A DNA stretch of 64,000 nucleotides, taken from NCBI GenBank assembly GCA_963824985.1, contig CAWGRQ010000024.1, positions 264,822 to 328,821 of the forward strand. The letters run 5' to 3'. This document shows, in pieces, positions 1-64,000 of this stretch. The DNA comes from Terriglobia bacterium. Lineage in GTDB: Bacteria; Acidobacteriota; UBA6911. The translations under genes were made by a program, and so were the position numbers. Under the pieces are notes generated by a model. It made no database searches and had not been told where the DNA came from. It saw only the letters and a program-made list of their open reading frames with translations. The stretch's first letter is position 1. Every line of letters starts with the position of its first letter.

Positions 1-825
1 GGCCTCGCCAACCGGGACTTCCCGGAGCCGGAAAAAGCCCACGGTCGCCCGGTCGACATCCCACTTTTGAACGATCGATGCATAGGCCTGCCGCCGGTCT
101 TCCGGCAAAGCAGCCAACCAGGCGGCATATGCCTGACTTTCTCCCTGTGCCTGCCCGTTGAGCAGAACCGTGGTTGCCGGCGCATTGACGGAAATCGGGA
201 TTTCCACCGTACGGCGGCGAAGCGTGCGGATTTCGGTCAGCGATTCCGCGGGCCGGACGGTCAATTCCAGGTCCTGATCGACATAACCCGTCAGGCGCAG
301 CTGAAATCGATATGTCCCCGCAAGAAGCGGCAGGTCCGCCGGGGTTTTGCCCAGCTCCGTTCCCAGATAGGAGATTACAGCCGCAGGGGGGGTGGTCTGC
401 AACTCGACATTTCCTGTTTCCGCCGACCGGATTTTTCCCAGCAGCAGCTTTTCGCGGGGATTGAAGATGCTCTCGTCGATTTTAGGATTGGTGTTCAGGA
501 GTTCCCGGAACAGGGCGGTAATTTCCACTTCGGGAAGCAGCAGCATGCTCTGAGTGCGCATCAGGAGCAGGAGGGAATCCTGAAGGATCCTGGCGCCATC
601 CGCGGTCAGCGTCCCGTTCTGGCGCAACGGGCGCAGGACGGCAAGGAGCGGAGCCAGCTTCTCCGCCACTGCCTGCGGCTGAGCGGATTGCAGATCTCCA
701 GCTTCCTTCAGAGTCTGTTCCATCCTGCCGATGTCGAGGATCGGCGGCGCCCCCGTCTGGGGGAGGAGCCCGGCCAGAGGCGCTGCCAGGATCAGCAGAA
801 CGAAGCCAATCAGTCTTGATCTCAT
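1..825 (-). CDS. Secreted hypothetical protein (partial, continues beyond window start)
   Basis: Reverse-strand ATG at 823-825 overlaps the stop of the upstream gene (ATGA). I translated the first ~35 codons by hand: MRSRLIGFVLLILAAPLAGLLPQTGAPPILDIGRM, a typical signal peptide. No minus-strand stop-terminated ORF is listed here, consistent with an open frame reaching the window edge. The plus ORF 67-819 is R/Q-rich wrong-frame sequence. Confidence 0.45.
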   Translation of the reverse strand, partial: MRSRLIGFVLLILAAPLAGLLPQTGAPPILDIGRMEQTLKEAGDLQSAQPQAVAEKLAPLLAVLRPLRQNGTLTADGARILQDSLLLLMRTQSMLLLPEVEITALFRELLNTNPKIDESIFNPREKLLLGKIRSAETGNVELQTTPPAAVISYLGTELGKTPADLPLLAGTYRFQLRLTGYVDQDLELTVRPAESLTEIRTLRRRTVEIPISVNAPATTVLLNGQAQGESQAYAAWLAALPEDRRQAYASIVQKWDVDRATVGFFRLREVPVGEA

Positions 826-2306
826 CGGATATAGATCCAAGTATCCTCGTTTTTCCCCGTCGTCACCATTTCGCCGGTCATGGTGATCCCCAGAACGCGC
901 AGATTCTTATAAGGCGGGCGCGGCTCCAGGGGGATCGTGCTGACCGGTTGATAGCCCGGGCCGGCGCCCTCGCTCTTAATCGCAAAGATCTGTATGGAAT
1001 TGCTGTCGAGAACGTAGAGATGGTCCAACAGGTCAAGAGCAAACGATTGAATGGTCCCCTCTTTCCCCGACACCGGCGCGGGTACCACGCCGGATATCTG
1101 GCTTCCTTCGCGGGAAAAGATCTGAATGCCTTTTCCGGCCGCATCCAGCACAAACAGATCGCCGCGCGCGCCGATCCTGACGAGGCCTCCCCGAACCGGG
1201 GACAGGACCGTCAGGGCCAGATTCCCGCCGTCGTCGGCGTGGCCCCGCAGCAAGCCGGCGTCCTGATCGAGAAGGTACACATCCCCGCGATCGTCAACCG
1301 CCAGGGATCGAAGCCTCCTGAGCGATCTGGGCTTGCCGGCGGTGCTCACTGAGAGCGGCACGAAGCTCCCGCTCCCAAGATCAATGCCATCCTCGGTGAG
1401 GGAATAGAGCCGTCCCTCCCCCGTGTTGGCCACATCGACGATCTTGCGCGCGGCCCTTGCCTCGACAACCTTTCCCGCCGGAGTTATCCGCACGATCTGC
1501 TCTTTATCGACGAGAATGAACTCCCCAGCGCTCAACGCGAGGGATTGCGGATCCTTGAGCCCCGTGAAACCTTCGAGGCGCACCGGCACAACCTCATCAA
1601 AAATCGCTCCGACAGGAGCGGGAGAAGGCAAGGAGAAACGATAAGAAGTAAATAAAAAGTTCCGGGTGTCGCCATAGATGGTCGGCAATTCCGTAACTGC
1701 AAGCGCATGCCGGAAATGCCGTGTGGCGGCGCCGGCATCTCCCTGGAACGAAGCGCCGAGCCCCAGAATCATGTGGGCGTTCGCAAGGAGCGGCGAATAC
1801 GGGTCGGCCTCGAGAACCTGGCGGGCCAGTGACTCCGCGCGCCTGTAATCCCGCGCGCGCAGGGCGGCGTCCGCCTGTGCCTGCACGCCGAGAAGAGAGC
1901 CCTCGAACACCGGATCAGAGAGGGTGGCGGCCGCGCTGTCCGCCTGGCCGTGAACCGCCGCCTGGTAATAAGCCCGCAGGATTTCAATGCGCCTGAGCAC
2001 CTTTGCCAACCCCGGATTCCCGGCCCCGCGCTCCGTGAGCGCCTTCAGCCGCGCCGGTAGATCCGGCACCGATCCCGGGTGAAGCAACCCGATTGCGTGA
2101 ATGGTTTCCAGCAGGTCAGGAAAGAACGGAGAAGAGGGTGTCTCGTTTGCGATCGCGTCCAGCCTGCGCACCAGTCCGGGAAGCCCGACGGTCGGAGCGG
2201 CCGCCAGCGCCTCGTAATAGAGCGCACGCACCCGATCCTGGACCGCCCCCTGCGGCAACAGCAACGCGAGAAACAGCGCCAGAAAGCACTTCCCGAAAAC
2301 CGCCAT
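822..2306 (-). CDS. Secreted TPR-like / NHL-repeat beta-propeller protein
   Basis: Signal peptide MAVFGKCFLALFLALLLP. N-terminal helical TPR-like region (ALYYEALAAA...). C-terminal NHL-type repeats (DLFVLDAAGKGIQIFSREG; HLYVLDSNSIQIFAIK). Alternative start at 2339. Confidence 0.6.
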   Translation of the reverse strand: MAVFGKCFLALFLALLLPQGAVQDRVRALYYEALAAAPTVGLPGLVRRLDAIANETPSSPFFPDLLETIHAIGLLHPGSVPDLPARLKALTERGAGNPGLAKVLRRIEILRAYYQAAVHGQADSAAATLSDPVFEGSLLGVQAQADAALRARDYRRAESLARQVLEADPYSPLLANAHMILGLGASFQGDAGAATRHFRHALAVTELPTIYGDTRNFLFTSYRFSLPSPAPVGAIFDEVVPVRLEGFTGLKDPQSLALSAGEFILVDKEQIVRITPAGKVVEARAARKIVDVANTGEGRLYSLTEDGIDLGSGSFVPLSVSTAGKPRSLRRLRSLAVDDRGDVYLLDQDAGLLRGHADDGGNLALTVLSPVRGGLVRIGARGDLFVLDAAGKGIQIFSREGSQISGVVPAPVSGKEGTIQSFALDLLDHLYVLDSNSIQIFAIKSEGAGPGYQPVSTIPLEPRPPYKNLRVLGITMTGEMVTTGKNEDTWIYIR

Positions 2307-2442
2307 GCGAGCCTCGCCAGCGCCCCGTGGGGCGGCCAATCACTCTACTCCAACGAAGGTCCAGATCCTGCGTGCTCGTATATGCTTATCGACAACTCGA
2401 ATTATAACAACACGGAAGAGAGAATCGGGCCGAAATTCGCGG

Positions 2443-5076
2443 CTAGCGCACCAGCGCGTTGAACAGAAATTTATAGGTGCCGTGAGTCTGCGCCCGGTTC
2501 TGGGTCCGGAACCCGATGAGAATCACTTTGCCCTCCCCAAAGGCGATCGAGGCCATGGCCGTCTTGCCGGCAATGTATTTCTCGCCGTTCAGCCAGCCGC
2601 TCCGCTCGACATTGCGATCGGTATAGCGAACGATGATCTGGTTCTTTTCGTTGTGTTCGGTCGCCGCCACATCGAAAGCCGGGCTGTAGTGGAACAGCAC
2701 CAGGGCGTCTTCAGGCATCCCGTATGCCAGGGGATTTGTGGTGTCGACCTTCACACGCAAAGTCGATCCGGGACAGAAGAACTCCTTGGTGCTCAGGCCG
2801 GCCACCACGTTGCGGACCGGCAAGCCCAGCCGGGTGATCGCGAAATCGGTGGCCCCGCCGAGCGTGATCAGGGTGCCGCCCTTGGCCACAAAGTCCCTGA
2901 TCGCGTTCACGCCATCGTTGCCGATGCCGCTCCGGTACTCCGGCGGTGTTGAGTCGGGAACGCCGGCAAATCCGCCGCGGCCCCCTCCGCCCCCTCTGCC
3001 TCCGTCGGGCTCGCCGGTAATGGTGCCGGTGCTGTCGTCCGCAAAGATGAACACATCATAATTGGCGTTGAGATTGCCCTTCCTGATCTCGGCGTCATAG
3101 ACGCTCCTGAACGGGAACATGAACTGCCCTTCAAAAAGAAAGCGCGTCCAGCCCTCGTCCATGTTGCCGCCCCGATAGCGCTGATACATGCCGATCCGCA
3201 GCCGCTTCAGATCGTGGGCCTGCTTCGGCTCCGCCTTCAGCGGGCTGAAATCGACCCCGGTCTGCCTCGCAACATCCGCGACCAACGAATCGGGCGCCGA
3301 CGCCGCCACCAGGAAATCGCCCCGCCGCACGCCGTCTCCATCCCCATCGGCGCGCCGCATCGGCACGTTCCGGTCAAAGAGCAGGTTCATCGCCTTGAAA
3401 GCGTCGTTAAGCCGCCCATCGATAACGTAACCCGCAGGACCCTTGGCCACCTTGCCGGCCGGCTCGATCCGGGTGGCGACCTTCGCAAAATCGGCCTTCA
3501 GCGCCGCGCCCAACGGGTCGGCTTTGATGCCCATGTATTCGGCCAGCACGTCCTGGCCCATGTCATAGGGCCTGATCGGCGTCCCGTCCTGCTGCCGCGT
3601 CCACTCGTTGTCCGGGTAGTGCGTCTCACCCAGCAGGTATCGGATGAGTCCCATCTTGGGCTGTGCCAGCGCCACGTAGAAGGAGCCGGCGGGATAGATC
3701 ACACCGTCCGGCGTGGTGAAGCCTTTGGCGGACTGCATCACTTCGATGCCCTGGTTGAGCATTGCGTTGATCAACTTGTTGAGCGTGAGCGGATCGTTCT
3801 GGCTTGTCGAGATCGCATACGCCGCCGGATTGCCTTTGGCGCCCCGCTCCGTCTGACGGGTCGCCTTCAGATAAGTGTCCCAGACGATGGTTTCGGAATT
3901 GCGCGCCACGCAGTCCAACAGCGCCCAGGCCGCCACCTTCTGGCGCTCGACGATGTCCCGGAGACGCCACCACCCGCCCGGCCACGGATTCGGGAAGTTC
4001 ATCTGTTCCTGTGTCGGGTGCTCGAGGTTGCGCGCCGCGCTCGCGATCTGGCTCGGATCGATGTAGAGCGGAGTGGCCAGCCGCGCGCTCGCCGATTCGG
4101 TCAGCATCCCGGCGATGTTGTGAAACGGGGTGATCCAGTGAAACCCGAAATGGCCCCACCCCGAATACTGGCCGTCATTCATCACCCCCGACAGTCCGGC
4201 CTCTTCCGCCTTGTTCGCCATCTCGGCGCCGTACCACGCCGATTCCCGCCACACCAGAGGATCGGCCAGCGGACGAATCGGCTCCGCGTAGGGCGGGTAG
4301 TAGATCCGCGCGCCATAGCTGCCCATGTGGTGGAAGTCAAAATACGCCTGGGGCTTCCACTCCGTGAACAGCACCTGGCCCGCGTACTGCGACTCCTTCA
4401 TGTTCATCGTAAGGGCATCGCGGTTGTTATCGTGGCCGATATATTTGTTGTACAGCCACGGCGGTCCCGACCCTTCGTATTCGGTCCCGAGATACTTGTT
4501 GTAGAAGTCGGTCACCATGATCTCGCCGTCCGGATTGAAGGAGGGAATGAGCAGGAAGATGACGTTGTCGAGGATCCTCTGCGCCTCGGGATCGGTTCGC
4601 GTCAGGAGGTCGTAGGCGAGCTCGGGCGACATCTGAGCCCCGCCAATCTCGGTGGCGTGCATGCTCATCGTCATCGCAACCAGCGGTCTGCTCGCCGCCG
4701 CAATCTTCCTCGCCTCGGCTTCCGGAATCCCGCGCGGATCGCTGAGCCTGAGATTGTTCTGCCGCAGCGTTTCCAGGTTCTTCAGGTTTGCCGGCGACGT
4801 GAAAATGCACAGGAGGAAGGGATTGCCCATCTCGGTCGGGCCCATGTTGATTACCTTGAGCTTGCCGCCGCTCTCCTTCTCCAGAATCTGGTAGTACTCC
4901 ACCAGCTTATCCCAGCGCGCTATCTTCCGGTCGGCGCCCATCTGGAAGCCGAAGAATTTTTCAGGAGACGTGACCTGGCTCTGCGCCTGAACGTCTTGGG
5001 TCGGGAGCCCTGAACCGGCAAAAGCCAGCGCCAAAATAATGAGAAGCGCCCAGACGACTCTCATTTCCCTGTTCAT
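2443..5076 (-). CDS. M14-family zinc carboxypeptidase, secreted
   Basis: 877-aa ORF with signal peptide (MNREMRVVWALLIILALAFAG). M14 hallmarks: HATE (HxxE zinc site), FNPDGE, GHDNNRD. GGAGGG Shine-Dalgarno sits 7 nt upstream of the ATG at 5076. Confidence 0.75.
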   Translation of the reverse strand: MNREMRVVWALLIILALAFAGSGLPTQDVQAQSQVTSPEKFFGFQMGADRKIARWDKLVEYYQILEKESGGKLKVINMGPTEMGNPFLLCIFTSPANLKNLETLRQNNLRLSDPRGIPEAEARKIAAASRPLVAMTMSMHATEIGGAQMSPELAYDLLTRTDPEAQRILDNVIFLLIPSFNPDGEIMVTDFYNKYLGTEYEGSGPPWLYNKYIGHDNNRDALTMNMKESQYAGQVLFTEWKPQAYFDFHHMGSYGARIYYPPYAEPIRPLADPLVWRESAWYGAEMANKAEEAGLSGVMNDGQYSGWGHFGFHWITPFHNIAGMLTESASARLATPLYIDPSQIASAARNLEHPTQEQMNFPNPWPGGWWRLRDIVERQKVAAWALLDCVARNSETIVWDTYLKATRQTERGAKGNPAAYAISTSQNDPLTLNKLINAMLNQGIEVMQSAKGFTTPDGVIYPAGSFYVALAQPKMGLIRYLLGETHYPDNEWTRQQDGTPIRPYDMGQDVLAEYMGIKADPLGAALKADFAKVATRIEPAGKVAKGPAGYVIDGRLNDAFKAMNLLFDRNVPMRRADGDGDGVRRGDFLVAASAPDSLVADVARQTGVDFSPLKAEPKQAHDLKRLRIGMYQRYRGGNMDEGWTRFLFEGQFMFPFRSVYDAEIRKGNLNANYDVFIFADDSTGTITGEPDGGRGGGGGRGGFAGVPDSTPPEYRSGIGNDGVNAIRDFVAKGGTLITLGGATDFAITRLGLPVRNVVAGLSTKEFFCPGSTLRVKVDTTNPLAYGMPEDALVLFHYSPAFDVAATEHNEKNQIIVRYTDRNVERSGWLNGEKYIAGKTAMASIAFGEGKVILIGFRTQNRAQTHGTYKFLFNALVR

Positions 5077-5411
5077 TGGAATCCCTCCGTGGTCAATGTG
5101 CGCGCGCAAGCGGATTGCTCACTTAATGGGTTTGCAGCTGCCTTACCGAGGCTTGCCCGACCATGTTCATCGGTGTGAGTTGTCCAACAAGCCTCAGATG
5201 GATCCCGGCAACGACCGGGAATTCCTGCTTGGCAGGAAGTTTTTCATTTCTTGAAATTCTTTTATTCGATAGGGGATACTACAGTTGTATCGCTGCGGCG
5301 GTCAACGAGAATCGTTGCCGGCGGGCTGAGTGACACTCAGAGCAACTACCCACAGCCGCGACCGTCAGGCCAAGAAATCTATGGACAGGCGCGCACGGCG
5401 CTCGATTGCCG

Positions 5412-5984
5412 TTATGGGAGCGGGTTGCCCGCCATTTGCCAGGCCTTGATGGCGGCGATGGGGTGGATGAGCATGATGATATTCAGAACCAGGTTATCGC
5501 GCACCCATAACAGCATGCCCACCTCAGCGACCACCATTAACGCGAGGCTGACCCTTACCTGAATACGCGCGGCCAGCAGGAAACCGGCAGACATCATCAT
5601 GATATCGCTCAGCGAATTGACCACGCTGTCGCCTACATAGCCGAGTGCAATGGTTACTTCGCGGTAGCGGTCGATAATAAAAGGGGAGTTTTCCAGGATT
5701 TCCCAACCGGCTTCCAGAATGACGGCGATCAAGAGCCTCTGGCGCACCGGCAGCCTGCGGGCGACTGTCCACAAGAGGGCGTAGAACAGCAGGCCGTGCA
5801 CAACGTGCGATAATGAATAAGGGTCGGCGAATCGCTGTGATTGTTCACTGCTCCAGATATCGCCTTCCCACCATCCGAATTTATCGTCGGGTCCGAACGG
5901 GAGGCGACCCATGGCCAGTTCAACCCACGCAGTAAGGATGAGCACTGCCGCAGCCGCGCCGATGATCCAGAGCCAGCGTCTCAT
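5412..5984 (-). CDS. DUF2585/UPF0314-family integral membrane protein
   Basis: Multi-TM protein carrying the family-conserved stretch SHVVHGLLFYALLW...NSPFIIDRYR...RDNLVLNIIMLIHP...IKAWQ. Start taken at MRRWLW. Confidence 0.6.
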   Translation of the reverse strand: MRRWLWIIGAAAAVLILTAWVELAMGRLPFGPDDKFGWWEGDIWSSEQSQRFADPYSLSHVVHGLLFYALLWTVARRLPVRQRLLIAVILEAGWEILENSPFIIDRYREVTIALGYVGDSVVNSLSDIMMMSAGFLLAARIQVRVSLALMVVAEVGMLLWVRDNLVLNIIMLIHPIAAIKAWQMAGNPLP

Positions 5985-6142
5985 CGGGGCAGTATATAGC
6001 ACGCCATCAGGGAAATTCGGCCCTATTGTCGATCCTCTTTGCCGGGCCATGAGATTCCGGAGACCTCACCGACTGCCTTGGACTGCGGGAATTACGCTGC
6101 GTTCTTTAAGGTCACTCTGGAAGGCTCCTTTCGGGGCGCATG

Positions 6143-6625
6143 CTAACCGGGAGCATTCTCTTTCAGCATCTTGTCCGGCATTTGAACCGCGACGACCTCC
6201 CCTCGGACACAAATAACTCCTGCCACCGCAATGGTCGCCGTCACGATGATTTTGCGTCCCTTGATCTCCAATGCTCTGCCGCGGATCTCCAGCGGCGGCC
6301 CCAAGGGGGTGGGCTTGAGGTAATCGACCTTCAGCGAGGCGGTCACGAACCGGAAGGGAGGGAGGGTAGCCGGATCCCGGTTTTCCGCGCGATAGGCCGC
6401 GGCCGCCGCGGTTCCGGTTCCGTGACAGTCGATCAACGAAGCGAGAAGACCGCCGTAAACGTATCCCGGGATGGAGATGTGATACGGTTTCGGTTGGAAA
6501 AGAGTCACAACCTCATCTCCGTCCCAGTAGCTCTTGATCTGATAACCGTGCTCGTTGAGCCTCCCGCAGCCGTAGCAATAGCTCACATCGGGAGGATAAA
6601 AATCCTGTATGGCTTTTCCGTTCAT
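6143..6625 (-). CDS. PaaI/YbgC-type hotdog-fold thioesterase
   Basis: YVYGGLLASLIDCHGTGTAAAAAY is the hotdog thioesterase signature. About 160 aa. Start likely the ATG of MNGKAIQ (6625); the track used an upstream TTG. Confidence 0.7.
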   Translation of the reverse strand: MNGKAIQDFYPPDVSYCYGCGRLNEHGYQIKSYWDGDEVVTLFQPKPYHISIPGYVYGGLLASLIDCHGTGTAAAAAYRAENRDPATLPPFRFVTASLKVDYLKPTPLGPPLEIRGRALEIKGRKIIVTATIAVAGVICVRGEVVAVQMPDKMLKENAPG

Positions 6626-6660
6626 AAGATCTTCGTCCCTCAGCAAATCTTACCAGAGTT

Positions 6661-6819
6661 CCGGTGACCGGCGCCATAACCTCGAAATTCCGTCACAGAA
6701 GCGGCGGTTTTGCGCCGCATTCCCAAGGGTGCGGCAAATCGCTTGCATCGTCATCTCCAGTCAACCGCTCCGTCATGGCTTGCCATGCCTGAATTTAGAG
6801 GTTATGGCGCCGGTCACCG
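6661..6819. repeat. 158-bp element bounded by 30-bp near-perfect inverted repeats (MITE-like or regulatory palindrome)
   Basis: Left arm ccggtgaccggcgccataacctcgaaattc (6661-6690). Right arm gaatttagaggttatggcgccggtcaccga (6791-6820) is its reverse complement with 2 mismatches. Core contains an inner hairpin gcggcg-gttttg-cgccgc. Confidence 0.6.
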
Positions 6820-6952
6820 AAATCCCTTCTTTGTCATTGACAAGTATTCTAGTATCTGCTGAATTACTAAAACATCGGGTGGCAGAAAAGCGGACTGTCA
6901 AATCGAACTGTCAGGTAATGCTGCGTGTCCGAGCCCCGCAATCACAAGAGAT

Positions 6953-7519
6953 ATGGAGATTCGATTGCCAATGCACACTCTCAGCAGGTTTGCCAAATGG
7001 GGAATCGCTTGGGCCTTCATTTTCGCCCTGGCGGCGTCGGTTGTGTGGCTCACGGGAAGTGAGCGGATAAACACTGCCTCCGAGTACTACGGGCGGGCAC
7101 TCGTCAACAGCCTGCAGCGCGAACCTGAGCCTGCCGATCCGTGGACGGCTGACCGGCTATTAGAAGCGCAGCAGCTGGCAAATAGCGTTTCCGATCCGGG
7201 CGAGAGCAAGCCGCTGGTTCTTTATTTTGGTCCCGCCGTGCTCTTTAGGAGAGAGCATGTACCGGGCGCGAAACTGATCGGGCCATTATCCGAGCCTGAC
7301 GGACCGAAAAATCTGCAAAAAGAGGTGAGGAATTTGGGGAGAGATACGGAAATTGTCCTTTATTGCGGCTGTTGCCCCTGGAATGTGTGCCCGAATGTTC
7401 GGCCCGCCTTCCAGGTGCTGCAAGACATGGGATTCAAAAAAGTAAAGGTACTGTATCTTCCAAATAACTTCAGACAGAACTGGGTCAATAAGGGATTCCC
7501 GGTCCAAAGGGAACAATGA
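6953..7519 (+). CDS. Rhodanese-domain sulfurtransferase with N-terminal TM/signal segment
   Basis: N-terminal hydrophobic helix (WGIAWAFIFALAASVVWL). Rhodanese active-site loop context IVLYCGCCPWNVCPN. 188 aa. Confidence 0.65.
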   Translation: MEIRLPMHTLSRFAKWGIAWAFIFALAASVVWLTGSERINTASEYYGRALVNSLQREPEPADPWTADRLLEAQQLANSVSDPGESKPLVLYFGPAVLFRREHVPGAKLIGPLSEPDGPKNLQKEVRNLGRDTEIVLYCGCCPWNVCPNVRPAFQVLQDMGFKKVKVLYLPNNFRQNWVNKGFPVQREQ

Positions 7520-7530
7520 CACCGGCACGC

Positions 7531-7578
7531 GATCTCATTCATTCCCTTCGTCGGTAATGAACGAATGAGAACAAGATC
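7531..7578. promoter_or_regulatory. Inverted repeat GATCTCATTC-N22-GAATGAG-N4-GATC upstream of the ArsR-family gene (candidate operator or attenuator hairpin)
   Basis: ctcattc (7534-7540) pairs with gaatgag (7563-7569). Outer gatc/gatc arms. Located 20 nt upstream of the regulator start codon. Confidence 0.3.
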
Positions 7579-7598
7579 TGATTGAGAGCCATAACTTT

Positions 7599-8277
7599 AT
7601 GTCGAGTCCAAATCGTCAGTACAAGACCTCAATTTACGAACAATTCTCCCGCATTGGCAAAGCCATCTCCAATCCCAGCCGGTTGGAGCTATTGGAGCTC
7701 CTGTGCCAGGCGCCTCGAACCGTGGAAGTCCTGGCCAGGGAAGCCAATCTTGGTGTGGCCAACACGTCACAGCACCTAAAAGCGCTCCGCGCTGCTCGCT
7801 TGATAGAGGCCGAAAAAGCAGGTCTTTTCGTGACCTACCGGCTGGCTGACGAGGCGGTCTGCCAATTCTTCCGCTCGCTGCGCATACTGGCCGAGATTCG
7901 CCTGACGGAGGTTGGGGAAATCACGCGCAACTTCCTGCAGGGCCGCGAAGGAATGGAACCTATCGATCGGAAGGCACTCCTGGCTCGGGTAAGGCGCGGC
8001 GACGTCACGGTTCTGGATGTTCGACCAGCGGGAGGAATACAAGGCTGGGCACATACCGGGGGCGCTTTCGATTCCGCTCAAAGAACTCGAGCGGCGTCTT
8101 TCGGACCTGCCGCGGGATCGCGATGTCGTCGCCTACTGCCGAGGCCCCTATTGCGTGCTGGCTGTGCAGGCAGTTGAAATCCTTCGGTCGCGCGGATTCA
8201 GCGCCTTCCGCCTGGAAGTGGGCGTCCAGGATTGGCGGGCGGAGGGCCTGCCCGTCGCCGGCGGCGAAGAGAGGTAG
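7599..8277 (+). CDS. ArsR/SmtB-family (SqrR/BigR-like) HTH regulator fused to a C-terminal rhodanese domain; one frameshift near 8025-8035
   Basis: Winged HTH (RLELLELLCQAPRTVEVLAREANLGVANTSQHLKALRAARLI) with Cys residues in LLCQ and AVCQFF, as in persulfide-sensing SqrR/BigR. The rhodanese domain continues in the +1 frame (FDQREEYKAGHIPGALSIPLKELE...VVAYCRGPYCVLA). Deleting one c in cgaccagcg yields a contiguous VLDVRQREEYKAGHIPGA. Confidence 0.6.
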
Positions 8278-8281
8278 GAGT

Positions 8282-9441
8282 ATGGGCGATCGGTTCGAAC
8301 AGCCGGTTTACCTGGACTACAACGCCACGACGCCGCATGCGCCCGAAGTTGTGGCGGCCATGAAGCCGTTTCTCGACGGTCACTTCGGGAATCCGTCCAG
8401 TGCCCACCGGTACGGCGCGACCACGCGCGCCGCGATAATCCAGGCGCGGTCCCAGGTTGCCGATCTTCTCAACTCGAAACCGGAAGAAATCGTGTTTACC
8501 AGCGGCGGGACGGAGTCCAACAATTACGCCCTTCGCGGAGCTGCCTTGGCCGGTGCGCAGCGGGGACGCCACATCATTACCAGCCTGATTGAGCATCCGG
8601 CGGTGACGGAGGTGTGCCGCCAATTAGAGGTCGAAGGCTTCGAAGTAACATGGCTTCCGGTGGATGGAGACGGGTTGGTGCGGGTTGCGGAGGCGGAGGC
8701 GGCGATGCGTCCGGACACCATCCTCATTACGCTCATGCATGCGAACAACGAAGTCGGCTCCATCCAGCCGATCCAGGCCGTGGCGGAGATCGCGCGGCGG
8801 CGCGGAATCATCTTTCACACCGACGCGGCACAGTCCATTGGCAAGATCCCCACCGACGTTCGCGAGCTTGGCGATTGATCTCCTTACTGTTGCCGGGCAC
8901 AAGCTCTACGCGCCCAAGGGAGTCGGCGCTCTCTATATCCGGGACGGGATCGCCCTTGATCCGCTTATGCGCGGGGCCGGTCAGGAGCAGGGGCGCAGAC
9001 CGGGGACCGAAAACGTTCTCGAGATTGTCGGGCTCGGCAAGGCTTGCGAAGTGGCCGGGCGTGACCTGGCAAAGAACATGGCGCGCATGCGGGAAACCCG
9101 CGATGAGTTGGAGCGGAGGGCTCCGCGAGATCATCGGGGACGTTCGAGTGAACGGGCACCCCGAGCAGCGCCTTCCCAACACTCTGAGTCTGAGCATTCG
9201 CGGCGTCAACGCCAACGAGCTTCTCACCGCCATCGAGCCCTATGTTGCCGCGTCAGCGGGAGCCGCCTGTCATTCCGGCGAGGTTCTGATCTCGCATGTT
9301 CTTTGCGCGATGGGAGTCCCAGAGGATTGGGCTCGCGGCACCCTCCGGCTCTCTACCGGGAGGCGCACGACCCGGGAGGAAGTGCGTGACGCCGTAAACG
9401 CGATCGCGGAGGCTGTACGCAGGCTTCGCCGCACGGAATAA
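8282..9441 (+). pseudogene. Cysteine desulfurase (IscS/NifS class V aminotransferase), interrupted by two frameshifts
   Basis: N-terminus MGDRFEQPVYLDYNATTP...TSGGTESNN...HANNEVGSIQP. Continues in another frame with IDLLTVAGHKLYAPKGVGALYIRDG (PLP-Lys motif), then a third frame with LREIIGDVRVNGHPEQRLPNTLSLSIRGV...SAGAACHSGE (active-site Cys). Shifts lie near 8870 and 9105. Confidence 0.65.
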
Positions 9442-9455
9442 AGGAGAGAACCAGC

Positions 9456-10697
9456 ATGACATCAAAGACGGTCGTAGTCCTTGGCGGTGGCGTCGGAGGG
9501 ATGATCGCCGCCAATCGGTTGAGGGAGCGCCTGACTGCGGATCACCGCGTGGTGCTCGTGGAACGCGACGTCGATCACGCGTTCGCGCCTTCGTTTCTCT
9601 GGTTGATGACCGGCGACCGAAAACCCCATCAGGTGCGGCGCCCCGTGGCAGATCTGCTGCGTCGAGGGGTTGAATGCATTCATGGCAACGTGGAAGCGCT
9701 CGACCTGACCAAGAGGAAAGTGTTCACGAGTGCCTGCGAAATCCCTTTCGACTACCTCATCGTGGCCGTAGGCGCGGACCTGGCGCCGGATGCCGTTCCA
9801 GGTTTGGCGGAGGCTTCAGAAACATTCTACACGTTTGAGGGTGCCTCGCGACTCCACAATGCCTTGGCGGGCTTCGCCGGCGGCAGCATCGCGGTCGTGG
9901 TAGCTGCAATGCCATACAAGTGCCCCGGCGCGCCGCACGAAGGGGCTATGCTGATCGCCGATTATTTCCGCCGAAATCAGCGCCGGACGGGCATTGACAT
10001 TCACCTCTACACCCCCGAACCGCAGCCGATGCCCGTGGCCGGGCCGCAACTGGGCGCGGCGGTTGTAGAGATGCTCGAAAGCAAGCAGGTCCGCTTCCGG
10101 CCTCTCCACACCCTGGCAGCCGTCGACCCGGCGGAGCGGGTCATGCGATTCCAACAAGGTAACACCGAGAGATACGACCTGCTCGTAGCCATTCCACCGC
10201 ATCGTGCGCCGCGCCTGGTGCGGGAGGCGGGTTTAACCAATGCCGCGGGTTGGGTGCCGGTGAATCCCCAGACGCTCGCAACGGAACATGTCGGCGTGTT
10301 TGCGCTTGGAGATGTAACCGCAATTCCTATCCCGGGGCGCTGGAAGCCGGATGTCCCCCTGATGCTGCCGAAAGCCGGCGTTTTCGCTCACGTGCAGGCT
10401 GAGGTAGTGGTGGCTCGGATTTCCGCTGAAATCGAAGGCCGGAAGCCCGATGCGACTTTCTGCGGCGACGGGTACTGCATGCTGGAAACGGGTGAGGACC
10501 TGGCAGGATTTGCCTTCGGGAACTTCTTTGCCGAGCCATCGCCTCAGGTTAAGCTGCGGCAAATCGGCAAGGCCTGGCATATCGGGAAAGTGTTGTTCGA
10601 GCGCTATTGGCTCTCGCCGCCGGGCTGGAGGCGGGCGACATACGGAGCCATGTTGAAGATGGGCGGCAGGCTATACGGCATTCCCATCGCTGTCTGA
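9456..10697 (+). CDS. sqr: Sulfide:quinone oxidoreductase (FAD-dependent, SQR family)
   Basis: N-terminal FAD fold VVVLGGGVGGMIAA. Conserved SQR cysteine motif PYKCPGAPHEGA. 413 aa. Immediately follows the desulfurase. Confidence 0.75.
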   Translation: MTSKTVVVLGGGVGGMIAANRLRERLTADHRVVLVERDVDHAFAPSFLWLMTGDRKPHQVRRPVADLLRRGVECIHGNVEALDLTKRKVFTSACEIPFDYLIVAVGADLAPDAVPGLAEASETFYTFEGASRLHNALAGFAGGSIAVVVAAMPYKCPGAPHEGAMLIADYFRRNQRRTGIDIHLYTPEPQPMPVAGPQLGAAVVEMLESKQVRFRPLHTLAAVDPAERVMRFQQGNTERYDLLVAIPPHRAPRLVREAGLTNAAGWVPVNPQTLATEHVGVFALGDVTAIPIPGRWKPDVPLMLPKAGVFAHVQAEVVVARISAEIEGRKPDATFCGDGYCMLETGEDLAGFAFGNFFAEPSPQVKLRQIGKAWHIGKVLFERYWLSPPGWRRATYGAMLKMGGRLYGIPIAV

Positions 10698-10724
10698 ATA
10701 AGCGGAGTTTCAAAGGAAACACCC

Positions 10725-11075
10725 ATGCAATATTTGATGATTTTGAACGACGCACCATACGGCTCGGAACGCAGCTACAACGGTCTCCGGTTAGCGACCT
10801 CCCTTGCCAAATCGGAGGGAACCGGCGTTTCGGTTTTCTTGATCGGAGACGCTGCCTCCTGCGCAGTCACCGGGCAGACGACTCCCAACGGCTACTACAA
10901 CATCGAACGAATGCTGAAGCTTCTGGCGGCCAAGGGAGCACAGGTTGGGGTATGCGGCTCCTGCATGGATGCTCGTGGCATCAAACCGGAGATGCTGGCC
11001 GAGGGAGCGCATCGCGGCTCGATGGACGAACTTACCGGCTGGACCGTGGCAGCCGACAAGGTCCTCGTGTTCTGA
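10725..11075 (+). CDS. DsrE/DsrF-like sulfur-relay family protein
   Basis: 116 aa. MQYLMILNDAPYGSERSYNGLRLA...VFLIGDAASCAVTGQ...VCGSCMDARGI is characteristic of DsrE-family proteins. Confidence 0.7.
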   Translation: MQYLMILNDAPYGSERSYNGLRLATSLAKSEGTGVSVFLIGDAASCAVTGQTTPNGYYNIERMLKLLAAKGAQVGVCGSCMDARGIKPEMLAEGAHRGSMDELTGWTVAADKVLVF

Positions 11076-11106
11076 CGCCGATCCCGGCTGAGTCGCCCGG
11101 AGCGCT

Positions 11107-11787
11107 ATGAACATCACCCCGCAGACCTACGCCCGATGGAGAGAAACTGCCCTCGGCACTCTCACCGAGCAACTGGAACAGAGAGCCATCTTTTCACTCG
11201 TCGGTGATCCCAGCGGATTGACAGTCCTGGACGTCGGATGCGGTGACGGAGTCTATGCCGTCGCGGTATCGCAAAGAGGCGGCAAGGTCTTTGGCCTGGA
11301 TCGGTCGTTGCCCATGTTGGAGGCAGCGCGGACGAGGACAATCTCATCGGGCGCTTGCGTCAGGTGGTGCCAGGGTGCGGCCCAATCCTTGCCCTTTCTC
11401 GACGCCTCGTTTGACCTGGTCCTCGCGGTCACGGCGCTGTGCTGGATTCCAGAACCGGTCGTGGCTCTCAAGGAGATGAACCGGGTACTTCGCCCGGGCG
11501 GAGCTGTAATCGTTGGAGAACTTGGGCGCTGGAGTCTCTGGGCCCTTGCGAGAAGATTCCGGGGCTGGCTGGGCGCCGGCACCTGGAAGAGAGCTCATTT
11601 TTGGACCGCCAGGGAACTCCGTGAGATCCTCGCAAATGCCGGACTACGAGTGAGCGACATTCGCAGCGCGGTGTATTATCCACCGTCCGAGATTCTAGCC
11701 AGGCTGATGGGTTACATCGAGAGAGCCTCTGCCCGCTTTGGTCAATACGGAGCGGCGTTCATTTCCGTGAGGGCCACAAAGAAATAG
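11107..11787 (+). CDS. Class I SAM-dependent methyltransferase
   Basis: Motif I VLDVGCGDGVYAV. Post-I and motif II LRPGGAVIVGE. 226 aa. Confidence 0.7.
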   Translation: MNITPQTYARWRETALGTLTEQLEQRAIFSLVGDPSGLTVLDVGCGDGVYAVAVSQRGGKVFGLDRSLPMLEAARTRTISSGACVRWCQGAAQSLPFLDASFDLVLAVTALCWIPEPVVALKEMNRVLRPGGAVIVGELGRWSLWALARRFRGWLGAGTWKRAHFWTARELREILANAGLRVSDIRSAVYYPPSEILARLMGYIERASARFGQYGAAFISVRATKK

Positions 11788-11858
11788 CCGCCCGCGAGGA
11801 GGCGAATTACTCTACCAATTTCCATCGCAGAATCGGCAAGAATTTCGTAGAGGGCACA

Positions 11859-12566
11859 TCAGCCCGCGCGGCCCGCGTTGCGCAATACGTCGGACATTTT
11901 CGTGGCGACGTCCTCGGAAAGGCCGCTCATGCGGAGCCGCCCGGCAGCGCGCTCGACGTCATAACGTACGCGTTTCAGCTGCACGTCACCATCCTGCCAG
12001 ACTGCATAGCACCCCCGCGGGTCACCGTCCACGGGCATGCCCAGGCTCCCCGGATTGACGATCGTGAGGCGGCCCACGCGGCGCCGGAACGGCTTGTGCG
12101 TATGCCCGAGGAAGAGCCACTCCTCTTTGTCCGCCAGGTCCCCCACCGCCGCACGCCACTCTGATTCGGCGGCTTCGCCGCTGAGGTATTCATAGAGGGG
12201 ATCGCGCGGCGTGGCGTGTACCAGGTGAAAACAGTCGCTTTCTGCCTCGAGCGTGAGATTCATCGCCAGATTGCGCAGGTAACTCACGGAATCCCGGCTG
12301 AGCATGGGGCGGAAATGAGCGCGGGTGGCGACGGAGAGTGCATAGGAAACCGGGGAACTTCGGCAATCCGCGCCAGTCGCCATCGCGAAGTCATGATTGC
12401 CGCTGACAGCGCCGGGATTGCGATCGCGCACCCAGCGAACCACCTCTTCAGGGGCGGCGCCGTAATCGACGAGATCCCCAAGCACGAGCAAGCGATCGTA
12501 GGATTCGTCCACCGCTTCGAGGGCGTCGATATTGGCATGAATATCGGTGAGGATCAGCCAGCGCAT
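11859..12566 (-). CDS. Calcineurin-like metallophosphoesterase (YfcE-like)
   Basis: MRWLILTDIHAN...LVLGDLVDYG...SGNHD...GHTHKP are the metallophosphatase motifs. Confidence 0.7.
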   Translation of the reverse strand: MRWLILTDIHANIDALEAVDESYDRLLVLGDLVDYGAAPEEVVRWVRDRNPGAVSGNHDFAMATGADCRSSPVSYALSVATRAHFRPMLSRDSVSYLRNLAMNLTLEAESDCFHLVHATPRDPLYEYLSGEAAESEWRAAVGDLADKEEWLFLGHTHKPFRRRVGRLTIVNPGSLGMPVDGDPRGCYAVWQDGDVQLKRVRYDVERAAGRLRMSGLSEDVATKMSDVLRNAGRAG

Positions 12567-12654
12567 CGGAGGCTCACCTCCTGAACGCAGAGAGCGGATG
12601 GTTGAAAGCGGCTGACGGCCGGCAAGCCATTCCTTTCTTCATGAACAAATCAGG

Positions 12655-14349
12655 CTAGCGGATCTGCTGCACCGTTACCTGCCCGCTTCCCGGGTCGCCG
12701 CGAACCCGGAAAAGATGATCCGCTTCAACCGAAAAGGCGGAGGATACTTCCTTGCCTGCATATGGGCCCGAAACCCAGCGGAAGACCACCTGGTGCTCGC
12801 CGGCGGCGATTTTCGGAATCTGCGCGGGATAAGGAGTCGGCAACTTCCTTCCGTCCAACTCGATTTCACACCCCTCGTAAGCATTGTTGGGCACTTCGAT
12901 GTAGGCGCCGCCCAGGCCTGGAATGGGAATGGAAACCGTCTCATCGGGCTTCAAACGGACGGCAGCCGGCTTCTGATCGAGATACATTTCCTCGCTGACC
13001 AGGCGGAAGCGGTGCTGACCGGCGGAAACCGGCAATGATTGCGTGGAAGTCAGATCCCGCAGCTTGCGCGTGCCGTCGTAAACCGTCACCGGATAAACAA
13101 TGCCGGAGAACTCGAAGCTCACTTCCGCCCGGGCCGGCTTCTCGATCACGGGAGCCTCTTTCACCGGAGCCTGCGCCGGTTCGGTCACGGCAGCGGCTGC
13201 TTTGGCCGGCGGCTGAGCCTGCGTCGATTCGGGGACCGGCGAGACCTGCCCCGCTTTCCGCTCCGGGGTTGAGGCGCCCGGTTGCGTGGCTGCGGGCGGT
13301 GGCCCTCCGGCAGCTGGTCTGGAAGCCGATGCCGGATCGACGGCACCCGGCTCACCCGCCACGGGGATCGGGGGTACCGGAGTCAAGTAGTGCCGATAGA
13401 CATAGTAGCCGCCGATCCCGACGGCGATCACGAGAAAGGCGGCAAGCGTCGCCAGCGCGAATCGGCGTCCGCTGCGGGGCTTTTCCGGAGCCGCTACGGG
13501 AATCGCCCGGGTCCCGGCCGCATTGGCGGGCAGCGACGTATAGTTTTTCAAATCCTCAATCAGCTCGGCACAACTCTGATACCGCTGGGCGGGATCCTTC
13601 GCCAGCATGCGGCTGACGATCTGGTCGAATGAAGGGTGAAGGGTCACATTCAGCTGCCGGGGCGGAACCGGATCTTCGTGCAGGATCTTGTACAGGATCG
13701 TCGTCGGGTTCGCCCCCGCAAACGGTTTTTCTCCGGTGAGCATTTCGTAGAAAATGACCCCCAGAGAAAAAATGTCCGACCGGCCGTCCAGGGTCTGGCC
13801 CATGGCCTGTTCCGGCGACATATATGCGGGCGTGCCCATGATGGCGCCCGTCTGGGTGAGGTTGGCCGTGGAAATCTTTGCGATGCCGAAGTCGGCGATC
13901 TTCGCCTTCATATCCGAGGTCAGGAGAATGTTCCCCGGCTTGATATCCCTGTGGATAATGCCGCGCGCGGTCGCGTATTCGAGCCCGGCGGCAATCTGCT
14001 CGATAATGGATACCGTTTCCGGCACCGGAGGCACGGGATTCCTCGCCATCCATTCCTGCAGGGTTTCGCCTTCCACAAACTCCATTGCAATATACGCGAC
14101 GTTGTCTTCCTCGCCGATATCGTAAATGGTGACGATGTTCGTGTGACTGAGGTTCCCCGCGGACTGGGCCTCCCGATACAGCCGCTGCCGGAGTTCCGTC
14201 TGCTCCAGGCCGATGCCCGAATCGAACCGAATAGTCTTGATGGCAACTACCCGCCCGATCAGAGGATCGACGGCTTTGTACACGACCGCCATCGCCCCAG
14301 CCCCAAGCTCATGTTCGACTTCATACCTGCCGATACGCTTTTTGGTCAT
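12655..14349 (-). CDS. Hanks-type Ser/Thr protein kinase with one TM helix and a periplasmic C-terminal domain
   Basis: Kinase motifs GAGAMAVVYKA, VAIK, HRDIKPGNILL, DFGIAK, GTPAYMSPEQ. TM FALATLAAFLVIAVGIGGYYVY. Pro/Ala-rich linker, then a roughly 200-aa C-terminal beta-rich (PEGA-like) domain. SD gagagg upstream of the ATG at 14349. Confidence 0.8.
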   Translation of the reverse strand: MTKKRIGRYEVEHELGAGAMAVVYKAVDPLIGRVVAIKTIRFDSGIGLEQTELRQRLYREAQSAGNLSHTNIVTIYDIGEEDNVAYIAMEFVEGETLQEWMARNPVPPVPETVSIIEQIAAGLEYATARGIIHRDIKPGNILLTSDMKAKIADFGIAKISTANLTQTGAIMGTPAYMSPEQAMGQTLDGRSDIFSLGVIFYEMLTGEKPFAGANPTTILYKILHEDPVPPRQLNVTLHPSFDQIVSRMLAKDPAQRYQSCAELIEDLKNYTSLPANAAGTRAIPVAAPEKPRSGRRFALATLAAFLVIAVGIGGYYVYRHYLTPVPPIPVAGEPGAVDPASASRPAAGGPPPAATQPGASTPERKAGQVSPVPESTQAQPPAKAAAAVTEPAQAPVKEAPVIEKPARAEVSFEFSGIVYPVTVYDGTRKLRDLTSTQSLPVSAGQHRFRLVSEEMYLDQKPAAVRLKPDETVSIPIPGLGGAYIEVPNNAYEGCEIELDGRKLPTPYPAQIPKIAAGEHQVVFRWVSGPYAGKEVSSAFSVEADHLFRVRGDPGSGQVTVQQIR

Positions 14350-14558
14350 GGGACCGGAATCCTCTCTTGATCTTCGTATGCCGCCGGGAAGGCGCCCCAT
14401 ACCCAGAAGTGCATTCTAATTCAGGAAGATGGCGTTCCACAAGCATCCGGAATTGAAATTCCACCATGAGAGCCCTAAACTTACGATATACTTTTTTCGG
14501 GTGCCATGATTGACAATCGGGTTAAACACTCTGACGCCAAAATGAATTGGAGGAAAGC

Positions 14559-15524
14559 ATGAAACTGCATCGCCTGGCGGGGTTGTTCCTTTTGCTTGTT
14601 CTCACCGGTTTCGTTTCCTCCCCGGAAGCCCAGCAAAAGAAAAGGGTAGCGCTCATGGATTTCGATTTTGGAACCGTGCAGCACTGGTGGTCCGGCAACT
14701 GGGATATCGGCAAAGGGATCGCGGACATCATCGTGACCGACCTGGTGAAAGACGGCACCTTTTCGGTGGTCGAGCGCAAGAAACTGGACGCCATTCTGCA
14801 AGAGCAGAATTTCTCAAACTCGGACCGGGCCAATCCGACCAGCGCCGCCAAGATCGGCAAGGTGCTCGGTGTGAACGCGATCATCGTCGGATCGATCACA
14901 CAGTTCGGTCTGGAGGACAAATCGCTGAATGTCGGCGGCATGCTCGGCACCCTGGGCGGATTCGGGGGCGGCAAGATCGGGACCAAGCAGGGGAAGGCCA
15001 ACGTCGTTATTGACGCTCGCCTCGTGGACGTCAACACGGGCGAAATTCTGGCCGTGGCTTCCGGCAAGGGAACATCCAAGAGATCCGGCCTCCTGTTGGG
15101 TGGGGGCGGGGGTGGCGGCGGCGGATACGGCGGCGGCGGCATTGACATGGGGAGCAGCAACTTCCAGGACACCATCCTCGGTGAAGCTACGAGAGAGGCG
15201 GTTCAGTCTCTGACGACGCAACTGATCGGGCAGGCTGGGAAAGTCGAAGCGACGACCATTTCCATCGAAGGATTGGTCGCGGACGCCACGGGTGATACCG
15301 TCATCATCAATGTCGGCAAGAGCTCCGGTGTCAGCGTGGGCATGAAGCTGTCCGTCGAGCGGGTTTCGCGCGAGGTGAAGGATCCCGCCAGCGGAAAGGT
15401 ATTGCGAAAAATAACGAGCCCGGTCGGGGAAATCCAGATTACAGAAGTCGACGAGGGTTCGGCGGTGGCCAAAGTTCTCTCCGGCCAGGGCTTCAAGGTT
15501 GGAGACATGGTCAAGAACAAGTAG
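14559..15524 (+). CDS. CsgG-family (curli secretion channel-like, COG1462) periplasmic protein with Gly-rich linker and extra C-terminal beta domain
   Basis: CsgG-like blocks RVALMDFDF, IADIIVTDLVKDGTFSVVERKKLDAILQEQ, AKIGKVLGVNAIIVGSITQFG, VVIDARLVDVNTGEILAV. Signal peptide without a lipobox Cys. Poly-Gly GGGGGGGGGYGGGG. GGAGG SD 5 nt before the ATG at 14559. Confidence 0.65.
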   Translation: MKLHRLAGLFLLLVLTGFVSSPEAQQKKRVALMDFDFGTVQHWWSGNWDIGKGIADIIVTDLVKDGTFSVVERKKLDAILQEQNFSNSDRANPTSAAKIGKVLGVNAIIVGSITQFGLEDKSLNVGGMLGTLGGFGGGKIGTKQGKANVVIDARLVDVNTGEILAVASGKGTSKRSGLLLGGGGGGGGGYGGGGIDMGSSNFQDTILGEATREAVQSLTTQLIGQAGKVEATTISIEGLVADATGDTVIINVGKSSGVSVGMKLSVERVSREVKDPASGKVLRKITSPVGEIQITEVDEGSAVAKVLSGQGFKVGDMVKNK

Positions 15525-15559
15525 GCAGCGACCTCGCTCACAACCGGAAGGGGGCACCC

Positions 15560-17482
15560 ATGATCGGCGAGCTGATCGGACACCACCGCATTCTGGCTCA
15601 AATCGGACAGGGGGGGATGGGCACCGTCTATCAGGCCGAGGACACCCGGCTGGGACGCAAGGTTGCGATCAAGATCCTGAATCCGTCCCTGCTCGTCCAG
15701 GGGGGCATTGAACTGGAGCGGTTCCAATCCGAGGCAAAGGTTCAGGCCAGCCTGAATCACGCCAACGTCGTCACTCTCTTTGCGTTCGAACCTTACCAGG
15801 ACTCCTATTGCATGATCATGGAGTACGTGGAGGGGAGGACGCTGGCGGATCTGATCCGCTCCACCGGCCCCCTTCCCTCTCATGTCGTTGTCATGATCGC
15901 CAAACAGGTGTTGGACGGGCTCGCCGCGGCACACCGGCAGGGGGTGGTTCACCGCGATCTGAAGCCCTCCAACATCATGCTGACCGCCCAAGGCACGGCG
16001 AAGGTGATGGATTTCGGCATCGCCAAGGTGGATGGCGGGAAAAGCCTGACCGCGACCGGCGCTCTGGTCGGCACCGTATCCTATATGTCACCCGAGCAGG
16101 TGCGCGGGGAGCCGCTGGACGCACGCTCGGACCTGTATTCCTTCGGGATCATTCTCTTCGAACTCCTGACCGGTCGCGTCCCCTTTAAGGAGGAGAGTGA
16201 TTTTTCCGTCATGATCCACCACGTCCAGACGCCGCCGCCGCCGCTGACGCAGCTGCTTCCGGACATCCCCTCGGAGCTGGAGGATCTGGTGCTTCGTTGC
16301 CTGCACAAACAGCCGGCGGAGCGTTTTCAGAGCGCGGCTGAGATTCGTGCGGTTCTGGAAAGTTACGAGGAGCGGGAGCGCGCCTTGGGCCGCGCCGAAC
16401 TTTACACTCGCGGTGTCCTGGCGCAATGGCTGGCCGCCCCCGCCCGGGCGCCATCGGCCGCCACGGCCTCCGCGATCCTCCCGGCACCCTCCATCGGGGC
16501 ACAGGGCGGGCCACCCCAACAGGCGGCGGCGCTGTTCGGCCCGGATCCGTCGGGGGCACGTTCGATTCCGTCCGGTCCGGCGCCCGCCACGCCGACGCCC
16601 ACCCGCGGCAAAGGGGTTCTGATAGCAGCAGTCGCCGTCATGATCCTGGCGGCAGGAACCGCGTTAACCTATTTCGTGATGAACCGGCCCGCCGCCTTTC
16701 AGTTTGCCGTGAAGTCGGGCGAACCGGCCGCGCCGCAGGCTCAGGCCTCGGCGGCGTTAACGGTTCCGGAAACGGCACCGGCGGCGACGGGGCAGCCCCC
16801 TGCGCAGTCCACCCCACAGGTGTCCGCGAACGCAATGGCCCAGGCTCCCGCCTCTCCGCCAGTCGCCGGAACCGCCAGCGCATTAACGGTGCCTGCGGTC
16901 GAAAAATATGCTGCCCCTGCTCGTAAGGTGCCGGCCCGGCCGGTGCGCGCTGATCCTCCGGCTGCCGGCGCGGCTGCTCCCAAATCAACGACCGCCGCCG
17001 GGCAGACTGCGGCCCAGGTGGATCCCGTACAGACTCAATCCGCAGGCGGTTTCCTGATTTTCGTAGATCTGGACCCTTCCAGTGAAAGACTGCCCCTGGC
17101 TGCGGCTCAATCCCGGGTAGCAGAAATCCTACGCGAGGCCGGCTGCCAGGTTGTGTCCTCCGGAATCGTGAGCACCAACGTAAGGGCGGCTCTGGATCGC
17201 AATGATCTCGCGGCAGTGCGCAGCCAGGGAGTCGGGTATGTGGTCCTGGGGACGGCGCACGCTTCCCTGGAGCCGCAGACGGCTTACGGCAGCACCTATT
17301 ATGTCGGTCAGGCCACCATGGCATTCGAACTGGTGCGCATGTCGGATGGAAAGATCGCCGCCACCGGAAGCAGCGATGCCAGGAGCAAGGGCTCGGCGAA
17401 TGCGCAGGCTTCTCTGAATAACGCCCTTATGACCGCAACCTCCGACGCCGCCCGCGAATTAATGCGCAACTTCAAGCAATAA
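15560..17482 (+). CDS. Hanks-type Ser/Thr protein kinase with TM helix and C-terminal periplasmic alpha/beta domain
   Basis: GQGGMGTVYQA, VAIK, HRDLKPSNIML, DFGIAK, TVSYMSPEQ. TM VLIAAVAVMILAAGTALTYFV. C-terminal roughly 150 aa (FLIFVDLD...GYVVLGTAHASLEPQTAYGSTYYVGQATMAFELVRMSDGKIAATG) resembles the CsgG/LpoB-type fold of the adjacent gene (weak, by eye). Confidence 0.8.
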   Translation: MIGELIGHHRILAQIGQGGMGTVYQAEDTRLGRKVAIKILNPSLLVQGGIELERFQSEAKVQASLNHANVVTLFAFEPYQDSYCMIMEYVEGRTLADLIRSTGPLPSHVVVMIAKQVLDGLAAAHRQGVVHRDLKPSNIMLTAQGTAKVMDFGIAKVDGGKSLTATGALVGTVSYMSPEQVRGEPLDARSDLYSFGIILFELLTGRVPFKEESDFSVMIHHVQTPPPPLTQLLPDIPSELEDLVLRCLHKQPAERFQSAAEIRAVLESYEERERALGRAELYTRGVLAQWLAAPARAPSAATASAILPAPSIGAQGGPPQQAAALFGPDPSGARSIPSGPAPATPTPTRGKGVLIAAVAVMILAAGTALTYFVMNRPAAFQFAVKSGEPAAPQAQASAALTVPETAPAATGQPPAQSTPQVSANAMAQAPASPPVAGTASALTVPAVEKYAAPARKVPARPVRADPPAAGAAAPKSTTAAGQTAAQVDPVQTQSAGGFLIFVDLDPSSERLPLAAAQSRVAEILREAGCQVVSSGIVSTNVRAALDRNDLAAVRSQGVGYVVLGTAHASLEPQTAYGSTYYVGQATMAFELVRMSDGKIAATGSSDARSKGSANAQASLNNALMTATSDAARELMRNFKQ

Positions 17483-17711
17483 TCCACGGGCCTTTGGCGC
17501 ACCCGCGTGCATGAAAAGGTTACGCCTCTCTGGTTGGCAATTGTCGGGATCGGAATTGCAATCGCTATCGGCTTTTTCGAACTGCGAAGGCCGATTGGGA
17601 CCGCAATTGCGATTCCGACCCCGAAGGTTGTCGCCTTTTCCGCTATTTTCGGAGCAGCTCCTCATGCGCCATGGCGCACCCTGTGACGCATGAAAATATT
17701 AAGCTCCCATC

Positions 17712-17910
17712 GCCCTTTCACTGTGCCGCCCTTTCAGGGCTCTGGCCAGGTTGATCCCCTGTCCCCAGGGCTCACGCCCTGGGCTTTGCTGCACCACCCC
17801 TTCGGGGTTTTCCCATGGGCGAGATGCTCAGCCCTGAAGGGCGTAATAGCACAGCCCAGGGCGTAAGCCCTGGGCTGAGGTGCCAAGATCTCCAGCCCTG
17901 AAGGGCGGCA
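17712..17910. repeat. Cluster of six GC-rich hairpins with UUCG/GNRA/GAA loops (REP/BIME-like or structured ncRNA)
   Basis: Hairpins: gccctttcagggc (17727-39); cccagggc-tcac-gccctggg (17763-82); cccc-ttcg-gggg (17806-16); cagccctgaagggcg (17828-42 and 17892-17907); gcccagggc-gtaa-gccctgggc (17853-74). The cluster is flanked by 13-bp direct repeats attttcggagcag (17645-57 and 17949-61). Confidence 0.45.
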
Positions 17911-17982
17911 CAGAAACAGATCGGTTGATCGGCACCGGAATTGGCTCCATTTTCGGAGCAGAGTCCGGCGGCCGGACTCGCG

Positions 17983-18801
17983 TCATTCGGATAGGAATTG
18001 GATCAGGACAGCCGTGATATTGTCCGGGCCTCCGCGATCGTTGGCGAGATCGATCAGAGACTGGCAGGCATCGCCCGGCCCCGAGGACTCGGCCGCCACG
18101 GCGAAGATCTCCTGAGTCGACATCTGCGAGTGCAGGCCATCCGAACAGAGGAGCACGACATCGCCGGCCTGCACGGTGATGCTCTTGAGAGCAAGCTCAA
18201 CGGTCGGACGCACGCCCATCGCCTGGAGAAGGATATTGCGCCCGGGATGCCTCCGGCCTTCCTCTTCCGTAAGTTCGCCGTCGCCCACTTTCTGCCCGAT
18301 CAGCGATTGATCACGAGTTAACTGGCGAATCTGCCCCTGACGCAGGAGATAAGCCCGGCTATCCCCCACCTGGCCGATCAGGAGGCGGCCGTGGAGTTCG
18401 AGCACGGTTGTCAGGGTCGTGCCCATCCCGGCAAATTCATGGTTGCGGGCCGCAAGCTCATAGATGCGGCTGTTTGCGCTTCCAACGGCCTCGATCAGGA
18501 TCTCTTCCAGCAGGCTTTCATCCGGCTGTCCGGTCTCACGGATCAACTCCTGGACCTCGCGGTACAAGGTCCGGACGCAGAGCTTGCTCGCCATCTCTCC
18601 GGCAGCCGCCCCCCCCATCCCATCGGCCACTGCAAACAGGGCGCCGAAGTGGGCGGTCCGGAAGCGAAGCACCCCATTCGCCTCGATCCGGACTCCCTCA
18701 CTGAGATTGGCAACGACAAAGGAATCTTCGTTGTCCACACGCACACGACCGGTGTGCGTGCCGGCAAAAGCCTCGATGTGGGTCGGCGTGGCGGCGAACA
18801 T
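17983..18801 (-). CDS. PP2C-family (PPM) Ser/Thr protein phosphatase
   Basis: GRVRVDNEDSF...FAVADGMGG...DGLHS...DNITAVL. 272 aa. Divergent from the large kinase gene. Confidence 0.8.
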   Translation of the reverse strand: MFAATPTHIEAFAGTHTGRVRVDNEDSFVVANLSEGVRIEANGVLRFRTAHFGALFAVADGMGGAAAGEMASKLCVRTLYREVQELIRETGQPDESLLEEILIEAVGSANSRIYELAARNHEFAGMGTTLTTVLELHGRLLIGQVGDSRAYLLRQGQIRQLTRDQSLIGQKVGDGELTEEEGRRHPGRNILLQAMGVRPTVELALKSITVQAGDVVLLCSDGLHSQMSTQEIFAVAAESSGPGDACQSLIDLANDRGGPDNITAVLIQFLSE

Positions 18802-19239
18802 GTCACCTCAAGATTGGCTGATACCTTTTTATCGTTCCGCTTCGGAAAATGTCAACTCAAAAGCCCATGTTGCTGCTATAATTTGCATGCAGTAATGGCT
18901 GATAAGGGGGTGTGGTGCGCTCCCGACCATGCGATCGGGCGCCTCAAAGTGAATCGCGTCGAGTTTGTGGCTGGCAGTTGCCTCCTGACTCCCGGTCGCC
19001 CATCCTCCCGGCACCAAATCCGGCTTCGCTAATCCGGCATGCCCGACTCTGGGCGTAAACCGGATCGGATTTCGCCGCGAGCCACTTTGCAAATTCCGGG
19101 CTGTTGCTATGAGGCACGGGTCGAAACCAACCATGCACAATGCCACCTACCAGGCATCGGGGAATCCCCGATCGCAATCCTATTCTGCCATCCAGGATGG
19201 GGGCGGACACCGCATCCGGCTCCTGAAAAGACGATCCCG

Positions 19240-22200
19240 ATGATTCAGAAACTGGGCAAATATTCAATTGTCGAAAAACTGGGCGAAGGCGCCATGGGCG
19301 CGGTTTACAAGGCCTACGATGAGATCCTCGACCGCTATGTCGCCATCAAGACCATGGCGGAGGATATCAAGTGGGATCCTGAGCTCAAACTGCGGTTCTA
19401 CCGCGAAGCACGATCGGCGGCCGGCCTGCATCACCCCAATATCGTGACGATCCACGATCTCGGCGAAGAAGGGAAGATCACCTACATCGTCATGGAGTTC
19501 CTGCAGGGGAAGGATCTGAAGGACATCATCAGGGAAAAACCCCCTCTTGCCCTCGAAAAGAAGCTCGCCATTATCGCCCAGGTTTGTGAAGGGCTGAATC
19601 ACGCTCATCTGGCAGGCATCATCCATAGAGATATCAAGCCCGGAAACATCCACTTTTCGGCGGACGGGAATGTCAAGATCGTCGACTTCGGCATCGCGCG
19701 TATTCCCGCTTCGGATCTCACGCGATCCGGAGTTCGGCTGGGAACGCCCATTTATATGTCCCCGGAGCAGATTCGGGGCGAAGCCTATGACGAGCGGTCG
19801 GACATGTTCTCCACCGGCATCGTGTTCTATGAACTGGTCACGTATGTGCACCCGTTCCGCGACAAGAATATCGCCAAGACCCTGGACAATCTGCTGTTCC
19901 AGAATCATTTCCCGTTTGCCGAGCAGTGTCCCGAAGCCCCGCCCGCGCTGTGGCCCATCATCAGCACGAGCCTGGCAAAGGAGCCGGCAAAGCGGTTCCC
20001 GAGCATGGCGGAAATGGGCCGGGCCTGTCGCGGCCTCCTGGTCGAAATGAATGCTGCCTCGCGGAAAATGATGAGCGATCTGAGCGCTGTCGCGCCCCGC
20101 TTGCTCCAGGCGGCATCGCGCCCGGGAGCCCCTCCCCGCCTGGGAAGCTTGTTGCAGGAAACGCAGACCGCTCTCGGCATGCGGGAACCCCCGGATCACG
20201 CCACGCTCAAGCGGTTGCTGGATTCGCTGGCTGAGGAGCGCGTTCCGGTACAGCAGGTTGAGGTTTCGAGCGTGAGCCGGGAGGGGAGAATTCCCGATGC
20301 TTCTCCCCTGCCGCCGGAAGCGCCTCCCCCCGCAGTCGTTGCCCCTCCGCCTGACCCTGATGATGTGCGGGGGCGTGATCTTCTGCATGCGGGTCAGGCC
20401 CTGTTGCAGGAGGAGCGCTTGGACGAAGCCCTGACCATATTGCACCAGGCGGTGCGGCTGCTTGGGGAAAACCAGGAACTGGCTCAAGCCCTGGCCGAAG
20501 CCAACCGCCGAACCGCAGAGCGGAAACAGGTTCAGATTGCCGCGCTGGTCGACCGGGCACGCCTGGCCTTGGCGTCCCGACAATATACTTCCGCAATCGA
20601 AGCCCTCAACGAGGTCCTGCAGCAGGAACCCGGTCATGCTGAAGCCGCGGAACTGCGGCATCAGGCGGTAGCCGAAGCCGAGGCCGAACGCGAGCAACAG
20701 GCGCGCCAGGCGGAAGGTGAGAGGGAAAAAGCCTCGGGACTGAAGCTGCTGAGCGAGGGGAAATTTCCCGAGAGCATAACGGCATTGCGGCGCGCGGCCG
20801 ACCTGCTGGGCAGTAATCCCGAGATCGAGCGGGCGCTCCGCGAAGCCGGTGAAAAGGACAAGGCGGAGCAGCAGCGGCGCCTGGTCCAGGCGAAGCTGGG
20901 GGAGGCGGTCGCCCAGCTGCGCTCCAAGGCATTCGATCAGGCCGAGACCTCGGCCCGGCAGGTGTTGGAGATCTTCCCCGGCAATGTTGAGGCGGAGGAT
21001 CTCCTGTCGCGCATCGACCGGGCGCGGCAACAGGAGCGCCGGGCCGCCGAAATTTCAAACCTCCTGGCGCAGAGCCGGGAACAACTCGACCATCAGGATT
21101 TCGAGGCTGCGCAAGCGCGCACCCGGGAAATCATGGCCCTCGATCCTGCGAACGCGGATGCCCAGTCCCTGCTCCAGGCCATTGCGGAGGCGCGGGAGAC
21201 GAAGCGGAAACAGGAAGCGATCGAGGCTGCCATCTCCGAGGGGCAGAAGGCTTTCCTTCGTGATGAAGTGGAAGAGGCTGAGAAGTTTGCGCGCCTGGCA
21301 CTCGATGCTGATCCGCAGCATGGTAAGGCGCTGGAACTCATGCGCCGCATAACGGAAATTCGCGACCGGAAGAAAAGGGAGGAGATCGCCGCTATCGTCG
21401 CCCGAGGCCGGCAGGCCCTGGTGCAGGGAGACCTGCAGGAGGCGGCCTCCCTGGGACAGCAGGCACTCCAGGCGGATCCCGAAAGTATCGAGGCGCGGAA
21501 TTTCCTCGCGTCTCTGCGGCAGGCTGAGGAATCCAGGCGTCAGGAAAAACTGGCCGCGTTTCTTGCCGGGAGTCGCCAGGCGCTGGAGAGTGGTGATTTT
21601 GCCGAGGCGACGCGCCAGGCGGAAGCCCTGCAACATCTGGATGCGCGCAACCGGGAGGCGGCTTCCCTGCTGAAGGATATCAATAACGCACGCCGCAAAA
21701 AGGAGAAGGCGGACGACAAGGAGAGGAAGCGCCTCGAAAAGGAGTCCCGCCGTCTGGCGCAGGCAACGGCGGATACGGCGCCTGAAACCGTCGATGGCGC
21801 GATTCCGGCGGAGACCACTCCGCGCCGCGGGCTGCCGAAAGCCGTAATCTGGGCCAGTGCCGGCGCGCTCCTGCTCATCATCGCAGCCGTTCTGGCATGG
21901 CAGCTGCCCCGGCTCCGGAGCAACCCCCCTGAACCGGCTGCTCAACTCGCCGCGGCCCAGACTCAACTCGATCGCGGCCTGTTCGATGAAGCAATTGCCG
22001 CCGCCCGGGAGGTTCTGGCCACTTCACCGAACAACGCCCAGGCCCAGACCTTGATCGAGGTGGCGCAAAAACAGAAAATCGCGAAGGAGGTTGCGATGCT
22101 CCTGATGGAAGCGCAGACTCTCCGATCCCAGGGGAGCCTCCAGGAGAGCCTGGACACCCTTGCGAAGTTGATATCCCTGGATCCCGCGAACGAGACCGCG

Positions 22201-23313
22201 CTGCTCGTTCAGGCCCAGATTGAAGGTGAAATCGCGGCCGGCAAGAGCAGCGCCGAACAGGAGGCCCTCGTCAAGGAGTGGCTGGCAAATGCCGCCCGGT
22301 TCCTGGGCGAAGGCAAGCAGGCCGAGGCGAAAAGGGCGCTGGACAACGTGGCAGGCCTCCGTCCGGACGCGCCCGAACTCAGACCCTTGCGCAACAAGCT
22401 GAAAGCGCTCACGGATGAAGCGGCCCGCGCCGAGAAAGGCAGAATCGATCTCGCCCAGAAACAGAAGCAAGTAGACGAGTGGAACAGTCAGGCCGGTGAG
22501 AAATTCAAGCAGGGAAGATATGGCGAAGCCTTGACAATCCTCGAACAGTGGCTGTCGGCAGCGCCGCAGAACGCGCAGGCGCAGGATTTGCAGCGCCAGG
22601 CATCCCTGGCGCAGCAGAGCCAGCGCGCCTATGACACTCACATGGCACAAAGGAACTATGACGAAGCCCTGAGGGCCGCGGCGCAACTGGAGAAAATCAA
22701 TCCTGCCGATCCTTCCGTTGCCGAGCTCCGCAAACGGGCGGAAGCACGCAAGGCGGCCGCCAAGGCGACCCTGTCCATTTACCGCCTGGGTGAACCGGCA
22801 AGCCTGTTTCTGGATGATGAACCGCTTGGAACCGCCGGCGAGTTGGAGGATCGCGTGGTCAGCGCCGGCCGGCATAAGGTCACGGTTCAAGTCAGCAGCG
22901 GCAAGCAGAGCACCTGGACCGCCGACCTGAGTGAAGGGCAGAAAGTGATCCTGGCCTATGATGCCGCCGCCCTGTCCTTGCGCCCCATGGTGGATGCGGA
23001 CCGTGAGTTGCTTTCCATGCGCAAAATCCGGGAAGAAGTCCACAGCTTCGAGGTGGAACACCGCCACGGGATTCTGGGCATCACCAAGTGCACCGGAATC
23101 CTGAAGATCAGCGGGCTCAGGGTCGAATTTCGGAGCCCGGATCATGCCCTGGATACGACTTTCGCCAACGTCAGGCTCAAGAACGCGAACAACGATCGGA
23201 TCGAACTGGAAACGGTCGACACCAAACAGTCATGGTCCTTTAAAATGCGGGATGCCGCCCAGGCAAAGGCAGTCAAGGAACTGTGGGACAGGTTGACCAA
23301 ACTCGGCAAATAG
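19240..23313 (+). CDS. Ser/Thr protein kinase with very long TPR/coiled-coil repeat region, single TM, periplasmic TPRs and C-terminal PEGA-like domain
   Basis: Start MIQKLGKYSIVEKLGEGAMGAVYKA at 19240; the 5' 200 nt of the track ORF look non-coding. HRDIKPGNIHF, DFGIAR. About 6 roughly 68-aa TPR-like repeats. TM AVIWASAGALLLIIAAVLAW. C-terminal TLSIYRLGEPASLFLDDEPLG...HKVTVQVSSG. Confidence 0.8.
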   Translation: MIQKLGKYSIVEKLGEGAMGAVYKAYDEILDRYVAIKTMAEDIKWDPELKLRFYREARSAAGLHHPNIVTIHDLGEEGKITYIVMEFLQGKDLKDIIREKPPLALEKKLAIIAQVCEGLNHAHLAGIIHRDIKPGNIHFSADGNVKIVDFGIARIPASDLTRSGVRLGTPIYMSPEQIRGEAYDERSDMFSTGIVFYELVTYVHPFRDKNIAKTLDNLLFQNHFPFAEQCPEAPPALWPIISTSLAKEPAKRFPSMAEMGRACRGLLVEMNAASRKMMSDLSAVAPRLLQAASRPGAPPRLGSLLQETQTALGMREPPDHATLKRLLDSLAEERVPVQQVEVSSVSREGRIPDASPLPPEAPPPAVVAPPPDPDDVRGRDLLHAGQALLQEERLDEALTILHQAVRLLGENQELAQALAEANRRTAERKQVQIAALVDRARLALASRQYTSAIEALNEVLQQEPGHAEAAELRHQAVAEAEAEREQQARQAEGEREKASGLKLLSEGKFPESITALRRAADLLGSNPEIERALREAGEKDKAEQQRRLVQAKLGEAVAQLRSKAFDQAETSARQVLEIFPGNVEAEDLLSRIDRARQQERRAAEISNLLAQSREQLDHQDFEAAQARTREIMALDPANADAQSLLQAIAEARETKRKQEAIEAAISEGQKAFLRDEVEEAEKFARLALDADPQHGKALELMRRITEIRDRKKREEIAAIVARGRQALVQGDLQEAASLGQQALQADPESIEARNFLASLRQAEESRRQEKLAAFLAGSRQALESGDFAEATRQAEALQHLDARNREAASLLKDINNARRKKEKADDKERKRLEKESRRLAQATADTAPETVDGAIPAETTPRRGLPKAVIWASAGALLLIIAAVLAWQLPRLRSNPPEPAAQLAAAQTQLDRGLFDEAIAAAREVLATSPNNAQAQTLIEVAQKQKIAKEVAMLLMEAQTLRSQGSLQESLDTLAKLISLDPANETALLVQAQIEGEIAAGKSSAEQEALVKEWLANAARFLGEGKQAEAKRALDNVAGLRPDAPELRPLRNKLKALTDEAARAEKGRIDLAQKQKQVDEWNSQAGEKFKQGRYGEALTILEQWLSAAPQNAQAQDLQRQASLAQQSQRAYDTHMAQRNYDEALRAAAQLEKINPADPSVAELRKRAEARKAAAKATLSIYRLGEPASLFLDDEPLGTAGELEDRVVSAGRHKVTVQVSSGKQSTWTADLSEGQKVILAYDAAALSLRPMVDADRELLSMRKIREEVHSFEVEHRHGILGITKCTGILKISGLRVEFRSPDHALDTTFANVRLKNANNDRIELETVDTKQSWSFKMRDAAQAKAVKELWDRLTKLGK

Positions 23314-23410
23314 TCCATGGCGCGCGGGAAAGAATTGGAAGATCGAAAGTGACTGCAGTATTCTCATGTGAGTCATGCAACACATCTGCCAGTCGGCGAG
23401 GGAGAGCACT

Positions 23411-23878
23411 ATGAAAGCAGCGCGTCACTTGCTTCTGTTGATTCCCCTGGGTCTGTCTTCTATGCTGTTGACCGGATGCCCCAAGCAGCCGGCCAAGATC
23501 AACATCGTTATGAACGCGGCCGCCAACATCAACCCGGATACGAGCGGTCAGGCCCTGTCGGTCGTGGTTCGCATCTATCAGCTCAAGGACAAGGGCCGCC
23601 TGGAATCCGCGGATTACAACGCCATCTGGAAGTCCGACAAGGAAACGCTCTCGGATGACCTGTTGGAAAGACAGGAGCGCATCGTGCAGCCGGGAACCCA
23701 GGAAATGATCGAGATCCAGACCAATCCGATGGCGAATTACCTCGCCGCGGTGGCTCTCTTCCGCAATCCTTCCGGAGACTCCTGGCGCAAGATCATCCCG
23801 ATCAACAAGGGCAAGACGCAGAAGATTGCTTTAGCCCTTCGCGAGCAGACCATCGAAATCACCTCGAGCGCCAGATAG
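23411..23878 (+). CDS. tssJ: Type VI secretion system lipoprotein TssJ (SciN/VasD family)
   Basis: Lipobox LLTGC. INIVMNAAANINPDTSGQALSVVVRIYQLKDKGRLESADYNAIW...LGVVALFRNPSGDSWRKIIPI closely follows the TssJ/SciN pattern (INPD..G.A.P.VVRLYQLK). GGGAGAG SD. Confidence 0.8.
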   Translation: MKAARHLLLLIPLGLSSMLLTGCPKQPAKINIVMNAAANINPDTSGQALSVVVRIYQLKDKGRLESADYNAIWKSDKETLSDDLLERQERIVQPGTQEMIEIQTNPMANYLAAVALFRNPSGDSWRKIIPINKGKTQKIALALREQTIEITSSAR

Positions 23879-23890
23879 GGACCACGGATC

Positions 23891-25243
23891 ATGACACCAC
23901 TGCAGAAAGTCCTGTGGAGCGAGGGGCTGTTCCTGACCCCTCACCACCTTCAACAATGGGATCGATATCACGAAGACGTGTTGAACTTCCGCATTCGCGC
24001 GCTGTCGACCTTCATGTGGGGCGCGGAAGAGCTGAAGTTCAATGAGGAGGCGCTCGAAAACGGCACCTTTGAAGTCCTGCGTTGCCGAGCCGTCCTGCCG
24101 GACGGCTCGGCGATCGACATCCCCGATGTCGATGCTCCGCCGCCGCTGCGCGACTTCACGGATTGCTTCGCCCCGACCAGCGACCGCATGGATGTCTACC
24201 TTGCCGTGCCGGTGGTGCGTTCCGGATCCGCTAATGTGGCGGGGACGGACAAGAAGGCCGCCTTCATGGCGCGCTACCTGCCGACGCAGGCTCATGTCCC
24301 GGATGAAAACACGGGCGAGAATGAGTTGCCAGTGACCTTCGCGGCCAAAAACATGCGCCTCCTGTTCGGGGAGGAGTCGCTCGACAATCATGCGGCTCTC
24401 AAGATCGCCGAGGTGCGCCGCACCCCGGAAGGCAAGACCGTTCTGGAGGAGGGGTACATCCCGCCGGCTTTGAGCCTCTCTGCGGCGCGCCCTTTAACCG
24501 ATATTGTCCGCCGCCTGCTCGAGATCCTGTCCGCCAAGAGCACAACGCTTGGAGAGCAGCGCCGGCAAAAGTCCGCCGGAGTCGCCGACTTTACCACTTC
24601 GGACGTGGCGACCTTCTGGCTGCTGCACACGGTGAACGCCTACATTCCGTCGATGATGCACTTCCACCACGTTCAGCGCGTACATCCCGAGCAGCTCTAC
24701 CTGACGATGGCGAGCCTGGCCGGCGAACTGATGACCTTCGTCACGGAAGGGCACCCGACCGAACTCCCCAAATACATCCACACCGATCTGACCAACACGT
24801 TCGCCCAGCTGGATCGCAAGCTGCGGGTCTTGCTCGAAACCGTCATCCCCACCCGCTGTGTGCCGATTCCCCTGGAGCGAACCAAGGAATCTCTCTACAT
24901 CGGCCGGATTCTGGACGAACGCCTGCCGGTCAGCGCCGAGTTTTACCTTGGTGTCTACGCCAAGCTTCCCGAAGCCCAGATATTGGAGAGGGTGCCGCGC
25001 AAGAGCAAGATCGCCTCGCTCGACACCATCAACTATCTGCTGGGCCAGGCACTCCCCGGCGTGCTGCTCCGCCCGGTGCCGGTGCCACCGGGTCCGATTC
25101 CCGTTCGAGTCGGCTTCAAGTATTTCCGGCTCGAAAAGCTGGGCACCTATTGGGACACCATCGCAGCGTCACGCAACATCTGTATATACTTCCCGGCGGA
25201 ATTTCCCGATCTCCGCCTCGAGCTGTTTGCCGTCAAAGATTGA
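23891..25243 (+). CDS. tssK: Type VI secretion system baseplate subunit TssK (ImpJ/VasE)
   Basis: 450 aa. N-terminal LWSEGLFLTPHHLQQWDRYHE matches the TssK consensus (LWSEG.FL.PQHFQQ.DRY). Lies between tssJ and tssL. Confidence 0.8.
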   Translation: MTPLQKVLWSEGLFLTPHHLQQWDRYHEDVLNFRIRALSTFMWGAEELKFNEEALENGTFEVLRCRAVLPDGSAIDIPDVDAPPPLRDFTDCFAPTSDRMDVYLAVPVVRSGSANVAGTDKKAAFMARYLPTQAHVPDENTGENELPVTFAAKNMRLLFGEESLDNHAALKIAEVRRTPEGKTVLEEGYIPPALSLSAARPLTDIVRRLLEILSAKSTTLGEQRRQKSAGVADFTTSDVATFWLLHTVNAYIPSMMHFHHVQRVHPEQLYLTMASLAGELMTFVTEGHPTELPKYIHTDLTNTFAQLDRKLRVLLETVIPTRCVPIPLERTKESLYIGRILDERLPVSAEFYLGVYAKLPEAQILERVPRKSKIASLDTINYLLGQALPGVLLRPVPVPPGPIPVRVGFKYFRLEKLGTYWDTIAASRNICIYFPAEFPDLRLELFAVKD

Positions 25244-25441
25244 CATCGGGGGGTGCGGCTTGTAGGCCGCGAAATTATTGACGTCTGGAACCTGTTGTGA
25301 CGAATCAGTTGACTGATCTGCCGGAGTTCCATGTGTCGGCCAGCGGGCTATCGCCGCTTCCCGGCCCGTGCGCCCCTCGCCGCAGGTCTGATTGGGTGTC
25401 ACAAAACTCTTCAGTCCCCTTCGGGGAAAAGGTATGAGGCC

Positions 25442-26158
25442 ATGACTCCGGCTCGCGATCCACACGAGGCGACTTCGTTTGAATCCTCCTCAGGCACCAG
25501 TCCCGGCCTGGTCGATTTGTGCACGGACGCCTTTCTGTTGATCTTTTTTATCCACCAGGGGAGGGACCCGGGCCAGCCCGACCAGCTGCGCAAGGAGATT
25601 GCGCTCCTGCTTCAGGATCTGGATAAACGGGGCAAAAGGCATGGGTACGGAGAGGAGGATCTCAAGGCGGCGCGGTATGCGTTATGTGCTCTGCTGGACG
25701 AGACCATCCTCAATTCCCGTTGGTCCTACAAGGACCAGTGGGCCGACCGCCCGCTCCAGCTCGAATATTTCGGCGAACACATGGCCGGGGAGAGGTTTTT
25801 CGATCTGCTCGACCGAGTGCGCGGGAAGGGCTCCCGCAAGGTCGATTTGCTCGAGGTTTTCTGCATGGCCCTGATTCTGGGGTTTCAGGGACGGTACAAG
25901 TTGCGCGGCAGCGATGAGCTGCCCAACCTGATCCGGGAACTGGTCGGAGAAATCAACGGACATCGGGGTTCCCCACGCGGCCTGTCTCCTCACGGACAGA
26001 TTCCGGAAGAGCCGGAAGAGGCTCCGGCCAGAGTGTTGCCCCGTTGGGTGTGGATCACGGCCCTGACTTCAGTGATCCTGGTGATTCTCGTGTTTGTCAT
26101 TTTCAAGCTTTGGCTCGGCTCGACTGCGGACCAGGCCATAGCGCGCATGGTGGTGTAA
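25442..26158 (+). CDS. tssL: Type VI secretion system membrane subunit TssL (DotU/ImpK family)
   Basis: DotU-family block YALCALLDETILNS...RKVDLLEVFCMALILGFQGRY. Single C-terminal TM VWITALTSVILVILVFVIF. Confidence 0.75.
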   Translation: MTPARDPHEATSFESSSGTSPGLVDLCTDAFLLIFFIHQGRDPGQPDQLRKEIALLLQDLDKRGKRHGYGEEDLKAARYALCALLDETILNSRWSYKDQWADRPLQLEYFGEHMAGERFFDLLDRVRGKGSRKVDLLEVFCMALILGFQGRYKLRGSDELPNLIRELVGEINGHRGSPRGLSPHGQIPEEPEEAPARVLPRWVWITALTSVILVILVFVIFKLWLGSTADQAIARMVV

Positions 26159-26261
26159 CCGACATCGGCAGGGCTCCTTTCCCGCCCGGACTTTTCCCGG
26201 ACGGGAATGATGTCGGATCGCACCTCTCCTTGAAACCGGAAGGCCGAAAAAGCGCTACCTT

Positions 26262-29200
26262 ATGAATCCCAATCCACAACAGACTCCGCCGCTACCGCCA
26301 CGGCCTGCTTCCGTGACGAAATTGTTCGCCATCGCCAGCATCTGCCTTGCGGTCGCCACCGCCGGCCTCTGGGCCGTCGACAATTTCCTGGGACGCGACA
26401 CGTTCAAAATCGTACTGATGATCCTGCTGGTCTTCCTGGGCGCCCTGATCATTTTCTGGCTGGTGCTGTGGCTGTTCCGCAAGCTCTTCTCCGCGGCCGC
26501 CGCCTCCCGTGAACGACGCCTGGAAGAACAGGCGGCGGCGCGGCGCCAGGGAGCCAGCCCTGAAGAACGGGCCGAGCTGGACGGATTACAGGAACAGTTG
26601 AACGTGGCGGTCCGTGTCCTCCGCGATTCCAAGTTGGCCAAGGGGAAGAAGGGGGATGAAGTCCTCTACACGCTCCCCTGGATCCTCATGCTCGGTCCGG
26701 ATGAATCGGGCAAGACCAGTGCTTTGCGGGAGTGCGGCGTCGATTTTCCTTACACCACCGCCGAGGGGCGGAAGCCGACCCGTGGCCCGGCCCCGGGCTG
26801 CGATTACTGGTTTTCACGCGGCGCTGTCATGCTTGACCTGGCGGGGCGCATCGGTGCCGGTGAGGAAGGGTCCGAGACGTTTCAGGGATTCCTCGACCAG
26901 CTCAAGCGCGCGCGCAAAGAGCGGCCCTTGAACGGCGTGGTCGTGACCATAAGCATCGCGGACCTGCTGCATCAACCCGCGGATGAGGTCGAACGGCTGG
27001 CCAATCGTTTGCGGCACCGCTTTGACGAAATGATCAAGCGTCTCGGCATCCGCTTTCCCATTTATGTTTTGTTCACCAAGTGCGACCAGGTTGAAGGCTT
27101 CCGGGAGTTTTTCGGCAATCTGCGCAGCCGCGACCGCTCCCAGGTGTGGGGCGCGACCATATCCCACGCTCAGCGCAAGCGGCTTTCCGCCGCCCAGATC
27201 TTTTCCCAGGAATATGACCGGCTGGTGGCGGAGCTCTCCACCTACCGGCTCCCCTTGCTGGCCAGCGAGAAGAATCCGCAGAACCAACCCTTGATTTACA
27301 CGTTCCCCACCCGGATGGCGGCATTGCGCGAGCGCTTGACCAGTTTCATGAGTGTCCTCCTGCAGCCGACCCCCTATTCCGAGCGGCCCATGTTCCGCGG
27401 TTTTTACATGGCCAGCGCGGCCGGCGGGCCGCCGGCGGAGGCTCCGGTCCGGGAAGTGCCGCAGCAGTGGGAACCCGGCCGTCGATTCGAAGCGGAAGCC
27501 GATCAGCCCAAGACGGCGGCCCGCAGTTACTTCCTCGAGACGCTGTTTCCTCAGATCTTTTTCGCCGACCGCTCGCTGGCAACCGCGTCGGTGGACACGA
27601 GGTTGCGCCGCCGGCTGTGGCTCGACATCGCGTTCATCGGAACCCTGGCCCTGTGTCTGACGCTGCTCGTCGGCATGATCTTCTCATTCATGGAAAACCG
27701 GGCGCTGATCGAACATGTGCGCCTGGCTTCCCTGCACCTGGCCGATGCGGGCTGGGATGGCAGGCGGACCACCGACCTTATGGCCATGGAGGACCTGCAC
27801 CAGAAGGTCGAGGAACTCGACCGTTACCAGACCGAAGGTCCGCGCTGGGCATTGGGCTGGGGCCTTTACAGCGGCAATGCCGTTAATCCCGCCGCCCGGC
27901 GGATCTACTTCCGGAGATTGCGGGATACCTTCGTCGCCCCGACCGCTGAAGTCCTGAGGCGCAAGCTCAACGGCTTCGCATCGGGCGCGGACAGTGCCGC
28001 GGCGTACGACGATTTCTACACGACCCTGAAAGCCTACCTGATGATGACGGAGCCGCAACGCGCGGAAGAATCCTTCCTGAATAATGCGCTGGGCGCCCCC
28101 TGGAAAGGGATCGCGGCACGGGATGCGGAAGAGGTCGCGCTGAAGCAGCTCCGCTTTTATGCCCGGCAACTCCCCAAGAACCAACCCGAACTCCAGTTGA
28201 CTCAGGACGCCGATCTCGTCGCCCGAGCCCGCCGCGCGCTCAGCCAGTTCCCGGCCCTGGTCCGTATGTACACGCGTCTCAAGAACGAGGGGAATGCCAA
28301 ACTCCCCCCTTATACGCTGGCCATCGCCACCGGGGGTAAAAGCCTCGATTACATGAATTCGAGCTTTGATGTGCCGGGAGTATTTACGGAAGCCGGCTGG
28401 CGCACCTACTTCAAGAACGCGGTCGCGCAGGCCAGCCAGGAAGTCATCAAGGATGACTGGGTGCTGGGTCCAACTTATGCCTATGCGCCCTCCGGGGGGA
28501 TTTCCGACGCCGATTACGCCAATAAAATCCTCGACATGTACTACGCGGAATACTCCGACGTCTGGTCCCGTTTCCTGGAAGGAGTTTCCGTGCGCTCGCT
28601 CGCCGACCTGACCGAGGCGCGCGGCGCGCTGGACTCCTTCTCACAACAGGATTCAGCCTTGTCACGCCTCCTGATGAACGTGGGCGCGCAAACGATGCTG
28701 CGACGCAATCCCGAGCAGGGCGGAAGCGTCACCGACATGGTTTCCGGCGCCCTGGCAACGCTGGGCTTGTCGACGAGAGTCAACCGGGAAGATCTGGTGA
28801 CGGCGATCGCCGACCAGTTCGCTCCCCTGCATGACATGATCACGTCTCCCGACGGCAAATCCCCTGCGCTGTCGGCTCAGTATGTCGAAGTGATCGGCCG
28901 GATTCACTCCAAGCTGGAAGCCCTCTTCGGCGCCGGCACTCAATGGGAACAGGTGAAGGCCTACGTGGGGATGATCGCGACCAATATTTCCGGAGACGAG
29001 TTCCACGACGGCTTCCGGGTTACCTCGCGTGTGACCCAGATGTGCCGGACCAGGAGCACCCAGCCGATCGGATCCCTGCTGGAACAGCCGCTGCGTCAGT
29101 CGTGGGCCGCGATTCTGCGCGATGTCGGATACCGCCTCGATGGGCTCTGGAAAACCCGCATTGCAGAGACCTATCGCCGCGACGTGGAAAGCCGTTTTCC

Positions 29201-29873
29201 CTTCAACCCAAACGGGCAGGACCTGCCGCTTTCGATGCTGGCTCAATATCTCAAACCCGGGGATGGCAGCCTCTGGGCTTTCTATGAAGCCGAGCTGAAA
29301 ATGTTCCTGACCCCGTCGGAGAATCAGTGGGCCGCGTCAACATTGATCGGCGCCCAGGTCGATTTCGCGCCCGGATTTCTCGAGTTTCTGGGACGGGCCA
29401 ATGCCGTGCGTCAGGCCTTGTATGGATCGGGAGGAGCGGACCCGACCATAACCTTCGACCTCACTCCGGAACCGACTCCCGGAATGACGGAAAGCCTGCT
29501 CGATATCGACGGCCAGAAACTCCTGTATCGCAATGAGCGCGCGCTGCCGCAGCCCTTCACCTGGCCGGGTAAATCCGGGTCTCCCCAGGCGAAAATCTCG
29601 ATTTCCATCACCAGCTCGGGCGAGCGCCCCGGCATTCCCACCATCGATGGGGAGTGGGCCTTTTTCCGGCTGCTGGGCCGCGCCAGCGTCGCGCCGCAGT
29701 CGCAGACCGCCTATGGCGTGACGTGGTCGCTGCCAGGCGCCGATGGCCGGAAATTCGATGTCCGTTACCGGCTGCAGGCGAGAAATGTGCAGAATCCGTT
29801 CCTGCCCCAATTCTTCAGCCGGGTCCGGTGCCCGGAGAAGGTGACCCAGTTGCCGTCTTTGTCCCGCTATTAG
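26262..29873 (+). CDS. tssM: Type VI secretion system membrane subunit TssM (IcmF family)
   Basis: 1203 aa. Three N-terminal TM segments. Walker A LGPDESGKTS after LYTLPWILM. Long IcmF-related periplasmic region. Canonical size and position after tssL. Confidence 0.85.
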   Translation: MNPNPQQTPPLPPRPASVTKLFAIASICLAVATAGLWAVDNFLGRDTFKIVLMILLVFLGALIIFWLVLWLFRKLFSAAAASRERRLEEQAAARRQGASPEERAELDGLQEQLNVAVRVLRDSKLAKGKKGDEVLYTLPWILMLGPDESGKTSALRECGVDFPYTTAEGRKPTRGPAPGCDYWFSRGAVMLDLAGRIGAGEEGSETFQGFLDQLKRARKERPLNGVVVTISIADLLHQPADEVERLANRLRHRFDEMIKRLGIRFPIYVLFTKCDQVEGFREFFGNLRSRDRSQVWGATISHAQRKRLSAAQIFSQEYDRLVAELSTYRLPLLASEKNPQNQPLIYTFPTRMAALRERLTSFMSVLLQPTPYSERPMFRGFYMASAAGGPPAEAPVREVPQQWEPGRRFEAEADQPKTAARSYFLETLFPQIFFADRSLATASVDTRLRRRLWLDIAFIGTLALCLTLLVGMIFSFMENRALIEHVRLASLHLADAGWDGRRTTDLMAMEDLHQKVEELDRYQTEGPRWALGWGLYSGNAVNPAARRIYFRRLRDTFVAPTAEVLRRKLNGFASGADSAAAYDDFYTTLKAYLMMTEPQRAEESFLNNALGAPWKGIAARDAEEVALKQLRFYARQLPKNQPELQLTQDADLVARARRALSQFPALVRMYTRLKNEGNAKLPPYTLAIATGGKSLDYMNSSFDVPGVFTEAGWRTYFKNAVAQASQEVIKDDWVLGPTYAYAPSGGISDADYANKILDMYYAEYSDVWSRFLEGVSVRSLADLTEARGALDSFSQQDSALSRLLMNVGAQTMLRRNPEQGGSVTDMVSGALATLGLSTRVNREDLVTAIADQFAPLHDMITSPDGKSPALSAQYVEVIGRIHSKLEALFGAGTQWEQVKAYVGMIATNISGDEFHDGFRVTSRVTQMCRTRSTQPIGSLLEQPLRQSWAAILRDVGYRLDGLWKTRIAETYRRDVESRFPFNPNGQDLPLSMLAQYLKPGDGSLWAFYEAELKMFLTPSENQWAASTLIGAQVDFAPGFLEFLGRANAVRQALYGSGGADPTITFDLTPEPTPGMTESLLDIDGQKLLYRNERALPQPFTWPGKSGSPQAKISISITSSGERPGIPTIDGEWAFFRLLGRASVAPQSQTAYGVTWSLPGADGRKFDVRYRLQARNVQNPFLPQFFSRVRCPEKVTQLPSLSRY

Positions 29874-30034
29874 CCTTCTCGATTCATGAAGGGAGGATTG
29901 CGCCCACCGGCTCCCGCTCCTGCTCGGTCAGGCAAAGCGATTGAATGATGGATGGGCGAAATAAACTGCCTGACTGCAGCCGCCTTCCCCGGCACGGCAA
30001 CCTGCATGCAGTCCTCTCCCCTGTTTTGGAGTGC

Positions 30035-30088
30035 GTAAATCCGTTTCTGCCTCAGTTCTTCAGCCGGGTCCGCTGCCCGGAAAAGAGA
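30035..30088 (+). other. Relic of a second tssM 3' end (48-bp paralogous patch)
   Basis: aatccgtttctgcctcagttcttcagccgggtccgctgcccggaaaag matches 29795-29842 (codons NPFLPQFFSRVRCPEK of tssM). There are 5 differences, all at synonymous third positions. Confidence 0.6.
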
Positions 30089-30096
30089 GCATGGCG

Positions 30097-30147
30097 CCTG
30101 GTTATACTGTCCACACACCACTATGGTATTGGGGCAGTATAACCAGG
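30097..30147. repeat. IR-bounded small repeat element, copy 1 (CCTGGTTATACTGTCC...GGGCAGTATAACCAGG)
   Basis: Terminal inverted repeats of 16 nt (1 mismatch). Same termini as elements at 41752-41793 and 59663-59742. Confidence 0.6.
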
Positions 30148-30242
30148 TAACCGTTCACACGCCGGAGAGTTCCTGCCTCTTCCCGCGCCCGATCCGGCAG
30201 CCGTTATGCGGGTTTTCCGCCGGCTGCTGCGTGACCGTCTAC

Positions 30243-30291
30243 GCCGGGCCAAACTCCTCTCCGAGAGCTTCATGCACAATCTTCTCTCGTG
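30243..30291 (+). repeat. 49-bp dispersed repeat, copy A (inverted partner at 63614-63662)
   Basis: ccgggccaaactcctctccgagagcttcatgcacaatcttctctcgtgg matches the reverse complement of 63614-63662 at 45 of 49 positions. Confidence 0.6.
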
Positions 30292-30459
30292 GATTGAAAC
30301 AGCGACGCTTCGCCGGTGAGGGGCAGTCCCGGGCTGATGAAGGACAGCACCTGGTTTTTACATGATTCCAGATGATTTCAACCCCACCTGGTGCTATTCT
30401 GCGCACTCCAAGAAAAGGTGATTCACAATCTATATTTCACGTGCCTCCTCGGAGACGGT

Positions 30460-33400
30460 ATGAAAATGTGTCAACGCGGGTCGCGGTGGGGCGGCTGGAA
30501 GCGGGTCGTCCGTATCGCATATGTTTCGGTTCTCTCGCTCATCCCATTCTCAATGTTGGCGTGGCAGGAAACCACGCGGCCGAGCCTGCCGCCTGGCGCG
30601 GCTGTGTCGCTGCCGTTCAGCGGACCGGGCTGGCAGGAAAAGGTTCTGACGTATGAGGGCTACGTCAGCTCCGCCGAAAGAGCTCGCCGATGCCGTGTTG
30701 GCGCCGCGGGAAGCCAACATCACACTCAGCAACCCGAGTCCCGACAAAAAGTGGTTCCTCGATGAGATCGGCGACGGTCCCACGCCGATGTCGATCTTCG
30801 GGCGACCCTTCGATGAGTTGGGCGGCGTGTTCATCGACTTCAAGGCCAACCGGCTGCGCTCGATGACGCTGCGCAATACGATAGGCATCCAGATTATCTT
30901 GGCCGCCGATGGATCAAAAAAGGTCATCGCAACGCCGCCGAATACCCGGGTGACCGGCGCGCGCTGGACGCCGGACGGCACGGGTGTCGCCTACATGTCG
31001 CTCGGCGACGACTCGACGCACGTTTGGATCACCGACATCGCGACCAACAAAGCGCGCCAGGTGACGAAGGCGTCGCTCGTGACGACCTCCGTGACGAATT
31101 TCGCTTTCGTGAACGGCGGCAAACAGATCGTCGCGACATTTGCGCCCGATGGCCGTAAGCCGCGGCCGGTGCCGCCCCCGGTGCCGCCTCGGGCCCGAGG
31201 TTCGCACGGCGCTCACCGGTGAGAAGGAGCGCGTGCGGACATTCCCGAGTCTGATGTCCACGCCCTACGACTTCCAACTGCTCGAGTGGCACGCGACGAC
31301 TCAGATCGCGATCGTCGACGTCGCCACCGGCGTCGCGACCAGGTTCGGCACGCCCGGCATGATCACGGCCGTCGACATGTCCCCGGACGGGAAATTCGCG
31401 TCGTGTGACGCGCATGACGAAGCCGTTCGCATACACGGTGCCCGCCAACAGTTTCGGATCGATCGAAGAATTGTGGGACAGCACGGGAAAGGCGCTCGCG
31501 AAGATCAATGAGCGGCCGATCAATCTTGGGGCGGTGCCCGACAACCTGGATCCGCTCGCGCCGCAGCCTGATCCCGCGGCGCAGGCGCCGGGAGGCGGCC
31601 GGGGCAACGCCGCCGCCGACAACGGCAAACGCGAGCTCGCGTGGCGGACCGACGGCCAGGGCATGAACTACCTGCAGCTTGAACCACTCCCACCTGGCGT
31701 CCGAAACGCGGCCGGGCGGGGAGGTCGCAACGCCGCTGCGCGGGACGGGGCCGGAACCGGAGGACGCGGCACAACCGCTCAGACCGGCAACCGCGGCGTA
31801 ACGGGCGCGCGCACAGCAACCCGCCGCGCCGCCGCGCAAAGACCGGCTCATGCAGTGGATGCCGCCGTTCAGCGACACCAGCATGAAGCTGCTCTACGAG
31901 AACCCGACGCGCATGACCGGCGTGCGCTTCTCGCCTGATGGACAGATTATTTTCTTCTACCGAGAACAACGCCACGGTGGCCGTGTACTCTGAGCGACAC
32001 CGGCGCAGAAGTACACGATCGTGCGCGGCGGCGGTGGAGCTCGTGGCGGCAACGCCGCTCCTGCTGATCCCGCGGTGACTCCGCCGGCCGATCCGACAGC
32101 CGCGCCACAGGGCCGAGGCGGGGCCGCTCCTAATCCGGGAGGCACGCTCGTCGGCGTCCGTGGCGCTGGCGCCGGCGGCGGTGGTGGCACCGCGGCGGTG
32201 GCGGCGGCGGCCGTGGCGGTGGCGGCGGCGCTGCGGGCCCGGTGCTGCTCTCGGACAGACGGCACGAGCGTGTTTCTGCAGGGCTCGACCGGCGGTGGCC
32301 GCGGAACGAACAATGCGCCGGCAACGCAATGCGCCGGCGAATCCGCCCGCGCGCCAATGCACCCGCGGCCAGTACGCCCGCGGCCGTCGCGTGGGTCGAC
32401 AAGGTCAATATCAAGACCGGCGAGAAAACCCGCGTCTTCCAGGGCGAGAACACGGACTTGGTCGAGCGCATCTCGATGATTCTCGATCCCGAAACCAAGC
32501 GATTCATCCTCACGAAGGAGAATGCAAAGACGCCGCCGCAGCAATTCCTGTACGAGAATGGCACGCGCAAGCAGCTCACGAACAACGAGGATCTGTTCCC
32601 GGACCTCACGAGGATGGTCGTGCAGCGTTTCACCGTGAAGCGGGCGGATGGGTTCATCTTCCGGACGACGGTCAGTTTGCCGAGCGACTACAAGCCCGGC
32701 AAGCGGCTGCCGGCGTTCTTCTGGTTCTATCCGGCGGAGTTCACTTCGCAGGAAGCTTACAACAGCGGACGCGGCGGTGACGCCGGCGCTACCGGCGGCA
32801 CCACGTTCCCGAATTTCGGGACGCTCTCGAAACAGTTCCTCGTCCGGTTGGGTTCGCGGTCGTCGAAAATGACGCACCCATCGTCGGTCCGCAGGGCCAG
32901 ATGAACAACAACTACGTGAACGATCTGCGGAATGACCTGTCGGCGACGATCGACGAGCTGGACAAGCGCGGACTGATCGACCGCGAGAAACTGGCGATTG
33001 GCGGGCACAGCTATGGCGCGTTCTCGACGGTGAATGCGATGGTCAACACGCCATTCTTCAAGGCCGGCATCGCCGGCGACGGCGCGTACAACCGGACTCT
33101 GACGCCGAATGGCTTCCAGAGCGAGCGCCGGGATCTGTGGGAAGCGCCGAACGTCTACCTCGACATGTCGCCGTTCCTCAGAGCCAACCAACTCACTGGC
33201 GCGTTGTTGATGTATCACGGCATGCACGATCAGAACGTCGGTACAGATCCGATCAACTCGCTGCGGCTGTTCCACGCGTTGAACGGCCTGGGCAAGATCA
33301 CGGCGCTCTACCGTTATCCGTTCGAGGATCACGGCCCGGCGGCGCGTGAGACCCTGCTCGACCTTTGGTCACGCTGGGCCGCGTGGCTCGACAAGTACGT

Positions 33401-33539
33401 TAAAAATCCGGAGCCGGAAGACCAAGCCCAAACCCACCTCAGGGCGCGGCGGCGGCGGACGGTAAACGGTTTTGGGCGGATCCAACTTCCGATCCGCCGC
33501 CTCCTCATGGGCGGGATCTCCACGATCCCGCCCATTTAA
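30460..33539 (+). pseudogene. S9-family (prolyl oligopeptidase/DPP-type) serine peptidase with TolB-like beta-propeller, disrupted by at least 4 frameshifts
   Basis: Pieces lie in frames of ORFs 30391, 30653, 31140, 31405, 32242 and 32901. N-terminal signal peptide, WD-like propeller (RWTPDGTGVAYMS), catalytic GGHSYGAF (GxSxG), LLMYHGMHDQNVG. Paralog of the intact gene at 49914-52097 and shares its Gly/Arg-rich insert. One shift is a G-run deletion at about 32840. Confidence 0.6.
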
Positions 33540-33551
33540 GCGAAAAGGGGG

Positions 33552-33593
33552 CAAAGCCTGGAAAGCCTGGACAAAGCCTGGAAATCCTGGACA
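33552..33593. repeat. Left terminus of IS/REPtron-like element: tandem (A)AAGCCTGGA units ending in 16-bp IR CCTGGAAATCCTGGAC (33577-33592)
   Basis: Tandem roughly 10-bp units caaagcctgg / aaagcctgga / aaatcctgga. The perfect reverse complement gtccaggatttccagg sits at 35091-35106. Confidence 0.6.
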
Positions 33594-33665
33594 CCCATTT
33601 TTTGTAATTTTTTCTTGGCACTTTCCATGAGTTCACCAGTTAGATAGTATTGAAAGAGGTGAACC

Positions 33666-34816
33666 ATGGCTTTGCCGCGCAGCAAATACGTCCAGGAAGG
33701 ACAAGAAGGGGTGTATCACTGCTTCAGCCGGTGCGTCCGCCGGGCTTTCCTGTACGGATTCGATCCGCTCACACGCCGGGACTTCTCCCACCGCAAAGCA
33801 TGGCTGGTAGACAGGTTGCGGCTATCTCGCGGCCATCTTCGCCATCGAAGTCTGTGCCTACGCCATTATGGAGAATCACTATCACACTATTCTGCGTACT
33901 CGCCCCGATATCGTCGCCCTGTGGTCCGATCGGGAAGTGGCAATCCGCTGGCTGACACTCTTCCCCCGACATCGCAACCTGAGCGGCACCCCAATTCCGC
34001 CTGCCGAGAAAGAAATCTGCGCTCTGGCGGATTGTCCGGAACGTATCGCAGAGCTGCGCCGACGCTTGTCGAGCCTGAGTTGGTTCATGGGCCGGCTGAA
34101 CGAATTCATCGCTCGGGCGGCAAACAAAGAGGATCGGGTCAAGGGCCGGTTCTGGGAATCGCGGTTCAAATGCCAGGCGCTGCTCGACGAAGCGGCCATC
34201 GCCGCATGCATGGTCTATGTGGACCTGAATCCGATCCGGGCCGGTACTGGCTGCAACTCCGGAGGAAAGCGACTTCACCAGCATCCAGGAACGGATCCGT
34301 GCCTGGCAGAAAGAGACGATGACGACAGCCTCCGCCTCCAGCGAGACGGCCCAAGACATGCAGTCTGGCTCGGTCAGTAAAGTTACGCAATACCGCGAAA
34401 TACGGCCGAAATTTCGAACCTCATTCCCGACCCCATTTCCGACTGCGGCGAATTCCCTTGATGCTACAGCCCATCCCGCCCGCTGGCTTTGTCCCATTCA
34501 ATCAGACTCCGAACGGCGCGGGATTCTGCAGATGACTGCAGCCGAGTATTTCGATCTGGTGGACAAGTCGGGACGGATGATGCGGTCGGACAAACGGGGA
34601 GCCATCGATGCCGATCTGGCGCCCATCCTGCTGCGGATCGGCGCCAATCCGGACGCGTGGCTTGATACCGTCACCCGCTTCGGTTCCAGGTTCCGTCTCG
34701 CTGCCGGGCTGCTTGCCAATCTGCGCAATTTTGCAGATCAGCTCGGCAGGCGCTGGCTCAAAGGCGCAGCAGCGGCTCGAGCCGCCTTCGCGTCATCGCC
34801 GCCGCAATTGGCCTGA
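33666..34816 (+). pseudogene. COG1943 / IS200-IS605-like Y1 (HUH) transposase-like gene (RAYT-like), two frameshifts
   Basis: HuH-type motif VCAYAIMENHYHTIL, then FWESRFKCQALLDEAAIAACMVYVDLNPIRAG. Reading shifts near 33830 and 34245 across the frames of ORFs 33666, 33868 and 34319. Low-GC promoter and gaaagaggtg SD upstream. Confidence 0.55.
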
Positions 34817-35090
34817 CCTCTTACGCGCCCAGCAGCCAATCCTCTGCAGACCCGATGCTATCTTCTGACCGCATCGATCCCTTCCAGCAGCATTTGGTAT
34901 TTTCCTACCCGTGACCGTCCTATTGCCCTGATTCCTGCCGACTTGTTTCACCCAACGGTCAGATTCGTCTCCTCCATCCCAGATCGGCGCTTCCCCACGG
35001 AAACTCAGATTCGGATTGGATACAAATGATGAATGCTGGGTGTTTAAGATTGTTGATTTATTTGAGATTTGCAAATTACGAATGGTGGGT

Positions 35091-35133
35091 GTCCAGGATT
35101 TCCAGGATTTTTCCAGGATTTTTCTTCCAGGAG
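35091..35133. repeat. Right terminus of IS/REPtron-like element: gtccaggatttccagg (35091-35106) plus tandem ttccaggattttt units
   Basis: Perfect 16-bp inverted partner of 33577-33592. The tandem copies are a mirror image of the left end. Confidence 0.6.
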
Positions 35134-35240
35134 GCTGCCCAGGATCGCCGGTCCCGGTCCGGAATGCCGATATCCATTTTAGCCAAGAGGTAAGCGCCGT
35201 CAGTCCCAATGCCCCGTTTTGGAATGAAGGGCATGCACTG

Positions 35241-36731
35241 TTACAGGATTTCGATCTGACGTTCCAATGTGCAGATACGATTGCTGATCGTGTCGGTGAT
35301 GCGCACCGCGATCCGGTATTTTCCCGGCGCCAGGCTGGAGAGCGGGATGGCTTTGCTGATGGCGATGCTGTGGCCCTCCGGGAACTGATGCTCCAATTCC
35401 GGGCCGACCGGGAACCTGGTGCCGTCCGGAGCTTCCAGCAGATAGGAAGTCTCCACATTCGGTTTGCCCGTCGTGGTGTCCAGATCGAGATCGTACACTT
35501 CCAGATAAAGTCCGAGGCTGTATTTGCGCGGATAGGCGGCCTTCAGGTTGGGAACCACCTTCAGAGGTCCAAGAACGAACTCTTCGCCACGGCTTTTTGG
35601 GGGGGCCAGCTGGATGACATCCGCGCAGATCAACGAACTAGTATTGAGCGCTCCCTCTACATAGGGTGGAATCCAAAAACTCGACTCCTGGGTGCCCATC
35701 CTTCCGGAATTCACATTCTTGACCAGCAGAACCAGCTTGTACCGCCCGGCCGGCAACGGAATGACCGTCTGGTGATACGTGCGTTGCTTCAAGAGATCCG
35801 GCAGGGTGAAATTCCCGGATGACGATTTGAAGCTGTCGTCGAGCTGATACACTATCTCCCCGCTGAGATTCGAAATAGCGGCGTATATCTGGATCTCCGA
35901 TTCGAAGAAACCATCTTTTCCCAAATACATGAGCTGGTCGTTGGGAACGGTTACGGTGAGGGGAACCGCGTACAGATCCGGGGTCATCCGGATAAAGGCA
36001 GTGCTCGATTCGAAGGAGAGAGTGCTATAGGTGACCTTTACGCGGACATCCTCTCTTAACTGCGGAAATTGGAGCACCGGCGGGGCCTGCAGCTTGGACC
36101 ACACGGTGAGGCGTTCGAATGGCATCTCCTTGGCACGGGGGGTCACGCGCTGCAGCGGCTGCTCGCCGCGAGCCCAGTAAAATACGTCCTTCTTATTGGC
36201 GTCCGTTTCGAGGACGTAGAGACCCGTTCCGGAGCGATCGACAAACTCGATCGTGATGTCCTGCCCGATACCCGGGATAGAATCGTATTCCCAGGTCTCA
36301 AAGGCATAGGTGGTGATGGTATCGCCGCCCATGTTGGCCGGCTTCGTGTAGCGGCCTCCCATGGGGCGCGCGTCGCGGCGGTTCGGCGGGCCGTAAAGGA
36401 TATAGATGCGCCCGCGATCACTTTTCCATCCCGAGATTCCGGCATGAAAGTACTCATTGGCGTAAGCCACGCGCCGCGAGACCTCTTCACGGAATGCGCC
36501 CGGCCGACCCATTCCTGCGTCTCGCCGTCTCCAGAAATCTTCCATGAAACGCTCCCGTTCCTCTTCGGTCGTGAGGCGCTGGTACACCTGGCGCTCTTGC
36601 TCGGTGATGAAGTACTGAACCTCAGTCTGAAGCCACTCCCTCGCCTTTTCGGCCGGGGCCGGCTTCTGCTGTGCGGCTGCAGAGAGAAGGAGTGAGACGA
36701 GGATGATCGCGGAAGCGGTGAATCGGAAAAA
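35241..36731 (-). CDS. GWxTD-domain secreted protein (Acidobacteria-type)
   Basis: Signal peptide MFFRFTASAIILVSLLLSAAAQQ. GWxTD motif GISGWKSDRGRIYILYGPP. Roughly 500 aa. Confidence 0.7.
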   Translation of the reverse strand, partial: FFRFTASAIILVSLLLSAAAQQKPAPAEKAREWLQTEVQYFITEQERQVYQRLTTEEERERFMEDFWRRRDAGMGRPGAFREEVSRRVAYANEYFHAGISGWKSDRGRIYILYGPPNRRDARPMGGRYTKPANMGGDTITTYAFETWEYDSIPGIGQDITIEFVDRSGTGLYVLETDANKKDVFYWARGEQPLQRVTPRAKEMPFERLTVWSKLQAPPVLQFPQLREDVRVKVTYSTLSFESSTAFIRMTPDLYAVPLTVTVPNDQLMYLGKDGFFESEIQIYAAISNLSGEIVYQLDDSFKSSSGNFTLPDLLKQRTYHQTVIPLPAGRYKLVLLVKNVNSGRMGTQESSFWIPPYVEGALNTSSLICADVIQLAPPKSRGEEFVLGPLKVVPNLKAAYPRKYSLGLYLEVYDLDLDTTTGKPNVETSYLLEAPDGTRFPVGPELEHQFPEGHSIAISKAIPLSSLAPGKYRIAVRITDTISNRICTLERQIEIL

Positions 36732-37067
36732 CATCGAAAATCTCTGCCCTGACCCGTGCTTCGGAGCACTCAATCTTGCCGGTACCGCTCTCGAGGACCG
36801 ACACATGACATCAGAGCCTGCTCCGAAAATAGGCTCTGCACTCACCGACAATCGGGGTCGGCATCGGAATCGGGGTCGCTATCGATATCGAAACCGGGAC
36901 CGACCCCGATTCCGATAGCGATCCCGACGGCATCTCCCCTGCTGCCAGTCTTTTTCATGCGTCACCGGGTGCGCCACGGCGCATGAGGAGCTGCTGCTCC
37001 AAGGAAAGTGTGGCGCGGGGGCCTGTTCCCCCGCGCCACTGCGTCTGAGCATAGTACAGCAATTCCG

Positions 37068-40000
37068 CTAGAAGATGAAGCGGATACCCAGCTGGGCCTG
37101 GAATGGAGACGAGGATTCGGTACCGTAAGTCCCACTCGCCGGTCCCAGGGTGGACATGTACTGGGTCGAAAGGACGTTTCCTGAGAAGTTCCGCCCGAAG
37201 TTAGTCCGGTTTGTGATGTTGAACGTTTCGAAGTAGAACCCCAGGCTCATCCCCTCACGGACCTTCGCCAAGCTGATGAATTTTGTGACGCGCAGATCCA
37301 TCACGAAAAACCGGCCCGACTGCCAGTTGCCGTCGAGGTCGTACCCGCCGTGCTGCCCGTTCCTGGTCACACCCTGCGGGCACGTCCGGCCATTGGGAGC
37401 AGTTGCTCCGGGAATGCAGAGATCATTGTTAGTCCCATCCTTGTTGGCATCGGCGCCGGCCGTCAGCGTATACGGCCTGGATGAGGCCAACTGCAGAATC
37501 GGGGCAACCTGGAATCCGTAAGGAATGTCAAACACACCGGACCAGACGAAGCGATGCCGCTCGTCACGGACGGTGGCCACATAGTCGTCCGGGGTCGAGG
37601 TAGTTCGTCTGGTTGTACGGGCGGTGCCGCCGAATTCGCCGGAACCACCTGCCATACCCGCGCGCCCGCGAAAGCGTGTACGAACTCTGGAAGGTGAGGT
37701 GGTGCGACAGGCGCTTGCGGACGCCTATGTTGAGTCCGTCGTAGCTCGATCGGTTGACCGATGCCGCGTTGTTACGTCGGCGAACCGGTTCGATGGCATG
37801 CCGCTGCCGCGAGAGCACGCTCGACCGGATGCGCGGGTTCGATCCATCCGCCTTCACGATCCTGTAGTTGAGCGCGGATCGTGCGGTTTTCGTGGGTGTT
37901 GAGCGACATGGGTGTAATCCGCCTTCCAGCACGAAGTCCTTGGCGAACTCCTTCGTGAATCCGATGTTGAACTGCTGGGCAATGGGCTCACATAATCGGG
38001 ATCAATCAGGCGGCCGTTGAGCCGGCCGGGAAGCTTGGTTCAGCCGGTGTCGGGATGGAGCGGGAGAGGGGTGGGTTGACCAACCCGAAAGTAGGCATGT
38101 CGCCCTTCCCGATGCGGCTGTTAGCCAAAGTCACGACATTTCCAAAGATGGTCGGGAAGCTCTGCTGCATCGCAAACAGGTTGATGTTGTTGAACAACTG
38201 ATCGTAGTACATTCCGTAGCCACCGCGGATGACCGTCTTGCCCTCCCCCGTCGGATCGAAAGCAAAGCCGATCCGTGGAGAGAAGTTGTTCAAGTCGTCA
38301 GTCGGCAGCCTTCCCTTGAAGCCGTTGGTTAGCGGATGGTTGAGCTTCTGTGATGATCGGGTATGTGCGGCCGTTATTGCAGAATCTTCCGGCCCCGACC
38401 AGGCCGAGATCGACGTCGTAGCGCACTCCCATGTTGATCGTCAGCTTTCGGCTGACTCTCCAGTCATCCTGGAAATAGCCGGCTGACGAAGTTGATCCAG
38501 TTCGGATACGTGTACCGGGAGTCACAAGCGGATGGCTCTCCGTAATGCCCGACACAATGCCCGGGGTTGTGAAGCCCTGGGGATATTTTGTCTTGTCGTT
38601 CAGGATGATCGGACGGGCTGTCGAAGAAGGAGACCAGGGGAACCGGATTGTAACCGAAGAACCCGCCCAGCCACGGCTCAGCGACCCAATCGACTCCGAA
38701 TCTGAACCCATGGCTTCCCCGATTCCAGCTTGACGGAGTCCTTGATCTGCCACTTTCTTCTGGAACGTTTGCTGCGGTACGTTGCCCGTTTGTCCCGTAG
38801 CCCACTGAGGCGAACGCTCACCGTCACCGGCGAGTAATTATCGGTGTCGATCAGGTTATTCCAGTAGGAGGATCCCCACACGAACTGGTTGACGATTTTG
38901 GGGCCCAAAGTTGAACTCAGCACCGCCGACATCAGGTAATTTCGGTTTGTGTTGTAGTTGATGCTGGTCAGGTCCGTTGGCGCCTGGTCGTTTTCGTTGC
39001 GATCCGAACTGTTGTTCCAGGTCAAGTAGGCGTTGTTATTGGTGTTGATCATCCAATCTGCCGTGCCGTCCACATGGTGCGTTTGTAGGGCTGGGGCAGT
39101 TGCTCGGCCGGACTCGGCGTGGCGCCATAGATGCTGATCTTGGCGTCCGCGAGCAGCCTGCAGCTCGGCGACGGTGTTCGGAGGGAATGATGGTGAATGT
39201 GCTTTCCTGCATGCGCTCAATGATGAAGAAGAAGAAGGCTTTCTCCTTCTTGATCGGACCGCCAATGGAACCGCCATACTGCCAGCGCCGGAAGGGCGGG
39301 CTTATCCTTGCTGCTGCTTCTTGGACCAATAGTCGTTGGCATTGAAGATCTTGTCGCGGTTGAATGTGAACCAGCTACCATGGAAGTCGTTTGATCCGGA
39401 CTTGGTCACGATCGAAAGCAGGCCGCCCTGAGAGCGGCCGTCGGCGGCGGAGAACCGCTGGGTTTTCAGCGCGAATTCCTGCACTCCATCCAGCGAGACG
39501 TTCTGCACCCAGCCGCCGACTGAGTTGTCTTTGTTTTCGATGCCGTCCACGGTGGTTTCCATGTTGCGGCCACCGGCGCCGCCTACCGAAATCGCGCCAA
39601 TGCGGGTCTTGGTCGGGTCCCAGGAAGTCACCGGCCGCGCGCCCGGAAGCAACATTGCCAGAGCGGAAAAATTCCGGGAATTGAGCGGCAAATTGACGAC
39701 TTCGCGGCTTTCAATGACGCCGCCGACGTCTGTCTTAGTAGTCTCGACGAGCGGTGCGATTTCAGAGACGATCACGGTCGTCTGAGTCCCCGCCGGCTGG
39801 AGCACCACGTTGACATCGGTCGTCCGGCCCACGTTTACGATCACGCTCTTTACTTCATAGGCGCCAAAGCCGGCCAGCTCGGCTTTGAAGGAATAGGTCC
39901 CGGGTGTCAGGCCCGGAAAGCGGAATGACCCACTGCCTTCCGAAACCACGACCGACTCGAACCCTGTCGCTGTGTTCTTGATGGTTATGGTCACACCGGG

Positions 40001-40129
40001 AACAACCGCCGCCGATTTATCGGTAACCGTTCCCTGAATCTGCCCTTTTTCGCCGCCCTGACTGAACAGCATCGGGATCGCGATCAGAAAGGCGAGCAAA
40101 ACGAAAACTACAAAACGAGGATTGAACAT
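37068..40129 (-). pseudogene. TonB-dependent receptor with N-terminal carboxypeptidase-regulatory-like domain, shattered into at least 7 frame segments
   Basis: N-terminus (39302-40129): signal peptide, CarbopepD_reg-like GTVTDKSAAVVPGVTITIKNTATGFE, plug (NLPLNSRNFSALAMLLPG). C-terminus (37068-37655) ends QAQLGIRFIF (terminal aromatic beta-strand). Internal pieces lie in ORFs 37564, 38006, 38298, 38464, 38678 and 39036. Confidence 0.6.
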
Positions 40130-40479
40130 TCAAAACCCCCTGAGAACAAATGTGCAATTCGTTGAATGCACCAGAGGCTGGGATTGGAGCGCGCCCAGCC
40201 TCCACAGCGGCCTCTGCAGCTGCAAAAGCAACCTGAGACTTGAAAAAAGCCCACGACGTTTGCTCTTTTCCCGCAGGGAACCATCCTGAAACCGGATGTT
40301 GTGTCGAACCCGCGCTCAGGGATGGCCGCGAGCGTAAACGACATTCCGATGCCGGAATACGACGGAAATCCGCATGCGCGTCGTTCTGCCTGGTGCGCCA
40401 TACACCAAGGCCCGCGACTCGGGTGATTGCCTCCGTCGGATCCTCTGATCCAAGTAATTTGGTGTTATTTCAGATTGTG

Positions 40480-40791
40480 CTATCCTAAATACAATCGGAG
40501 GTATTGGCAAGCGGATTTAATCAACTGCCCCAAAATTTTTAAACCATGGGGACAGTCACCACAATTCCCCAAATGTTGGAAATGAAACGGCCCGCGAGCT
40601 TCCACTTTGGGTGAAGTGACTGTGATTGTCGCAAGCTCCTCCAGGCTTATGGCTGAAAGCGCGGTGAGGTCCAGATCTTCGGAGAAGCGCAACTGCGGAA
40701 GGTGCGTATGGTGAAGCACCGTCCCTCCTTTGAAAACAAGGCTATCTTTAAGCGAAGATTCGTAGATTATCTTCGAGGAAAACGTGGGCAC
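40480..40791 (-). pseudogene. AbiEii/AbiGii-family nucleotidyltransferase toxin, N-terminal fragment only
   Basis: LVFKGGTVLHHTHLPQLRFSEDLDLT matches the AbiEii N-terminal motif (KGGTAL...RFSEDLDF). The ORF ends after roughly 100 aa, versus about 270 aa expected. Confidence 0.45.
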
Positions 40792-40983
40792 CCACCGTTT
40801 TGTGCATCCTTGCTGGCGTCCATATCGTTTTCACAGCAGCCTGCTTGTATCGGCCGGCCGCAATCCGTTCCTGAACCTGAATCATAAGGTCCGCCCTGAT
40901 CTTAAGGTGCTCCGCTTCTTCCACATCAAAGCCGAGGTCACAGAAGACATTGCGGCTGGATCGGGTAATCTTGAGACTCATGA
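40748..40983 (-). CDS. XRE-family HTH protein (HigA-like antitoxin-type)
   Basis: MSLKITRSSRNVFCDLGFDVEEAEHLKIRADLMIQVQ matches short antitoxin HTH proteins (NVFxDLGF...EEA.NLKIRADLM). Overlaps the AbiEii fragment. Confidence 0.45.
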
Positions 40984-41091
40984 TTTGCCTGCTTTCATCG
41001 GGCGGTGGTCGCCCGTTTTCTTGCCAGCAGCGCCGAGAGACGCTCCCTGCGTCGGTCCGAACCACGCCAATATTATAGCCAGGGCCCGGAT

Positions 41092-41490
41092 TTACCAGAG
41101 GGTTTGAACGTGGGAATAATTGCGGATGGCCTTATCCTTCGTTATCAGTAAGCCGCCATGATGCCGGACCGTGGCCACGATGATCTGGTCGGCAGGATCT
41201 CCGTGGAAGGGCCTGGGCAATTCGCAGCTTTCCAGCAAGATTTCATTGGTGATCTCGGCGATCAACAATCCTTCGACCTCCAAGGCCTGCCTCACCCATT
41301 GGCGCAACGGGCGATCAAACACCAACTGTCCCTTTTCCGCCTTTTTTGCCAGTTCCCAGATGGAAATGGCCGACAGCCAGACGGCATCTTGTTCCACGGC
41401 TTGTCGGATCGCGCTGAGGGCGCGAGACGACAGCCTGCGATCCCGTGTCACCCACCATATCCAGGCATGGGTATCAAGGAAGATCCGCAT
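41092..41490 (-). CDS. vapC: VapC-type PIN-domain toxin
   Basis: MRIFLDTHAWIWW...acidic PIN residues. 132 aa. Start overlaps the antitoxin stop by 17 nt. Confidence 0.8.
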   Translation of the reverse strand: MRIFLDTHAWIWWVTRDRRLSSRALSAIRQAVEQDAVWLSAISIWELAKKAEKGQLVFDRPLRQWVRQALEVEGLLIAEITNEILLESCELPRPFHGDPADQIIVATVRHHGGLLITKDKAIRNYSHVQTLW

Positions 41491-41701
41491 CCCATCTCTC
41501 TCCGGTCCGAAAAGGATCTCCCCGCTCTTTCAGAATGCTCCCCTCGAGGCTCGCATTGCGGTCGTCTCCGGACGCGTACGGCACCACCTTGACAATCGGC
41601 TTTTTGCGCTTGCTCACGATGATCGGGGTTTTGGTGCGTGCGACCGTGTCCATGATCTTGAGACATTGGTCTTTGAATTTGCCGGCGCTGATATCTTTCA
41701 T
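41474..41701 (-). CDS. Phd/YefM-family antitoxin
   Basis: 75 aa. Pattern SAGKFKDQCLKIMDTVARTKTPIIVSKRKKPIVKVVPY matches Phd/YefM (SATE.K..FSELLD.V..GE.VVITRRGKPVA.LVP). Confidence 0.7.
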   Translation of the reverse strand: MKDISAGKFKDQCLKIMDTVARTKTPIIVSKRKKPIVKVVPYASGDDRNASLEGSILKERGDPFRTGERWDADLP

Positions 41702-41715
41702 GTATTAAATATAGC

Positions 41716-41733
41716 CATGGCCATGTGGCCATG
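41716..41733. promoter_or_regulatory. Perfect palindrome CATGGCCA-TG-TGGCCATG in the Phd-VapC promoter (candidate autoregulatory operator)
   Basis: 8-bp arms with a 2-bp spacer, 15 nt upstream of the antitoxin start. AT-rich tattaaat adjacent. Confidence 0.4.
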
Positions 41734-41751
41734 TCAATGCAGGAAAGGGCG

Positions 41752-41793
41752 CCTGGTTATAGTGTCCCCGCGTTCAGGGACAGCATAACCAGG
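41752..41793. repeat. IR-bounded small repeat element, copy 2 (CCTGGTTATAGTGTCCCC...GGGACAGCATAACCAGG)
   Basis: Same termini as 30097-30147 and 59663-59742, with 2 mismatches. Confidence 0.55.
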
Positions 41794-41848
41794 CACGCAT
41801 CGCTACTTCAAGGTCACGTTCAGATACACCGAATATCGCCCGTACGTT

Positions 41849-44800
41849 TCATAGAACGGCTTGAAGGCAACGTCCGCCGATTTTGAAACGAAGGGTGCCG
41901 GGATCGCCCGTGATGGATTTCCCGATGTCGCCGGCGTCGAGCGTCACGGGGCGCCAGTCGGTTCGGGGCGCGGACTCTTCGGCAGCCAACAAAACCGGAC
42001 CGTAGAATATGCTGGCGACATTGGGCTGATCCATGACCGGATCCAGATAAAAGTGGAACGGCATCCGGAGTTCGATCGTATCGTTGTCCCGCCAGGTTCT
42101 GCGGAGCGTCAGATAGGTGCCCGGCACGGCTTTGACCGATTGCTCCCGGCCGTTGATCTTGACGAAGAAGCCGCGGGTCGCCCAGCGCGGCACGCGGACC
42201 TTGATGTCGAACTGGCCGCTGCCCTTGAGGACGATCTGGGTCGTATCGGCGTACGGGAAATCGGTGCGCTGCTTCACGACCAGATTGCGCTCGGTCCAGT
42301 TCAGCGTGGATGGAACGAAGAGGTTGACGTAGAGCGTTTTGTCGTCGGCGCCCTTGAAGTAAATGGAATCCTGGAGCTTGGTGCTGCTTTCGAGCGCGGT
42401 GCCGTTGCAGCAGGTGAAACCGCTCATGTTGGCGTTGCCGAAATTGTTTCTGCGAGCCGGGATTGAGCGGGATATGGTAGGTGTTTCCCGCATTGTCCTC
42501 GGCGACGGAAGCGAGAATCTGGTTGTACAGCCCCTGCTCGTAGTGGTCCATGTATTTGGCGGTCTGATCGAACATGAAGAGCTGGCGGTCCAGCTTCAGG
42601 AGATTGTAGGTGCAACAGGTTTCGCACTGCCCGCCGCTGGCGAACCCGTTCTCGAAAAGCGTGTCGGGCTCGGCGGTGAAGCATTCGGCGTTGTTCGGAA
42701 CGCGGGCGCCGGCGACGCCGCCGATGCTGTACATGTAACTGTTGGTCACGATATTCCAGAAATTGTCGGCGATCCGGTAGTAGGGGAATTCTCGCGTGTC
42801 GCGGAAGGTTTCCAGCGCTCCCGTGATCTGCGGGATGTGCATGTTGGCGTGCTTGCCGCGAATCGTATCGACATTCTTGGCCAGGCCGTGATCGTGCTCG
42901 GCGTTGCCGTAGAAGAAATTGATGTTGTCGAACAGCTTGGCGCATTCGAGGAACTGCTGATCTTTGGTGAGCCGGGAGAGGCGCGCCAGGACTTCGTTCA
43001 TGCCGCCGTACTCGCCGGCGATATAACGGTTCCACATGCTGATGCGCGTTTCCGCCGGAAGCGCCTTGAGCCGGGCATAGGCCCAGGATCCCATGTTCCT
43101 GGCGATCTCCAGGGCCTTCTGGTTGCCGCCGACCTCGTAGCAATCGAGCAGGCCGGCGAGGATCTTGTGCAGGGTGTAGTAAGGGGCCCAGATCTGGCGT
43201 GTTCTGGGCGCCGTACGTGGCGCCCTGCTCGAGCATGATGAACTGGTCGGGAGGGTAGGCGCTGATGAATCCCCTGCCCCAGTTCCAGTAATCGGTCCGG
43301 ATGGCATCGGCCCGGAGATTGGAATCGTAGCCGGTACGGCCGGGGCCGGGCGGGACGGCGGTCGGATCGGCATTGAACTCGCCGCCCTCCTTCGCGGGCC
43401 TGCCGGATTTCTGGGAGAGATCGTAAAGGGTATCGATGAGGTAGTTCATCTTCTGGAGGAAATTCGCCCGCAACGTTTCATCGTAGGTCGTGCCGGCGTA
43501 GGCCTGGGCGATGGCGGACAGATAGTGACCGGTGGCGTGGCCGCGCAAGGCGGGTCGTCTGGTTGTCCCATCCACCCAGCGGCTTGACGCCTTCGGGCTG
43601 CTTCTGGCCGAACGCGTCCCTGAAATTGTACAGGAAGTTGTCGGGATTGGTTGTCGCCAGGGTGCGGATGAACTTATCGCGGTTCTTGATGAATTGCGTG
43701 TCGCGCCGCTTGGTGTCCTGCTCCAAAACGACCTGGCCGAGCGGGAACGACTCGACCAGGCGCTCGGGAACGGGCGCGGCTTTCGCGGCCGCTTTCACGG
43801 TCACCGTGGCTTTGGGTTGGAATGGAGTGCCGGGCACCTTGCCGGTCACGGTGTAAATGCCCGGCTTCAGGACCTCGCTATTGTCTTTGGGCGACGGCCA
43901 GACCACGCGGACATCCGGGCCCTTGGCTTTGTTGCGGTACACGGCGGGGATGTTATACGGCAGCCGGGGGAGCTGGCCAATGATCGTCTCGGCCTTGACA
44001 TCGGGTACTGATTCCAATGGGATCGCGGTGGGCAGCACGATTATCCTTCGGGGCCGCAATAACCGGGGGGGCTGGTCTGTTTCCACGGCCCTGACCGCCA
44101 CCGGCACCGGCGGCCTGAGGGCCCGATAAGGCGTTGTTGCGAATCGTGGCCACCTGCTGGTCGCTCAGCGCGATGCGGTAGATGCGGACATCGCGCACTC
44201 TGGCATTGAGGGTGGCATCGGCGTCATTCTGCGAGCGGCCGATGTAGAGGCGGTTCGCATCCGTGGAGGTCTGGTTGAATACATGCGCCGCGTTCACGGT
44301 GACGTTCGTAGCCTGGCCGACCCTGGCGCCGTTGAGATAGCTGGTCAGGGTGCGATTGGGCGGATCCAGCACGACGGCGACGTGGACCCACTGATTCTGC
44401 GGGAATCGTCGCGCCCGTTTGTTCCAACACGCGCTGCAGCGCCGGAGCCGATATAAGCGCGGAAGCCCGCGTCGGGACCGGATTCAGTCAGGACGGCAGA
44501 GAGACTGTTGGAGGCGTTCTGACCGAAATCGAAGAACCGCTGTCCGGTCACATCGGAATTAAGTAAAATCCAGCCCGTGACGCTGATCGTGTCTTCGCCA
44601 GTCAGGGCCTTGCCTGGGAGTTGGACATGGCTGCCATCGCCCGGCAGGTTCAGGACGTTACCGAACCGGCTGTCCTGGACAAAAGCCGCCCCAGACCCAC
44701 GCAGCGTCGCATGCAAGGTGTTCCTCGACCTGTCCTCCGCGTTGCCGTTAAATATATAACGGGCTATGAGGGCGGTTTCGCCGATCCCATCAAGAAACTG

Positions 44801-44901
44801 GTCGCCTCCTCCGACGTTTTGAGCCATCTCTCGCTCCGTAAACGCCGGCGAAACAGTGACTATCGTCAAGACTAAAATAAGGAAGATCCGCATTTTTGTC
44901 A
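41849..44901 (-). pseudogene. Secreted LamG(concanavalin-like)-GH127 (DUF1680, beta-L-arabinofuranosidase-like) glycoside hydrolase, at least 4 frameshifts
   Basis: Signal peptide MTKMRIFLILVLTIV. LamG segment (VRDVRIYRIALSDQQV). GH127 blocks RGHATGHYLSA, HANMHIP, Cys-rich GQCETCCTYNLLKL. Pieces lie in ORFs 44345, 43953, 43478, 42424, 41820 and 41849. Confidence 0.55.
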
Positions 44902-45106
44902 TTATGATTGACCCCGTGATGCATGAAATCGTGAAACACTGAATTTCCGTTCCCAACGGTGCGGGCGGGATCGGGTTTGGAGGGCTCCGCGACGCATCGT
45001 CAGCCAAACTTCGTAACACATAGAGAAAGTAAAAACCAGTCTAAATGGAGGAGTGCGGCCTTTTCTCCATGAATAATCCAGGATCCCGGTGCCGCGCGCC
45101 GGCCAT

Positions 45107-47266
45107 TCAGCGTGATCTGGCAAGTGCATCGGCGATCTTTATCACCGGGGCGGGGTTCGGCACCACATAAGTGTACTTTTTCCCTGAAGTCAGAATGACG
45201 TCGAGGCGGTCTTTCCTGATCGTGAAGGTCCGCACCGTTTCCAGGCCGGCCCGCAGGGCATGATCCTGCTGCCTGGCGGGAGAAAAGCTGATTTCCGTAT
45301 CGGTAATGGTCAACGTGCCCTCACAGCCCGAGCCGATAAAATGATCGTGCCTGACGGGCGCGCTGTAGGGCGTGATTCCGGCCAGGCTCAAGCGTAGCTT
45401 CATTCCGGCGGCGAGAGATTTCAACGCGTCGGCACCGAATTCGCTGTTCCCGCCAAGCTCTATGGCCCTTTCCATCGACTTCATGGCTGCGGCCAGGTTG
45501 CGGCGTTTCTGCTGGGCAAATCCCAGCTGAATAAAATAGGTCGGATTTTTGGGCGCCAGTTCGCAGGCCCTGGAGAGGTTCTCTATGGCCTTGTCGAGGT
45601 TCTGCTGAGCATCATAGGAACGTCCCAGGTGGTAGAAGGCGCCGGCATTCTGTGGGTCCAGCTGCACGACCCGGCCATACTGCCGGATCGCTTCGCGGGA
45701 ATCGCCCGTTTGAAATGCTTTTTCTCCCGCCTTTTGAGCATTTACCAATTCGGCAGCCATCCTGCCTTTCGCCAACCGGGACTGCGCGGCATCCCTCCTG
45801 GCCTGAATTTCAGGGTCGCCCGGGAAATACTCCAGCAGCGTATCATAAGCATTGATAGATTCCTCGGGCCGCCCCTTTTGTGCGCTGTCATCCGCCCGCA
45901 GCATAAGCGCGGCGCGGATATCAGCCTTCAGATTGCCGGCCTCTGCGTTTGCGGGATTTTCCGCCAAAGCGGCATTTGCGAAGTGCAGGGCATCCTTCCC
46001 CTCAGCACCCACAAGCGATCCCCGGCTCATGGCTGCGCGGGCGAGGGCGAGCAGGTCAGGCCTCTGGGCAGGAGAGGGAGGCAAAGTGAGGGGCACGGCG
46101 GCCGGAGCAGCAGGTGCCTGGGATCCGCTCCGCAGCCAGTAAACTATCGCCAGCCCAAGCACGACAATGGCCCCCGCACCGATGATCCAAAGAGCTTTGC
46201 CGCGCCCGCCTGCCGCAGGCTGTCGATTGGCCGATGCCGAATGTGTTTGAATCTCGGCCTCTTCAGAGGGGGGAGCCGCAGCCGCAGGGATAATTGTCCC
46301 ATTGGCCGCGGGAGTCATCGCTGGCACACGAACAGGAGCACTGGTCGGCCACGAAGCGGCGACACCTCCGGTATTAAACAGCGTCGCGGTATCCGTCGCT
46401 GAGGAGCTCCCCTCCCCTGCCGCGCCCGCTTCACGGCCACGCAGCAGACTCTCCAAATCGCGCCCCAGTTCGGCACAGTTCTGATACCGGAGTTCCGGAT
46501 CCTTGGCCAGAGCTTTGTCCAGAACAGCGTCAAAATCGGGGAGCAGGCCGGGCTTCCGGACCAGAACGGATGCATGCCGGTCCTGGACGATCTTGAAAAT
46601 GATGGTAGTCGGATTTTCTCCGGTAAAGGGTCGTTCGCCCGTCAGGGATTCATAAAGAACCACGCCCAGCGAGAAAATGTCCGAGCGGTGATCGACGGAC
46701 TTGCCCATGATCTGTTCAGGTGACATGTAACTCGGCGTACCCAGGATCATGCCCGTCTGAGTGAGATTCGAGGCGGTCAGTTTGGCGATGCCAAAGTCCA
46801 CGACCTTGACCCGGTCGTCCCGGGTGATCATGATGTTGCCTGGTTTGATATCGCGATGCACGATGCCGCACTGGTGCGCATAGTGCAACGCGCCGCACAG
46901 CTGAATGAAGATCTTCAGAACCTGATCCTGAGGAAGAGCGGGAGGCTTCGCAATGATGCTTTCAAGATTGATCCCATCGACAAATTCCATGGCGATATAA
47001 GGATCACCCTCTTCGTCGCCTCCCACGTCGTAGATCACAGCAATGTTGGGATGCGACAGGCGCCCGGCCGCCTGAGCCTCGCGCATGAATCGGGCGAAAA
47101 ACTCTGCCCGCACCTTCTCGGGGATGTCCGGAATCGAACGGATCTTCTTGATGGCTACGATGCGATCGATCTTGGGATCGCGCGCCCTATAGGCAACACT
47201 CTGCCCACCCTGCCCGATCACTTCGAGAATCTCGTAACGACCAACCTTTTCGTCTGGCATCGGCAT
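45107..47266 (-). CDS. Ser/Thr protein kinase with TM helix and C-terminal TPR repeats
   Basis: GQGGQSVAYRA, VAIK, HRDIKPGNIMI, DFGIAK, GTPSYMSPEQ. TM ALWIIGAGAIVVLGLAIVYWL. TPR region (AYDTLLEYFPGDPEIQ...). Confidence 0.8.
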   Translation of the reverse strand: MPMPDEKVGRYEILEVIGQGGQSVAYRARDPKIDRIVAIKKIRSIPDIPEKVRAEFFARFMREAQAAGRLSHPNIAVIYDVGGDEEGDPYIAMEFVDGINLESIIAKPPALPQDQVLKIFIQLCGALHYAHQCGIVHRDIKPGNIMITRDDRVKVVDFGIAKLTASNLTQTGMILGTPSYMSPEQIMGKSVDHRSDIFSLGVVLYESLTGERPFTGENPTTIIFKIVQDRHASVLVRKPGLLPDFDAVLDKALAKDPELRYQNCAELGRDLESLLRGREAGAAGEGSSSATDTATLFNTGGVAASWPTSAPVRVPAMTPAANGTIIPAAAAPPSEEAEIQTHSASANRQPAAGGRGKALWIIGAGAIVVLGLAIVYWLRSGSQAPAAPAAVPLTLPPSPAQRPDLLALARAAMSRGSLVGAEGKDALHFANAALAENPANAEAGNLKADIRAALMLRADDSAQKGRPEESINAYDTLLEYFPGDPEIQARRDAAQSRLAKGRMAAELVNAQKAGEKAFQTGDSREAIRQYGRVVQLDPQNAGAFYHLGRSYDAQQNLDKAIENLSRACELAPKNPTYFIQLGFAQQKRRNLAAAMKSMERAIELGGNSEFGADALKSLAAGMKLRLSLAGITPYSAPVRHDHFIGSGCEGTLTITDTEISFSPARQQDHALRAGLETVRTFTIRKDRLDVILTSGKKYTYVVPNPAPVIKIADALARSR

Positions 47267-47314
47267 TCATTTTTGCACGGATTTCGCGGATGTTCATCAA
47301 CAAAGGACAGGCTC

Positions 47315-48058
47315 CTAAGTCTGATTCTTGCAGTCCAGATGTTGCTGCAGGTTTCGAAGACGCAGGCTGGTATCAGCCAGGGCCCGTTCAAGTTGCGCGA
47401 CGAGGCCGCGCAGGCGCGCGATCTCCTTTTGGTCGGGATTCTCCGCGATCTCGGCCGACGTTCCGGTAGCCGTGGCGGATCGATGCTGCTGGATTTCATG
47501 GCGCAGATGTTGATTCTCAGCCTTCAGCTGTTCGATTTTCTGGGTCAGAGCCTGAATTGCGACGCCCCCGGCCAGGGTAGCCGGTTCAACATGGCTTGCG
47601 GTCTGCTTCCCGGGCAGCCCGCCCGGCGCCGGGAAGGCTCCGTCCAATCCCCCGGTTGGCGTGCCATCCGGAACCCGCAAATCCGATCCTGCCAGGGGAT
47701 CCCGGGCCAGCCGCGCAGGTCCGGAGCTTGAGGCCTGGCTGCGGAATACCGCGGCGGCATCACCGAAGCGGATCGAGTCCTGGTTGGCCAGCATTTGCAG
47801 CGTGACCTTCTTCCCATTCACACTCGTCCCGTTGGCGCTCCCCAGATCCTTGATCCAGTAATGACCACCTTCAAAGAAGATGCGCGCGTGATGGCGGGAG
47901 ACCGACCTCAGGTTCAGGACAACGTGGCTTTCGGCCGAACGCCCGATCGTGGCCACCTGGCCGAGGACAAATTTACCCATGCCCTCAACTTCCAGTTCGG
48001 CGGAAGCCGAGAAGGCAACCCTTTTGCCCTGTCCCGGGTCGGGAAATTGAGGAACCAT
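47315..48058 (-). CDS. FHA-domain protein with C-terminal coiled coil
   Basis: FHA core GRSAESHVVLNLRSVSRHHARIFFEGGHYWIKDLGSANGTSVNGKKV. Heptad-like C-terminus (IEQLKAENQHLRHEIQQ). Immediately upstream of the kinase, same strand. Confidence 0.7.
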   Translation of the reverse strand: MVPQFPDPGQGKRVAFSASAELEVEGMGKFVLGQVATIGRSAESHVVLNLRSVSRHHARIFFEGGHYWIKDLGSANGTSVNGKKVTLQMLANQDSIRFGDAAAVFRSQASSSGPARLARDPLAGSDLRVPDGTPTGGLDGAFPAPGGLPGKQTASHVEPATLAGGVAIQALTQKIEQLKAENQHLRHEIQQHRSATATGTSAEIAENPDQKEIARLRGLVAQLERALADTSLRLRNLQQHLDCKNQT

Positions 48059-48163
48059 ATTGCTCTATTATAGCATAAAAAAGGGGTTTTGCGTCCCCAT
48101 GAGCCTGCCCCCAGATCCAAAATTGGTTTTCTTTGATCGCCGCATTCGCTATCATTCAGGCCA

Positions 48164-49879
48164 ATGTCGATTATCCTGGTGCATATTCACGGCTCCCAGA
48201 AGGGCCGCAAAGACAGATTGGGCAACGATATCATCCGGCTGGGCAGAAAAGCCGACAACCAGCTGGTCTTCACCGACAACGTCGTCTCGAGCTATCACGC
48301 GGAAATGCGCGCCGGCAGTGATGGGTATGTATTGGCCGACCTGGACAGCACCAACGGCACGTTTCTGAATGGGCGGCGGATTGAAAAGGAGACTCTGAAG
48401 GAGGGGGACCGGGTCGAACTGGGGAAAAACGGTCCGGTATTCGAAGTCCACATCGAATCAGCCGGGGCCGCCAGCGCTCCCCGGATCGTTCCGCTGTCCG
48501 GTTCCTGGGAGCAGGGTGATACCGCACTGGAACTGCGCGAGGCCAGAATCTCCATCGGCCGAGGGTCCAAAAACGACATCATCGTCGGAAGAGATCATGG
48601 ATCGCCGGTTTCCGGAAATCATGCCGAGATTCGCATTCACTCCGACCGGTGCGAATTGGAGGATCTGGGAAGCACCAACGGCACCTATGTAAACGGCCAG
48701 AAGGTTAGGGCCGTGCAGCTCCAGGACGGGGACCGTATCGAATTCGGGAAGAACGGCCCGGCATGCGAATTTCGCTGGAAGAGCGGCTCACCCTCGGCCC
48801 GGCGTGGAAGCGCCCGCGAGAGCGAGCGCCTCTTCCGCAAACTCGAACATGCGGCAAAGGGGGGGCCGGCCGGAGATCGCACAATGTTGCTGTTGCAGGC
48901 CGCCAACAAGTACTATAAGCGGCGGCGCTGGCCTATCCTTGTCCTGGCGGGCGTAGTCATCCTGGCCGCGATCGGGATTGGCATCGAGTTGTACCGGAAA
49001 AACCTCCAGCTGAAGGAACAGGGGCGACTCGCGGAGGCGGTCTTCTACCAGATGCGCTCGGTCGAGGCTCAAATCGTGCAGCAGCGCGAGTCGATGACAC
49101 AGGAGGAATTCCAGAGCCTTCGAGACAAGAGGATGCGCCTGGAGCAGGATTACGACCGCTACCTTGAAAGCTTAGGCCTTTATACCGGCAGGAGCCCGGT
49201 CGAGCAGGCCATTATGCGGCTGGCGCGCCGCCTGGGGGAGACCGACCTCGAACTGCCCCCCGATTTTCAGAAAACCGTCCTCGAGTATGTCGAGCGCTGG
49301 CGCAGCACCCCACGGCTGCGCGCCGCGCTTGACCGCGCCCGGCCGCGGAGCCTCCCGCGCAGAATCCGGCTCGCTCTCGACCAGTATGGTCTGCCGCGGG
49401 AGTTCATGTTTCTCGCCCTTCAGGAGAGCGACTTCGATACCACCCGGGTCGGCCCGCAAACCCGCTTCGGCATAGCCAAGGGAATGTGGCAGTTTATCCC
49501 CAAAACAGCCCAGGAATACGGACTGGCCCTCGGCCCGCTGAAGGATGTCGCCCAATATGACCCCTCCGATCAGCGCCAGGATGAAAATCGCGCCACGGCA
49601 GCGGCCGCCCGCTATCTCGCCTATCTCTATTCCACCAAGGCGGCAGCCTCGGGTCTGCTTGTGATCGCCTCATACAACTATGGCCAGACCCGGATCATCG
49701 AAAGACTGGATCAGCTCCCCAATGACCCGCGCCAACGCAGTTTCTGGTACTTCTATCGCAACGGCTGGATTCCGCCGGAAACGCGCGACTACGTGATGTA
49801 TATCTTCTCGGCAGCCCTGATCTGCGAAAAACCCGACCTCTTCAACATCTCCATGGCCCCCATCGACACGCAGTGGTAA
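48164..49879 (+). CDS. Tandem-FHA / TM / lytic transglycosylase (SLT-domain) fusion protein
   Basis: FHA1 LGRKADNQLVFTDNVVSSYHAEM...LDSTNGTFLNGRRI. FHA2 IGRGSKNDIIVGRDHGSPVSGNHAEI...LGSTNGTYVNGQKV. TM WPILVLAGVVILAAIGIGI. SLT-like EFMFLALQESDFD...GIAKGMWQFIP...IASYNYG. Confidence 0.7.
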   Translation: MSIILVHIHGSQKGRKDRLGNDIIRLGRKADNQLVFTDNVVSSYHAEMRAGSDGYVLADLDSTNGTFLNGRRIEKETLKEGDRVELGKNGPVFEVHIESAGAASAPRIVPLSGSWEQGDTALELREARISIGRGSKNDIIVGRDHGSPVSGNHAEIRIHSDRCELEDLGSTNGTYVNGQKVRAVQLQDGDRIEFGKNGPACEFRWKSGSPSARRGSARESERLFRKLEHAAKGGPAGDRTMLLLQAANKYYKRRRWPILVLAGVVILAAIGIGIELYRKNLQLKEQGRLAEAVFYQMRSVEAQIVQQRESMTQEEFQSLRDKRMRLEQDYDRYLESLGLYTGRSPVEQAIMRLARRLGETDLELPPDFQKTVLEYVERWRSTPRLRAALDRARPRSLPRRIRLALDQYGLPREFMFLALQESDFDTTRVGPQTRFGIAKGMWQFIPKTAQEYGLALGPLKDVAQYDPSDQRQDENRATAAAARYLAYLYSTKAAASGLLVIASYNYGQTRIIERLDQLPNDPRQRSFWYFYRNGWIPPETRDYVMYIFSAALICEKPDLFNISMAPIDTQW

Positions 49880-49913
49880 GGATTCCAAGGACAGTTCCAT
49901 CCCCCTAAAGATC

Positions 49914-52097
49914 TTACTTTGCCTTGCTCCCCTTCAGATACTCATCCAGCCACGCCCTCTCGTTCAGCATCCGGTGAATCTGGTTCCAATGTCCCGCGAT
50001 TCCGTGCGGCTGTCCCGCGTACTGGATGATCTTCGCCGGAACGCCGTTCTTTTTGAGCGCGAAGTACATCTGCTCCCCCTCCTCGAACGGCACGCGGTGA
50101 TCCACCTCGCCATGGATGAAGAGGGTTGCAGCCTTCACCCGGTCGGCATACGTGAGGGGGGATTGGCGGATCATAATTTCTCTCGCCTTCGGGTCCCAGG
50201 GCGTGCCATAGAACTCCGTTTCCTTGGTGCGGGCGATGTCGGCGAGGCCGTAGTCGCTGATCCAGTTGGAAATCCCGGCGCCCGGGCAGGCCGCCGCAAA
50301 CCGGTCGGGGTATTGCGTGATCAGCCAGTTGCTCATGAACCCCCCGTAGGAGTGCCCGATCGTTGCCACCCGGCCGGCGTTAACCGGGAAGTTCTTGATG
50401 ACATAATCCACCCCCGCCATCACGTCCTGCCCATCCTTCGTACCCCAGGCGCCCCACGTAGCCCAGAGGAACTTCTCGCCGTAGCCCGTGGAACTCCGGA
50501 AATTCACCTGGAGAACGAAGTATCCGTTGGCGGCAAAATACTGACCCTTGAAATCGAAGCCGTACCCCACCGCGCTGTGCGGTCCGCCGTGATTGCTGAC
50601 GATTAGCGGAAACGGCCCACCGCCGGGGCGATAGCCATACGGATAGAGAAGCCACCCTTCGACCGGAGTACCGTCGGCGCTCTTGAAGTTCAACCGCTCG
50701 GCGGTGCTGAGTGCAACCTCGGAACGGAAGGCATCGTAAATGTGCGTGAGTTGCCGTTCCCCGGAACCATCGATGTTGGCGAAGGAAATCTCCGAAGGCG
50801 CCTCGAAGCGACCGACGGTGAATGCCATTTTTGTCATCGCGCGATTAAAGGAAAGCCCGCCGATGCGCCGCTCCCCCCTGGTGATCTGTTCAACGGCTCC
50901 GCCCGTCGGCAAAATCCGGAAGAGATGCGTGGTGCCGCCGATGCCCCCGGTAAAATAAACATACTTGCTGTCGGGACTCCATTGGGCGCCTGCGGGCAGA
51001 TAGTCCCAGTCTGCAGTCAGATTCTTTCCCTCGCCGCCGCCCGCCGGCATCAGGATGAGATCCACCGGCCCGCCGTGATTCAGCTTTTTTGCAATGACCA
51101 TGTCGAGCGCAAAGCCGCGCGTGGCCAGAATATACCGGCCGTCGGGCGAATAGCGCGCGTTGGAATAGCTGTAATCGGGATTCGAGGTCAGGCGCCGGGC
51201 CGCGCCGTCGAGGGATACGGTCCAGATGTCGTTGCGGCCGTAAGAACGTTCCTGGCGATACGCGGAGTCGGCGGTAAACAGGATCGCCGTGCCATCATGG
51301 TTCCATTGCACGCCGCCCGGCCGAAATCCCAGCCGGGTGAGCTGCCGTTCCGCGCTGCCGTCCGCCGCGGCGATGAAAATCTCCTGCGGAGGCGTCAGCT
51401 GGGGATCCACGGGGTTGGGCACCGGCCAGGCCGCGCCATCGCGCTTGTATTCGAGCCAGTCGATCACAGATCCCTTGAATCGTTCCTCGTGGCGTTTTGC
51501 GAATTCGGATTCATAGACCCGCTCAGTCTTTGGAGGCGGCGTGTTCCGTACGGTCGCGATCCACTTGCCGTCGGGACTGGGCAGCGGCGCACCCCCCCCT
51601 CTCCCCCCCGCCCCTCTCCCCCCGCTTCTGCCTCCACCCGCGGGAGCGGCAGTGGCTTCAGGGGCCTTCCCCGGCATCCCCGGATCGTAGAGATACGTGC
51701 GATTGCCGGCGCTGAAACGGAGGAGGCCTTCGCCGGTCCATTGAGGAGCGCTCGCATCCACCCCCTCGGCACTCACGCGTCGCTCGGGCGACGAGGCATC
51801 GGCACCGACGAGCCAGACTTCACTCTGGTTCCCGTTCGTTTCCTCCACCCGTGTGCCGACCGTAAACGCGACCCAACGGCCGTCGGGGGAAAGCTCGGGA
51901 GACCCAACCGTTTTGATACGGTAATAGTCCTCGATTGAGAGCGGGCGCCCGCCCGCCCGCGCCGCCGCGGATGCCTGCCCGCGCTCCACAGGCAGGGTGG
52001 AAGAGAGCGCCAGCACAGCGCCGATCGCAGCCGGCAACAGAGCGACAAGGGTAAAATGCGTGCGCGGGACTCGAAATCTGCGGTTGATATCAGACAT
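49914..52097 (-). CDS. S9-family serine peptidase with TolB-like propeller (intact paralog)
   Basis: Start MSDINRRF with AGGAAT SD. Propeller SPDGRWVAFTV. Catalytic GHSYGGFMSNW. IHGEVDHRVP. Gly/Arg-rich insert. 727 aa. Confidence 0.75.
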   Translation of the reverse strand: MSDINRRFRVPRTHFTLVALLPAAIGAVLALSSTLPVERGQASAAARAGGRPLSIEDYYRIKTVGSPELSPDGRWVAFTVGTRVEETNGNQSEVWLVGADASSPERRVSAEGVDASAPQWTGEGLLRFSAGNRTYLYDPGMPGKAPEATAAPAGGGRSGGRGAGGRGGGAPLPSPDGKWIATVRNTPPPKTERVYESEFAKRHEERFKGSVIDWLEYKRDGAAWPVPNPVDPQLTPPQEIFIAAADGSAERQLTRLGFRPGGVQWNHDGTAILFTADSAYRQERSYGRNDIWTVSLDGAARRLTSNPDYSYSNARYSPDGRYILATRGFALDMVIAKKLNHGGPVDLILMPAGGGEGKNLTADWDYLPAGAQWSPDSKYVYFTGGIGGTTHLFRILPTGGAVEQITRGERRIGGLSFNRAMTKMAFTVGRFEAPSEISFANIDGSGERQLTHIYDAFRSEVALSTAERLNFKSADGTPVEGWLLYPYGYRPGGGPFPLIVSNHGGPHSAVGYGFDFKGQYFAANGYFVLQVNFRSSTGYGEKFLWATWGAWGTKDGQDVMAGVDYVIKNFPVNAGRVATIGHSYGGFMSNWLITQYPDRFAAACPGAGISNWISDYGLADIARTKETEFYGTPWDPKAREIMIRQSPLTYADRVKAATLFIHGEVDHRVPFEEGEQMYFALKKNGVPAKIIQYAGQPHGIAGHWNQIHRMLNERAWLDEYLKGSKAK

Positions 52098-52255
52098 GGG
52101 TCGGATTCCTTTCAGTACAAATTTTCCTTCTGCGTTCGGCGCGTTTCGCGGCCCGGCGCGCGGCCGCGATGAACGGCCGGACAAATCGTTTTCCGACAGG
52201 ATCGCGTATTCTGCCAAGGGAATCGCATTCGGCTTCAATCGAATGTGGCCCCATT

Positions 52256-52667
52256 TTACACGATCGTTCGCCTGTCCCCGCCGACAATTGTGCGCATCTC
52301 GTCTGCCTGAAGCTCGGCAACGGTGAATCCCGAGATTTTGCAATCATTGAACCGACGACAAGAGTCGGCGGATTTTTTGAGCCAGCGATCGACGGGATTC
52401 CAGCCGATTCCCTTTACTCGAGCAATTGCGGATTTGTTCAGGCCTTCGACGCTGAGGCTGGCGACCTCGTCAAAGGTTGTGCGACGATGTTGGAGCCGAT
52501 AGTAGGCCGTGCCCACATTCAAGCAGAAGGTCTTCCCGCAAATCCGGCACCCGTATCGGCGACGCTTTTCCCCAAGTGGTTTTGTAGAAGCCGTGGCGGA
52601 TGAGGTTTCCGGCACAGGCTTTCCCCGACAGTGGGCATTGCGGGTTCGTACATCTGAGACTCTTCAT
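52256..52667 (-). mobile_element. IS1595/ISXO2-like transposase N-terminal remnant (zinc ribbon plus HTH), frameshifted and truncated
   Basis: CTNPQCPLSGKACAGNLIRHGFYKTTWGK / RRRYGCRICGKTFCLNVGTAYYRLQHRRTTFDEVASLSVEGLNKSAIARVKGIGWNPVDRWLKK fits the IS1595 zinc-ribbon/HTH N-terminus. No DDE domain follows. Adjacent roughly 450-bp low-GC noncoding stretch. Confidence 0.5.
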
Positions 52668-53130
52668 GGTTCTTGGATCCTGTCGACGATAGAACTTATG
52701 GAATAAAATTGAGTCTCAAACTATACCACGCACGCAAGTTACGGTTGGGCTACCAACAATTGATGACCGGAGTACCCAATTGTCAACATCCGGGTTGCAG
52801 CCGAAGGCGAATGGATAAAGTGGGTAAATGGAAAAAAAGTCGAAACCGTGGATTGAATCAGGGATGCTGCAGCTCCGATTCGGCGGCATGCTTTTCGTGG
52901 AAAGTCCCCAATCGCGAGTTTGGAGCACCGATCCAAAAGGGCCGTGGAGCGATTACGCCGATTGGCTCCGGAACACTCGCGGACGGCATTCCCCGGAGAA
53001 TCCGTGAACCAACGGCCAGATCTGGACATCTAAATTGTTCATACGGCCATTTATAATTATAATGCCTGATGGGGATACTTGATCGACTAAACTGCTGGAA
53101 TGTGACAGACAACGGAAGCGAAAGCGAAAA

Positions 53131-55179
53131 ATGCCTCCTGGAAATGCAATCTGTCATTACTTACTCCTACGGTTGCGCCGACTGGCGCTTGTTGGCTTTG
53201 TCCTGTGCGTCTTCGGAACAGGGAGTTTTGCGTTTCAGGCGGACTCCGGCCCCAAGGAGATCGGCGCCAACATTCGAACGTACTGGCCAAGAAGCCGATT
53301 CACATTGAGAGCGGACTCCAATCTAGTAGAAGTGGGCGTGGTTGTCCGGGACAATCGTGGCCGCGCCATCGGCGGTCTCGGCAAGGACGACTTCGAGATC
53401 GAAGACGCTGGCAGGAGGCAGGACATCACGCTGTTTTCCGTCGAAACATCCACCCCAAGGCCCAAAACGGTGCCCGAGACCCTAAAGACGGTTGCAAACA
53501 GGGCGGTCGAGAGCCCGAGATACCAGCTCCGGTACGTGGCCCTGCTCTTCGACGATTACAGCATGCCTTTTGCCCACCAGTTCTATGTAAAGGAGGCGGC
53601 CAAGCGTTTCGTCAGGGGGGGCTTGTCGCAGGGCGATCGCGTCGGACTGTTTACCACATCAGGAAAACAGATTGTGCCCTTTACCGACGACGGTGCGAAA
53701 CTCGCAGCGGCTATCGACGGATACAACTCCTTCCCTCACGCTCCCGACGGCGGCATCTGCCCCAAACTGACGCCTTATGACGCTTATGTAATCGCAAATA
53801 GAATCGACTTCGAGACCCTGGCCGTCAAGTCGGAGGAACGCGCAGTTTGCTCCAGGGGAAGATCGCCACTTGCTGGTGGTCGTCGTCCTGGGCAAGTCGG
53901 CCACTGGCCTTTTCCGGGGACAGACCCGGTGATGATGCAGGCCGAGGCTATGTGGACACAGATTCGCGATACTTCTATGCGAGCGCTGGAAACGGTGGGA
54001 AGACTCGTGGACTACATGGCGCAGTTGCCAGGAGGGAGAATGGTGCTGCTGGCGTCCTCCGGTTTCCTGGTGGGAACGCTTGAACGGGAGCAACAGGATG
54101 TTATCAACCGCGCGCTCCGGGCCGAGGTAGTCATCAATGCGATCGACGCCAAAGGGCTCTACGCCGAGGATCCGCCCGAGAAGTCTATGGGCTTCAACTT
54201 AGGTTCTTTGATTCGCATGGTAAGGGCCTGTCAATGAATAACGTTTGCACTTTGGCGCGAGCGCCGGGCGGGCAGATGCAAGGCGCCGCGACGCAGGCGA
54301 TGCGGTGCCATCGTCGAGGAGCGGCAACGCAGCAGATGCCCGCCCGCCGCCGCGCCCCTTCGGGCTGCGGCCCGCAGGCCCGCTGGCTTCGTTGCTCGCT
54401 CCTTACATACAACCCGGTATGCTCGTCGCTCGCGCCTCGCCAGCGGGCCTGGGGGCCGGCAGCAAAGTGTAAACGTTATTCATTGACAGGCCCTAAGTTT
54501 GGGGACCAAGGATAAGGACCTCAGCAACGAGATCATGGCGACTCTGACGATGAGCACGGGTGGCCTGTTCTTTCGCAACAACAACGATCTCGATCTCGGC
54601 TTTCGTGAGCTGGGCATGGTTCCCGAAGTTTCGTATCTCCTGGGCTTCTCGCCCAAAGGCGATTTCAATGGAAAGTATCACCGCCTCAAAGTGCGCGTGA
54701 AATCGCGAAATTCGTATTTGATCCAGGCACGACCAGGCTACTGGGCGGTTCCTGCCGAAGCACAGGAATCGGGAGAACGGGCTGTCGACCGCGAGGTGAT
54801 GGGATCTGATACGCGGAAGGAGCTGCCCGCGTCTTTCGCGGCGGCACATTCCAAGGCGGAAAATGGAGGCCCGGCTCTTGACGTCGTGATACATCTCGAT
54901 GTCCGGGAGTTTCACTTCCTCGAAAAGGACGGCGCACGCACCCAGATGATACTTTTCATTGCGGCGTTATTTGACAGTAATGGGCAGTTTGTGGCCGGTA
55001 AGGAAGCCGAAATTCGATTTGCGCTGAAGGAGCCCACTTACAATGGCATGATCGAAACCGGGTTGGACCTGTCGCTTACCTTGCAGGCGCCTCCGGGTGC
55101 ATATCGCCTGCGCAGTGTGGCTCAGGATGCCATCGAAGGCAAGATCGTATCCTCGACACAGGCAGTCGAGATCCGGTAA
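53131..55179 (+). pseudogene. VWFA-related Acidobacterial domain protein, interrupted by a MITE insertion
   Basis: N-terminal part (53131-54237) and C-terminal part (54499-55179) belong to one family. Deleting 54224-54496 (element plus one TAA) joins them in frame: ...SLIRMVSLGTKDKDLSNEIMATLTMSTGG... Confidence 0.7.
54224..54493. mobile_element. 270-bp MITE with 31-bp terminal inverted repeats and 3-bp TAA target-site duplication
   Basis: Left TIR gggcctgtcaatgaataacgtttgcactttg. The reverse complement of the right TIR differs at 1 position. TAA at 54221-54223 and 54494-54496. GC-rich structured interior. A TAA duplication is consistent with an IS5-family-derived MITE. Confidence 0.75.
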
Positions 55180-55637
55180 ACGAACGCCACCTGGATCGAG
55201 ATGTTCGGGCCAGCCGTGGTTTGAATTGATGGCCGGCGTGTCATTCCCGGCGTCGATTTTCAGTTCCTGGACGAGGCGGCCGCCCTTGGCCTCAACGCGG
55301 AGCGTCAACGGATCCGGCTCGATGCGAACCGTCAGGCTCCCGCACCGCACTCTCCGGCTTCCTGCAAGGGTACGCAGCGCGTCGGCCCGCCTCCCCCATG
55401 TGTCCCGGACCAGGGATCCGCTTGGGGGGACCGGCAGCGCCCGCCCGTTCGCAATAGGGAGGAGGGAAATCCGGACGTTTGCGGGGCCGACCGCAGTCAG
55501 GAGGATTTCCGCCTGCCTGCCGGCGATCCGGATTGGAGTTTCCTGGGCGCGGCTGACCGGCGCCGCGAAAAGCACGCTCGAACCGACCGCGGCCGCGCCC
55601 TTCAAGACTTCCCTGCGACTAAGCGGTTTTCTCATGA
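55180..55637 (-). other. Possible gene remnant with Tat-type signal (MRKPLSRREVLKGAAAVGSSVLFAAPVSRAQ)
   Basis: The ORF continues antisense into the VWFA gene, so only about 150 aa can be genuine. Twin-arginine motif SRREVLKG. Confidence 0.3.
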
Positions 55638-55714
55638 TATCGCCCGCGTTCCTTTGAGGGCCAGCGGCCTGTGCCTCGTCAAAATTCGATAATGGGGCGA
55701 ATTGGCGCCCGGCG

Positions 55715-55807
55715 GCATCAGGATGAGATCCACCGGCCCGCCGTGATTCAGCTTTTTTGCAATGACCATGTCGAGCGCAAAGCCGCGCGTGGCCAGAATA
55801 TACCGTC
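55715..55807. repeat. Exact 93-bp duplicate of an internal coding segment of the S9 peptidase (51046-51138)
   Basis: ggcatcaggatgagatccaccggcccgccgtgattcagcttttttgcaatgaccatgtcgagcgcaaagccgcgcgtggccagaatataccg occurs identically in the coding region of the S9 gene and here in non-coding sequence. Confidence 0.7.
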
Positions 55808-55954
55808 AAGGGGGTAGTGTACGGCAAGCCGGGCAGCGGCAAGACGCTGCCATTAGGTGTTCGTGTGCTCAGATGAGTGAAAACCGGATGGGAGCGCGCC
55901 CTGGTGGTCCGAGTACGTGTTCCCCATCGATTGGAACATTGATCTGGAGCGATT

Positions 55955-58900
55955 ATGTCCGGCATTTCCCGATATTCAGCGTTTTGCGTCGCGGCAGCAA
56001 TTTCAGCCTCATTCCTTTTCCCATGGGTGCAGGAGCCACAGCCGCGGGCTTCCGGCGATCCGGTGGCCCGATTCGTTCAAACCGCGCAGGGGGTGATTGC
56101 GACTACCGGCGATCCGGGTCCAAAGCCTGAGTATCCTGCCGACCAGCTCATCATCAAAATCAGGGTCGCCAGCGTGCGCAACCGGCTCCGTGCGGGGACC
56201 CGGCCGCTTTCCCTGGGCAGCCCCTTCGATGCCCTGCTCAAGAAATATTCGGTACAGGAGGTGGCCGCCGTATTTCCGGCGCCCGAACCCATCGTATCCC
56301 GTTCGCTGACGGGCCCCAGGCTCCTGCAATCCTTCCAGTCTTTGAACCTGGCCAACGTGTACCGCCTGCAGACCGAGGCGGCAATCGACGTGATGGCCGC
56401 CGCAGCGGAGTTTCAATCCTTGCCCGAGGTGGAATATGCCGAGCCCAACTATATCTACAGAATCCAGGGCAGACAAATGACCCATTCCTGACATCCCAGG
56501 GTTCCTGGGGGCAACCTTACCCGGACCTGTGGGGCCTGCACCGGATATCCGCACCCGCCGCGTGGGACATAGGCACCGGTGCAGGGGTGGTCGTCGCCGT
56601 CATCGATACGGGTTGTGATGTCACCCACCCGGATTTGTCGGTCAACGTCTGGACCAACGCCGGGGAGATACCCGGGAATGGGATCGACGACGACCACAAT
56701 GGCTTTGTCGATGACGTGACAGGCTGGGATTTTTTCAATCACGACCCGGACGTCAGCGATACCGGCGGGCACGGAACCCATGTCGCAGGGACTATCGCCG
56801 CAGCCGGCAACAACGGCCTCGGTATCGTCGGAGTCGCCTGGGAAGCCAAGGTGATGGCGGTTAAGGGGCTGGGGGATCAGGGCAGCGGGAACAGCGATGA
56901 CTTGGCCAAAGCCGTCCTATACGCCGCCGGCAACGGCGCCAAGATCATCAATATGAGCTGGGGCGGTTCGGGTTTCTCCCAAACCATGGAAGATGCGTTC
57001 ATTTTCGCCAACTCGCTGAACGTTTCCCTGGTCGCGGCCGCGGGCAACAACAATATGGAGGCTTCCTCCTTTTTCCCCGCCAATTCAAGGCACGTCATCA
57101 CGGTGGGCTCCTCGGATCACAACGATCTCCGATCCGACTTTTCCAATTTCAGCTTTTCCGTTGACGTCGTTGCCCCGGGGGGCGACAGCAGCGACAGCTC
57201 CTCCGACCAGATCTTCAACAACATTCTCAGCCTGCTTTCATCGGCCATTACCGGGCAGTTGGCCAACCCGATGTTCCTGGTTGGGGAGAATTATCTCAGG
57301 GCGCGCGGCACGAGCATGGCAGCCCCGCATGTCGCGGGCCTGGCGGCGGGTGGCGGGTTCTCCAGCTACGCGATTCAGTACCAGGACTCGTCGTCGACCG
57401 AGTGGCGCAGCGACGGCATCACGCTTGCGGACGGCGGTGCCAGGAAGGTCAGGGACGGGATCATGGGGACCTGGAATACCGCGAACATCGACCGCGCCAG
57501 CCTGTTCAGGCTCCGGCTGGTGGTGAAGCGCGCCGGCCTGTCCGACGTCGTGAAAGAAACCCGCATTACGATCGATCCGGACCTGCACTCGGGGTGGCCA
57601 CAGCGAATTCCTCCGCTGAATTATCTCATCGGCCGGCTGGTCTACCTGGAAAACGTGACCGCGGCGGACATCGACAGGGATGGGTAGGCCGAAATCCCAG
57701 TCGGCTACGGATTTGACATCAGGGTGTACCGCAGCGACGGCACGATGGCGGCGGGCTGGCCGATTCAGATGGGCCCCTCGCAATTAACCCTCGGCGTAGG
57801 ATCCGCGGCGTTCGTGGATCTGGATGGCGACGGCCGCCGGGAGATGATCGTCGGCTCGGGGATGCCCCTATCGGGTCCCGAGGCTATGATGCCCTTCTGC
57901 CTGCACGCGTTTCGCAGCGACGGGCAGGAAGTGGCGGGTTTCCCCAAGCCGGCTACCGGCTGCGATGCATCCCTGGGCAGTACGCCCGCCGTGATGGATA
58001 TCGACGGTGACGGGCGGCTGGAGATCGCCTGGATCAACATGAGTGGGGATTTATTCCTGTGGGACACGGCAACAGCCGCGCGGATCGAAAGCACGGATTG
58101 GCCCATGTACCAGCATGATCCGGGACGAAGCGGAGCCGCCCCGCACCTGGCGCACAAGACCCTGGCAATCTCCGCTGGAGGCGCCGGAACGGCCGGGACG
58201 TTCGGCAGCATCGGGCCGGTTCAGGCAGGCTATGCGGCGGCAAGCGTCGACTCCGGGACCACACCTTACGGGACCGCAGTCTTCAGCGTGATGCAGGACA
58301 ATGTCGTGATCAGCGAGGCGGCCGTTCCCGCCAGTTTCCCCACGCGGGCGGCAGCCGTTTTTATCGAATATCGCACGGGTGTCGCCGGCATGCCCGGGCG
58401 CACCGATGCCGGTTCCCTCGACGTCTACACCGGCGTTGCCCTCGTCAACCGCGGCTTGGTCCCCGCGCGCGTGACGTACACGCTGCGCAACCAGGCCGGG
58501 GCCGTCGTCGCGGCCGGCCACGGCAGCCTTGGCGCCGGGGCTCAGTTTGCCAGGTTCATCGATCAGCTGAAAGAGGTGGCACCCGATTTCAACATGCCGG
58601 TCGACTTCCCGAGGGCAATCCAGTTCGGGTCCCTCGAAGTGGCCAGCGACCAGCTCCTGTCGGTCCTTGCGCTCCGGCTGACGGTGAACCAGCGCCGCGA
58701 GACGCTGCTCACGAGCACGCCCGTCGCTGACCTCTCGAAGCCGTCGGCTGCACTGAGGCTCTATTTCCCGCAGCTTGTGGACGGAGGCGGCTATTTGACC
58801 ACCCTTTTCCTGCTCAACACCTCGGGCACCGAGGAGACCGGCAGGTTCGAGCTGTACGACGATAACGGAGCGACGCTGCCGGTGAGCCAGGCCGGGGCGG

Positions 58901-59588
58901 GACAGGATCGGCGTTCGCATACGCCATTCCACCCGGCGGCGCGTTCGTGTTCCAGACCGACGGCTCTTCCCCGATCGCGCGCGCCGGTTCGATGATGCTG
59001 ACACCGGATGCGAACACCTCGAGCCCCGCCGGTTCTGCAATGATCGGACTCACGCAGCGCGGGATCCGGGTGACCGAATCGGGCGTGCCCGCCGCGACGC
59101 CCACGACGCACGCGCGCATTTACATCGATACGTCCGGGGGACACAACACCGGCCTGGCGCTCGCCGTTGCCGGCACCACAGGATCCATGATTGCAGTCGA
59201 GGCTTTCCAGGCCGACGGCGTCACCGCCGCAGGCGACGGCATGCATGTCCTCAGGCTCGATCCCCACGGGCACGCGGCGGCATTCGCCGACCAGCTGATC
59301 TCAGGACTGCCGCCGCGTTTCTCCGGCGTGCTGGACATCTACTCGCCGTATCTGCCGTTCGTCGCGCTGACAGTGCGCTCCATGATCAACTCGAGAAGGG
59401 ACTTCCTGCTGACGACATTCCCGGTGGCCGACCTGACCCAACCGGCGCCGGCGCCGGTCATCTTCCCGCAGATTGCCGACGGGGGCGGTTATCGGACGGA
59501 ATTCATCCTTTTAAGCGCAGGCACGGCATCGCGCACGACGATAAGGTTCCACAACCAGACGGGCGCCCCACTGGCGGTCGGCAAATAG
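55955..59588 (+). pseudogene. Large secreted S8 (subtilisin) peptidase with I9 propeptide, C-terminal FG-GAP/VCBS propeller and three beta-sandwich repeats; two frameshifts and one in-frame TAG
   Basis: Signal peptide plus I9 (55955-56491). G-run -1 shift near 56467. S8 motifs VIDTGCDVTHPDL, HGTHVAGT, GTSMAAPHVAG. In-frame TAG at 57685-57687 inside an FG-GAP repeat (DIDRDG*AEIPVG). FG-GAP VDLDGDGRREMIV, MDIDGDGRLEIAW. Shift near 58900. Confidence 0.6.
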
Positions 59589-59662
59589 CGGGGGTGCCGT
59601 ATCTGTATAATCCAGTTTTCGGATTAGAACAGCTCGCATGGACTAGCCCATTAGACTCGGCA

Positions 59663-59742
59663 CCTGGTTATACTGTCCCCTTTGCATCTCGAACAATATC
59701 AACGAGATAGAATGGGGACAGTATGGGGACAGTATAACCAGG
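59663..59742. repeat. IR-bounded small repeat element, copy 3 (perfect 18-bp TIRs CCTGGTTATACTGTCCCC / GGGGACAGTATAACCAGG)
   Basis: 80-bp element. Internal hairpin atctcg...cgagat. Tandem ggggacagtat duplication at the right end. Confidence 0.65.
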
Positions 59743-60059
59743 TACCAAGCTTTCACCATTGCTGATGAAGGCAATTGCCGGGCGGATTCGTCACGTTTTC
59801 CCCATCAGAAGGGGCCAATAATGCCAGCGAGCCTTCGTCCTTTTATCGCCGGCCGGTTATGTACGGGTAGCCGACTATTTGTCCAAGTGGATCGAATGCG
59901 TAAATGGGATTGCTGGTGACAACTTTCCTTGCAGCGCAGCAGATCGTGCCTAAAGCCTAAAACGCATGACGGCGCGCATTTATCGAGCGCATGTCCGATA
60001 AAAGCCGTTTTTATTCTTTTGCCTCAGTCGATAAATAACTTTACAATGTAAAGTCATCC

Positions 60060-62529
60060 ATGTTAAATCCCCAAGATATGTTGAGCAATATCTGGAATGA
60101 CCTGCTTCATGCCGCGCGCTCCCTGGCAAAAGCCCGAGCTTTTACATTTGTGTGCGTGGTGTCGTTGGGAATCGGCATGGCGCCCGTCATCGCGATTCCG
60201 TATGTCGCGCGAGCACTCACAATACAGCCGCCCGGCGTGAAAACCGAGGGACTGGTCGAAATCGACACGACGCGAGTGGGCCCGCGCGCGGCGACCGACA
60301 TTTGGTCTTATCCGGACTACGTCGATCTGCGCGACGCCAATACCGGAACCACGCTTGTGGGCTGGACGTACGGGCAAAGCGAAGTACAAAAAGACTCCGC
60401 GCGGGCAATGTTTGTCTCCACGAACTATTTCCAGACGATCGGCGTGACGCTGTTTCGCGGACCGGGCTTCAGCGCGACTGCCGAGCCTGCCGTGATTCTG
60501 GGATACCGGTACTGGCAGAACCATTTCGCCTCCGATCCGGACATCATCGGCAAGACGCTCACTCTGGACGACGTTCCGCATGTCGTGGCCGGCATCGCTC
60601 CGGAAGGATTTGATGGCCACGTCACTGGGAACGGAGAAGTAGCTGTCTTTCTTCCGCTCGAACGTAATCCGCGTTTTCGTACCGCCGGTGCCGACCGAAG
60701 CAAAGAGTGGGTGCTTATCCACGGACGCCTGATGCCCGGAGTCAGCGTGGCGCAGGCGAGCGCGGCCGTTTCCGCGGTCACATCGTCGTTGGCCAAACAG
60801 TATCCGTCGACGAACGAGAACAGGTCCGGCATCGCCGCCCCGTATGACGCATACGGCAATCTCGTGAAGTCGCGGCTTGCCGTCATTCAAGCGCTCGGGC
60901 TGACGCTGACCGGAATGATATTGCTGGTTGTGTGCCTGAATATCTCCGGCATGGTGCAGGTTCGCAGCGCGATGCGCGAGCGGGAACTGTCCATCCGCCA
61001 GGCGATCGGCGCCACGCGCCGGCAGCTGATCCAATATCTGTTGAGCGAAGCGATCATCATGGCCGGTCTTGGAGCGATCCTCGCGTCGCTCGTTTTGTTC
61101 AACCTTCCGTCGCTACGGTCACTGTTAACCGACGACCCGCTTCCGCCACAGGTGCAAGAGGTACTGAAAGTGAATCTGCCGACGGTCGGGTTCGCTGTGG
61201 GACTCTGCCTCCTGACCAGCCTCGTGTTCGGATTGCTGCCGGCCGTTCGCTTCAGTCGCCCGGTGATCCTCTCTGCCTTGAAAGACGATGTGGGCGTCGG
61301 GGGGCGGCGCGTAGGTCGAGTTCAGCGCGTGGCCGCGGCGTTGCAGGTTGCGATCGCGGTTCCGTTGATCGTGATGAGCGGCATCTCGCTCGATCGCGTC
61401 CGCGCCACCGCAACCGCCGACCTCGGATTCGCAGCGGACCTCTTGTACGCCGTGCCGTTGAAGGTCGACGACGCCAAGATCGCGAACGCGGATTCCCGAA
61501 TCCGCAGCGTCCGAGACGATCTCGCCAAGGCAGACGGTGTTGCCGCCGCAACTCTCGCGGACGGCCTGCCGCTGGATAACCGCGGTCACGGCGCGCGTAC
61601 CGCGCTGCAGCCGGAAGCGAACGAGGCGCCGAAGTTCGTTCATAGTTCACGTCACGCGCGTGGACAACGACTATCTGAACACGATGGGCATCCCGCTTTT
61701 GCGTGGCCGCGGTTTCGCGGCAGACGATCGAGCGGGCACGGAACTCGTCACCATCATTTCGAAGACGCTCGCCGAGAAACTCTTTCCGAATGCTGAAGCC
61801 GGCCAGGCGATCGGCAAGCGATTGATCTTCGGCAACGATGAAAAGACGACGCAGACGCTCACGGTTGTAGGTGTCAGCGGCGATTTCCCGACCGCGCAAA
61901 TGAGCTCGCCGCGAGAGCAGTTGCTGTTGCCGCTCGCGCAGCAACCGTCTCAGGAGCTGTTCCTGATTGCGCGCAGCAGGCCTGGCGAACCGCCACAGAA
62001 AATGACCGCGACGCTTGAAAAGGCGGAACGCGATTTCAATCCGGAGAACCGCGGCTTCGGATACGGCGACGACGGGGCGACTTACCCCACTGTGGTCACG
62101 GGAGTGTGGCTGCGGAAGAACAGCATGGACGACTTCCTGAGGGAGTCGGCCGTCGCGGCTGTCGCAGGCAGCGTCATCCTGACGCTGTCGGCGCTTGGAA
62201 TCTACGGCGTCGTCGGGTTGATGGTCGCGACACGTACGCGCGAGCTTGCGGTGCGCAGCGCGCTGGGCGCCTCGCGACGCCGCGTGCTTGGCATGGTCTT
62301 GTTCGACGTGGTGAAACTCGTGCTGCCCGGCGTGGTCGTCGGACTCATTCTCACGGCCGCGTTCATCCGCCTCAACGGCGAAAACATGGGCATCCCGCTC
62401 AGCAACGTGGAGTACCTGTCGTACGTCGTGGGCGCTGCGGTTGCCGTGCTCGTCGCGGTCGTCGCGAGCCTCGCTCCGGCCCGCCGCGCCGCCTCAGTCC
62501 AACCCATGGTCGCCATGCGCTCGGAATAA
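60060..62529 (+). CDS. MacB-like ABC transporter permease (two FtsX domains), one frameshift near 61644
   Basis: N-terminus MLNPQDMLSNIWNDLLHAARSLAKARAFTFVCVVSLGIGMAPVIA is typical of Acidobacterial MacB-like permeases. MacB periplasmic domain, then FtsX TM bundles. The frame switches between ORFs 60060 and 61537 at gttcatagttcac. Roughly 823 aa total. Confidence 0.65.
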
Positions 62530-62531
62530 AA

Positions 62532-62553
62532 GCGGATCGAATTACAGATCCGC
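62532..62553 (+). terminator. Hairpin gcggatc-gaattaca-gatccgc directly after the permease stop
   Basis: 7-bp perfect stem, 8-nt loop, 2 nt after the TAA. Weak downstream U-tract (aacgtttc). Confidence 0.35.
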
Positions 62554-62933
62554 AACGTTTCAAAACCTATCCAACGGCCTGCAAGCGCTGAAAAATGCCG
62601 CGTCCGCCGTCATCGATCTCTTGTCGTTTTCACGCGGCCCCATGAACTGCAGATACCCGTACTCCAGAACCAAGTCGAACTCTACAACCTCTGTTCCGGA
62701 GGCGGAGACGCTCGCGATCCGAAACACCAGTGCGGTTCCCCTGGAACCACGAAAAGCGGTTCACCCGCGAAATGTCGCCCGGCGTTTACCCACTGCGAGC
62801 GCGTCCTGCTCTCAGTTGTCGTATAACGGCCAAACCGGACAGAACCCGGCAAAGGATGCTGGGGAGGGGTTTTTGTACGGTAAGCGGACATAACCGGCCA
62901 AAATCCCGACTCTGAAAGTGCTAGAATCGATGT

Positions 62934-63512
62934 ATGACAAGAGCCATTCTTGCGTCCTGCCTTTCCTTAGCAGTACTCGGCCTGAGCTCCGCCTCACTGA
63001 AACTAACGTCAGCAGATAATGCGGGGTGGTCAAAACCCGTCAATGGTCTGCGTGCCCGTCTACTTGTCTTGGATCCACAGGAGCCGAATCCTCGATTCTG
63101 TCGCTTTTTTATCGAGTTTGAAAACGTCGCTGACGTTATGGGACAGAAGCACATCCGCTTCGCAACTCGCAAGATTAAATTGCGGGTTACCAACCAAACT
63201 GGAAAAGATTTGGCCATAGCAACTACCTCCTCTTACGATGGACTTTCTCCCGATTGGGAGGCAATCGCATTGCCGTACGCGGGGGTCGTGAAATTTCAGA
63301 TCAGTTTCCCCGGCCTCGGCTATAATCCGGCGACCGACAAGGTGATCATCGACGTTGGCGCTGGTGCGGCATGGGTCATCCCGCAAGACGACTCGATCTA
63401 TTATTTGTCGAGGACCCTCTCCATCGCACCAGAAGAGAGGGACCATCCGTACATGGATTGGAGCGGCGTTTTGGATTTGCCCAGAGTCGCCATCCCAAAG
63501 GCGAAGCAGTAG
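62934..63512 (+). CDS. Secreted hypothetical protein in a low-GC island
   Basis: Signal peptide MTRAILASCLSLAVLGLSSAS. The gene and its flanks (about 62880-63520) are visibly lower in GC than the rest of the window. No recognisable domain. Confidence 0.5.
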   Translation: MTRAILASCLSLAVLGLSSASLKLTSADNAGWSKPVNGLRARLLVLDPQEPNPRFCRFFIEFENVADVMGQKHIRFATRKIKLRVTNQTGKDLAIATTSSYDGLSPDWEAIALPYAGVVKFQISFPGLGYNPATDKVIIDVGAGAAWVIPQDDSIYYLSRTLSIAPEERDHPYMDWSGVLDLPRVAIPKAKQ

Positions 63513-63613
63513 CAGACGGTTGCCATCAAGCAGCGACTCAACGGCCGCTTTAGGAGAGATTGGCTGCCTTCCGCGGTTGCTCCGTGGGGCAGGCTCGCGA
63601 AGACTGAGAAGCC

Positions 63614-63662
63614 CGGATGTACCCACGAGAGTAGATTGTGCATGAAGCTCGCGGAGAGGCGT
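63614..63662 (-). repeat. 49-bp dispersed repeat, copy B (inverted partner of 30243-30291)
   Basis: See copy A. 45 of 49 identical in reverse-complement orientation. Confidence 0.6.
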
Positions 63663-63821
63663 TCGGCCCGGTGCAATCGTTGTCTGTCAAACATCCAGAA
63701 AATAGAAACTTCTGAACCTCACACCCCTTTTGGCCATCCAATGATATGCAATTTCCGTAGTATCCTGGTGCGCAGCCATCATGTCAGATATTGTGGCGGC
63801 TTTGCCGCCGTGGAGCCCGAT

Positions 63822-64000
63822 ATGAGAACGTTCATATTCGAAGTGAGCGCGCTGGCGGTCCTGCTCGGCACAGGGAGCGCGGCGGTTGCAACCAAGGCCG
63901 GTGTCCGGGATTCCGGCGCCTGGCTTCAGGAAGCACAGACCTCGCAGCGGCCCGGCCCCCCGGGGACCATTCGCGTACGCGTCCTTTTGATCCCTGTGGA
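63822..64000 (+). CDS. Hypothetical secreted protein (partial, runs off window end)
   Basis: ATG at 63822, signal-peptide-like MRTFIFEVSALAVLLGTGSAAVA. Open to the window end. Confidence 0.35.
   Translation, partial: MRTFIFEVSALAVLLGTGSAAVATKAGVRDSGAWLQEAQTSQRPGPPGTIRVRVLLIPV

Follow-up and report, generated by a model that had tools for sequence, protein, structure and literature searches.

The two Hanks-type Ser/Thr kinases (K1 and K2) and the CsgG-like protein encoded between them, in the 64,000-nucleotide stretch of Terriglobia DNA analysed here (the window), appear from comparative gene order to be a lineage-specific juxtaposition and not a conserved kinase/CsgG module. The reading that we favour, with slightly better than even confidence, is that the three genes came together by chance in this lineage, and that K2 is an accessory kinase of a T6SS-linked threonine-phosphorylation module. 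An earlier note on the same DNA had seen in the trio a coupling in which K2 binds or senses a CsgG-like oligomer through a C-terminal domain (K2C) of the same fold; the fold is borne out by AF2 modelling and Foldseek, but the coupling is not, as the synteny is absent. All three open reading frames were confirmed, and the features of the region are as follows.

12655-14400, minus strand: K1, single-pass Hanks Ser/Thr kinase (Pkinase, TM scan, motifs)
12658..13128, minus strand: K1 C-terminal domain, extracytoplasmic, beta-rich, near-orphan
14559-15524, plus strand: CsgG-family/FlgT-like secreted protein (PF03783; signal peptide, alpha/beta domain and beta domain)
14934..14975, plus strand: first Gly-rich segment of the CsgG-like protein (HMM alignment to 4uv2)
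15090..15155, plus strand: second Gly-rich segment of the CsgG-like protein (model, family conservation)
15267..15518, plus strand: C-terminal beta domain of the CsgG-like protein (FlgT_C PF16538, TsaP 3jc8)
15560-17482, plus strand: K2, single-pass Hanks Ser/Thr kinase of 640 aa (Pkinase, motifs)
16613..17041, plus strand: K2 TM helix and Ala/Pro-rich linker (hydropathy scan, orthologue comparison)
17042..17479, plus strand: K2C sensor domain (AF2 and Foldseek; no Pfam model)
17764-17809 (plus strand) and 17830-17874 (minus strand): two Acido-Lenti-1 RNA motifs (Rfam RF01687)
17983..18801, minus strand: PppA-like PP2C phosphatase (PP2C_2, E 7e-17)
19039..23313, plus strand: K3, Hanks kinase of 1424 aa with a long TPR region (Pkinase E 1.9e-51, TPR families)
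23375..29873, plus strand: tssJ, tssK, tssL and tssM (T6SS-SciN, T6SS_VasE, DotU and IcmF families)
45107..49879: K4 (kinase with TPR), FHA protein and FHA-FHA-SLT protein (Pfam)

PP2C, K3 and then TssJ/K/L/M lie downstream of the trio, where the earlier note had placed this block. K1 is on the strand opposite to the CsgG-like gene, with which it forms a divergent pair across a 158-bp spacer, so an operon is possible only for the CsgG-like gene and K2, which share the plus strand and are separated by 35 bp. The gap contains no terminator-like site, and these two features make it probable that the CsgG-like gene and K2 are co-transcribed in this lineage, which could represent a real, recently acquired functional link. 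Beyond K2, the convergent spacer between K2 and PP2C is occupied by the Acido-Lenti-1 pair (17764..17874), whose members score 49.7 and 49.0 bits, both above the Rfam gathering score (37); the fold z-score of this region is -9.8.

The gene order around the CsgG-like gene was compared at 80 loci from other species, in which kinases were sought within 8 kb. Only 2 of the 80 have a kinase within that distance, and across all 80 neither a kinase of the K1 or K2 type (K1C/K2C) nor any other neighbour in common with the window was found; the only recurrent neighbour, at 25 loci, is an unrelated, unannotated secreted protein of 200 aa. Even CsgG-like genes 85-87% identical to that of the window occupy unrelated contexts, and those at 86-87% identity have accD/folC or an MFS gene on one side and a thioredoxin-domain gene on the other. 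In the converse direction, none of 17 K2-orthologue loci, including 10 with upstream sequence, contains a CsgG-like gene, even at E values up to 10. The trio recurs only in a fragment from a 98%-identical strain (L087). Conserved synteny of Ser/Thr kinases with CsgG-like genes, the absence of which had been named beforehand as refuting a kinase/CsgG-like signalling module, is therefore lacking, and the module is not sustained.

Three parts make up the CsgG-like protein (321 aa): a signal peptide that lacks a lipobox, an alpha/beta domain of the CsgG type and, at the C terminus, a beta domain. PF03783 (CsgG) matches residues 21-229 with an E value of 4.3e-40 and 137.7 bits (cut-off 20.8), covering profile positions 3-204 of 210, and HMM alignment pairs the protein with residues 65-175 of CsgG (4uv2). 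The name "CsgG-family" is thus well founded, whereas "channel" was a label from annotation and not an observation. The lipobox Cys is indeed lacking, as had been noticed: the protein has no Cys at all, and a lipobox occurs in none of 29 homologues. Sequence searches returned 6412 homologues, annotated mostly as acidobacterial CsgG. The family is very common in Acidobacteria, occurring in thousands of genomes beside variable neighbours; the composition of the window gene shows no anomaly.

Two Gly-rich segments of this protein are modelled at pLDDT below 50. The first (residues 126-139), conserved across the 29 homologues, aligns with Gly-rich sequence in E. coli CsgG, in our reading the first membrane hairpin of that protein. 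The second (residues 178-199), also conserved in the family, contains poly-Gly, with the GGGGGGGGGYGGGG run at residues 181-194, and lies in the model between a strand (163-180) and a helix (206-224), presumably at the position of the second membrane hairpin in the known CsgG topology; it is nearly poly-Gly and, to the eye, shows none of the alternation of hydrophobic residues that a membrane strand would be expected to have. The poly-Gly is accordingly not an inter-domain linker, as had been proposed, but is located inside the CsgG domain, where it separates the final beta strand from the helix that closes the domain.

The C-terminal beta domain, recognized earlier as an extra domain, spans residues 237-320 (model pLDDT ~80-88) and is FlgT_C/TsaP-like. 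In a scan of this domain by itself, PF16538 (FlgT_C) scores 28.3 bits (cut-off 27), and TsaP (3jc8) matches with an E value of 1.8e-5; FlgT_M also matches the protein, under its cut-off (E 8e-5). Over its whole length, the full model is matched best by FlgT of the Vibrio flagellar H-ring (8z5n, 4e-15; 3w1e, 9.5e-15), followed by CsgG (3e-7), and the protein has a FlgT-like architecture, with an FlgT_M-type alpha/beta domain, an FlgT_C domain and a full-length structural match. The alignment spans ~305-318 columns at a TM-score of only about 0.4, so that either the domain orientation differs from that of FlgT or the model is modest (whole-protein pLDDT 70). Unlike FlgT, the gene has no flagellar context, as no flagellar genes were found among the scanned window ORFs or the recurrent neighbours of the 80 loci, and its sequence scores favour the CsgG family. 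From CsgG itself (PF03783, 4uv2/4uv3) the protein differs in its Gly-rich or poly-Gly sequence at the presumed hairpin positions, in the additional FlgT_C-like domain, and in the lack of a lipobox and of curli partners; csgA/B/E/F were found neither beside the gene in the window, where the neighbours are kinases, nor among the recurrent neighbours of the 80 loci. The protein is most likely a non-lipidated, secreted, two-domain protein with a housekeeping envelope role, probably an oligomeric periplasmic or outer-membrane (OM)-proximal scaffold, and it is unlikely to be a curli channel.

Both flanking genes encode membrane-anchored Hanks kinases with one TM segment each, as the earlier note had recognized. 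The K1 open reading frame (581 aa) contains a Pkinase domain at residues 26-275 (E 2.5e-54), with a GAGAMAVV Gly-loop and the catalytic motifs VAIK, HRDIKPGN, DFG and SPE, followed by a single hydrophobic segment at ~313-335. In the 98%-identical strain, K1 is called from MTKKRIGRY, and the true start is likely the corresponding ATG at 14349. Its extracytoplasmic, beta-rich C-terminal domain (residues ~425-581) looks by eye like two PEGA-like repeats; it has no Pfam match (the best, CopC, has an E value of 0.16), and comparison with a bona fide PEGA kinase showed no similarity. A search of 5.8 billion clusters gave a single homologue of this domain; the protein, P0139, is 53% identical and matches PEGA with an E value of only 0.03. 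The domain is nearly an orphan.

In K2, the Pkinase domain (residues 12-257, E 2.2e-58) carries the full set of catalytic motifs (the Lys of VAIK, an HRDxKxxN loop, DFG and SPE) and is followed by a TM segment at ~352-374, an Ala/Pro-rich linker of 122 residues and the extracytoplasmic K2C (residues 495-640); one TM segment and a linker of 122-170 residues are found in all 15 full-length orthologues. The window K2C has no Pfam match at E values up to 10 and no match in a PDB sequence search, and its family is rare, with just 11 proteins returned from 1.84 billion representatives. Its AF2 model (pLDDT 89.5, pTM 0.83) retrieves CsgG (4uv2, E 1.4e-5, TM 0.56-0.59) among the top PDB matches, together with Cj1090c (TM 0.60/0.65), PelC, GNA1162, FlgT and LpoB, at probability 1.00, E values of 1.4e-5 to 8e-4 and TM-scores of 0.5-0.65; HpaA is also among the top matches. 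The CsgG-like model retrieves the same set of structures, and the order of secondary-structure elements is identical in the two models. The models thus assign K2C a CsgG/PelC/GNA1162/LpoB-type alpha/beta fold, upholding a call first made by eye, and the structure prediction proposed for both proteins yields shared matches and not unrelated folds.

The predicted relationship between K2C and the CsgG-like domain is at the fold level only, as homology in sequence is undetectable (hhalign probability 0.6-0.8%), and K2C also lacks the hairpin insertions of CsgG. It is nearer to small GNA1162/PelC/LptE-type proteins than to CsgG: GNA1162-like Pfam models match 9 of 18 K2C members below threshold (best 2e-4), and weak LptE and CsgG matches also occur. 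A distant non-kinase relative (P0138) weakly matches FlgO. PelC, GNA1162, Cj1090c, LpoB and LptE resemble K2C in size (~130-160 residues) and topology; they are, however, OM-anchored lipoproteins, whereas K2C is carried on an inner-membrane kinase, with the polarity reversed. LpoB reaches across the periplasm to its partner PBP1B by a long disordered tether.

The surroundings of K2 point to a different partnership. The tss genes of the window match T6SS-SciN (E 4.5e-34), T6SS_VasE (5e-136) and DotU (6.6e-57), and a kinase/PP2C/FHA cluster by T6SS core genes is conserved at the four loci with the closest K2C (67-79% identity), to which the T6SS linkage of K2 is limited. One of these (L088) has the order K2 orthologue, PP2C (82%) and K3 (88%); in L093, a K3 homologue (67%) directly follows the K2 orthologue; and L089 and L090 carry K2, a kinase with PEGA, an FHA-FHA-SLT protein (61%), an FHA protein (49%) and TssM. 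At nine more distant K2-orthologue loci with downstream sequence (L001, L082-L084, L094-L096, L099 and L100), the neighbours are unrelated; they include UDP-glucose dehydrogenase and genes for exopolysaccharide.

A minimal TPP consists of the kinase TagE/PpkA, the phosphatase TagG/PppA and the FHA protein TagH (PMC13584744). The window resembles the T6SS TPP of the P. aeruginosa H1-T6SS, Agrobacterium and Serratia in having single-pass kinases, a PP2C and FHA proteins by T6SS membrane-complex genes, and in that the linkage of K2 to PP2C/FHA/T6SS genes is kept in its closest relatives. It differs in having three or four kinases, where those pathways have one, and an FHA protein fused to an SLT lytic transglycosylase, and equivalents of TagQRST or RtkS were not identified in it. 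The periplasmic domain of PpkA is of the von Willebrand A type, whereas that of K2 has the predicted CsgG/PelC/LpoB fold.

That K2 docks onto or senses the adjacent CsgG-like oligomer, in this lineage or in trans, is very improbable. The shared fold, the probable co-transcription and the trio retained in the 98%-identical strain fit such contact; moreover, same-fold structures in the match list form rings (the PelC dodecamer and the FlgT-containing LPHT ring), and CsgG-like proteins are so common in Acidobacteria that contact in trans would be compatible with the missing synteny. Yet the adjacency is conserved in neither direction, K2C lies closer to the small lipoproteins and shares no detectable sequence homology with the CsgG-like protein, and the 85-87%-identical CsgG-like proteins without a kinase neighbour indicate that its function is independent of one. 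Still less probable is a true OM secretion channel of the CsgG type with substrate export regulated by K1 and K2. The strong Pfam score, the alignment with the presumed first hairpin and the strict conservation of the Gly-rich segments would suit a channel, but the lipobox Cys is absent, and 4uv2, the structure of non-lipidated E. coli CsgG, carries a title that describes a pre-pore conformation; the nearly poly-Gly second segment, the best match to periplasmic FlgT instead of CsgG, and the lack of adjacent curli genes and of kinase synteny also weigh against it.

A possible but doubtful alternative is that K2 is a general sensor kinase of envelope or exopolysaccharide state, unrelated to the T6SS, and that its position reflects the clustering of signalling genes. 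In its favour, a distant K2 orthologue adjoins UDP-glucose dehydrogenase (L083) and another (L084) has genes for a polysaccharide deacetylase, an epimerase and a sugar transferase beside it, and PelC, among the best structural matches of K2C, is an exopolysaccharide-export lipoprotein. The T6SS gene set of the window also appears incomplete, as tssJKLM were the only T6SS genes among the selected ORFs scanned, with no sheath, tube or spike genes. However, all four closest loci carry PP2C/K3 or FHA/FHA-SLT/TssM homologues by K2, in differing gene orders, and this pattern argues for selection on the linkage.

For K2 as an accessory kinase of the T6SS-linked module, we infer the following regulation of the T6SS, ligand and activation mechanism. 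The Ala/Pro-rich tether (122-170 residues) would let K2C reach the peptidoglycan or outer-membrane zone, where it may bind an envelope partner or report the envelope state. This signal would lead to kinase dimerisation and autophosphorylation, and the activated K2 would phosphorylate FHA-binding targets, with the PP2C phosphatase returning the system to its start state. K2C is best read as a rare, unannotated sensor domain that has no Pfam model, and K2 itself, on its conserved gene linkage, as functionally grouped with PP2C, K3, K4, the FHA proteins and TssJKLM in a small acidobacterial clade.

All three open reading frames of the kinase/CsgG-like/kinase trio were confirmed, with the following domain content.

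12655–14400, minus strand: K1, kinase of 581 aa, Pkinase domain at residues 26–275 (Pfam, E 2.5e-54)
14559–15524, plus strand: the middle, CsgG-like gene, 321 aa, Pfam CsgG match of 137.7 bits (cut-off 20.8; E 4.3e-40)
15560–17482, plus strand: K2, kinase of 640 aa, Pkinase domain at residues 12–257 (E 2.2e-58)

Both kinases retain the VAIK, HRDxKPxN, DFG, and SPE motifs. K1 contains a single hydrophobic segment (~313–335), followed by a stretch rich in Pro and Ala and then by a C-terminal region rich in beta structure, and K2 consists of the kinase domain, a transmembrane helix (~352–374), a 122-residue Ala/Pro-rich linker, and a 146-residue C-terminal domain (K2C, residues 495–640). The C-terminal region of K1 has no Pfam match, and its extracytoplasmic domain (K1C, residues ~425–581; 12658–13128, minus strand) is a near-orphan: across 5.8 billion clusters its one homologue is P0139 (53% identity), encoded on a contig of 984 bp. 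Two PEGA-like repeats discerned in K1C are a visual impression and were not significant, so that a PEGA assignment was not retained; BLASTP detected no similarity to the PEGA kinase of locus L089, and P0139 matches PEGA at an E-value of only 0.03.

K1 is divergent from the CsgG-like gene, with a 158-bp spacer between them, so that only the CsgG-like gene and K2 could share one transcript. The gap between these two genes is 35 bp and lacks a terminator-like site, and they are likely to be co-transcribed in the lineage of the window. The CsgG-like gene carries no anomaly indicative of horizontal transfer, its GC3 being 0.76 against 0.71–0.79 in its neighbours. The spacer between the convergent K2 and PP2C genes (17483–17982) holds two Acido-Lenti-1 RNA motifs that face each other (17764–17809, plus strand, and 17830–17874, minus strand; Rfam RF01687, scoring 49.7 and 49.0 bits where the gathering score is 37). 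The pair forms part of a larger inverted-repeat structure of very high stability (17715–17920; −130 kcal/mol, z −9.8), in which there are also direct repeats; we know of no function assigned to this motif.

K2C has no Pfam match, even at E-values up to 10. Its AlphaFold2 model, built from a 9-sequence alignment, is confident (pLDDT 89.5, pTM 0.83) and is ordered as a beta element, three helices, three long strands, and a helix. Foldseek matched this model in the PDB to CsgG (4uv2, E 1.4e-5, TM 0.56–0.59), PelC (5t0z, 5t10, 5t11, and 9h80), and Cj1090c (7rxu, TM 0.60/0.65), and also to GNA1162 (4hrv), HpaA, FlgT (3w1e), and LpoB (4q6l). For the CsgG-like protein, model confidence is lower (pLDDT 70.3, with both Gly-rich segments below 50). 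Since its N-domain shows the same element order and its structure search returned the same PDB entries as that of K2C, the CsgG/LpoB-type fold that the earlier note had assigned to K2C by eye is correct at the fold level. Homology between K2C and the CsgG-like protein was not supported at the sequence level, with hhalign probabilities of 0.84% and 0.64% (9- and 18-sequence profiles); the aligned stretch is the beta-hairpin seen by the earlier reader, and is topologically sensible but not significant. The K2C profile matched no PDB sequence at E-values up to 10, and sub-threshold matches of the K2C relatives were to GNA1162-like proteins in 9 of 18 (best E 2e-4), LptE in two, and CsgG in two. 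K2C can thus be placed in this fold group as a compact representative; it lies closer to small proteins of the PelC/GNA1162/LpoB type than to CsgG itself, and it did not arise as a recent copy of the neighbouring CsgG-like protein.

The K2C family is rare: a word-indexed search of 5.8 billion clusters returned eight relatives, and an exhaustive HMMER scan of 1.84 billion representatives returned 11. The full-length relatives P0131 and P0132 are kinases with the architecture of K2, and the short ones are mis-called C-terminal fragments, as in locus L001, where a transmembrane segment and linker lie in frame upstream. All complete K2 orthologues comprise a kinase, one transmembrane helix, an Ala/Pro linker of 122–170 residues, and K2C. 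A distant K2C-like domain (~199–336, E 9e-5) was also observed in P0138, a secreted, non-kinase protein of 342 aa from the representative library that has a weak FlgO match; the K2C family therefore exists outside kinases too.

The middle protein carries a signal peptide and no cysteines, and a lipobox is present in none of 29 aligned homologues. Weaker Pfam matches are to FlgT_M, TolB_N, LpoB, FlgO, and GNA1162-like families, whose fold is that of the PDB structures matched by the K2C and CsgG-like models. The poly-Gly run, previously described as a linker, is not inter-domain, but sits within the CsgG domain, at a position that we take, from the known topology of CsgG, to be its second membrane hairpin; the segment there is nearly poly-Gly. 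The C-terminal 85 residues match FlgT_C when scanned alone (28.3 bits, cut-off 27) and the TsaP chain of PDB 3jc8 (E 1.8e-5). Compared over its full length, the protein has its best structural counterparts in FlgT, as a chain within the Vibrio LPHT ring (8z5n, E 4e-15) and as entry 3w1e (E 9.5e-15), both ranking above CsgG (E 3e-7). The CsgG entry 4uv2, the non-lipidated E. coli protein, is titled as a pre-pore conformation, and the middle protein likewise lacks a lipid anchor. The term "channel" derives from annotation, and no channel is evident in the sequence itself. The missing lipid anchor, the near-poly-Gly second-hairpin segment, and the lack of any curli context around the gene make a curli-type outer-membrane channel doubtful; our best guess is a periplasmic or outer-membrane-proximal oligomeric scaffold. 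The family is very large, highly conserved, and acidobacterial, with 6412 matches at E-values up to 1e-5 and 60–87% identity among the best 120 of these.

The earlier note proposed that the kinase senses or binds a CsgG-like oligomer through a homologous domain, and named an absence of conserved synteny as one refutation. If true, such coupling would be a new kind of signalling–secretion link. Synteny was examined in 80 CsgG-like loci from different species (45–85% identity, mostly Acidobacteriota metagenome-assembled genomes), with up to 8 kb of flanking sequence per side, contig ends permitting. Only two of these loci have a kinase domain in that range (L025, 1.7 kb downstream; L067, 6 kb away), and neither K1C nor K2C occurs in any of the 80. 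The same is true of the window neighbours cysteine desulfurase, SQR, DsrE, methyltransferase, metallophosphoesterase, PP2C, K3, and TssJ/K. The two proteins P0013 and P0012, 86–87% identical to the middle protein, are encoded between accD/folC (one with an MFS gene) and a thioredoxin-domain gene. Conversely, a CsgG-like gene was found in none of 17 K2-orthologue loci (K2C identity 56–79%), ten of which include upstream sequence, and relaxed HMM searches (E up to 10) detected no hidden CsgG-like gene in the K2 loci and no K2C in the CsgG loci. The K1/CsgG-like/K2 order recurs only in L087, a fragment of 2.1 kb whose source strain is 98% identical; with synteny otherwise absent from both sides, the trio is confined to one species-level lineage. 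Literature searches for CsgG-like proteins with kinases, or for kinases that sense through the CsgG/PelC/LpoB fold, gave no relevant results. A kinase/CsgG signalling–secretion module is therefore unsupported by the comparative evidence.

The sole recurrent neighbour of the CsgG-like gene is a secreted protein of ~200 aa, encoded immediately upstream on the same strand in 25 of the 80 loci (for example, L015, 7337–7951). It has no Pfam match and no counterpart in the window, and it is a candidate for the actual partner of the acidobacterial CsgG/FlgT-like family.

The neighbours of K2 on its other side recur. The relevant genes of the window are listed below.

17983–18801: PP2C phosphatase
19039–23313, plus strand: K3, Hanks kinase with TPR region, 1424 aa
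23375–29873: TssJ, TssK, TssL, and TssM
45107–47266: K4, kinase with TPR region
47315–48058: FHA protein
48164–49879, plus strand: FHA-FHA-SLT protein

Homologues of such genes are present in every one of the four loci whose K2C is most similar. L088 has the arrangement of the window, with K2, PP2C (82% identity, minus strand), and K3 (88%); in L093, a K3 homologue (67%) directly follows K2; and in L089 and L090, K2 and a kinase with a PEGA domain are followed by homologues of FHA-FHA-SLT (61%), FHA (49%), and TssM. More distant K2 orthologues have unrelated neighbours, including UDP-glucose dehydrogenase (L083) and exopolysaccharide genes (L084). In its minimal form, the T6SS threonine-phosphorylation pathway comprises a kinase of the PpkA type, a PP2C of the PppA type, and Fha (PMC13584744), and the PP2C/K3/TssJKLM/K4/FHA set of the window matches this pathway. 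Within a small clade of Acidobacteria, K2 is found alongside genes of T6SS phosphorylation. Sheath, tube, spike, and ClpV genes were not found among the window ORFs scanned; the T6SS is either distributed over several loci or represented by tssJKLM as a partial set.

Several further features of the window were observed. For a Hanks kinase, K3 is unusually large; it contains many TPR repeats and ends in ~180 residues that are unassigned, their best Pfam match being BiPBP_C (E 0.063). The FHA-FHA-SLT protein, in which two FHA domains are fused to an SLT lytic transglycosylase, adjoins the second FHA protein and is kept beside the K2 orthologue and TssM in L089 (9463–11319, minus strand) and L090, which suggests phosphorylation-dependent peptidoglycan remodelling linked to T6SS. 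Elsewhere, an ORF of 212 aa (32901–33539, plus strand) aligns with no more than the C-terminal portion of the Peptidase_S9 profile (positions 46–212 of 213) and may be a fragment or pseudogene.

Proteins of the CsgG/PelC/LpoB fold work through protein–protein contacts at the outer membrane or peptidoglycan, as in LpoB–PBP1B, PelC–PelB, TolB-N–TolA, and the CsgG and FlgT rings, and LpoB too crosses the periplasm on a long tether. K2 is read as an inner-membrane Hanks kinase bearing a small alpha/beta sensor domain on a long, conserved, disordered Ala/Pro tether. By analogy with these proteins, it is proposed that K2C would reach the peptidoglycan/outer-membrane zone and bind an envelope partner; binding would promote kinase dimerisation and autophosphorylation, the phospho-threonines would be read by FHA proteins of the T6SS-linked cluster, and the PP2C phosphatase would reset the system. 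In the window lineage, the neighbouring CsgG/FlgT-like protein might serve as this partner, since it has the same fold and is probably co-transcribed with K2, but conservation argues against it as the general partner of K2C. It is very improbable that K2C is an inner-membrane-tethered subunit mimic that docks onto or intercalates into the ubiquitous acidobacterial CsgG/FlgT-like ring, in trans generally or co-expressed in this lineage, whereby the kinase would read outer-envelope ring assembly or damage and feed the T6SS phosphorylation switch, functionally replacing TagQRST.

One of two results of the analysis concerns the label "CsgG", which is very common in acidobacterial annotation and probably misleads, as the protein is non-lipidated, FlgT-like, and without curli context. 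The other is that K2 is a T6SS-associated Hanks kinase with a rare, Pfam-less sensor domain of the CsgG/PelC/LpoB fold. To our knowledge, upstream signals of T6SS phosphorylation pathways are known only in a few proteobacteria (TagQRST, RtkS), and a different type of sensor in Acidobacteria is therefore a useful lead.

Follow-up and report, generated by a model that had tools for sequence, protein, structure and literature searches.

Does a run of four type VI secretion system (T6SS) genes that stands behind a very large protein kinase, apart from any gene for the contractile machinery, encode half of a working secretion system or a reduced envelope complex with a task of its own? The question is raised by a 64-kb stretch of acidobacterial DNA, here termed the window, in which tssJ, tssK, tssL and tssM form a single co-directional run behind the kinase gene and a PP2C phosphatase gene is divergent from the kinase. 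T6SSs of the Acidobacteriota are, to our knowledge, almost unstudied. By sequence, the window genes fall within a T6SS lineage that is specific to the Acidobacteriota and divides into two sister clades, A and B; its members are uncultured soil Acidobacteriota.

The divergent gene (positions 17983–18801, minus strand) encodes a PP2C-type Ser/Thr phosphatase, an analogue of PppA/TagG, with matches to PF13672 (PP2C_2; 7e-17) and to the NCBIfam model Stp1/IreP (7e-68). Metal-binding motifs are visible in its sequence, and the gene has the same position in loci L001/L008, L009 and L003/L011. The neighbouring gene (19240–23313, plus strand) encodes a transmembrane Hanks Ser/Thr kinase of 1357 amino acids, which matches Pkinase (2e-51) and TPR families. 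Its longest open reading frame runs from 19039, and the start is placed at the ATG at 19240, where the alignment of its relatives begins. The catalytic motifs (G-loop, VAIK, HRD, DFG and SPE) are intact. The kinase domain is followed by cytoplasmic TPRs, one transmembrane (TM) segment at residues 935–953 (numbering of the 1424-aa open reading frame), periplasmic TPRs and a beta-rich C-terminal domain. An earlier note on this DNA had described such a topology, and correctly as regards kinase, TPRs on either side and TM; the C-terminal domain it called ‘PEGA-like’ gives no PEGA match in Pfam, only a sub-threshold match to BiPBP_C. A single-sequence AF2 model of this domain is beta-rich, but of low confidence (pLDDT 57.6) and too poor for a fold search. 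Its counterpart in L003, the C-terminal ~290 amino acids, is a separate open reading frame. Kinase orthologues lie upstream of tssJ at nine loci (L001, L003, L004, L009, L010, L012, L015, L018 and L037). Judged from its periplasmic part, which consists of TPRs and the beta-rich domain, the kinase is an analogue of PpkA and not an orthologue.

TssJ, the outer-membrane lipoprotein (23375–23878, plus strand), matches PF12790 (4.5e-34) and TIGR03352 (120.6 bits against a cutoff of 31.6). It has a signal peptide with the lipobox LLTGC (L-T-G-C) of a SciN-family lipoprotein, and translation probably begins at Met 23411, for a protein of 155 amino acids. TssK (23891–25243, plus strand), the baseplate subunit that links baseplate and membrane complex, is full length: it matches PF05936 over positions 1–429 of 429 (5e-136) and TIGR03353 at 415 bits, and it aligns over its full length with the solved EAEC TssK structures 5m30/6giy (2e-54). 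TssL (DotU; 25442–26158, plus strand; 7e-57) is of the short form, with one C-terminal TM (residues 240–258 of the long open reading frame) and no peptidoglycan-binding domain. The longest reading frame runs from 25331, but a start at 25442 is likely and yields 238 amino acids, which fits the 238–239 of the relatives. TssM (26262–29873, plus strand), the IcmF-family inner-membrane core of the membrane complex, has three TMs, a Walker A motif (GPDESGKT) and four IcmF Pfam domains. It passes the T6SS model TIGR03348 (759 bits, cutoff 388) and fails the type IVB model IcmF_IVB (138 bits, cutoff 1000). A database protein, P0001, matches it at 100% identity and comes from a contig of 381,554 bp. 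As read from sequence, the domains and the topology of TssJ, TssL and TssM are canonical. The earlier note had named these four genes as well as the phosphatase and the kinase; profile HMMs run on the window match all four Tss reading frames, and the six genes are intact at the positions given above with scores far beyond chance.

The two FHA proteins that the earlier note placed at 47.3–49.9 kb are also present. One (47315–48058, minus strand; FHA 8e-20) is cytoplasmic, with an FHA domain and a coiled-coil tail, and is an analogue of Fha1/TagH. The other, FHA-FHA-TM-SLT (48164–49879, plus strand), has two cytoplasmic FHA domains (3e-40), a TM at residues 258–276 and a periplasmic lytic-transglycosylase (SLT) domain (7.5e-14) in which the motifs E-S, GMWQF and SYNYG are visible. 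Its orthologues in L001, L009 and L010 are 54–75% identical. In the window both genes lie 17 kb from tssM; their counterparts in L009 and L010 stand immediately behind it, and the pair does belong to the kinase-tssJKLM circuit. An orthologue of the coiled-coil FHA gene is found 5 kb past tssM in L001/L008. The locus thus has the marks of a threonine phosphorylation pathway, i.e. a membrane-spanning Hanks kinase with intact motifs in a T6SS cluster, and a PP2C phosphatase co-encoded with an FHA-domain protein. A second Hanks kinase with TPRs (45107–47266, minus strand; Pkinase 2e-50 plus TPR) is the next gene downstream of the FHA gene and shares its orientation; whether it is a member of the T6SS module is uncertain. 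In L001 and L009 the FHA-SLT gene is followed by a different second kinase. Scans of the window for promoters and terminators were at chance level, and a viral-contig scan gave no match.

Pfam detects no other T6SS gene among ~46 further open reading frames of the window, and tblastn gives no match in the 64 kb with queries taken from the lineage itself (TssA/B/C/E/F/G, ClpV, VgrG and the fused sheath proteins). By both methods, TssK is without TssE, TssF, TssG or VgrG beside it in this stretch. Contractile genes are absent from the 17 kb upstream and the 34 kb downstream, and TagF, TagR (of TagQRST) and ABC-type TagTS are likewise not seen in the window. The description of tssJKLM as a stand-alone set therefore holds within 64 kb.

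Related genomes place this layout in context. Clade B comprises the window and four other loci, from MFD05942.bin.2.7 (CAVRJA01), CTSoil_012 (JAFNAG01), SRP231805_co4_31 (CAZHQK01) and gp18 AA62 (QHZE01), and ~22 protein clusters. None of these four loci has contractile genes within 10 kb, so that five of five clade B loci are without sheath genes nearby and the sheath-less layout is indeed conserved. In the sister clade A the kinase-tssJKLM unit sits inside one complete T6SS cluster of ~36 kb, which holds two fused TssB-TssC paralogues, VgrG, effectors, ClpV, TssG/F/E/C/B/A and FHA-FHA-TM-SLT. Here kinase-tssJKLM is continuous with C1-C2 (the fused sheath genes), VgrG, effectors and ClpV, and in MFD00905.bin.2.153 the cluster runs on with TssG/F/E/C/B/A and FHA-FHA-SLT to ~36 kb in total. 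A protein of the same 571-aa FHA-FHA-TM-SLT architecture adjoins the tssA operon in L017. Contractile genes thus lie between tssM and the FHA-SLT gene in clade A, whereas in clade B tssM is followed by the FHA protein and FHA-FHA-TM-SLT genes instead. The coiled-coil FHA gene has no match in clade A loci and is seen in clade B only; a 261-aa gene ahead of tssA in clade A was considered as its counterpart and rejected as not homologous. A related FHA-SLT gene comes after a sheath gene in the distant locus L034.

We consider it moderately probable that the clade B genes encode a membrane complex that works in the ordinary way, with the contractile half at another place in the genome, i.e. a split T6SS and not a new machine. 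The window would then represent the membrane-complex half of a lineage-specific T6SS together with its post-translational switch. The pattern of constraint points in this direction. All clade B genes have dN/dS ratios of 0.04–0.3 with saturated dS, which signifies strong purifying selection; TssK is 80–92% identical among clade B loci (dN/dS 0.04–0.10), and TssM identity falls to 55%. The reduced layout of clade B is, on these sequence comparisons, old and under strong purifying selection. At equal TssM divergence TssK is better conserved in clade B than in clade A. We know of no role for TssK besides joining TssFG to TssLM, and since TssK is so conserved in clade B it can be argued that its partners still exist. 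Region by region, the conservation of both TssK and TssM is the same in the two clades, and only eight positions in TssK and two in TssM are fixed differently between them, mostly by conservative changes. The same constraint in both clades favours a working membrane complex with its contractile half elsewhere.

That the two halves of this T6SS can be separated follows from L016 (contig Ga0366829_1000350), which carries C1-C2, PAAR, Rhs, DUF2169, VgrG and ClpV with no tssJKLM upstream. In addition, no Hcp family was detected where the clade A clusters were scanned (precomputed Pfam of called genes plus ten unannotated open reading frames, a non-exhaustive set). If this holds, at least one essential T6SS gene is kept elsewhere in the lineage anyway. 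A point against a split T6SS is that no C2-like or ClpV protein was found, among the matches listed, on the 381,554-bp contig of the window or on the 1.19-Mb contig of L008, although both listings are demonstrably incomplete. The ClpV matches listed are almost only fragments and known full-length ClpVs are not among them, so that the lack of a ClpV match on these two contigs means little. A metagenome scan with the C2 alignment returned at least four in-clade loci, a number too small for a census. Canonical TssC matches reach no more than ~58% identity to the TssC of the lineage and were rejected as its orthologues, and fused sheath proteins at 35–37% identity (P0146) were set aside as part of an unrelated cluster.

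The alternative that survives best is a true reduction. It is possible, if doubtful, that the ancestor of clade B deleted ~30 kb encoding sheath, wedge, TssA, ClpV, spike and effectors. It is a similarly tentative proposition that a phospho-threonine-gated TssJ-TssL-TssM complex, with TssK and the FHA-lytic-transglycosylase, has since been kept for a long time, alone or with another partner, e.g. to anchor something in the envelope or act as a conduit through it under regulation, or to let some different cytoplasmic machine dock. The layout of L009 and L010 is what a plain deletion of all that lies from tssM to the FHA-SLT gene in clade A would give, and the new FHA gene at the junction is confined to clade B. 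The reduced layout is no recent accident, because it is monophyletic, diverse (TssM to 55% identity, ~22 clusters) and under purifying selection. No contractile gene is seen near the clade B loci. The fused sheath protein tree also speaks for reduction: it has no sister group of the size that ~22 clade B lineages would call for, only a single L016 branch inside the diversity of clade A. The co-option of IcmF/DotU by the type IVB system of Legionella provides a precedent. Against this, the constrained regions of TssK and TssM have not shifted, clade-specific substitutions are very few and a long stem branch is lacking, which would be unexpected had their partners vanished, and TssK has no known function without TssF and TssG. 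It should be pointed out too that the protein searches behind the census missed known members.

A quite improbable reading is that another T6SS, complete, of a more canonical kind and with its own tssJLM, is present elsewhere in the genome, and that the window operon is an extra, kinase-controlled copy which works for that system or modulates it. Many bacteria have more than one T6SS cluster, and these can differ in completeness (Boyer 2009, PMC2660368). The genome scan, which returned ten tssM loci and no sheath-only loci and did not include the genome of the window, used patterns specific to this TssM clade, and a more distant TssM would therefore go unseen. However, the ten genomes found have one TssM of this clade each, the identity of canonical TssM proteins to that of the window does not exceed 29%, and nothing positive speaks for a spare complex. 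We know of no case in which T6SS parts work together across TssM identities of 29% or less. That the operon is a decaying remnant of a lost T6SS, its reading frames intact by chance, is barely credible: frameshifts do split several other window genes, but these fit long-read assembly errors, since related MAGs of the same project have frameshifts inside core genes, and six long reading frames (including those of 1357 and 1203 amino acids) that are intact in five divergent genomes, with dN/dS of 0.04–0.3 and saturated synonymous sites, contradict neutral decay.

With a split T6SS as the preferred reading, a sequence of events can be proposed. The genes for sheath, tube, wedge (TssE/F/G), TssA, ClpV and VgrG would have moved elsewhere in this genome. 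The kinase may sense an envelope or periplasmic cue by way of its periplasmic TPRs and beta-rich domain, and would then phosphorylate a threonine. The best candidate is Thr11 at the N-terminus of TssL, which is invariant in 13 of 13 loci from both clades; PpkA in Agrobacterium offers the parallel. The phospho-threonine would be bound by the FHA proteins, and FHA-FHA-TM-SLT could thereby be held at the nascent complex, where local opening of the peptidoglycan would let TssJLM span the envelope. TssK would then dock the baseplate, and the PP2C phosphatase would reset the switch. That TssL is phosphorylated and the SLT protein recruited is proposed here by analogy with other systems.

Should the contractile half be encoded elsewhere, the lineage has a cleanly split T6SS in which a giant TPR sensor kinase replaces PpkA. 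Wall opening in model T6SSs is done by borrowed housekeeping enzymes; FHA-FHA-TM-SLT would tie phospho-threonine signalling directly to local wall opening for assembly of the membrane complex. Should the contractile half be gone from the ~22 clade B lineages, this would be the first T6SS membrane complex, with TssK, to be selected without its machine, and a true reduction would bear on the function of TssJLM as well as on the ways in which secretion machines come apart and are put to new use.

Among the closest known counterparts is the H1-T6SS of Pseudomonas aeruginosa, whose operon reads fha1-tssJ1-tssK1-tssL1-tssM1-tagF-pppA-ppkA (PMC2660368; PMC13584744). There, too, tssJ-tssK-tssL-tssM stand in this order together with genes for a transmembrane Hanks kinase, a PP2C phosphatase and an FHA protein, and a post-translational switch acts at the membrane complex, as the genes of the window suggest for this locus. 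As the H1 operon shows, a kinase, phosphatase and FHA set wired to tssJKLM is not in itself new; the observations of the earlier note stand, as all genes are found, and its interpretation stands only in part. The differences are that the periplasmic domain of PpkA is of the von Willebrand A type whereas the window kinase has TPRs on both sides of the membrane and a beta-rich domain, that the H1 pathway partners TagF and TagQRST are not seen in the window, and that the H1 operon abuts a tssA-B-C-hcp-E-F-G-clpV-vgrG operon, none of whose genes lies within the 64 kb.

The proposed switch resembles that of Agrobacterium tumefaciens, in which PpkA phosphorylates Thr14 of TssL and Fha binds the phospho-TssL. 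The window TssL likewise has a short N-terminal tail with its invariant Thr, and kinase and FHA are co-encoded. The window Thr is a candidate site in a context without demonstrated homology to the Agrobacterium site, and the window has two FHA proteins, one of them membrane-bound.

Helpers that act on peptidoglycan during T6SS assembly are also on record, e.g. MltE, which is recruited by TssM in EAEC, and TagX of Acinetobacter (PMC13584744). The likeness is a cell-wall-cleaving enzyme dedicated to or recruited for TssJLM insertion, a role that is predicted for the window protein. The window lytic transglycosylase differs in that its gene is part of the cluster and in that a TM joins it to two cytoplasmic FHA domains, and the fusion would couple wall cutting to phospho-threonine signalling. 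Such a fusion is absent from the 2026 catalogue of accessory factors (PMC13584744), and a full-text literature search found no other paper on it.

Finally, the Legionella Dot/Icm system is a precedent for TssM/TssL-type proteins that are kept without a contractile apparatus. Its IcmF and DotU are homologues of TssM and TssL that work outside a T6SS. It differs from the window, where TssM fits the T6SS model and not the type IVB one, T4BSS genes are lacking, and TssJ and TssK are present. What is new here is a sensor kinase built with TPRs, the fusion of FHA domains to a lytic transglycosylase, and a stand-alone layout that is conserved.

A PP2C phosphatase gene on the reverse strand (17983–18801; PF13672 7e-17, NCBIfam Stp1 7e-68) is followed on the forward strand by genes for a Hanks kinase with many TPR matches (longest open reading frame 19039–23313; Pkinase 2e-51), the lipobox-containing TssJ (23375–23878; PF12790 4.5e-34), TssK (23891–25243; PF05936 5e-136), TssL/DotU (25331–26158; DotU 7e-57) and TssM (26262–29873; TIGR03348 759 bits, cutoff 388). 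The earlier note had named these six reading frames, and the profile scores confirm all of them; in the profile-HMM check TssJ, TssK, TssL and TssM each matched their family. The type IVB IcmF model gives TssM a score of only 138 (cutoff 1000), and TssK matches the solved EAEC TssK along its entire length. Hydropathy scans show one C-terminal transmembrane segment in TssL and three in TssM, which has the Walker A motif GPDESGKT.

The catalytic motifs of the kinase (G-loop, VAIK, HRD, DFG and SPE) are all intact. A start at ATG 19240, where several orthologues begin to align, gives the 1357 amino acids originally reported. The protein has a single transmembrane segment (residues 935–953 in long reading frame numbering; hydropathy scan), so that it has cytoplasmic as well as periplasmic TPRs. 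The proposed 'PEGA-like' end was not borne out. In a related locus (L003/L011) the last ~300 amino acids, i.e. the periplasmic beta-rich end, form a separate reading frame (L003:6468–7397), because of a frameshift error or because the sensor domain is naturally split there.

Relatives of TssM comprise about 45 proteins at 48–84% identity, followed by a gap, with canonical TssM proteins all at 29% or less. A 100% identical database entry (P0001) is on a 381,554-bp contig. A genome scan restricted to TssM patterns yielded ten loci, every one in an uncultured Acidobacteriota MAG. Clade A has the kinase and tssJKLM inside a complete T6SS cluster; its sheath-less sister, clade B, consists of the window and L001/L008, L013, L009 and L010. 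Clade B loci show the order PP2C, kinase, tssJKLM, with no sheath genes next and with an FHA gene and an FHA-FHA-TM-SLT gene later. The clade B relatives keep the kinase–tssJKLM order without sheath genes nearby. In a neighbour-joining tree of TssM, drawn without support values, the sheath-less loci all group together (~22 database clusters), and the sister clade (~21 clusters) contains every locus that has the paralogous fused sheath proteins C1 and C2. TssK identity is at least 79.7% within clade B and at most 72.3% between B and A. Within clade B, dN/dS is 0.04–0.10 for TssK, 0.09–0.27 for TssM and 0.05–0.37 for PP2C, TssJ, TssL and the FHA proteins, with synonymous sites saturated throughout. 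The low ratios and saturation, together with the monophyly and identity split of clade B, indicate that its genes are functional and its layout ancient, not the product of a recent deletion.

The two window FHA genes are at 47315–48058 (reverse strand; profile match) and 48164–49879 (forward strand). The latter product has two FHA domains, a transmembrane segment (258–276) and an SLT domain with motifs intact, and joins cytoplasmic phospho-threonine readers to a periplasmic lytic transglycosylase. The pair is 17.4 kb from tssM, with unrelated genes between; it directly follows tssM in L009 and L010 and is 5 kb off in L008. This synteny supports the earlier assignment of the distant FHA proteins to the same circuit. 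A PIN-domain toxin gene (41092–41490, reverse strand) lies within this 17-kb gap, which is peculiar to the window genome, and a small overlapping reading frame could be its antitoxin. FHA-FHA-SLT proteins are linked to T6SS genes repeatedly, by tssM in clade B and by tssA in clade A (L017:1–114), and the association is recurrent since a distant locus, L034, also has a related FHA-SLT gene (11565–12908) after a sheath gene. The fusion is not in a 2026 catalogue of T6SS accessory factors (PMC13584744), and literature searches found none.

Pfam scans detected no T6SS family in the ~46 other window reading frames, which encode peptidases, kinases, an outer membrane protein, permeases, a PIN toxin and the like. 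Tblastn of the window with the lineage's own TssA, TssB, TssC, TssE, TssF, TssG, ClpV, VgrG and fused sheath proteins gave no match and no remnants. The reported absence of further T6SS genes in the 64 kb is upheld by both searches; no contractile gene is present in the 17 kb before the module or in the 34 kb after it.

Some window genes are in collinear pieces in different frames (37068–40129, reverse strand; 8123–8878 and 60060–62529, forward strand), as probably are 30653–33539 and 55955–57687 (forward strand). Examples are a three-piece CarboxypepD_reg/OMP beta-barrel gene, half a class-V aminotransferase and a duplicated MacB/FtsX permease. The long T6SS genes are unbroken. Because the core genes TssC and ClpV are equally split in a related long-read MAG (L017), the split window genes are probably assembly errors, not pseudogenes; the frameshifts in both are probably due to long-read assembly, as long-read MAGs from Microflora Danica are among the relatives, in several cases. 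At 12655–17482, immediately upstream of the PP2C gene, a CsgG-family lipoprotein gene with a FlgT-like C-terminal domain (14547–15524, forward strand) lies between two further Hanks kinase genes (12655–14400, reverse strand; 15560–17482, forward strand). This stretch is not conserved beside the module in L001.

Clade A includes L002/L005, L006, L003/L011, L004, L012, L015, L018 and L037, and the short loci L007, L014 and L019. The giant kinase is usually ahead of tssJKLM, as is PP2C in L003, and tssJKLM is directly followed by C1 (~490 amino acids) and C2 (~603–625 amino acids). These are 25% identical, and in each a TssB (VipA) portion is joined to a TssC (VipB) portion. The pairs are at L002:13601–16887, L003:13603–17045, L004:13578–16880, L015:8458–11872, L016:8464–11821 and L037:8481–11812. 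VgrG, PAAR, DUF2169, Rhs or other effectors, and ClpV come next. MFD00905.bin.2.153 (L017), the sole cluster traced that far, continues with ClpV, TssG, TssF, TssE, canonical TssC, TssB, TssA and a 261-amino acid gene and ends with a divergent 571-amino acid FHA-FHA-SLT gene, ~36 kb in all; C1 and C2 are thus present on top of separate TssB and TssC. A literature search found no fused sheath proteins. No Hcp family match was found in the scanned parts of the L017 and L003/L015/L037 clusters (precomputed Pfam of the called genes, plus ten unannotated reading frames scanned at E up to 1), so the tube gene has either diverged beyond recognition or is located elsewhere. Distant metagenome loci of low GC content (L025–L029) have C1/C2-like pairs as well. 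A single fused TssB-TssC-like protein (P0146, 629 amino acids) belongs to a different cluster type (L038:1–17630; also L039–L041) with PG_binding_1 proteins, a CarboxypepD_reg protein, two small unannotated proteins and large Rhs/SpvB/TcdB toxins; no TssJKLM, VgrG or ClpV is near it in these loci.

Judging from sequence constraint, the contractile half of the clade B system is probably encoded elsewhere in the genome. TssK and TssM have the same constrained regions, to the same degree, in both clades (windowed conservation ratio between the clades along TssM, 0.93–1.20); fixed differences are few (8 positions in TssK, 2 in TssM), and the clade B stem branch is not elongated. The only known role of TssK is that of an adaptor joining TssFG to TssLM. 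A metagenomic contig (L016) carries C1–C2, PAAR, Rhs, DUF2169, VgrG and ClpV, with housekeeping genes at the place of tssJKLM.

Alternatively, clade B might have a reduced T6SS whose contractile half is truly lost. The L009 and L010 layout is that of clade A minus its middle, and no contractile genes are within 10 kb of any clade B locus. Among the proteins listed for the C2 tree, which misses known members, there is no sister group that fits the 22 clade B lineages, only the single L016 branch, which falls inside clade A diversity. The equal constraint and the adaptor role of TssK speak against loss, which appears less likely; a split system is favoured because the constraint evidence weighs more. 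A spare copy of the membrane complex and a decaying remnant are, even jointly, improbable. A split cluster would be an ordinary outcome; a reduced machine, if true, would be surprising.

From the parts and topology observed, we infer a working scheme for the split system by analogy with Pseudomonas and Agrobacterium kinase–FHA pathways (PMC2660368; PMC13584744). The kinase would be switched on via its periplasmic TPR and beta-rich region and would phosphorylate a threonine. The best candidate is Thr11 of TssL (25472–25474, counted from a start at 25442), because all 13 loci from both clades have it unchanged, with variable neighbours, and because it is in a short N-terminal tail; it may be a phospho-acceptor like that of Agrobacterium TssL. 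FHA proteins would recognise the mark, and the membrane-bound FHA-FHA-TM-SLT protein might then open peptidoglycan at the assembly site, as MltE and TagX cut it in model systems (PMC13584744). TssK would bring in the baseplate, and PP2C would reset the system.

The observation in the earlier note stands, and its interpretation, that the rest of the machine is elsewhere or the complex reduced, is supported in part. Its view of the wiring as undescribed is too strong, since the H1-T6SS already joins a kinase, phosphatase and FHA protein to tssJ-K-L-M, the same logic as here. Unlike the H1-T6SS, the window kinase has no vWA domain, and TagQRST and TagF are not nearby. The departures from the known case are the sensor architecture of the kinase, the FHA-transglycosylase fusion, and the clade-wide conserved physical separation of the operon from every contractile gene.

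Follow-up and report, generated by a model that had tools for sequence, protein, structure and literature searches.

A 48-nt segment at positions 30038-30085 of the window (the whole 64,000-nt stretch of DNA analysed here) derives, to judge from its similarity and its codons, from the 3' end of a tssM gene, and is located shortly downstream of an intact tssM. The segment is a genuine molecular fossil and represents an ordinary kind of scar of a past rearrangement. According to the best explanation, which is a probable one, this relic is the non-functional remainder of another tssM 3' end and was left behind by illegitimate recombination. The features around the 3' end of tssM are listed below.

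26262-29873 (+): intact tssM, 1203 aa, last gene of its module (Pfam IcmF-related_N, IcmF-related, IcmF_helical and IcmF_C)
29793-29840 (+): copy 1 of the repeat, tssM codons 1178-1193, the last conserved TssM motif (repeat search, alignment of relatives)
29841-29896 (+): native variable tail (VTQLPSLSRY) and stop codon of tssM, then a 3' flank of 23 nt, common to the window and its closest relative, contig L015
29897-30037 (no strand): 141-nt spacer from the native flank to the relic (no match in the similarity searches)
29945-30142 (+): 65-codon ORF running through the relic, with its stop inside a hairpin; judged non-coding (no Pfam match, no homologue)
30038-30085 (+): relic, a 48-nt piece (16 codons) from the 3' end of a second tssM, with five synonymous differences from copy 1 (similarity, codon counts)

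The tssM gene and its terminal motif

The gene tssM closes a module with the order PP2C, kinase-TPR, tssJ, tssK, tssL and tssM (Pfam and protein-level synteny), the T6SS genes of which are all intact over 11 kb. Acidobacteriota MAGs (L001-L004) and metagenome contigs (L005-L014) contain TssM orthologues with identities of 57-89%. The 3' end of tssM is present on the contigs of 12 relatives, and in 12 of the 12 the protein ends with the motif NPFxxxFFxxxxCPE[K/R/T], followed by a short tail that is variable in length and sequence. In EAEC TssM (4Y7M/6HS7), the counterpart of the 16-residue motif by alignment is the last conserved stretch of the periplasmic C-terminal domain, at about residues 1088-1109 of 1129, which precedes a variable C-terminal extension. 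Compared with the structures of that domain (PDB 4Y7M, 4Y7L/4Y7O, 6HS7 and 6IXH), the relic represents the final conserved segment only, without the domain context. Exact-protein look-ups of TssM, TssK, TssL and three small ORFs near the relic returned nothing on record, and a scan of viral contigs for the terminal motif yielded no matches.

The genes tssJKLM stand alone with genes for Ser/Thr kinases, a PP2C phosphatase and FHA proteins (positions 17983-29873 and 45107-49879 of the window; also in L001, L005 and L006). No sheath, Hcp, VgrG, ClpV or baseplate genes were found near tssJKLM in the window or in the close clade L001, L005 and L006; sheath or sheath-like genes and vgrG genes directly follow tssM only in the relatives at 65-67% identity (L002 and L003). 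The interval that separates the PP2C gene from a kinase gene, on the upstream side of the T6SS module, contains the Rfam Acido-Lenti-1 RNA twice in convergent orientation, at 17764-17809 (+) and 17830-17874 (-), with scores of 49.7 and 49.0 bits (gathering score 37).

The repeat pair

An exhaustive ungapped register search and a repeat finder (family D4) paired 29793-29840 with 30038-30085 as an ungapped direct repeat, in which 43 of 48 nucleotides are identical (blastn-short E = 5e-10 in a search within the window). The copies are spaced 245 nt apart, no indels separate the relic from copy 1, and the repeat finder detected no further copy in the window. Read in the tssM frame, both copies encode NPFLPQFFSRVRCPEK. 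The five codon differences (copy 1/relic: TTC/TTT, CCC/CCT, CAA/CAG, CGG/CGC and GAG/GAA) are all synonymous and at third positions, the base changes being C/T, C/T, A/G, G/C and G/A. The earlier note had reported one and the same peptide for both patches, with five third-position synonymous differences, which was confirmed by the repeat search and the codon comparison; the repeat itself is real, but the coordinates given for it (29795-29842 and 30035-30082) were off by 2-3 nt.

The relic is the sole additional TssJ/K/L/M-like match in the window (tblastn E = 2.7e-5). Its peptide is identical to TssM of the window at 16 of 16 residues, to L015 at 15 of 16 (NPFQPQ...), to L014 at 14 of 16 and to L005 at 13 of 16; the residues 'PQ' are common to the window gene, the relic and L015 only. 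On both sides, the flanks of the two 48-nt copies showed no similarity above shuffled controls, so that the 48 nt are bounded by true breakpoints and not by differential decay. The relic does not represent a full-length tssM: only 16 codons are homologous, the flanks are unrelated, and the 65-codon ORF has no Pfam match.

Divergence under coding constraint

According to the Nei-Gojobori method, copy 1 and the relic differ at 5 of 10.8 synonymous sites and at 0 of 37.2 non-synonymous sites. Of the 144 possible single-base changes in the patch, 33 are synonymous; the probability that all five differences are synonymous is 0.0006 if neither copy was constrained and 0.007 if the genic copy alone was constrained. 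With L015 as the outgroup, copy 1 agrees with L015 at five of the five sites, so that all five changes are placed on the branch of the relic. (Polarising by distant relatives failed because the synonymous sites are saturated, and L015 is the sole usable outgroup.) Third positions account for 14 of the 30 G/C sites and for 2 of the 18 A/T sites in the patch, and the probability that five neutral changes all fall on third positions is (14/30)^4 x (2/18) = 0.005 (own calculation), a figure that is conditioned on the mutation types and on the G+C content per codon position. With this synonymous-only pattern (p about 0.005-0.007), neutral decay of a local duplicate is rejected, and the patch is taken to have diverged while it was read as tssM.

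The pS between the relic and copy 1 is 0.46 (from 16 codons, with a very wide confidence interval on the divergence), compared with 0.22 between the window and L015 and 0.52-0.55 between the window and L008/L014. This intermediate value points to the tssM of a close relative or to a young paralogue as the source, and not to a fresh copy of the present gene. Judged by its substitutions, the patch was still part of a functional tssM, in a close relative or as a paralogue, when it diverged, and the truncation came later. The same sequence of events, divergence under coding constraint preceding truncation, had already been suggested from the first reading of the DNA and is borne out here, with p about 0.0006-0.007 under the neutral models.

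The DNA between tssM and the hairpin

The spacer at 29897-30037 showed no similarity to tssM, to the 3' end of the FHA gene, to the relatives or to the rest of the window. Near the join at 30037/30038 only a displaced 'GTGC' was seen (near 30028-30037), which is not significant, and there is no clear microhomology. Searches for RNA families (Rfam), promoters and terminators in the region 29.7-30.6 kb returned nothing meaningful.

The reading frame of the relic is open into the hairpin, with a TAA stop in the right arm of the hairpin, and the last 18 codons of the resulting 65-codon ORF are the repeat element. The ORF has no Pfam match, no homologue was found for it, and no exact record exists. 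Its GC3 outside the relic is 0.56, versus 0.69-0.78 in the five window genes measured. A Shine-Dalgarno-like sequence is absent before its start, and no signal peptide was evident by eye. With neither homologues nor a gene-like codon composition, the ORF is judged to be non-coding and not a small protein gene. A minus-strand ORF at 29870-30121 was rejected as a constrained gene; the differences fall on its first codon positions (frame reading), and it is not on record.

Hairpin repeat elements and other repeats

Three copies of a hairpin element were found in the window.

30097-30147 (no strand): hairpin copy 1, REP-like, with a predicted 17-bp stem that includes near-perfect terminal inverted repeats of 16 nt (terminus search, RNA fold)
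41752-41793 (no strand): hairpin copy 2 (terminus search, copy comparison)
59663-59742 (no strand): hairpin copy 3 (terminus search, copy comparison)

The termini of the hairpin yielded 6 matches in the window versus 0.18 expected, and the RNA fold of 30030-30160 gave z = -5.0. Copy 1 is 51 nt in length. The family has conserved inverted termini of 16-18 nt (CCTGGTTATACTGTCC...), the loops differ in length and sequence, and all three copies are intergenic, each a short distance 3' of an ORF. None of the 16 related loci (L001-L016) has the family; in viral contigs the terminus gave five isolated 16-mer matches, no more than expected by chance (rough estimate). As a short, imperfect, intergenic palindrome that is repeated and has a stable predicted hairpin, the element appears to be REP/REPIN-like.

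The relic ends at 30085, whereas the similarity among the hairpin copies starts at 30093 and the element itself at 30097. The earlier note had described the relic as adjoining the first inverted-repeat element (30097-30147); the element was confirmed, and the 3' edge of the relic is 11 nt away from it. About 0.2% of the window positions are as close as this (11 nt or less) to any of the six boundaries of the elements (own calculation), and the adjacency of relic and hairpin is non-random. Placed in this way, the pair looks like the 3' end of a gene together with its downstream hairpin. As TssM tails are naturally variable and the frame is open into the hairpin, the old tssM may have ended within the element; alternatively, the hairpin may be the end point of a deletion.

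Further repeats and patches in the window include a short segment close to the hairpin.

30244-30292 (-): 49-nt patch with sharp edges, matching 63623-63671 in reverse complement at 92% identity (repeat finder)

This patch is about 160 nt from the tssM relic and appears to be non-coding at both sites. A 44-nt inverted repeat with 95% complementarity (17653-17696 and 36952-36995) contains the perfect palindrome ATGCGCCATGGCGCAT, and both of its copies are intergenic. Inverted repeats of 49 nt (86%) at 33562-33610 and 35073-35121 flank a 1.5-kb segment of lower G+C content with two ORFs without Pfam matches (33666-34322 and 34319-34816); the segment 33562-35121 may be a small mobile element. A 100-nt piece (51038-51137) of the intact S9 peptidase gene at 49914-52343 recurs with 99% identity at 55706-55805, inside the unrelated ORF 54967-55965, with a protein-level similarity that spans 41 residues; it is another short gene-fragment patch, besides the tssM relic, in the same genome.

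Synteny break and adjoining mosaic

The DNA downstream of tssM is divided as follows.

29897-47314 (no strand): lineage-specific mosaic of about 17.4 kb between the convergent tssM and FHA genes (synteny, Pfam, GC3 frame plot)
47315-48058 (-): FHA-domain gene, the counterpart of which abuts or overlaps the tssM 3' end in L005
48164-49879 (+): FHA-SLT gene (two FHA domains, one SLT domain), conserved as the neighbour of the module on its right (Pfam, synteny)

The ancestral order, based on protein-level synteny in L001, L005, L010, L011, L012 and L004, is tssM, the convergent FHA gene and then the FHA-SLT gene. Between tssM and the FHA gene there is nothing in L005 (the 3' ends overlap), about 0.4-0.6 kb in L010, L011, L012 and L004, 5.3 kb with methionine-biosynthesis (met) genes in L001, and about 17.4 kb in the window. 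The gene orders compared show this gap to behave as a recurrent insertion hot spot. The relic sits at the left edge of the mosaic, 141 nt into a stretch that none of the relatives has.

The mosaic contains an S9-peptidase-like region with about seven reading-frame switches (30391-33539, +), a CarboxypepD_reg/OMP beta-barrel gene that is broken up into four or more ORFs (37068-40129, -) and, according to Pfam, a VapBC pair, a kinase and a GH127 gene. Neither an integrase nor a transposase was found among the Pfam-scanned ORFs of 29.9-47.3 kb, nor was a tRNA. Apart from the relic, the 64-kb window contains no T6SS gene fragment, and it has no sheath, hcp, vgrG or clpV gene.

Among the close relatives, L001 and L005 have readable DNA downstream, and their module ends with tssM; in L005, L010, L011, L012 and L004, tssM converges on the FHA gene. 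Each related MAG yielded one tssM locus, and a second tssM copy was not found in the 15 related loci containing tssM sequence. The suggestion that hcp, vgrG or tssA once followed tssM and were deleted in the same event is not supported by the synteny check, in which tssM of the close relatives is terminal. The relic shares the derived 'PQ' with the resident gene; the loss or split of the downstream sheath and vgrG genes would therefore predate the source of the relic. The source had also been called a paralogous T6SS gene, of which the tssM 3' origin holds, whereas paralogy is one option only: an orthologous allele of another strain that recombination left behind fits equally well or better.

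A protein that is 92% identical to the TssM C-terminus (P0001) is encoded on L015 (JGI contig Ga0316620_10166244, 1794 nt). Positions 811-1725 of L015 match 28982-29896 of the window with an identity of 91.7% and without gaps, and no significant similarity extends beyond 29896; positions 1-703 match 39837-40540 with 96%. The two matched parts are separated by 107 nt of filler, the homology of which to the window spacer is not significant. The tssM of L015 is 5'-truncated and consists of the last 297 codons or so, in an intact frame and with a dN/dS of about 0.14 versus the window gene. The contig fuses this tssM fragment to the upstream region of the OMP gene, which in the window is 10 kb downstream of tssM. 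Two Logan contigs have the window-like arrangement at the junction point of L015, so that both arrangements exist in nature. The 3' region of tssM is evidently prone to rearrangement in this lineage.

At about 40545-40719 (-), the mosaic encodes what reads by eye as the N-terminal part of an AbiEii-type nucleotidyltransferase toxin (FKGGTVL...RFSEDLDL). The gene fragment is cut at 40541, the point at which L015 and the window diverge, which makes this another rearrangement breakpoint. A further contig, L016, is 94.9% identical to the OMP region of the window, with 17 indels of one or two bases, which are confined to the coding part of the OMP gene and spare the adjoining 1.4 kb; their cause is either decay of a pseudogene or noise in the consensus of a multi-copy gene family.

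Comparison with known systems

Homology-facilitated illegitimate recombination (HFIR) or allelic replacement leaves gene remnants in naturally recombining bacteria, as seen in work on Acinetobacter and Streptococcus. The locus resembles such remnants in that a complete gene with a foreign flank is followed by an abruptly truncated, displaced homologue at a synteny break, and in that the window gene and the relic differ in the manner of diverged functional alleles, at synonymous sites only. It differs from them in having neither an identifiable anchor or microhomology nor a recovered donor or recipient configuration, and in comprising only 16 codons. The relic also resembles pseudogene fragments at island borders.

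Integrative elements duplicate gene 3' ends as attL and attR (classical integration at tRNA/tmRNA genes or at the 3' ends of protein genes). The likeness consists of a directly repeated gene 3' end, an intact gene and adjoining lineage-specific DNA, whereas the pair is 245 nt apart and does not flank the 17.4-kb region, and the native tail with 23 nt of flank follows copy 1, not copy 2. Duplication of an att site was rejected on the 245-nt spacing, the lack of a third copy in the window, the lack of an integrase in the scanned ORFs and the lack of a tRNA. A tandem duplication of 245 nt was rejected as well, since the sequences after copy 1 and copy 2 are unrelated, and so was a long target-site duplication, since the copies are not identical and no transposon is located between them.

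Palindromic repeats of the REP/REPIN type act as end points of rearrangements. The element at 30097-30147 is similar to them in being a short hairpin, conserved at its inverted termini but variable in its loop, that is repeated intergenically 3' of ORFs; it differs in that there are three copies in 64 kb, no RAYT-like transposase is known for the element, and related loci lack it. The near-identical second copy shortly downstream of the repeat at the gene's 3' end recalls the template and variable repeats of a DGR. All differences of the relic are synonymous and would therefore not diversify the protein, unlike in a DGR; this candidate was rejected, with adenine in the downstream copy at only one of the five differences and no RT domain found nearby.

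Alternative explanations

The relic might instead be the remnant of a tandem or neighbouring paralogous T6SS cluster, the rest of which was deleted together with the genes after tssM. This is unlikely, and the likelihood that it retains overlaps with that of the best explanation. Synonymous-only divergence and a hairpin at the truncation point would fit equally, and the distant relatives L002 and L003 have sheath and vgrG genes after tssM; however, the 64 kb contain no other T6SS fragment, tssM of the close clade is terminal and convergent on the FHA gene, the related MAGs yielded a single tssM locus each, and the lineage-specific residues of the relic match the resident gene, which argues for a very recent relative and not for an old paralogue. 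A somewhat lower probability is assigned to a local templated patch, in which a template switch during repair or replication copied 48 nt of the resident tssM downstream and the copy has since decayed neutrally. Neutral decay should have reached codon positions 1 and 2, and the observed restriction to synonymous third-position changes has a probability of about 0.005-0.007; the relic has also accumulated no indels. In favour of such a patch are the other short, sharp-edged patches in the window (30244-30292/63623-63671 and the 100-nt, 99% identical S9 piece at 55706-55805) and the fact that three of the five changes are transitions from G/C to A/T in the direction of the relic, which is the usual mutational bias. 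A possible variant takes an older resident allele as the template of the patch and has recombination replace the gene afterwards; it merges with the best explanation.

An assembly artefact, through a misjoin of the tssM alleles of two strains at about 90% identity or through fixation of a minority structural variant in the consensus, is about as improbable as the templated patch. Unique, non-homologous sequence on both sides of the relic (141 nt upstream) leaves no overlap for a join by the assembler, the T6SS genes are intact over their 11 kb, and L015 is a partial tssM copy in independent data. On the other hand, the lineage belongs to uncultured Acidobacteriota known only from metagenomes, the 17 one- or two-base indels of the nearby OMP gene versus an independent contig point to consensus noise, and the contigs of relatives (L008 and L014) break near the tssM 3' end. 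It is very improbable that the relic is a functional element, such as a small protein mimicking the TssM motif, an RNA decoy formed by the sense copy or a means of swapping the tail VTQLPSLSRY for RAWRLVILSTHHYGIGAV by recombination. In favour of a function, present-day selection on the ORF would likewise restrict the differences to synonymous sites, the frame is open over 29945-30142, and TssM tails after CPE[KR] are naturally variable. Against a function are the lack of a homologue, exact record or Pfam match for the 65 codons, the GC3 of 0.56 outside the relic versus 0.69-0.78 in genes, the missing Shine-Dalgarno-like sequence, the 18 terminal codons taken up by the repeat element, the absence of a signal peptide evident by eye, the occurrence of a second copy in 0 of the 15 related tssM loci, and the lack of a detected Rfam family or promoter. 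Fainter still is the chance that the 48-nt pair acts as a low-frequency switch deleting 245 nt (giving a tail that ends in the hairpin), or that the ORF protein hinders assembly of the membrane complex.

Proposed history and significance

Under the preferred reading, a fossil of another tssM 3' end left by illegitimate recombination, the order of events and the recombination mechanism would be as follows. The source would have been an allele formerly at the locus, or one brought in with foreign DNA from a closely related strain. The source gene and the present tssM would have diverged while both were working genes, and for this reason only synonymous sites would differ. An illegitimate (non-homologous) join would have cut the source tssM at codon 1178 and put the complete tssM with 164 nt of 3' flank ahead of the leftover; the route may have been HFIR or other end-joining at a rearrangement hot spot. 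On the 3' side of the fossil, the REP-like hairpin may have truncated the variable tail of the old gene, or it may have been the end point of a deletion.

No genome with an intact progenitor (a tssM ending ...CPEK beside the hairpin and an S9-like gene) was found. The 164-nt 3' flank of tssM was also searched for a remnant of the FHA gene as a test of a donor with the ancestral order; none was found, which counts against this history, as such a donor would have left one. Assembly noise is possible, given the many 1-2 nt indels in the nearby multi-copy gene versus L016.

The relic reveals no new mechanism or system. It is of use in reconstructing the evolution of T6SS loci and as a caution against annotating the 65-codon ORF, and it marks a rearrangement or replacement of the 3' boundary of the T6SS membrane-complex module in a lineage of uncultured Acidobacteriota.

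Follow-up and report, generated by a model that had tools for sequence, protein, structure and literature searches.

The window analysed here is a 64,000-nt stretch of contig CAWGRQ010000024.1 from a Terriglobia bacterium of the Acidobacteriota. Positions 33553–35123 of the window form a 1.57-kb unit which is closed off by an imperfect inverted repeat (arms 33562–33610 and 35073–35121, 49 nt each, 86% complementarity) with a perfect 16-mer at its core. As claimed in the initial annotation, CCTGGAAATCCTGGAC is present exactly at 33577–33592 on the forward strand and at 35091–35106 on the reverse strand, and a search of the window for its recurrence returned these two ends of the element as the only exact matches. 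When up to 2 mismatches were allowed, 4 matches were found in the window as compared to 0.08 expected by chance; three of them are at the element ends and the fourth lies elsewhere in the window (59196–59211, 2 mismatches). The mirrored tandem units described outside the repeats are also real, three on the left (33553–33582) and two on the right (35101–35123), from where degenerate units run on to around 35134. The unit is composed of the following features.

33553–33582, forward strand: left reiterated-tip array of three 10-nt units (AAAGCCTGGA, AAGCCTGGAC, AAAGCCTGGA)
33582–33597, forward strand: left terminus, consisting of the tip AAATCCT (33582–33588) and the core GGACACCCA (33589–33597)
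33666–34816, forward strand: tnpA pseudogene, TnpA_Y1 subclass 2.3, 382 aa after repair
34817–35037, forward strand: 3' non-coding segment, which holds the conserved internal motif TTTCACCCAA (around 34956–34965)
35038–35045, reverse strand: inner degenerate right terminus GGGTGTTT, inside the outer right terminus
35086–35101, reverse strand: outer right terminus, consisting of the core TGGGTGTCC (35086–35094) and the tip AGGATTT (35095–35101)
35101–35134, reverse strand: right reiterated-tip array of TCCAGGATTTTT units (35101–35112 and 35112–35123) and a degenerate CTTCCAGGAGG (35124–35134)

Each unit of the left array is made of the 7-nt tip and the first 3–4 nt of the core, and equivalents of such units were found throughout the family. 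The 10-bp unit had been taken earlier as a building block of the inverted repeat; it is instead a copy-specific reiteration of the element tip (tip + GGA). The right tip AGGATTT is the reverse complement of the left tip AAATCCT, the likeness of the left and right ends extends inward to around 33610, and the conserved core occurs in the window only at the two ends of the element. The inner right terminus corresponds by homology to the one right terminus present in the closest relatives (L036 and the P0002 lineage), and the internal motif of the 3' non-coding segment is complementary to the element terminus. An Rfam search matched no family, the 3' non-coding region showed no conserved structure with covariation support and a promoter and terminator scan gave nothing above shuffled sequences.

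The sole gene of the unit is broken by two frameshifts, as reported earlier, and its reading frame passes from 0 to 1 and then to 2. Both lesions are 1-nt insertions, a C at 33822 and an A at 34246, and the codons for the HUH motif and for the catalytic tyrosine (YVDLNP) lie at 33877–33885 and 34216–34218, respectively. The repaired protein of 382 aa aligns without gaps to intact 382-aa homologues (85% identity over 100% of the length, with more than 5,855 matches). It carries ENHYHTIL (NHYH), GRFWESRF (WE) and CMVYVDLNPIRAG (YVDLNP), and residues H71, H73, W163, E164 and Y184–N188 are invariant or nearly so among 62 sequences. In the AlphaFold (AF2) model the core (residues 10–220) is confidently predicted, with strands at 60–67 and 71–78, helices at 80–134 forming an insertion of about 55 aa and a further helix at 137–155. 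A TS tail motif follows (DFTSIQ, 202–207), and a helical distal C-terminal domain is modelled at around 285–375.

The assignment to the HUH/Y1 transposases (COG1943, RAYT-like) made in the initial annotation holds well, except that the Pfam search suggested there for Y1_Tnp (PF01797) was borderline, the repaired protein scoring 15.8 bits where the cut-off is 23, and no Pfam match at all was obtained for the intact homologue P0001. Sequence and profile searches of the PDB with the protein gave no match. The NCBIfam model REP_Tyr_transpos matched with E=8e-12, under the curated cut-off of that model. Foldseek returned the E. coli RAYT structure 4ER8 as the best match (E=4.5e-4, probability 1.0, TM 0.61 on the target), followed by the TnpA of ISDra2, IS200 and IS608, all of the top matches being Y1 transposases, as fits an HUH/Y1 fold which carries the catalytic tyrosine on a C-terminal helix. 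All the signatures of TnpA_Y1 subclass 2.3, namely the motifs, the insertion of about 55 aa, the TS tail and the distal C-terminal domain, are present in the protein. Membership of the Y1 superfamily is established by the NCBIfam match, the subclass 2.3 motif signatures and the fold search. The fold search with the C-terminal domain found no significant neighbour (best matches homeodomain- or HTH-like, E>3); this domain might be the part which binds the core.

The flanking genes are those named in the initial annotation. The upstream ORF (32901–33539) matches Peptidase_S9 (E=4e-21) and the downstream gene (35241–36734, reverse strand) matches GWxTD_dom; the fragmentation of its ORF suggests that the peptidase gene is a pseudogene. 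The dead copy, with its two frameshifts, sits passively between the fragmented S9 peptidase gene and the GWxTD gene. A peptidase gene is also present at the related locus L066, where it is not an orthologue of the S9 peptidase of the window.

The transposase belongs to a large family, with 1,270 clusters (50% identity clusters) recovered at E≤1e-30, and 4–7 gene copies are present in single Acidobacteriota MAGs. Sibling copies which are around 96–100% identical occupy different sites within one genome or sample set. Siblings with 96–99.6% identity can be aligned across 1.37–1.59 kb and their homology ends at the termini. Identical proteins are encoded at different sites, two contigs start exactly at the tip, and partial and decayed copies are common beside near-identical siblings. 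The reading of the unit as a copy of a mobile element, already put forward in the initial annotation, is thus borne out by the multi-copy gene, the near-identical siblings and the homology which stops at the termini. Flanks of 8 nt compared in direct orientation gave an identity of 2.03/8 within a locus as compared to 1.99/8 between loci; the direct target-site duplication which flanks the inverted repeats of classical DDE-type insertion sequences is thus lacking here.

Several searches for an empty site were made. Neither the GWxTD neighbour, looked up exactly with two start codons, nor the 100% identical P0121 had anything on record, and the 72–75% identical orthologues have a different downstream synteny. 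Scanning metagenomes with a 22-mer taken from the flank of L080 returned 0 matches and also missed the source contig itself, a protein-level metagenome scan with the neighbour of L088 returned no relative, and an all-against-all comparison of the related loci contained no filled/empty pairs. Neither an empty site nor a circle junction or excision footprint was found in the loci, look-ups and metagenome scans. The copy in the window is a dead member of a very widespread and experimentally unstudied insertion sequence with a RAYT-like transposase.

Comparison of the ends of about 90 related loci reveals a common layout, in which a conserved core, GGACACCCA(y)T(w)TTT, is followed on its outer side by a 7-nt A-rich tip. 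The core is present in inverted orientation in nearly all of the related loci, and also in a finished replicon of Pseudoalteromonas piscicida, where it forms a perfect 15-nt inverted repeat. The ends of the Acidobacteriota branch show no conserved hairpin. Identical 8-nt flanks in inverted orientation are seen in the window copy alone among 191 left/right pairs, so that the perfect 16-mer is atypical of the family, whose general feature is the 9-nt core alone. The idea that the element inserts at the centre of a palindromic target was rejected, as identical left and right flanks are limited to the window copy. GGA^C as the true element end was not supported either, as there was no excess of X-GGA-TCC-X' footprints and there were no abutted RE–LE junctions.

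The tip moves with the element yet diverges about 10 times faster than the element body. Between siblings at independent sites the identity is 6.5/8 on the left and 5.5/8 on the right, with positions −1 to −7 in common and position −8 variable. In the P0002 lineage the heptamers AGAACTT (left) and AAAGCCT (right) are conserved at 3 or more independent sites. A view of the unit beyond the core as random flanking DNA, repeated when the element inserted, was dropped, since siblings with identical proteins show an inherited heptamer. The tips of the 97–99% identical CAVXIH siblings differ strongly from each other, at 2–4 of 8 positions with a common pattern kept, and a purely element-borne tip is therefore not an easy explanation. 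The core is directly preceded on its 5' side by CT at 34%, GT at 23% and TT at 13% of the ends, as compared to a background of 5–7%.

The unusual tandem-iterated terminus pointed out in the initial annotation is a genuine property of the family. At least one extra exact copy of the terminus's own 6-nt flank is present within 45 nt at 75 of 171 termini (44%), as compared to 2.2% of the control GGA sites (n=8,573). The remaining 56% of the termini have no reiteration, an example being the intact L088 copy which was found in several samples. The copied share of the core is usually 2–3 nt and the spacing is 9–11 nt. Duplication density is highest at the junction; of the tandem tracts, 34 end at +3 and 14 at +2, and inner duplications begin at +3 to +5. 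The tracts have a single stop and start point inside the core, GGA^CACCC. Longer reiterations of 23–310 nt exist as well, with L017 as the 310-nt example, and tip reiteration is also present in the finished Pseudoalteromonas genome. Units within one array are exact copies, and arrays differ between siblings which encode 97–100% identical proteins.

Taken together, we are rather confident that positions 33553–35134 of the window represent a recently inactivated IS-like copy with a subclass 2.3 Y1 transposase, whose reiterations would be scars of abortive end processing. From the sequence patterns we infer that such scars would arise by repeated processing of the ends by the transposase. The enzyme would bind the core at both ends and cut close by, at the outer border of the tip, at GGA^C or at both; the two positions are 10 nt apart. 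The HUH nick could leave a free 3'-OH which primes short strand-displacement synthesis, and when the tyrosine-linked 5' end is rejoined the copied stretch would be duplicated. A cut by an HUH enzyme is known to yield a 3'-OH able to prime synthesis, together with a 5'-phosphotyrosine which a 3'-OH can resolve, and the E. coli TnpA_REP cuts at a CT adjoining its recognition element (PMC8266576). Alternatively, the same product would be obtained if a 10-nt staggered break were filled in and resealed. If a later transposition used an outer unit as its end, the array would be incorporated into the element; the multiple inner termini, each with its own fossil tip, might be explained by outer units having served as ends in this way. 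It is also possible that reiteration could occur by replication slippage at a protein roadblock, with no nick at all. Counting against the end-processing explanation are the inverted duplex ends, which have no conserved hairpin in the Acidobacteriota branch, unlike the single-stranded hairpins of known Y1 enzymes, the searches which yielded no empty site, circle junction or excision footprint, the divergent tips of the CAVXIH siblings, the 56% of termini with no reiteration and the C-terminal domain with its lack of a significant structural match. To our knowledge, the Y1 HUH transposases with a known mechanism (IS608, ISDra2 and E. coli RAYT) all act on single-stranded hairpins. We propose, only tentatively and as a minority view of our own, that subclass 2.3 may move a duplex element bounded by inverted repeats, by a pathway other than the peel-and-paste of IS200/IS605, with two cuts 10 nt apart and the reiterations as a by-product.

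A different reading of the tip, which we consider possible though rather doubtful, is that it represents a lineage-specific target sequence recognised by an internal guide, with the element always inserting beside it and the true end of the element being at the core (T^GGAC or GGA^C). Such a tip would be analogous to TTAC for IS608 and TTGAT for ISDra2. In the IS200/IS605 family the conserved left flank lies outside the IS and cleavage and target sites are chosen via guide base pairing (PMC8266576). The enrichment of CT, GT and TT 5' of the core is reminiscent of the CT cleavage site of TnpA_REP, the gathering of duplication breakpoints at GGA^C would fit an end at this place, and the variation of the CAVXIH sibling tips at 2–4 of 8 positions around a common pattern is what tolerant target matching would produce. 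However, the two different heptamers of the P0002 lineage would, if both came from the target, need a specific target of around 14–20 nt, and within a copy the left and right flanks resemble each other no more than the flanks of unrelated copies do. Empty-site-like X-GGA-TCC-X' sequences are not above chance in 578 kb, and inspection by eye of L001, L036 and P0002 gave no obvious covariation or guide-like complementarity between the tip and subterminal sequences. In a mixed variant of this reading, a target-derived left tip may be combined with a right tip which belongs to the element.

Short direct repeats beside HUH nick sites are found in geminivirus iterons and in the AAV Rep-binding element, and the reiterated units could likewise be accessory transposase-binding sites, one helical turn apart and kept by selection. 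The mode of the spacing at 9–11 nt is close to one helical turn, units turn up at either end, in every branch and in different phyla, and T-GG(A), the start of the core, is kept in each unit. We nevertheless regard this as unlikely. The 2–3 nt of core which are kept are too few for specific binding, the units are absent from more than half of the termini, the intact L088 copy included, and unit length varies continuously up to 310 nt. Moreover, the units within an array are exact, yet arrays differ between siblings whose proteins are 97–100% identical.

The REPtron architecture suggested in the initial annotation, i.e. a domesticated single-copy RAYT between inverted REPs which spreads them as REP/REPIN elements, is not upheld and appears very improbable. 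The protein is a relative of the class 2 (Y---NP) RAYTs with E. coli RAYT as its best structural match, termini are clustered at some loci (at least 10 in L006), one branch has a REP-like hairpin built of two cores and a few gene-less LE–RE pairs are present. On the other hand, the ends contain no 20–50-nt palindrome and no GTAG foot, the core in the window is confined to the two ends, and the gene behaves like that of an IS, being present in multiple copies which include near-identical siblings and many that are decayed or partial. RAYTs are typically single-copy and without evidence of mobility (PMC8266576), and Quentin et al. reported no REP-like structures for subclass 2.3 (PMC6006769). 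It is hardly conceivable that the tandem repeats are sequencing or assembly artefacts or chance low-complexity sequence: although many loci come from MAGs, including long-read assemblies, the pattern recurs in contigs assembled from short reads with SPAdes, in long-read MAGs, in JGI metagenome contigs and in the finished replicon of an isolate, its frequency at termini far exceeds that at the control sites, and the window is rich in long intact ORFs of up to 1,424 aa.

On the preferred reading of the unit as an inactivated IS-like copy with end-processing scars, subclass 2.3, catalogued in 2018 as a protein group only and without an identifiable DNA partner, is now given ends, which comprise an inverted 9-nt core, found from Acidobacteriota to Gammaproteobacteria, plus a 7-nt tip. 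Literature searches with the terminus motif and for later work on TIRYTs or subclass 2.3 returned nothing relevant and, as far as this literature shows, the core, tip and reiteration are here defined as subclass 2.3 ends for the first time. Since the ends are defined and IS-like behaviour is seen, a large family of 1,270 clusters becomes experimentally approachable. The stutter at the junction is a reproducible signature with breakpoints pinned to GGA^CACCC, and it predicts where the enzyme acts. If end processing at two positions is true, the stutter would let a new transposition mechanism be read from sequence in a family of more than 1,000 clusters at 50% identity. Such elements break assemblies and are annotated merely as "transposase", "RayT" or "hypothetical protein"; automatic annotation of their ends is now possible.

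Among known systems, IS91/ISCR, Helitrons and RCR plasmids offer a mechanistic analogy only. In rolling-circle HUH systems the 3'-OH at the nick primes strand displacement and the 5' end is rejoined, and variable termination leads to duplications and captures associated with the ends. These elements belong to other HUH clades (Y2, or Rep with helicase) and have no such inverted repeats, and we know of no short tip reiteration of this kind in them. The IS200/IS605 elements (IS608, ISDra2) share the Y1 HUH fold, they too lack a target-site duplication, and their left end likewise adjoins a conserved short sequence. They differ in having Y---Q, subterminal hairpins, asymmetric ends without inverted repeats, a transposase of about 150 aa and often tnpB, whereas YVDLNP and inverted repeats are present here with no conserved hairpin.

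E. coli TnpA_REP (4ER8; PMC3479197, PMC8266576) is similar in its catalytic-core structure, the class 2 Y---NP motif, a short conserved motif by the cleavage site and recognition elements which flank the gene in inverted orientation. TnpA_REP cuts at a CT located 5' or 3' of the REP, and here CT, GT or TT precede the core. RAYTs are, however, single-copy, domesticated proteins of about 165 aa acting with single-stranded GTAG-tagged hairpins, in contrast to the multi-copy 382-aa protein described here, which has two extra domains and neither hairpin nor GTAG.

TnpA_Y1 subclass 2.3 was defined by Quentin, Siguier, Chandler and Fichant in 2018 (PMC6006769, Table 1). Its proteins are the longest of the superfamily (median 325 aa) with several copies per genome; it prevails in Chromatiales and Alteromonadales, without REP-like structures and with undefined element ends (PMC6006769). 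The window copy shares with it NHYH, WE, YVDLNP, the insertion of about 55 aa between β3 and αC, the TS motif and the C-terminal domain, as well as several gene copies per genome and the lack of REP-like hairpins around the gene. It differs in belonging to a large Acidobacteriota branch with 382-aa proteins and a longer disordered linker.

With its inverted-repeat ends and no target-site duplication, the element is closest in architecture to the "TIRtron" of Di Nocera. TIRtrons (TIRYTs) were described as a RAYT-like gene enclosed by terminal inverted repeats which are not related to REPs; one group was noted to be specific to Acidobacteria, and clusters of TIR copies sometimes occur (Di Nocera, De Gregorio and Rocco 2013, PMC3733652). 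Most TIRYTs belong to subclass 2.1 with DnaA_C/HTH C-terminal domains (PMC6006769), and the TIR motif GGGGWSAS of some of them does not fit the GGGTGTCC/GGACACCC core. Tip reiteration and IS-like sibling copies were not reported for TIRYTs and set the present element apart; the basic plan, a RAYT-like gene with non-REP inverted repeats at its two ends, is common to both.

The element in the window is very probably a decayed copy of a subclass 2.3 Y1 insertion sequence, with ends composed of a conserved 9-nt core and a 7-nt tip directly outside it. Its parts are located as follows.

33553-33582: left array, units AAAGCCTGGA, AAGCCTGGAC, AAAGCCTGGA
33562-33610 and 35073-35121: arms of a 49-nt inverted repeat, 86% complementary
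33577-33592 and 35091-35106: 16-mer CCTGGAAATCCTGGAC, exact at the left and reverse-complemented at the right
33666-34816, + strand: the only gene of the element, running through frames 0, 1 and 2
35101-35123: right array, two TCCAGGATTTTT units

The perfect 16-bp ends, the tandem units outward of both and the single frameshifted gene reported in the initial annotation are all borne out, with a unit length of 10-12 nt. Deletion of C33822 and A34246 yields a 382-aa protein which aligns gap-free to intact homologues, both mended junctions agreeing with the consensus, and which is up to 85% identical over its full length to intact 382-aa metagenome proteins (>5,855 matches). Neither nucleotide lies in a homopolymer and the gene carries no further defects; the window copy was therefore inactivated recently. 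Many long intact ORFs (maximum 1,424 aa) are present in the window, so indels are not a general problem of the assembly.

The expected Y1_Tnp assignment of the frame-corrected protein was found in part, as a match that stays below the Pfam threshold (15.8 bits against 23); NCBIfam REP_Tyr_transpos (E=8e-12) is likewise under its cut-off. Sequence searches of the PDB with the transposase gave no match. An AlphaFold model of its intact relative P0001, made with a 62-sequence alignment (mean pLDDT 70), shows a confident core (residues 10-220) followed by a linker that is disordered (221-270) and a C-terminal domain made of helices. In Foldseek this model best matches 4ER8, the E. coli RAYT-REP complex (E=4.5e-4, probability 1.0, TM 0.61 on the target), and then the ISDra2, IS200 and IS608 transposases, while the C-terminal domain modelled by itself has no significant structural neighbour.

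As annotated, the element lies between a C-terminal fragment of Peptidase_S9 type and a GWxTD protein. The S9 neighbour does have a + strand Peptidase_S9 match; by ORF fragmentation it is a probable pseudogene, the + strand ORFs in 30653-33539 being broken up over three frames with the match in the last fragment only (32901-33539). This region is probably a heavily decayed peptidase gene beside a dead insertion sequence copy. A perfect 12-bp stem at 33507-33535 (ATGGGCGGGATC n5 GATCCCGCCCAT), probably the terminator of the peptidase gene, precedes the left array by 17 nt, and the element is therefore situated just beyond a hairpin.

We retrieved 65 genomic loci carrying related elements, mostly from Acidobacteriota MAGs. 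Single genomes hold 4-7 copies, which are 96-99.6% identical to one another over 1.37-1.59 kb; homology between sibling copies does not extend past the termini into the flanks, which are unrelated. Identical transposase proteins occur on several contigs with differing flanks, two contigs begin precisely at the element tip, and partial and decayed copies are common. As judged from these sequence comparisons, the element behaves as an insertion sequence. An empty site, a circle junction and a footprint were all searched for and none was found. The downstream flank of one locus (L078) is the upstream flank of another (L074), and that organism therefore has two head-to-tail copies separated by about 90 nt. 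At three places (L013 4771, L064 369, L049 3296) a left and a right core 20-40 nt apart enclose no gene; these pairs may be MITE-like or deletion derivatives. In L080 (1699-1710), and likewise in L081, an XRE-type HTH gene has the element inserted directly against its 5' end; the called start of that gene in L080 is a GTG inside the right terminus of the element. In L070/L071, of the P0010 transposase lineage, a 253-aa ORF and then a DDE_Tnp_ISAZ013 gene replace the usual 3' part and right terminus, and no right core is present within 520 nt downstream of the transposase gene.

The core, GGACACCCA(y)T(w)TTT, is inverted at both ends of nearly all copies, often 2-4 times per end, and is kept in distant relatives, as AGACACCC in Kangiellaceae and as TGACACCCACCACTA in a finished replicon of the cultured strain Pseudoalteromonas piscicida 2515 (L085, NZ_CP074588.1, 756135-758503). 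The latter copy has perfect 15-nt inverted repeats with reiterated tips at both ends and three matching places in the record, and makes a convenient experimental model. In the Pseudomonadales branch (L057/L058, 4105-4135, OY760134) the ends resemble REPs and are asymmetric: on the right, two cores form a perfect hairpin, GGACACCCACCGC gcatg GCGGTGGGTGTCC, with no tip outside it, while a 13-nt tip is present on the left. In the window, CCTGGAAATCCTGGAC has four matches with at most two mismatches against 0.08 expected, three of them at the element ends; the fourth, at 59196-59211, has two mismatches. An internal motif, TTTCACCCAA (~34956-34965, in the 3' non-coding part), occupies the same position in 9 of 12 relatives and is complementary to TGGGTG of the right terminus ~110 nt downstream; it is the sole pairing proposed by RNAalifold, has no compensatory changes, and may be a further, inverted half-site.

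Siblings at independent sites have 7 nt outside the core in common and diverge from position -8 (-1 being next to the core); the mobile unit therefore ends in a 7-nt A-rich tip. The heptamers are AGAACTT at the left and AAAGCCT at the right in the group of P0002, P0010 and L036, and over the 8-nt flank siblings agree on average at 6.5/8 positions on the left and at 5.5/8 on the right. Divergence is far faster in the tip than in the element body. No target-site duplication was found at the element ends, nor any palindromic target beyond the shared flank consensus. The tip could alternatively be a lineage-specific target sequence, like TTAC for IS608; this would suit the variable tip, G[CAT]AA[CT][AC]CT, of the CAVXIH siblings (97-99% identical) and the enrichment of CT directly 5' of the core (34%, with GT 23% and TT 13%, against 5-7% background), but one lineage has two different conserved heptamers at its two ends, which argues against both tips being target-derived. 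Among 191 left/right pairs the window copy alone has identical left and right 8-nt flanks, hence its perfect 16-mer.

The tandem "10-bp units" are a family-wide feature: 75 of 171 termini have their own 6-nt flank exactly repeated at least once more within 45 nt, against 2.2% of 8,573 control GGA sites. In the window, each repeated unit consists of the tip (AAAGCCT or AAATCCT) followed by GGA; across the family the copied core portion is mostly 2-3 nt and the unit spacing 9-11 nt. Duplication density is highest at the junction. Exact tandem tracts end at core +3 (34 cases) or +2 (14 cases), and a second class of tandem duplications starts at +3 to +5, such as GGA-CACCCATTTATTC-CACCCATTTATTC in L012. 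Longer reiterations begin at the tip and extend inward, over 38 nt in L071, ~48 nt at the window right end and 310 nt in L017, and as 84-nt units in L006. The largest one seen, at L017 2836-3165, takes in the tip (ggaatgct), all of the left end and roughly the first 52 codons. L006 4370-4890 packs at least 10 right-terminus cores, three 84-nt tandem units among them, into ~500 nt; every core has its own reiterated tip (gaaacct or gaaatct).

Each end has two recurrent positions separated by 10 nt, namely -7, where the inherited sequence stops, and +3 (GGA^CACCC). HUH enzymes cut single strands; the 3'-OH they leave can serve as a primer for synthesis, and the 5'-phosphotyrosine can be resolved by a 3'-OH (PMC8266576). 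In the simplest reading, core-bound transposase would nick at -7 or +3, a polymerase would extend the 3'-OH a short way, and rejoining of the tyrosine-linked 5' end would duplicate the copied stretch. If a later event used an outer unit as its end, the array would move with the element, which would explain inner termini with their own fossil tips. We propose the specific nick-extend-rejoin route tentatively, as somewhat doubtful. A 10-nt staggered break, filled in and resealed, or replication slippage against bound protein would give the identical product. An iteron-like function of the units is weakened by their copy-specific sequences, their minimal core retention and the many ends without arrays. 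Assembly artefacts were rejected, since arrays are found in short-read contigs, long-read MAGs and a finished isolate genome.

The REPtron architecture initially proposed was rejected, as the element is multi-copy and REPs are absent; canonical RAYTs, in contrast, are single-copy with no evidence of mobility (PMC8266576). Among the 12 subclasses into which Quentin et al. 2018 split the Y1 superfamily (PMC6006769), the window protein fits, by its sequence features, subclass 2.3 point by point: the motifs NHYH, WE, YVDLNP and a TS tail motif, core insertions of 10 and 55 aa, a distal subclass-specific domain and the longest proteins. That subclass, found mainly in Chromatiales and Alteromonadales at 3.9 copies per genome, was scored "REP: no" and its DNA ends were not defined (PMC6006769). 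A search started from a gammaproteobacterial relative confirmed that a very large branch exists in those groups, in Sedimenticola, Thiohalomonas and Ectothiorhodospiraceae. Among 1.84 billion representatives searched, 1,270 clusters matched at E<=1e-30. The element is very common and poorly characterised, and the window feature is an ordinary dead copy. Our literature search found no later work on subclass 2.3 or TIRYT/TIRtron. The closest architectural concept is the TIRtron, in which RAYT-like genes (TIRYTs) have flanking inverted repeats in place of REPs (Di Nocera et al. 2013, PMC3733652); however, TIRYTs mostly belong to subclass 2.1 and have a TIR motif, GGGGWSAS, that is unlike the core described here. 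The gene family and the general TIRtron idea were known before; as far as could be established, the definition of the ends and the fixed-breakpoint stutter at the junction are new, and they give a concrete handle on how subclass 2.3 Y1 enzymes work.
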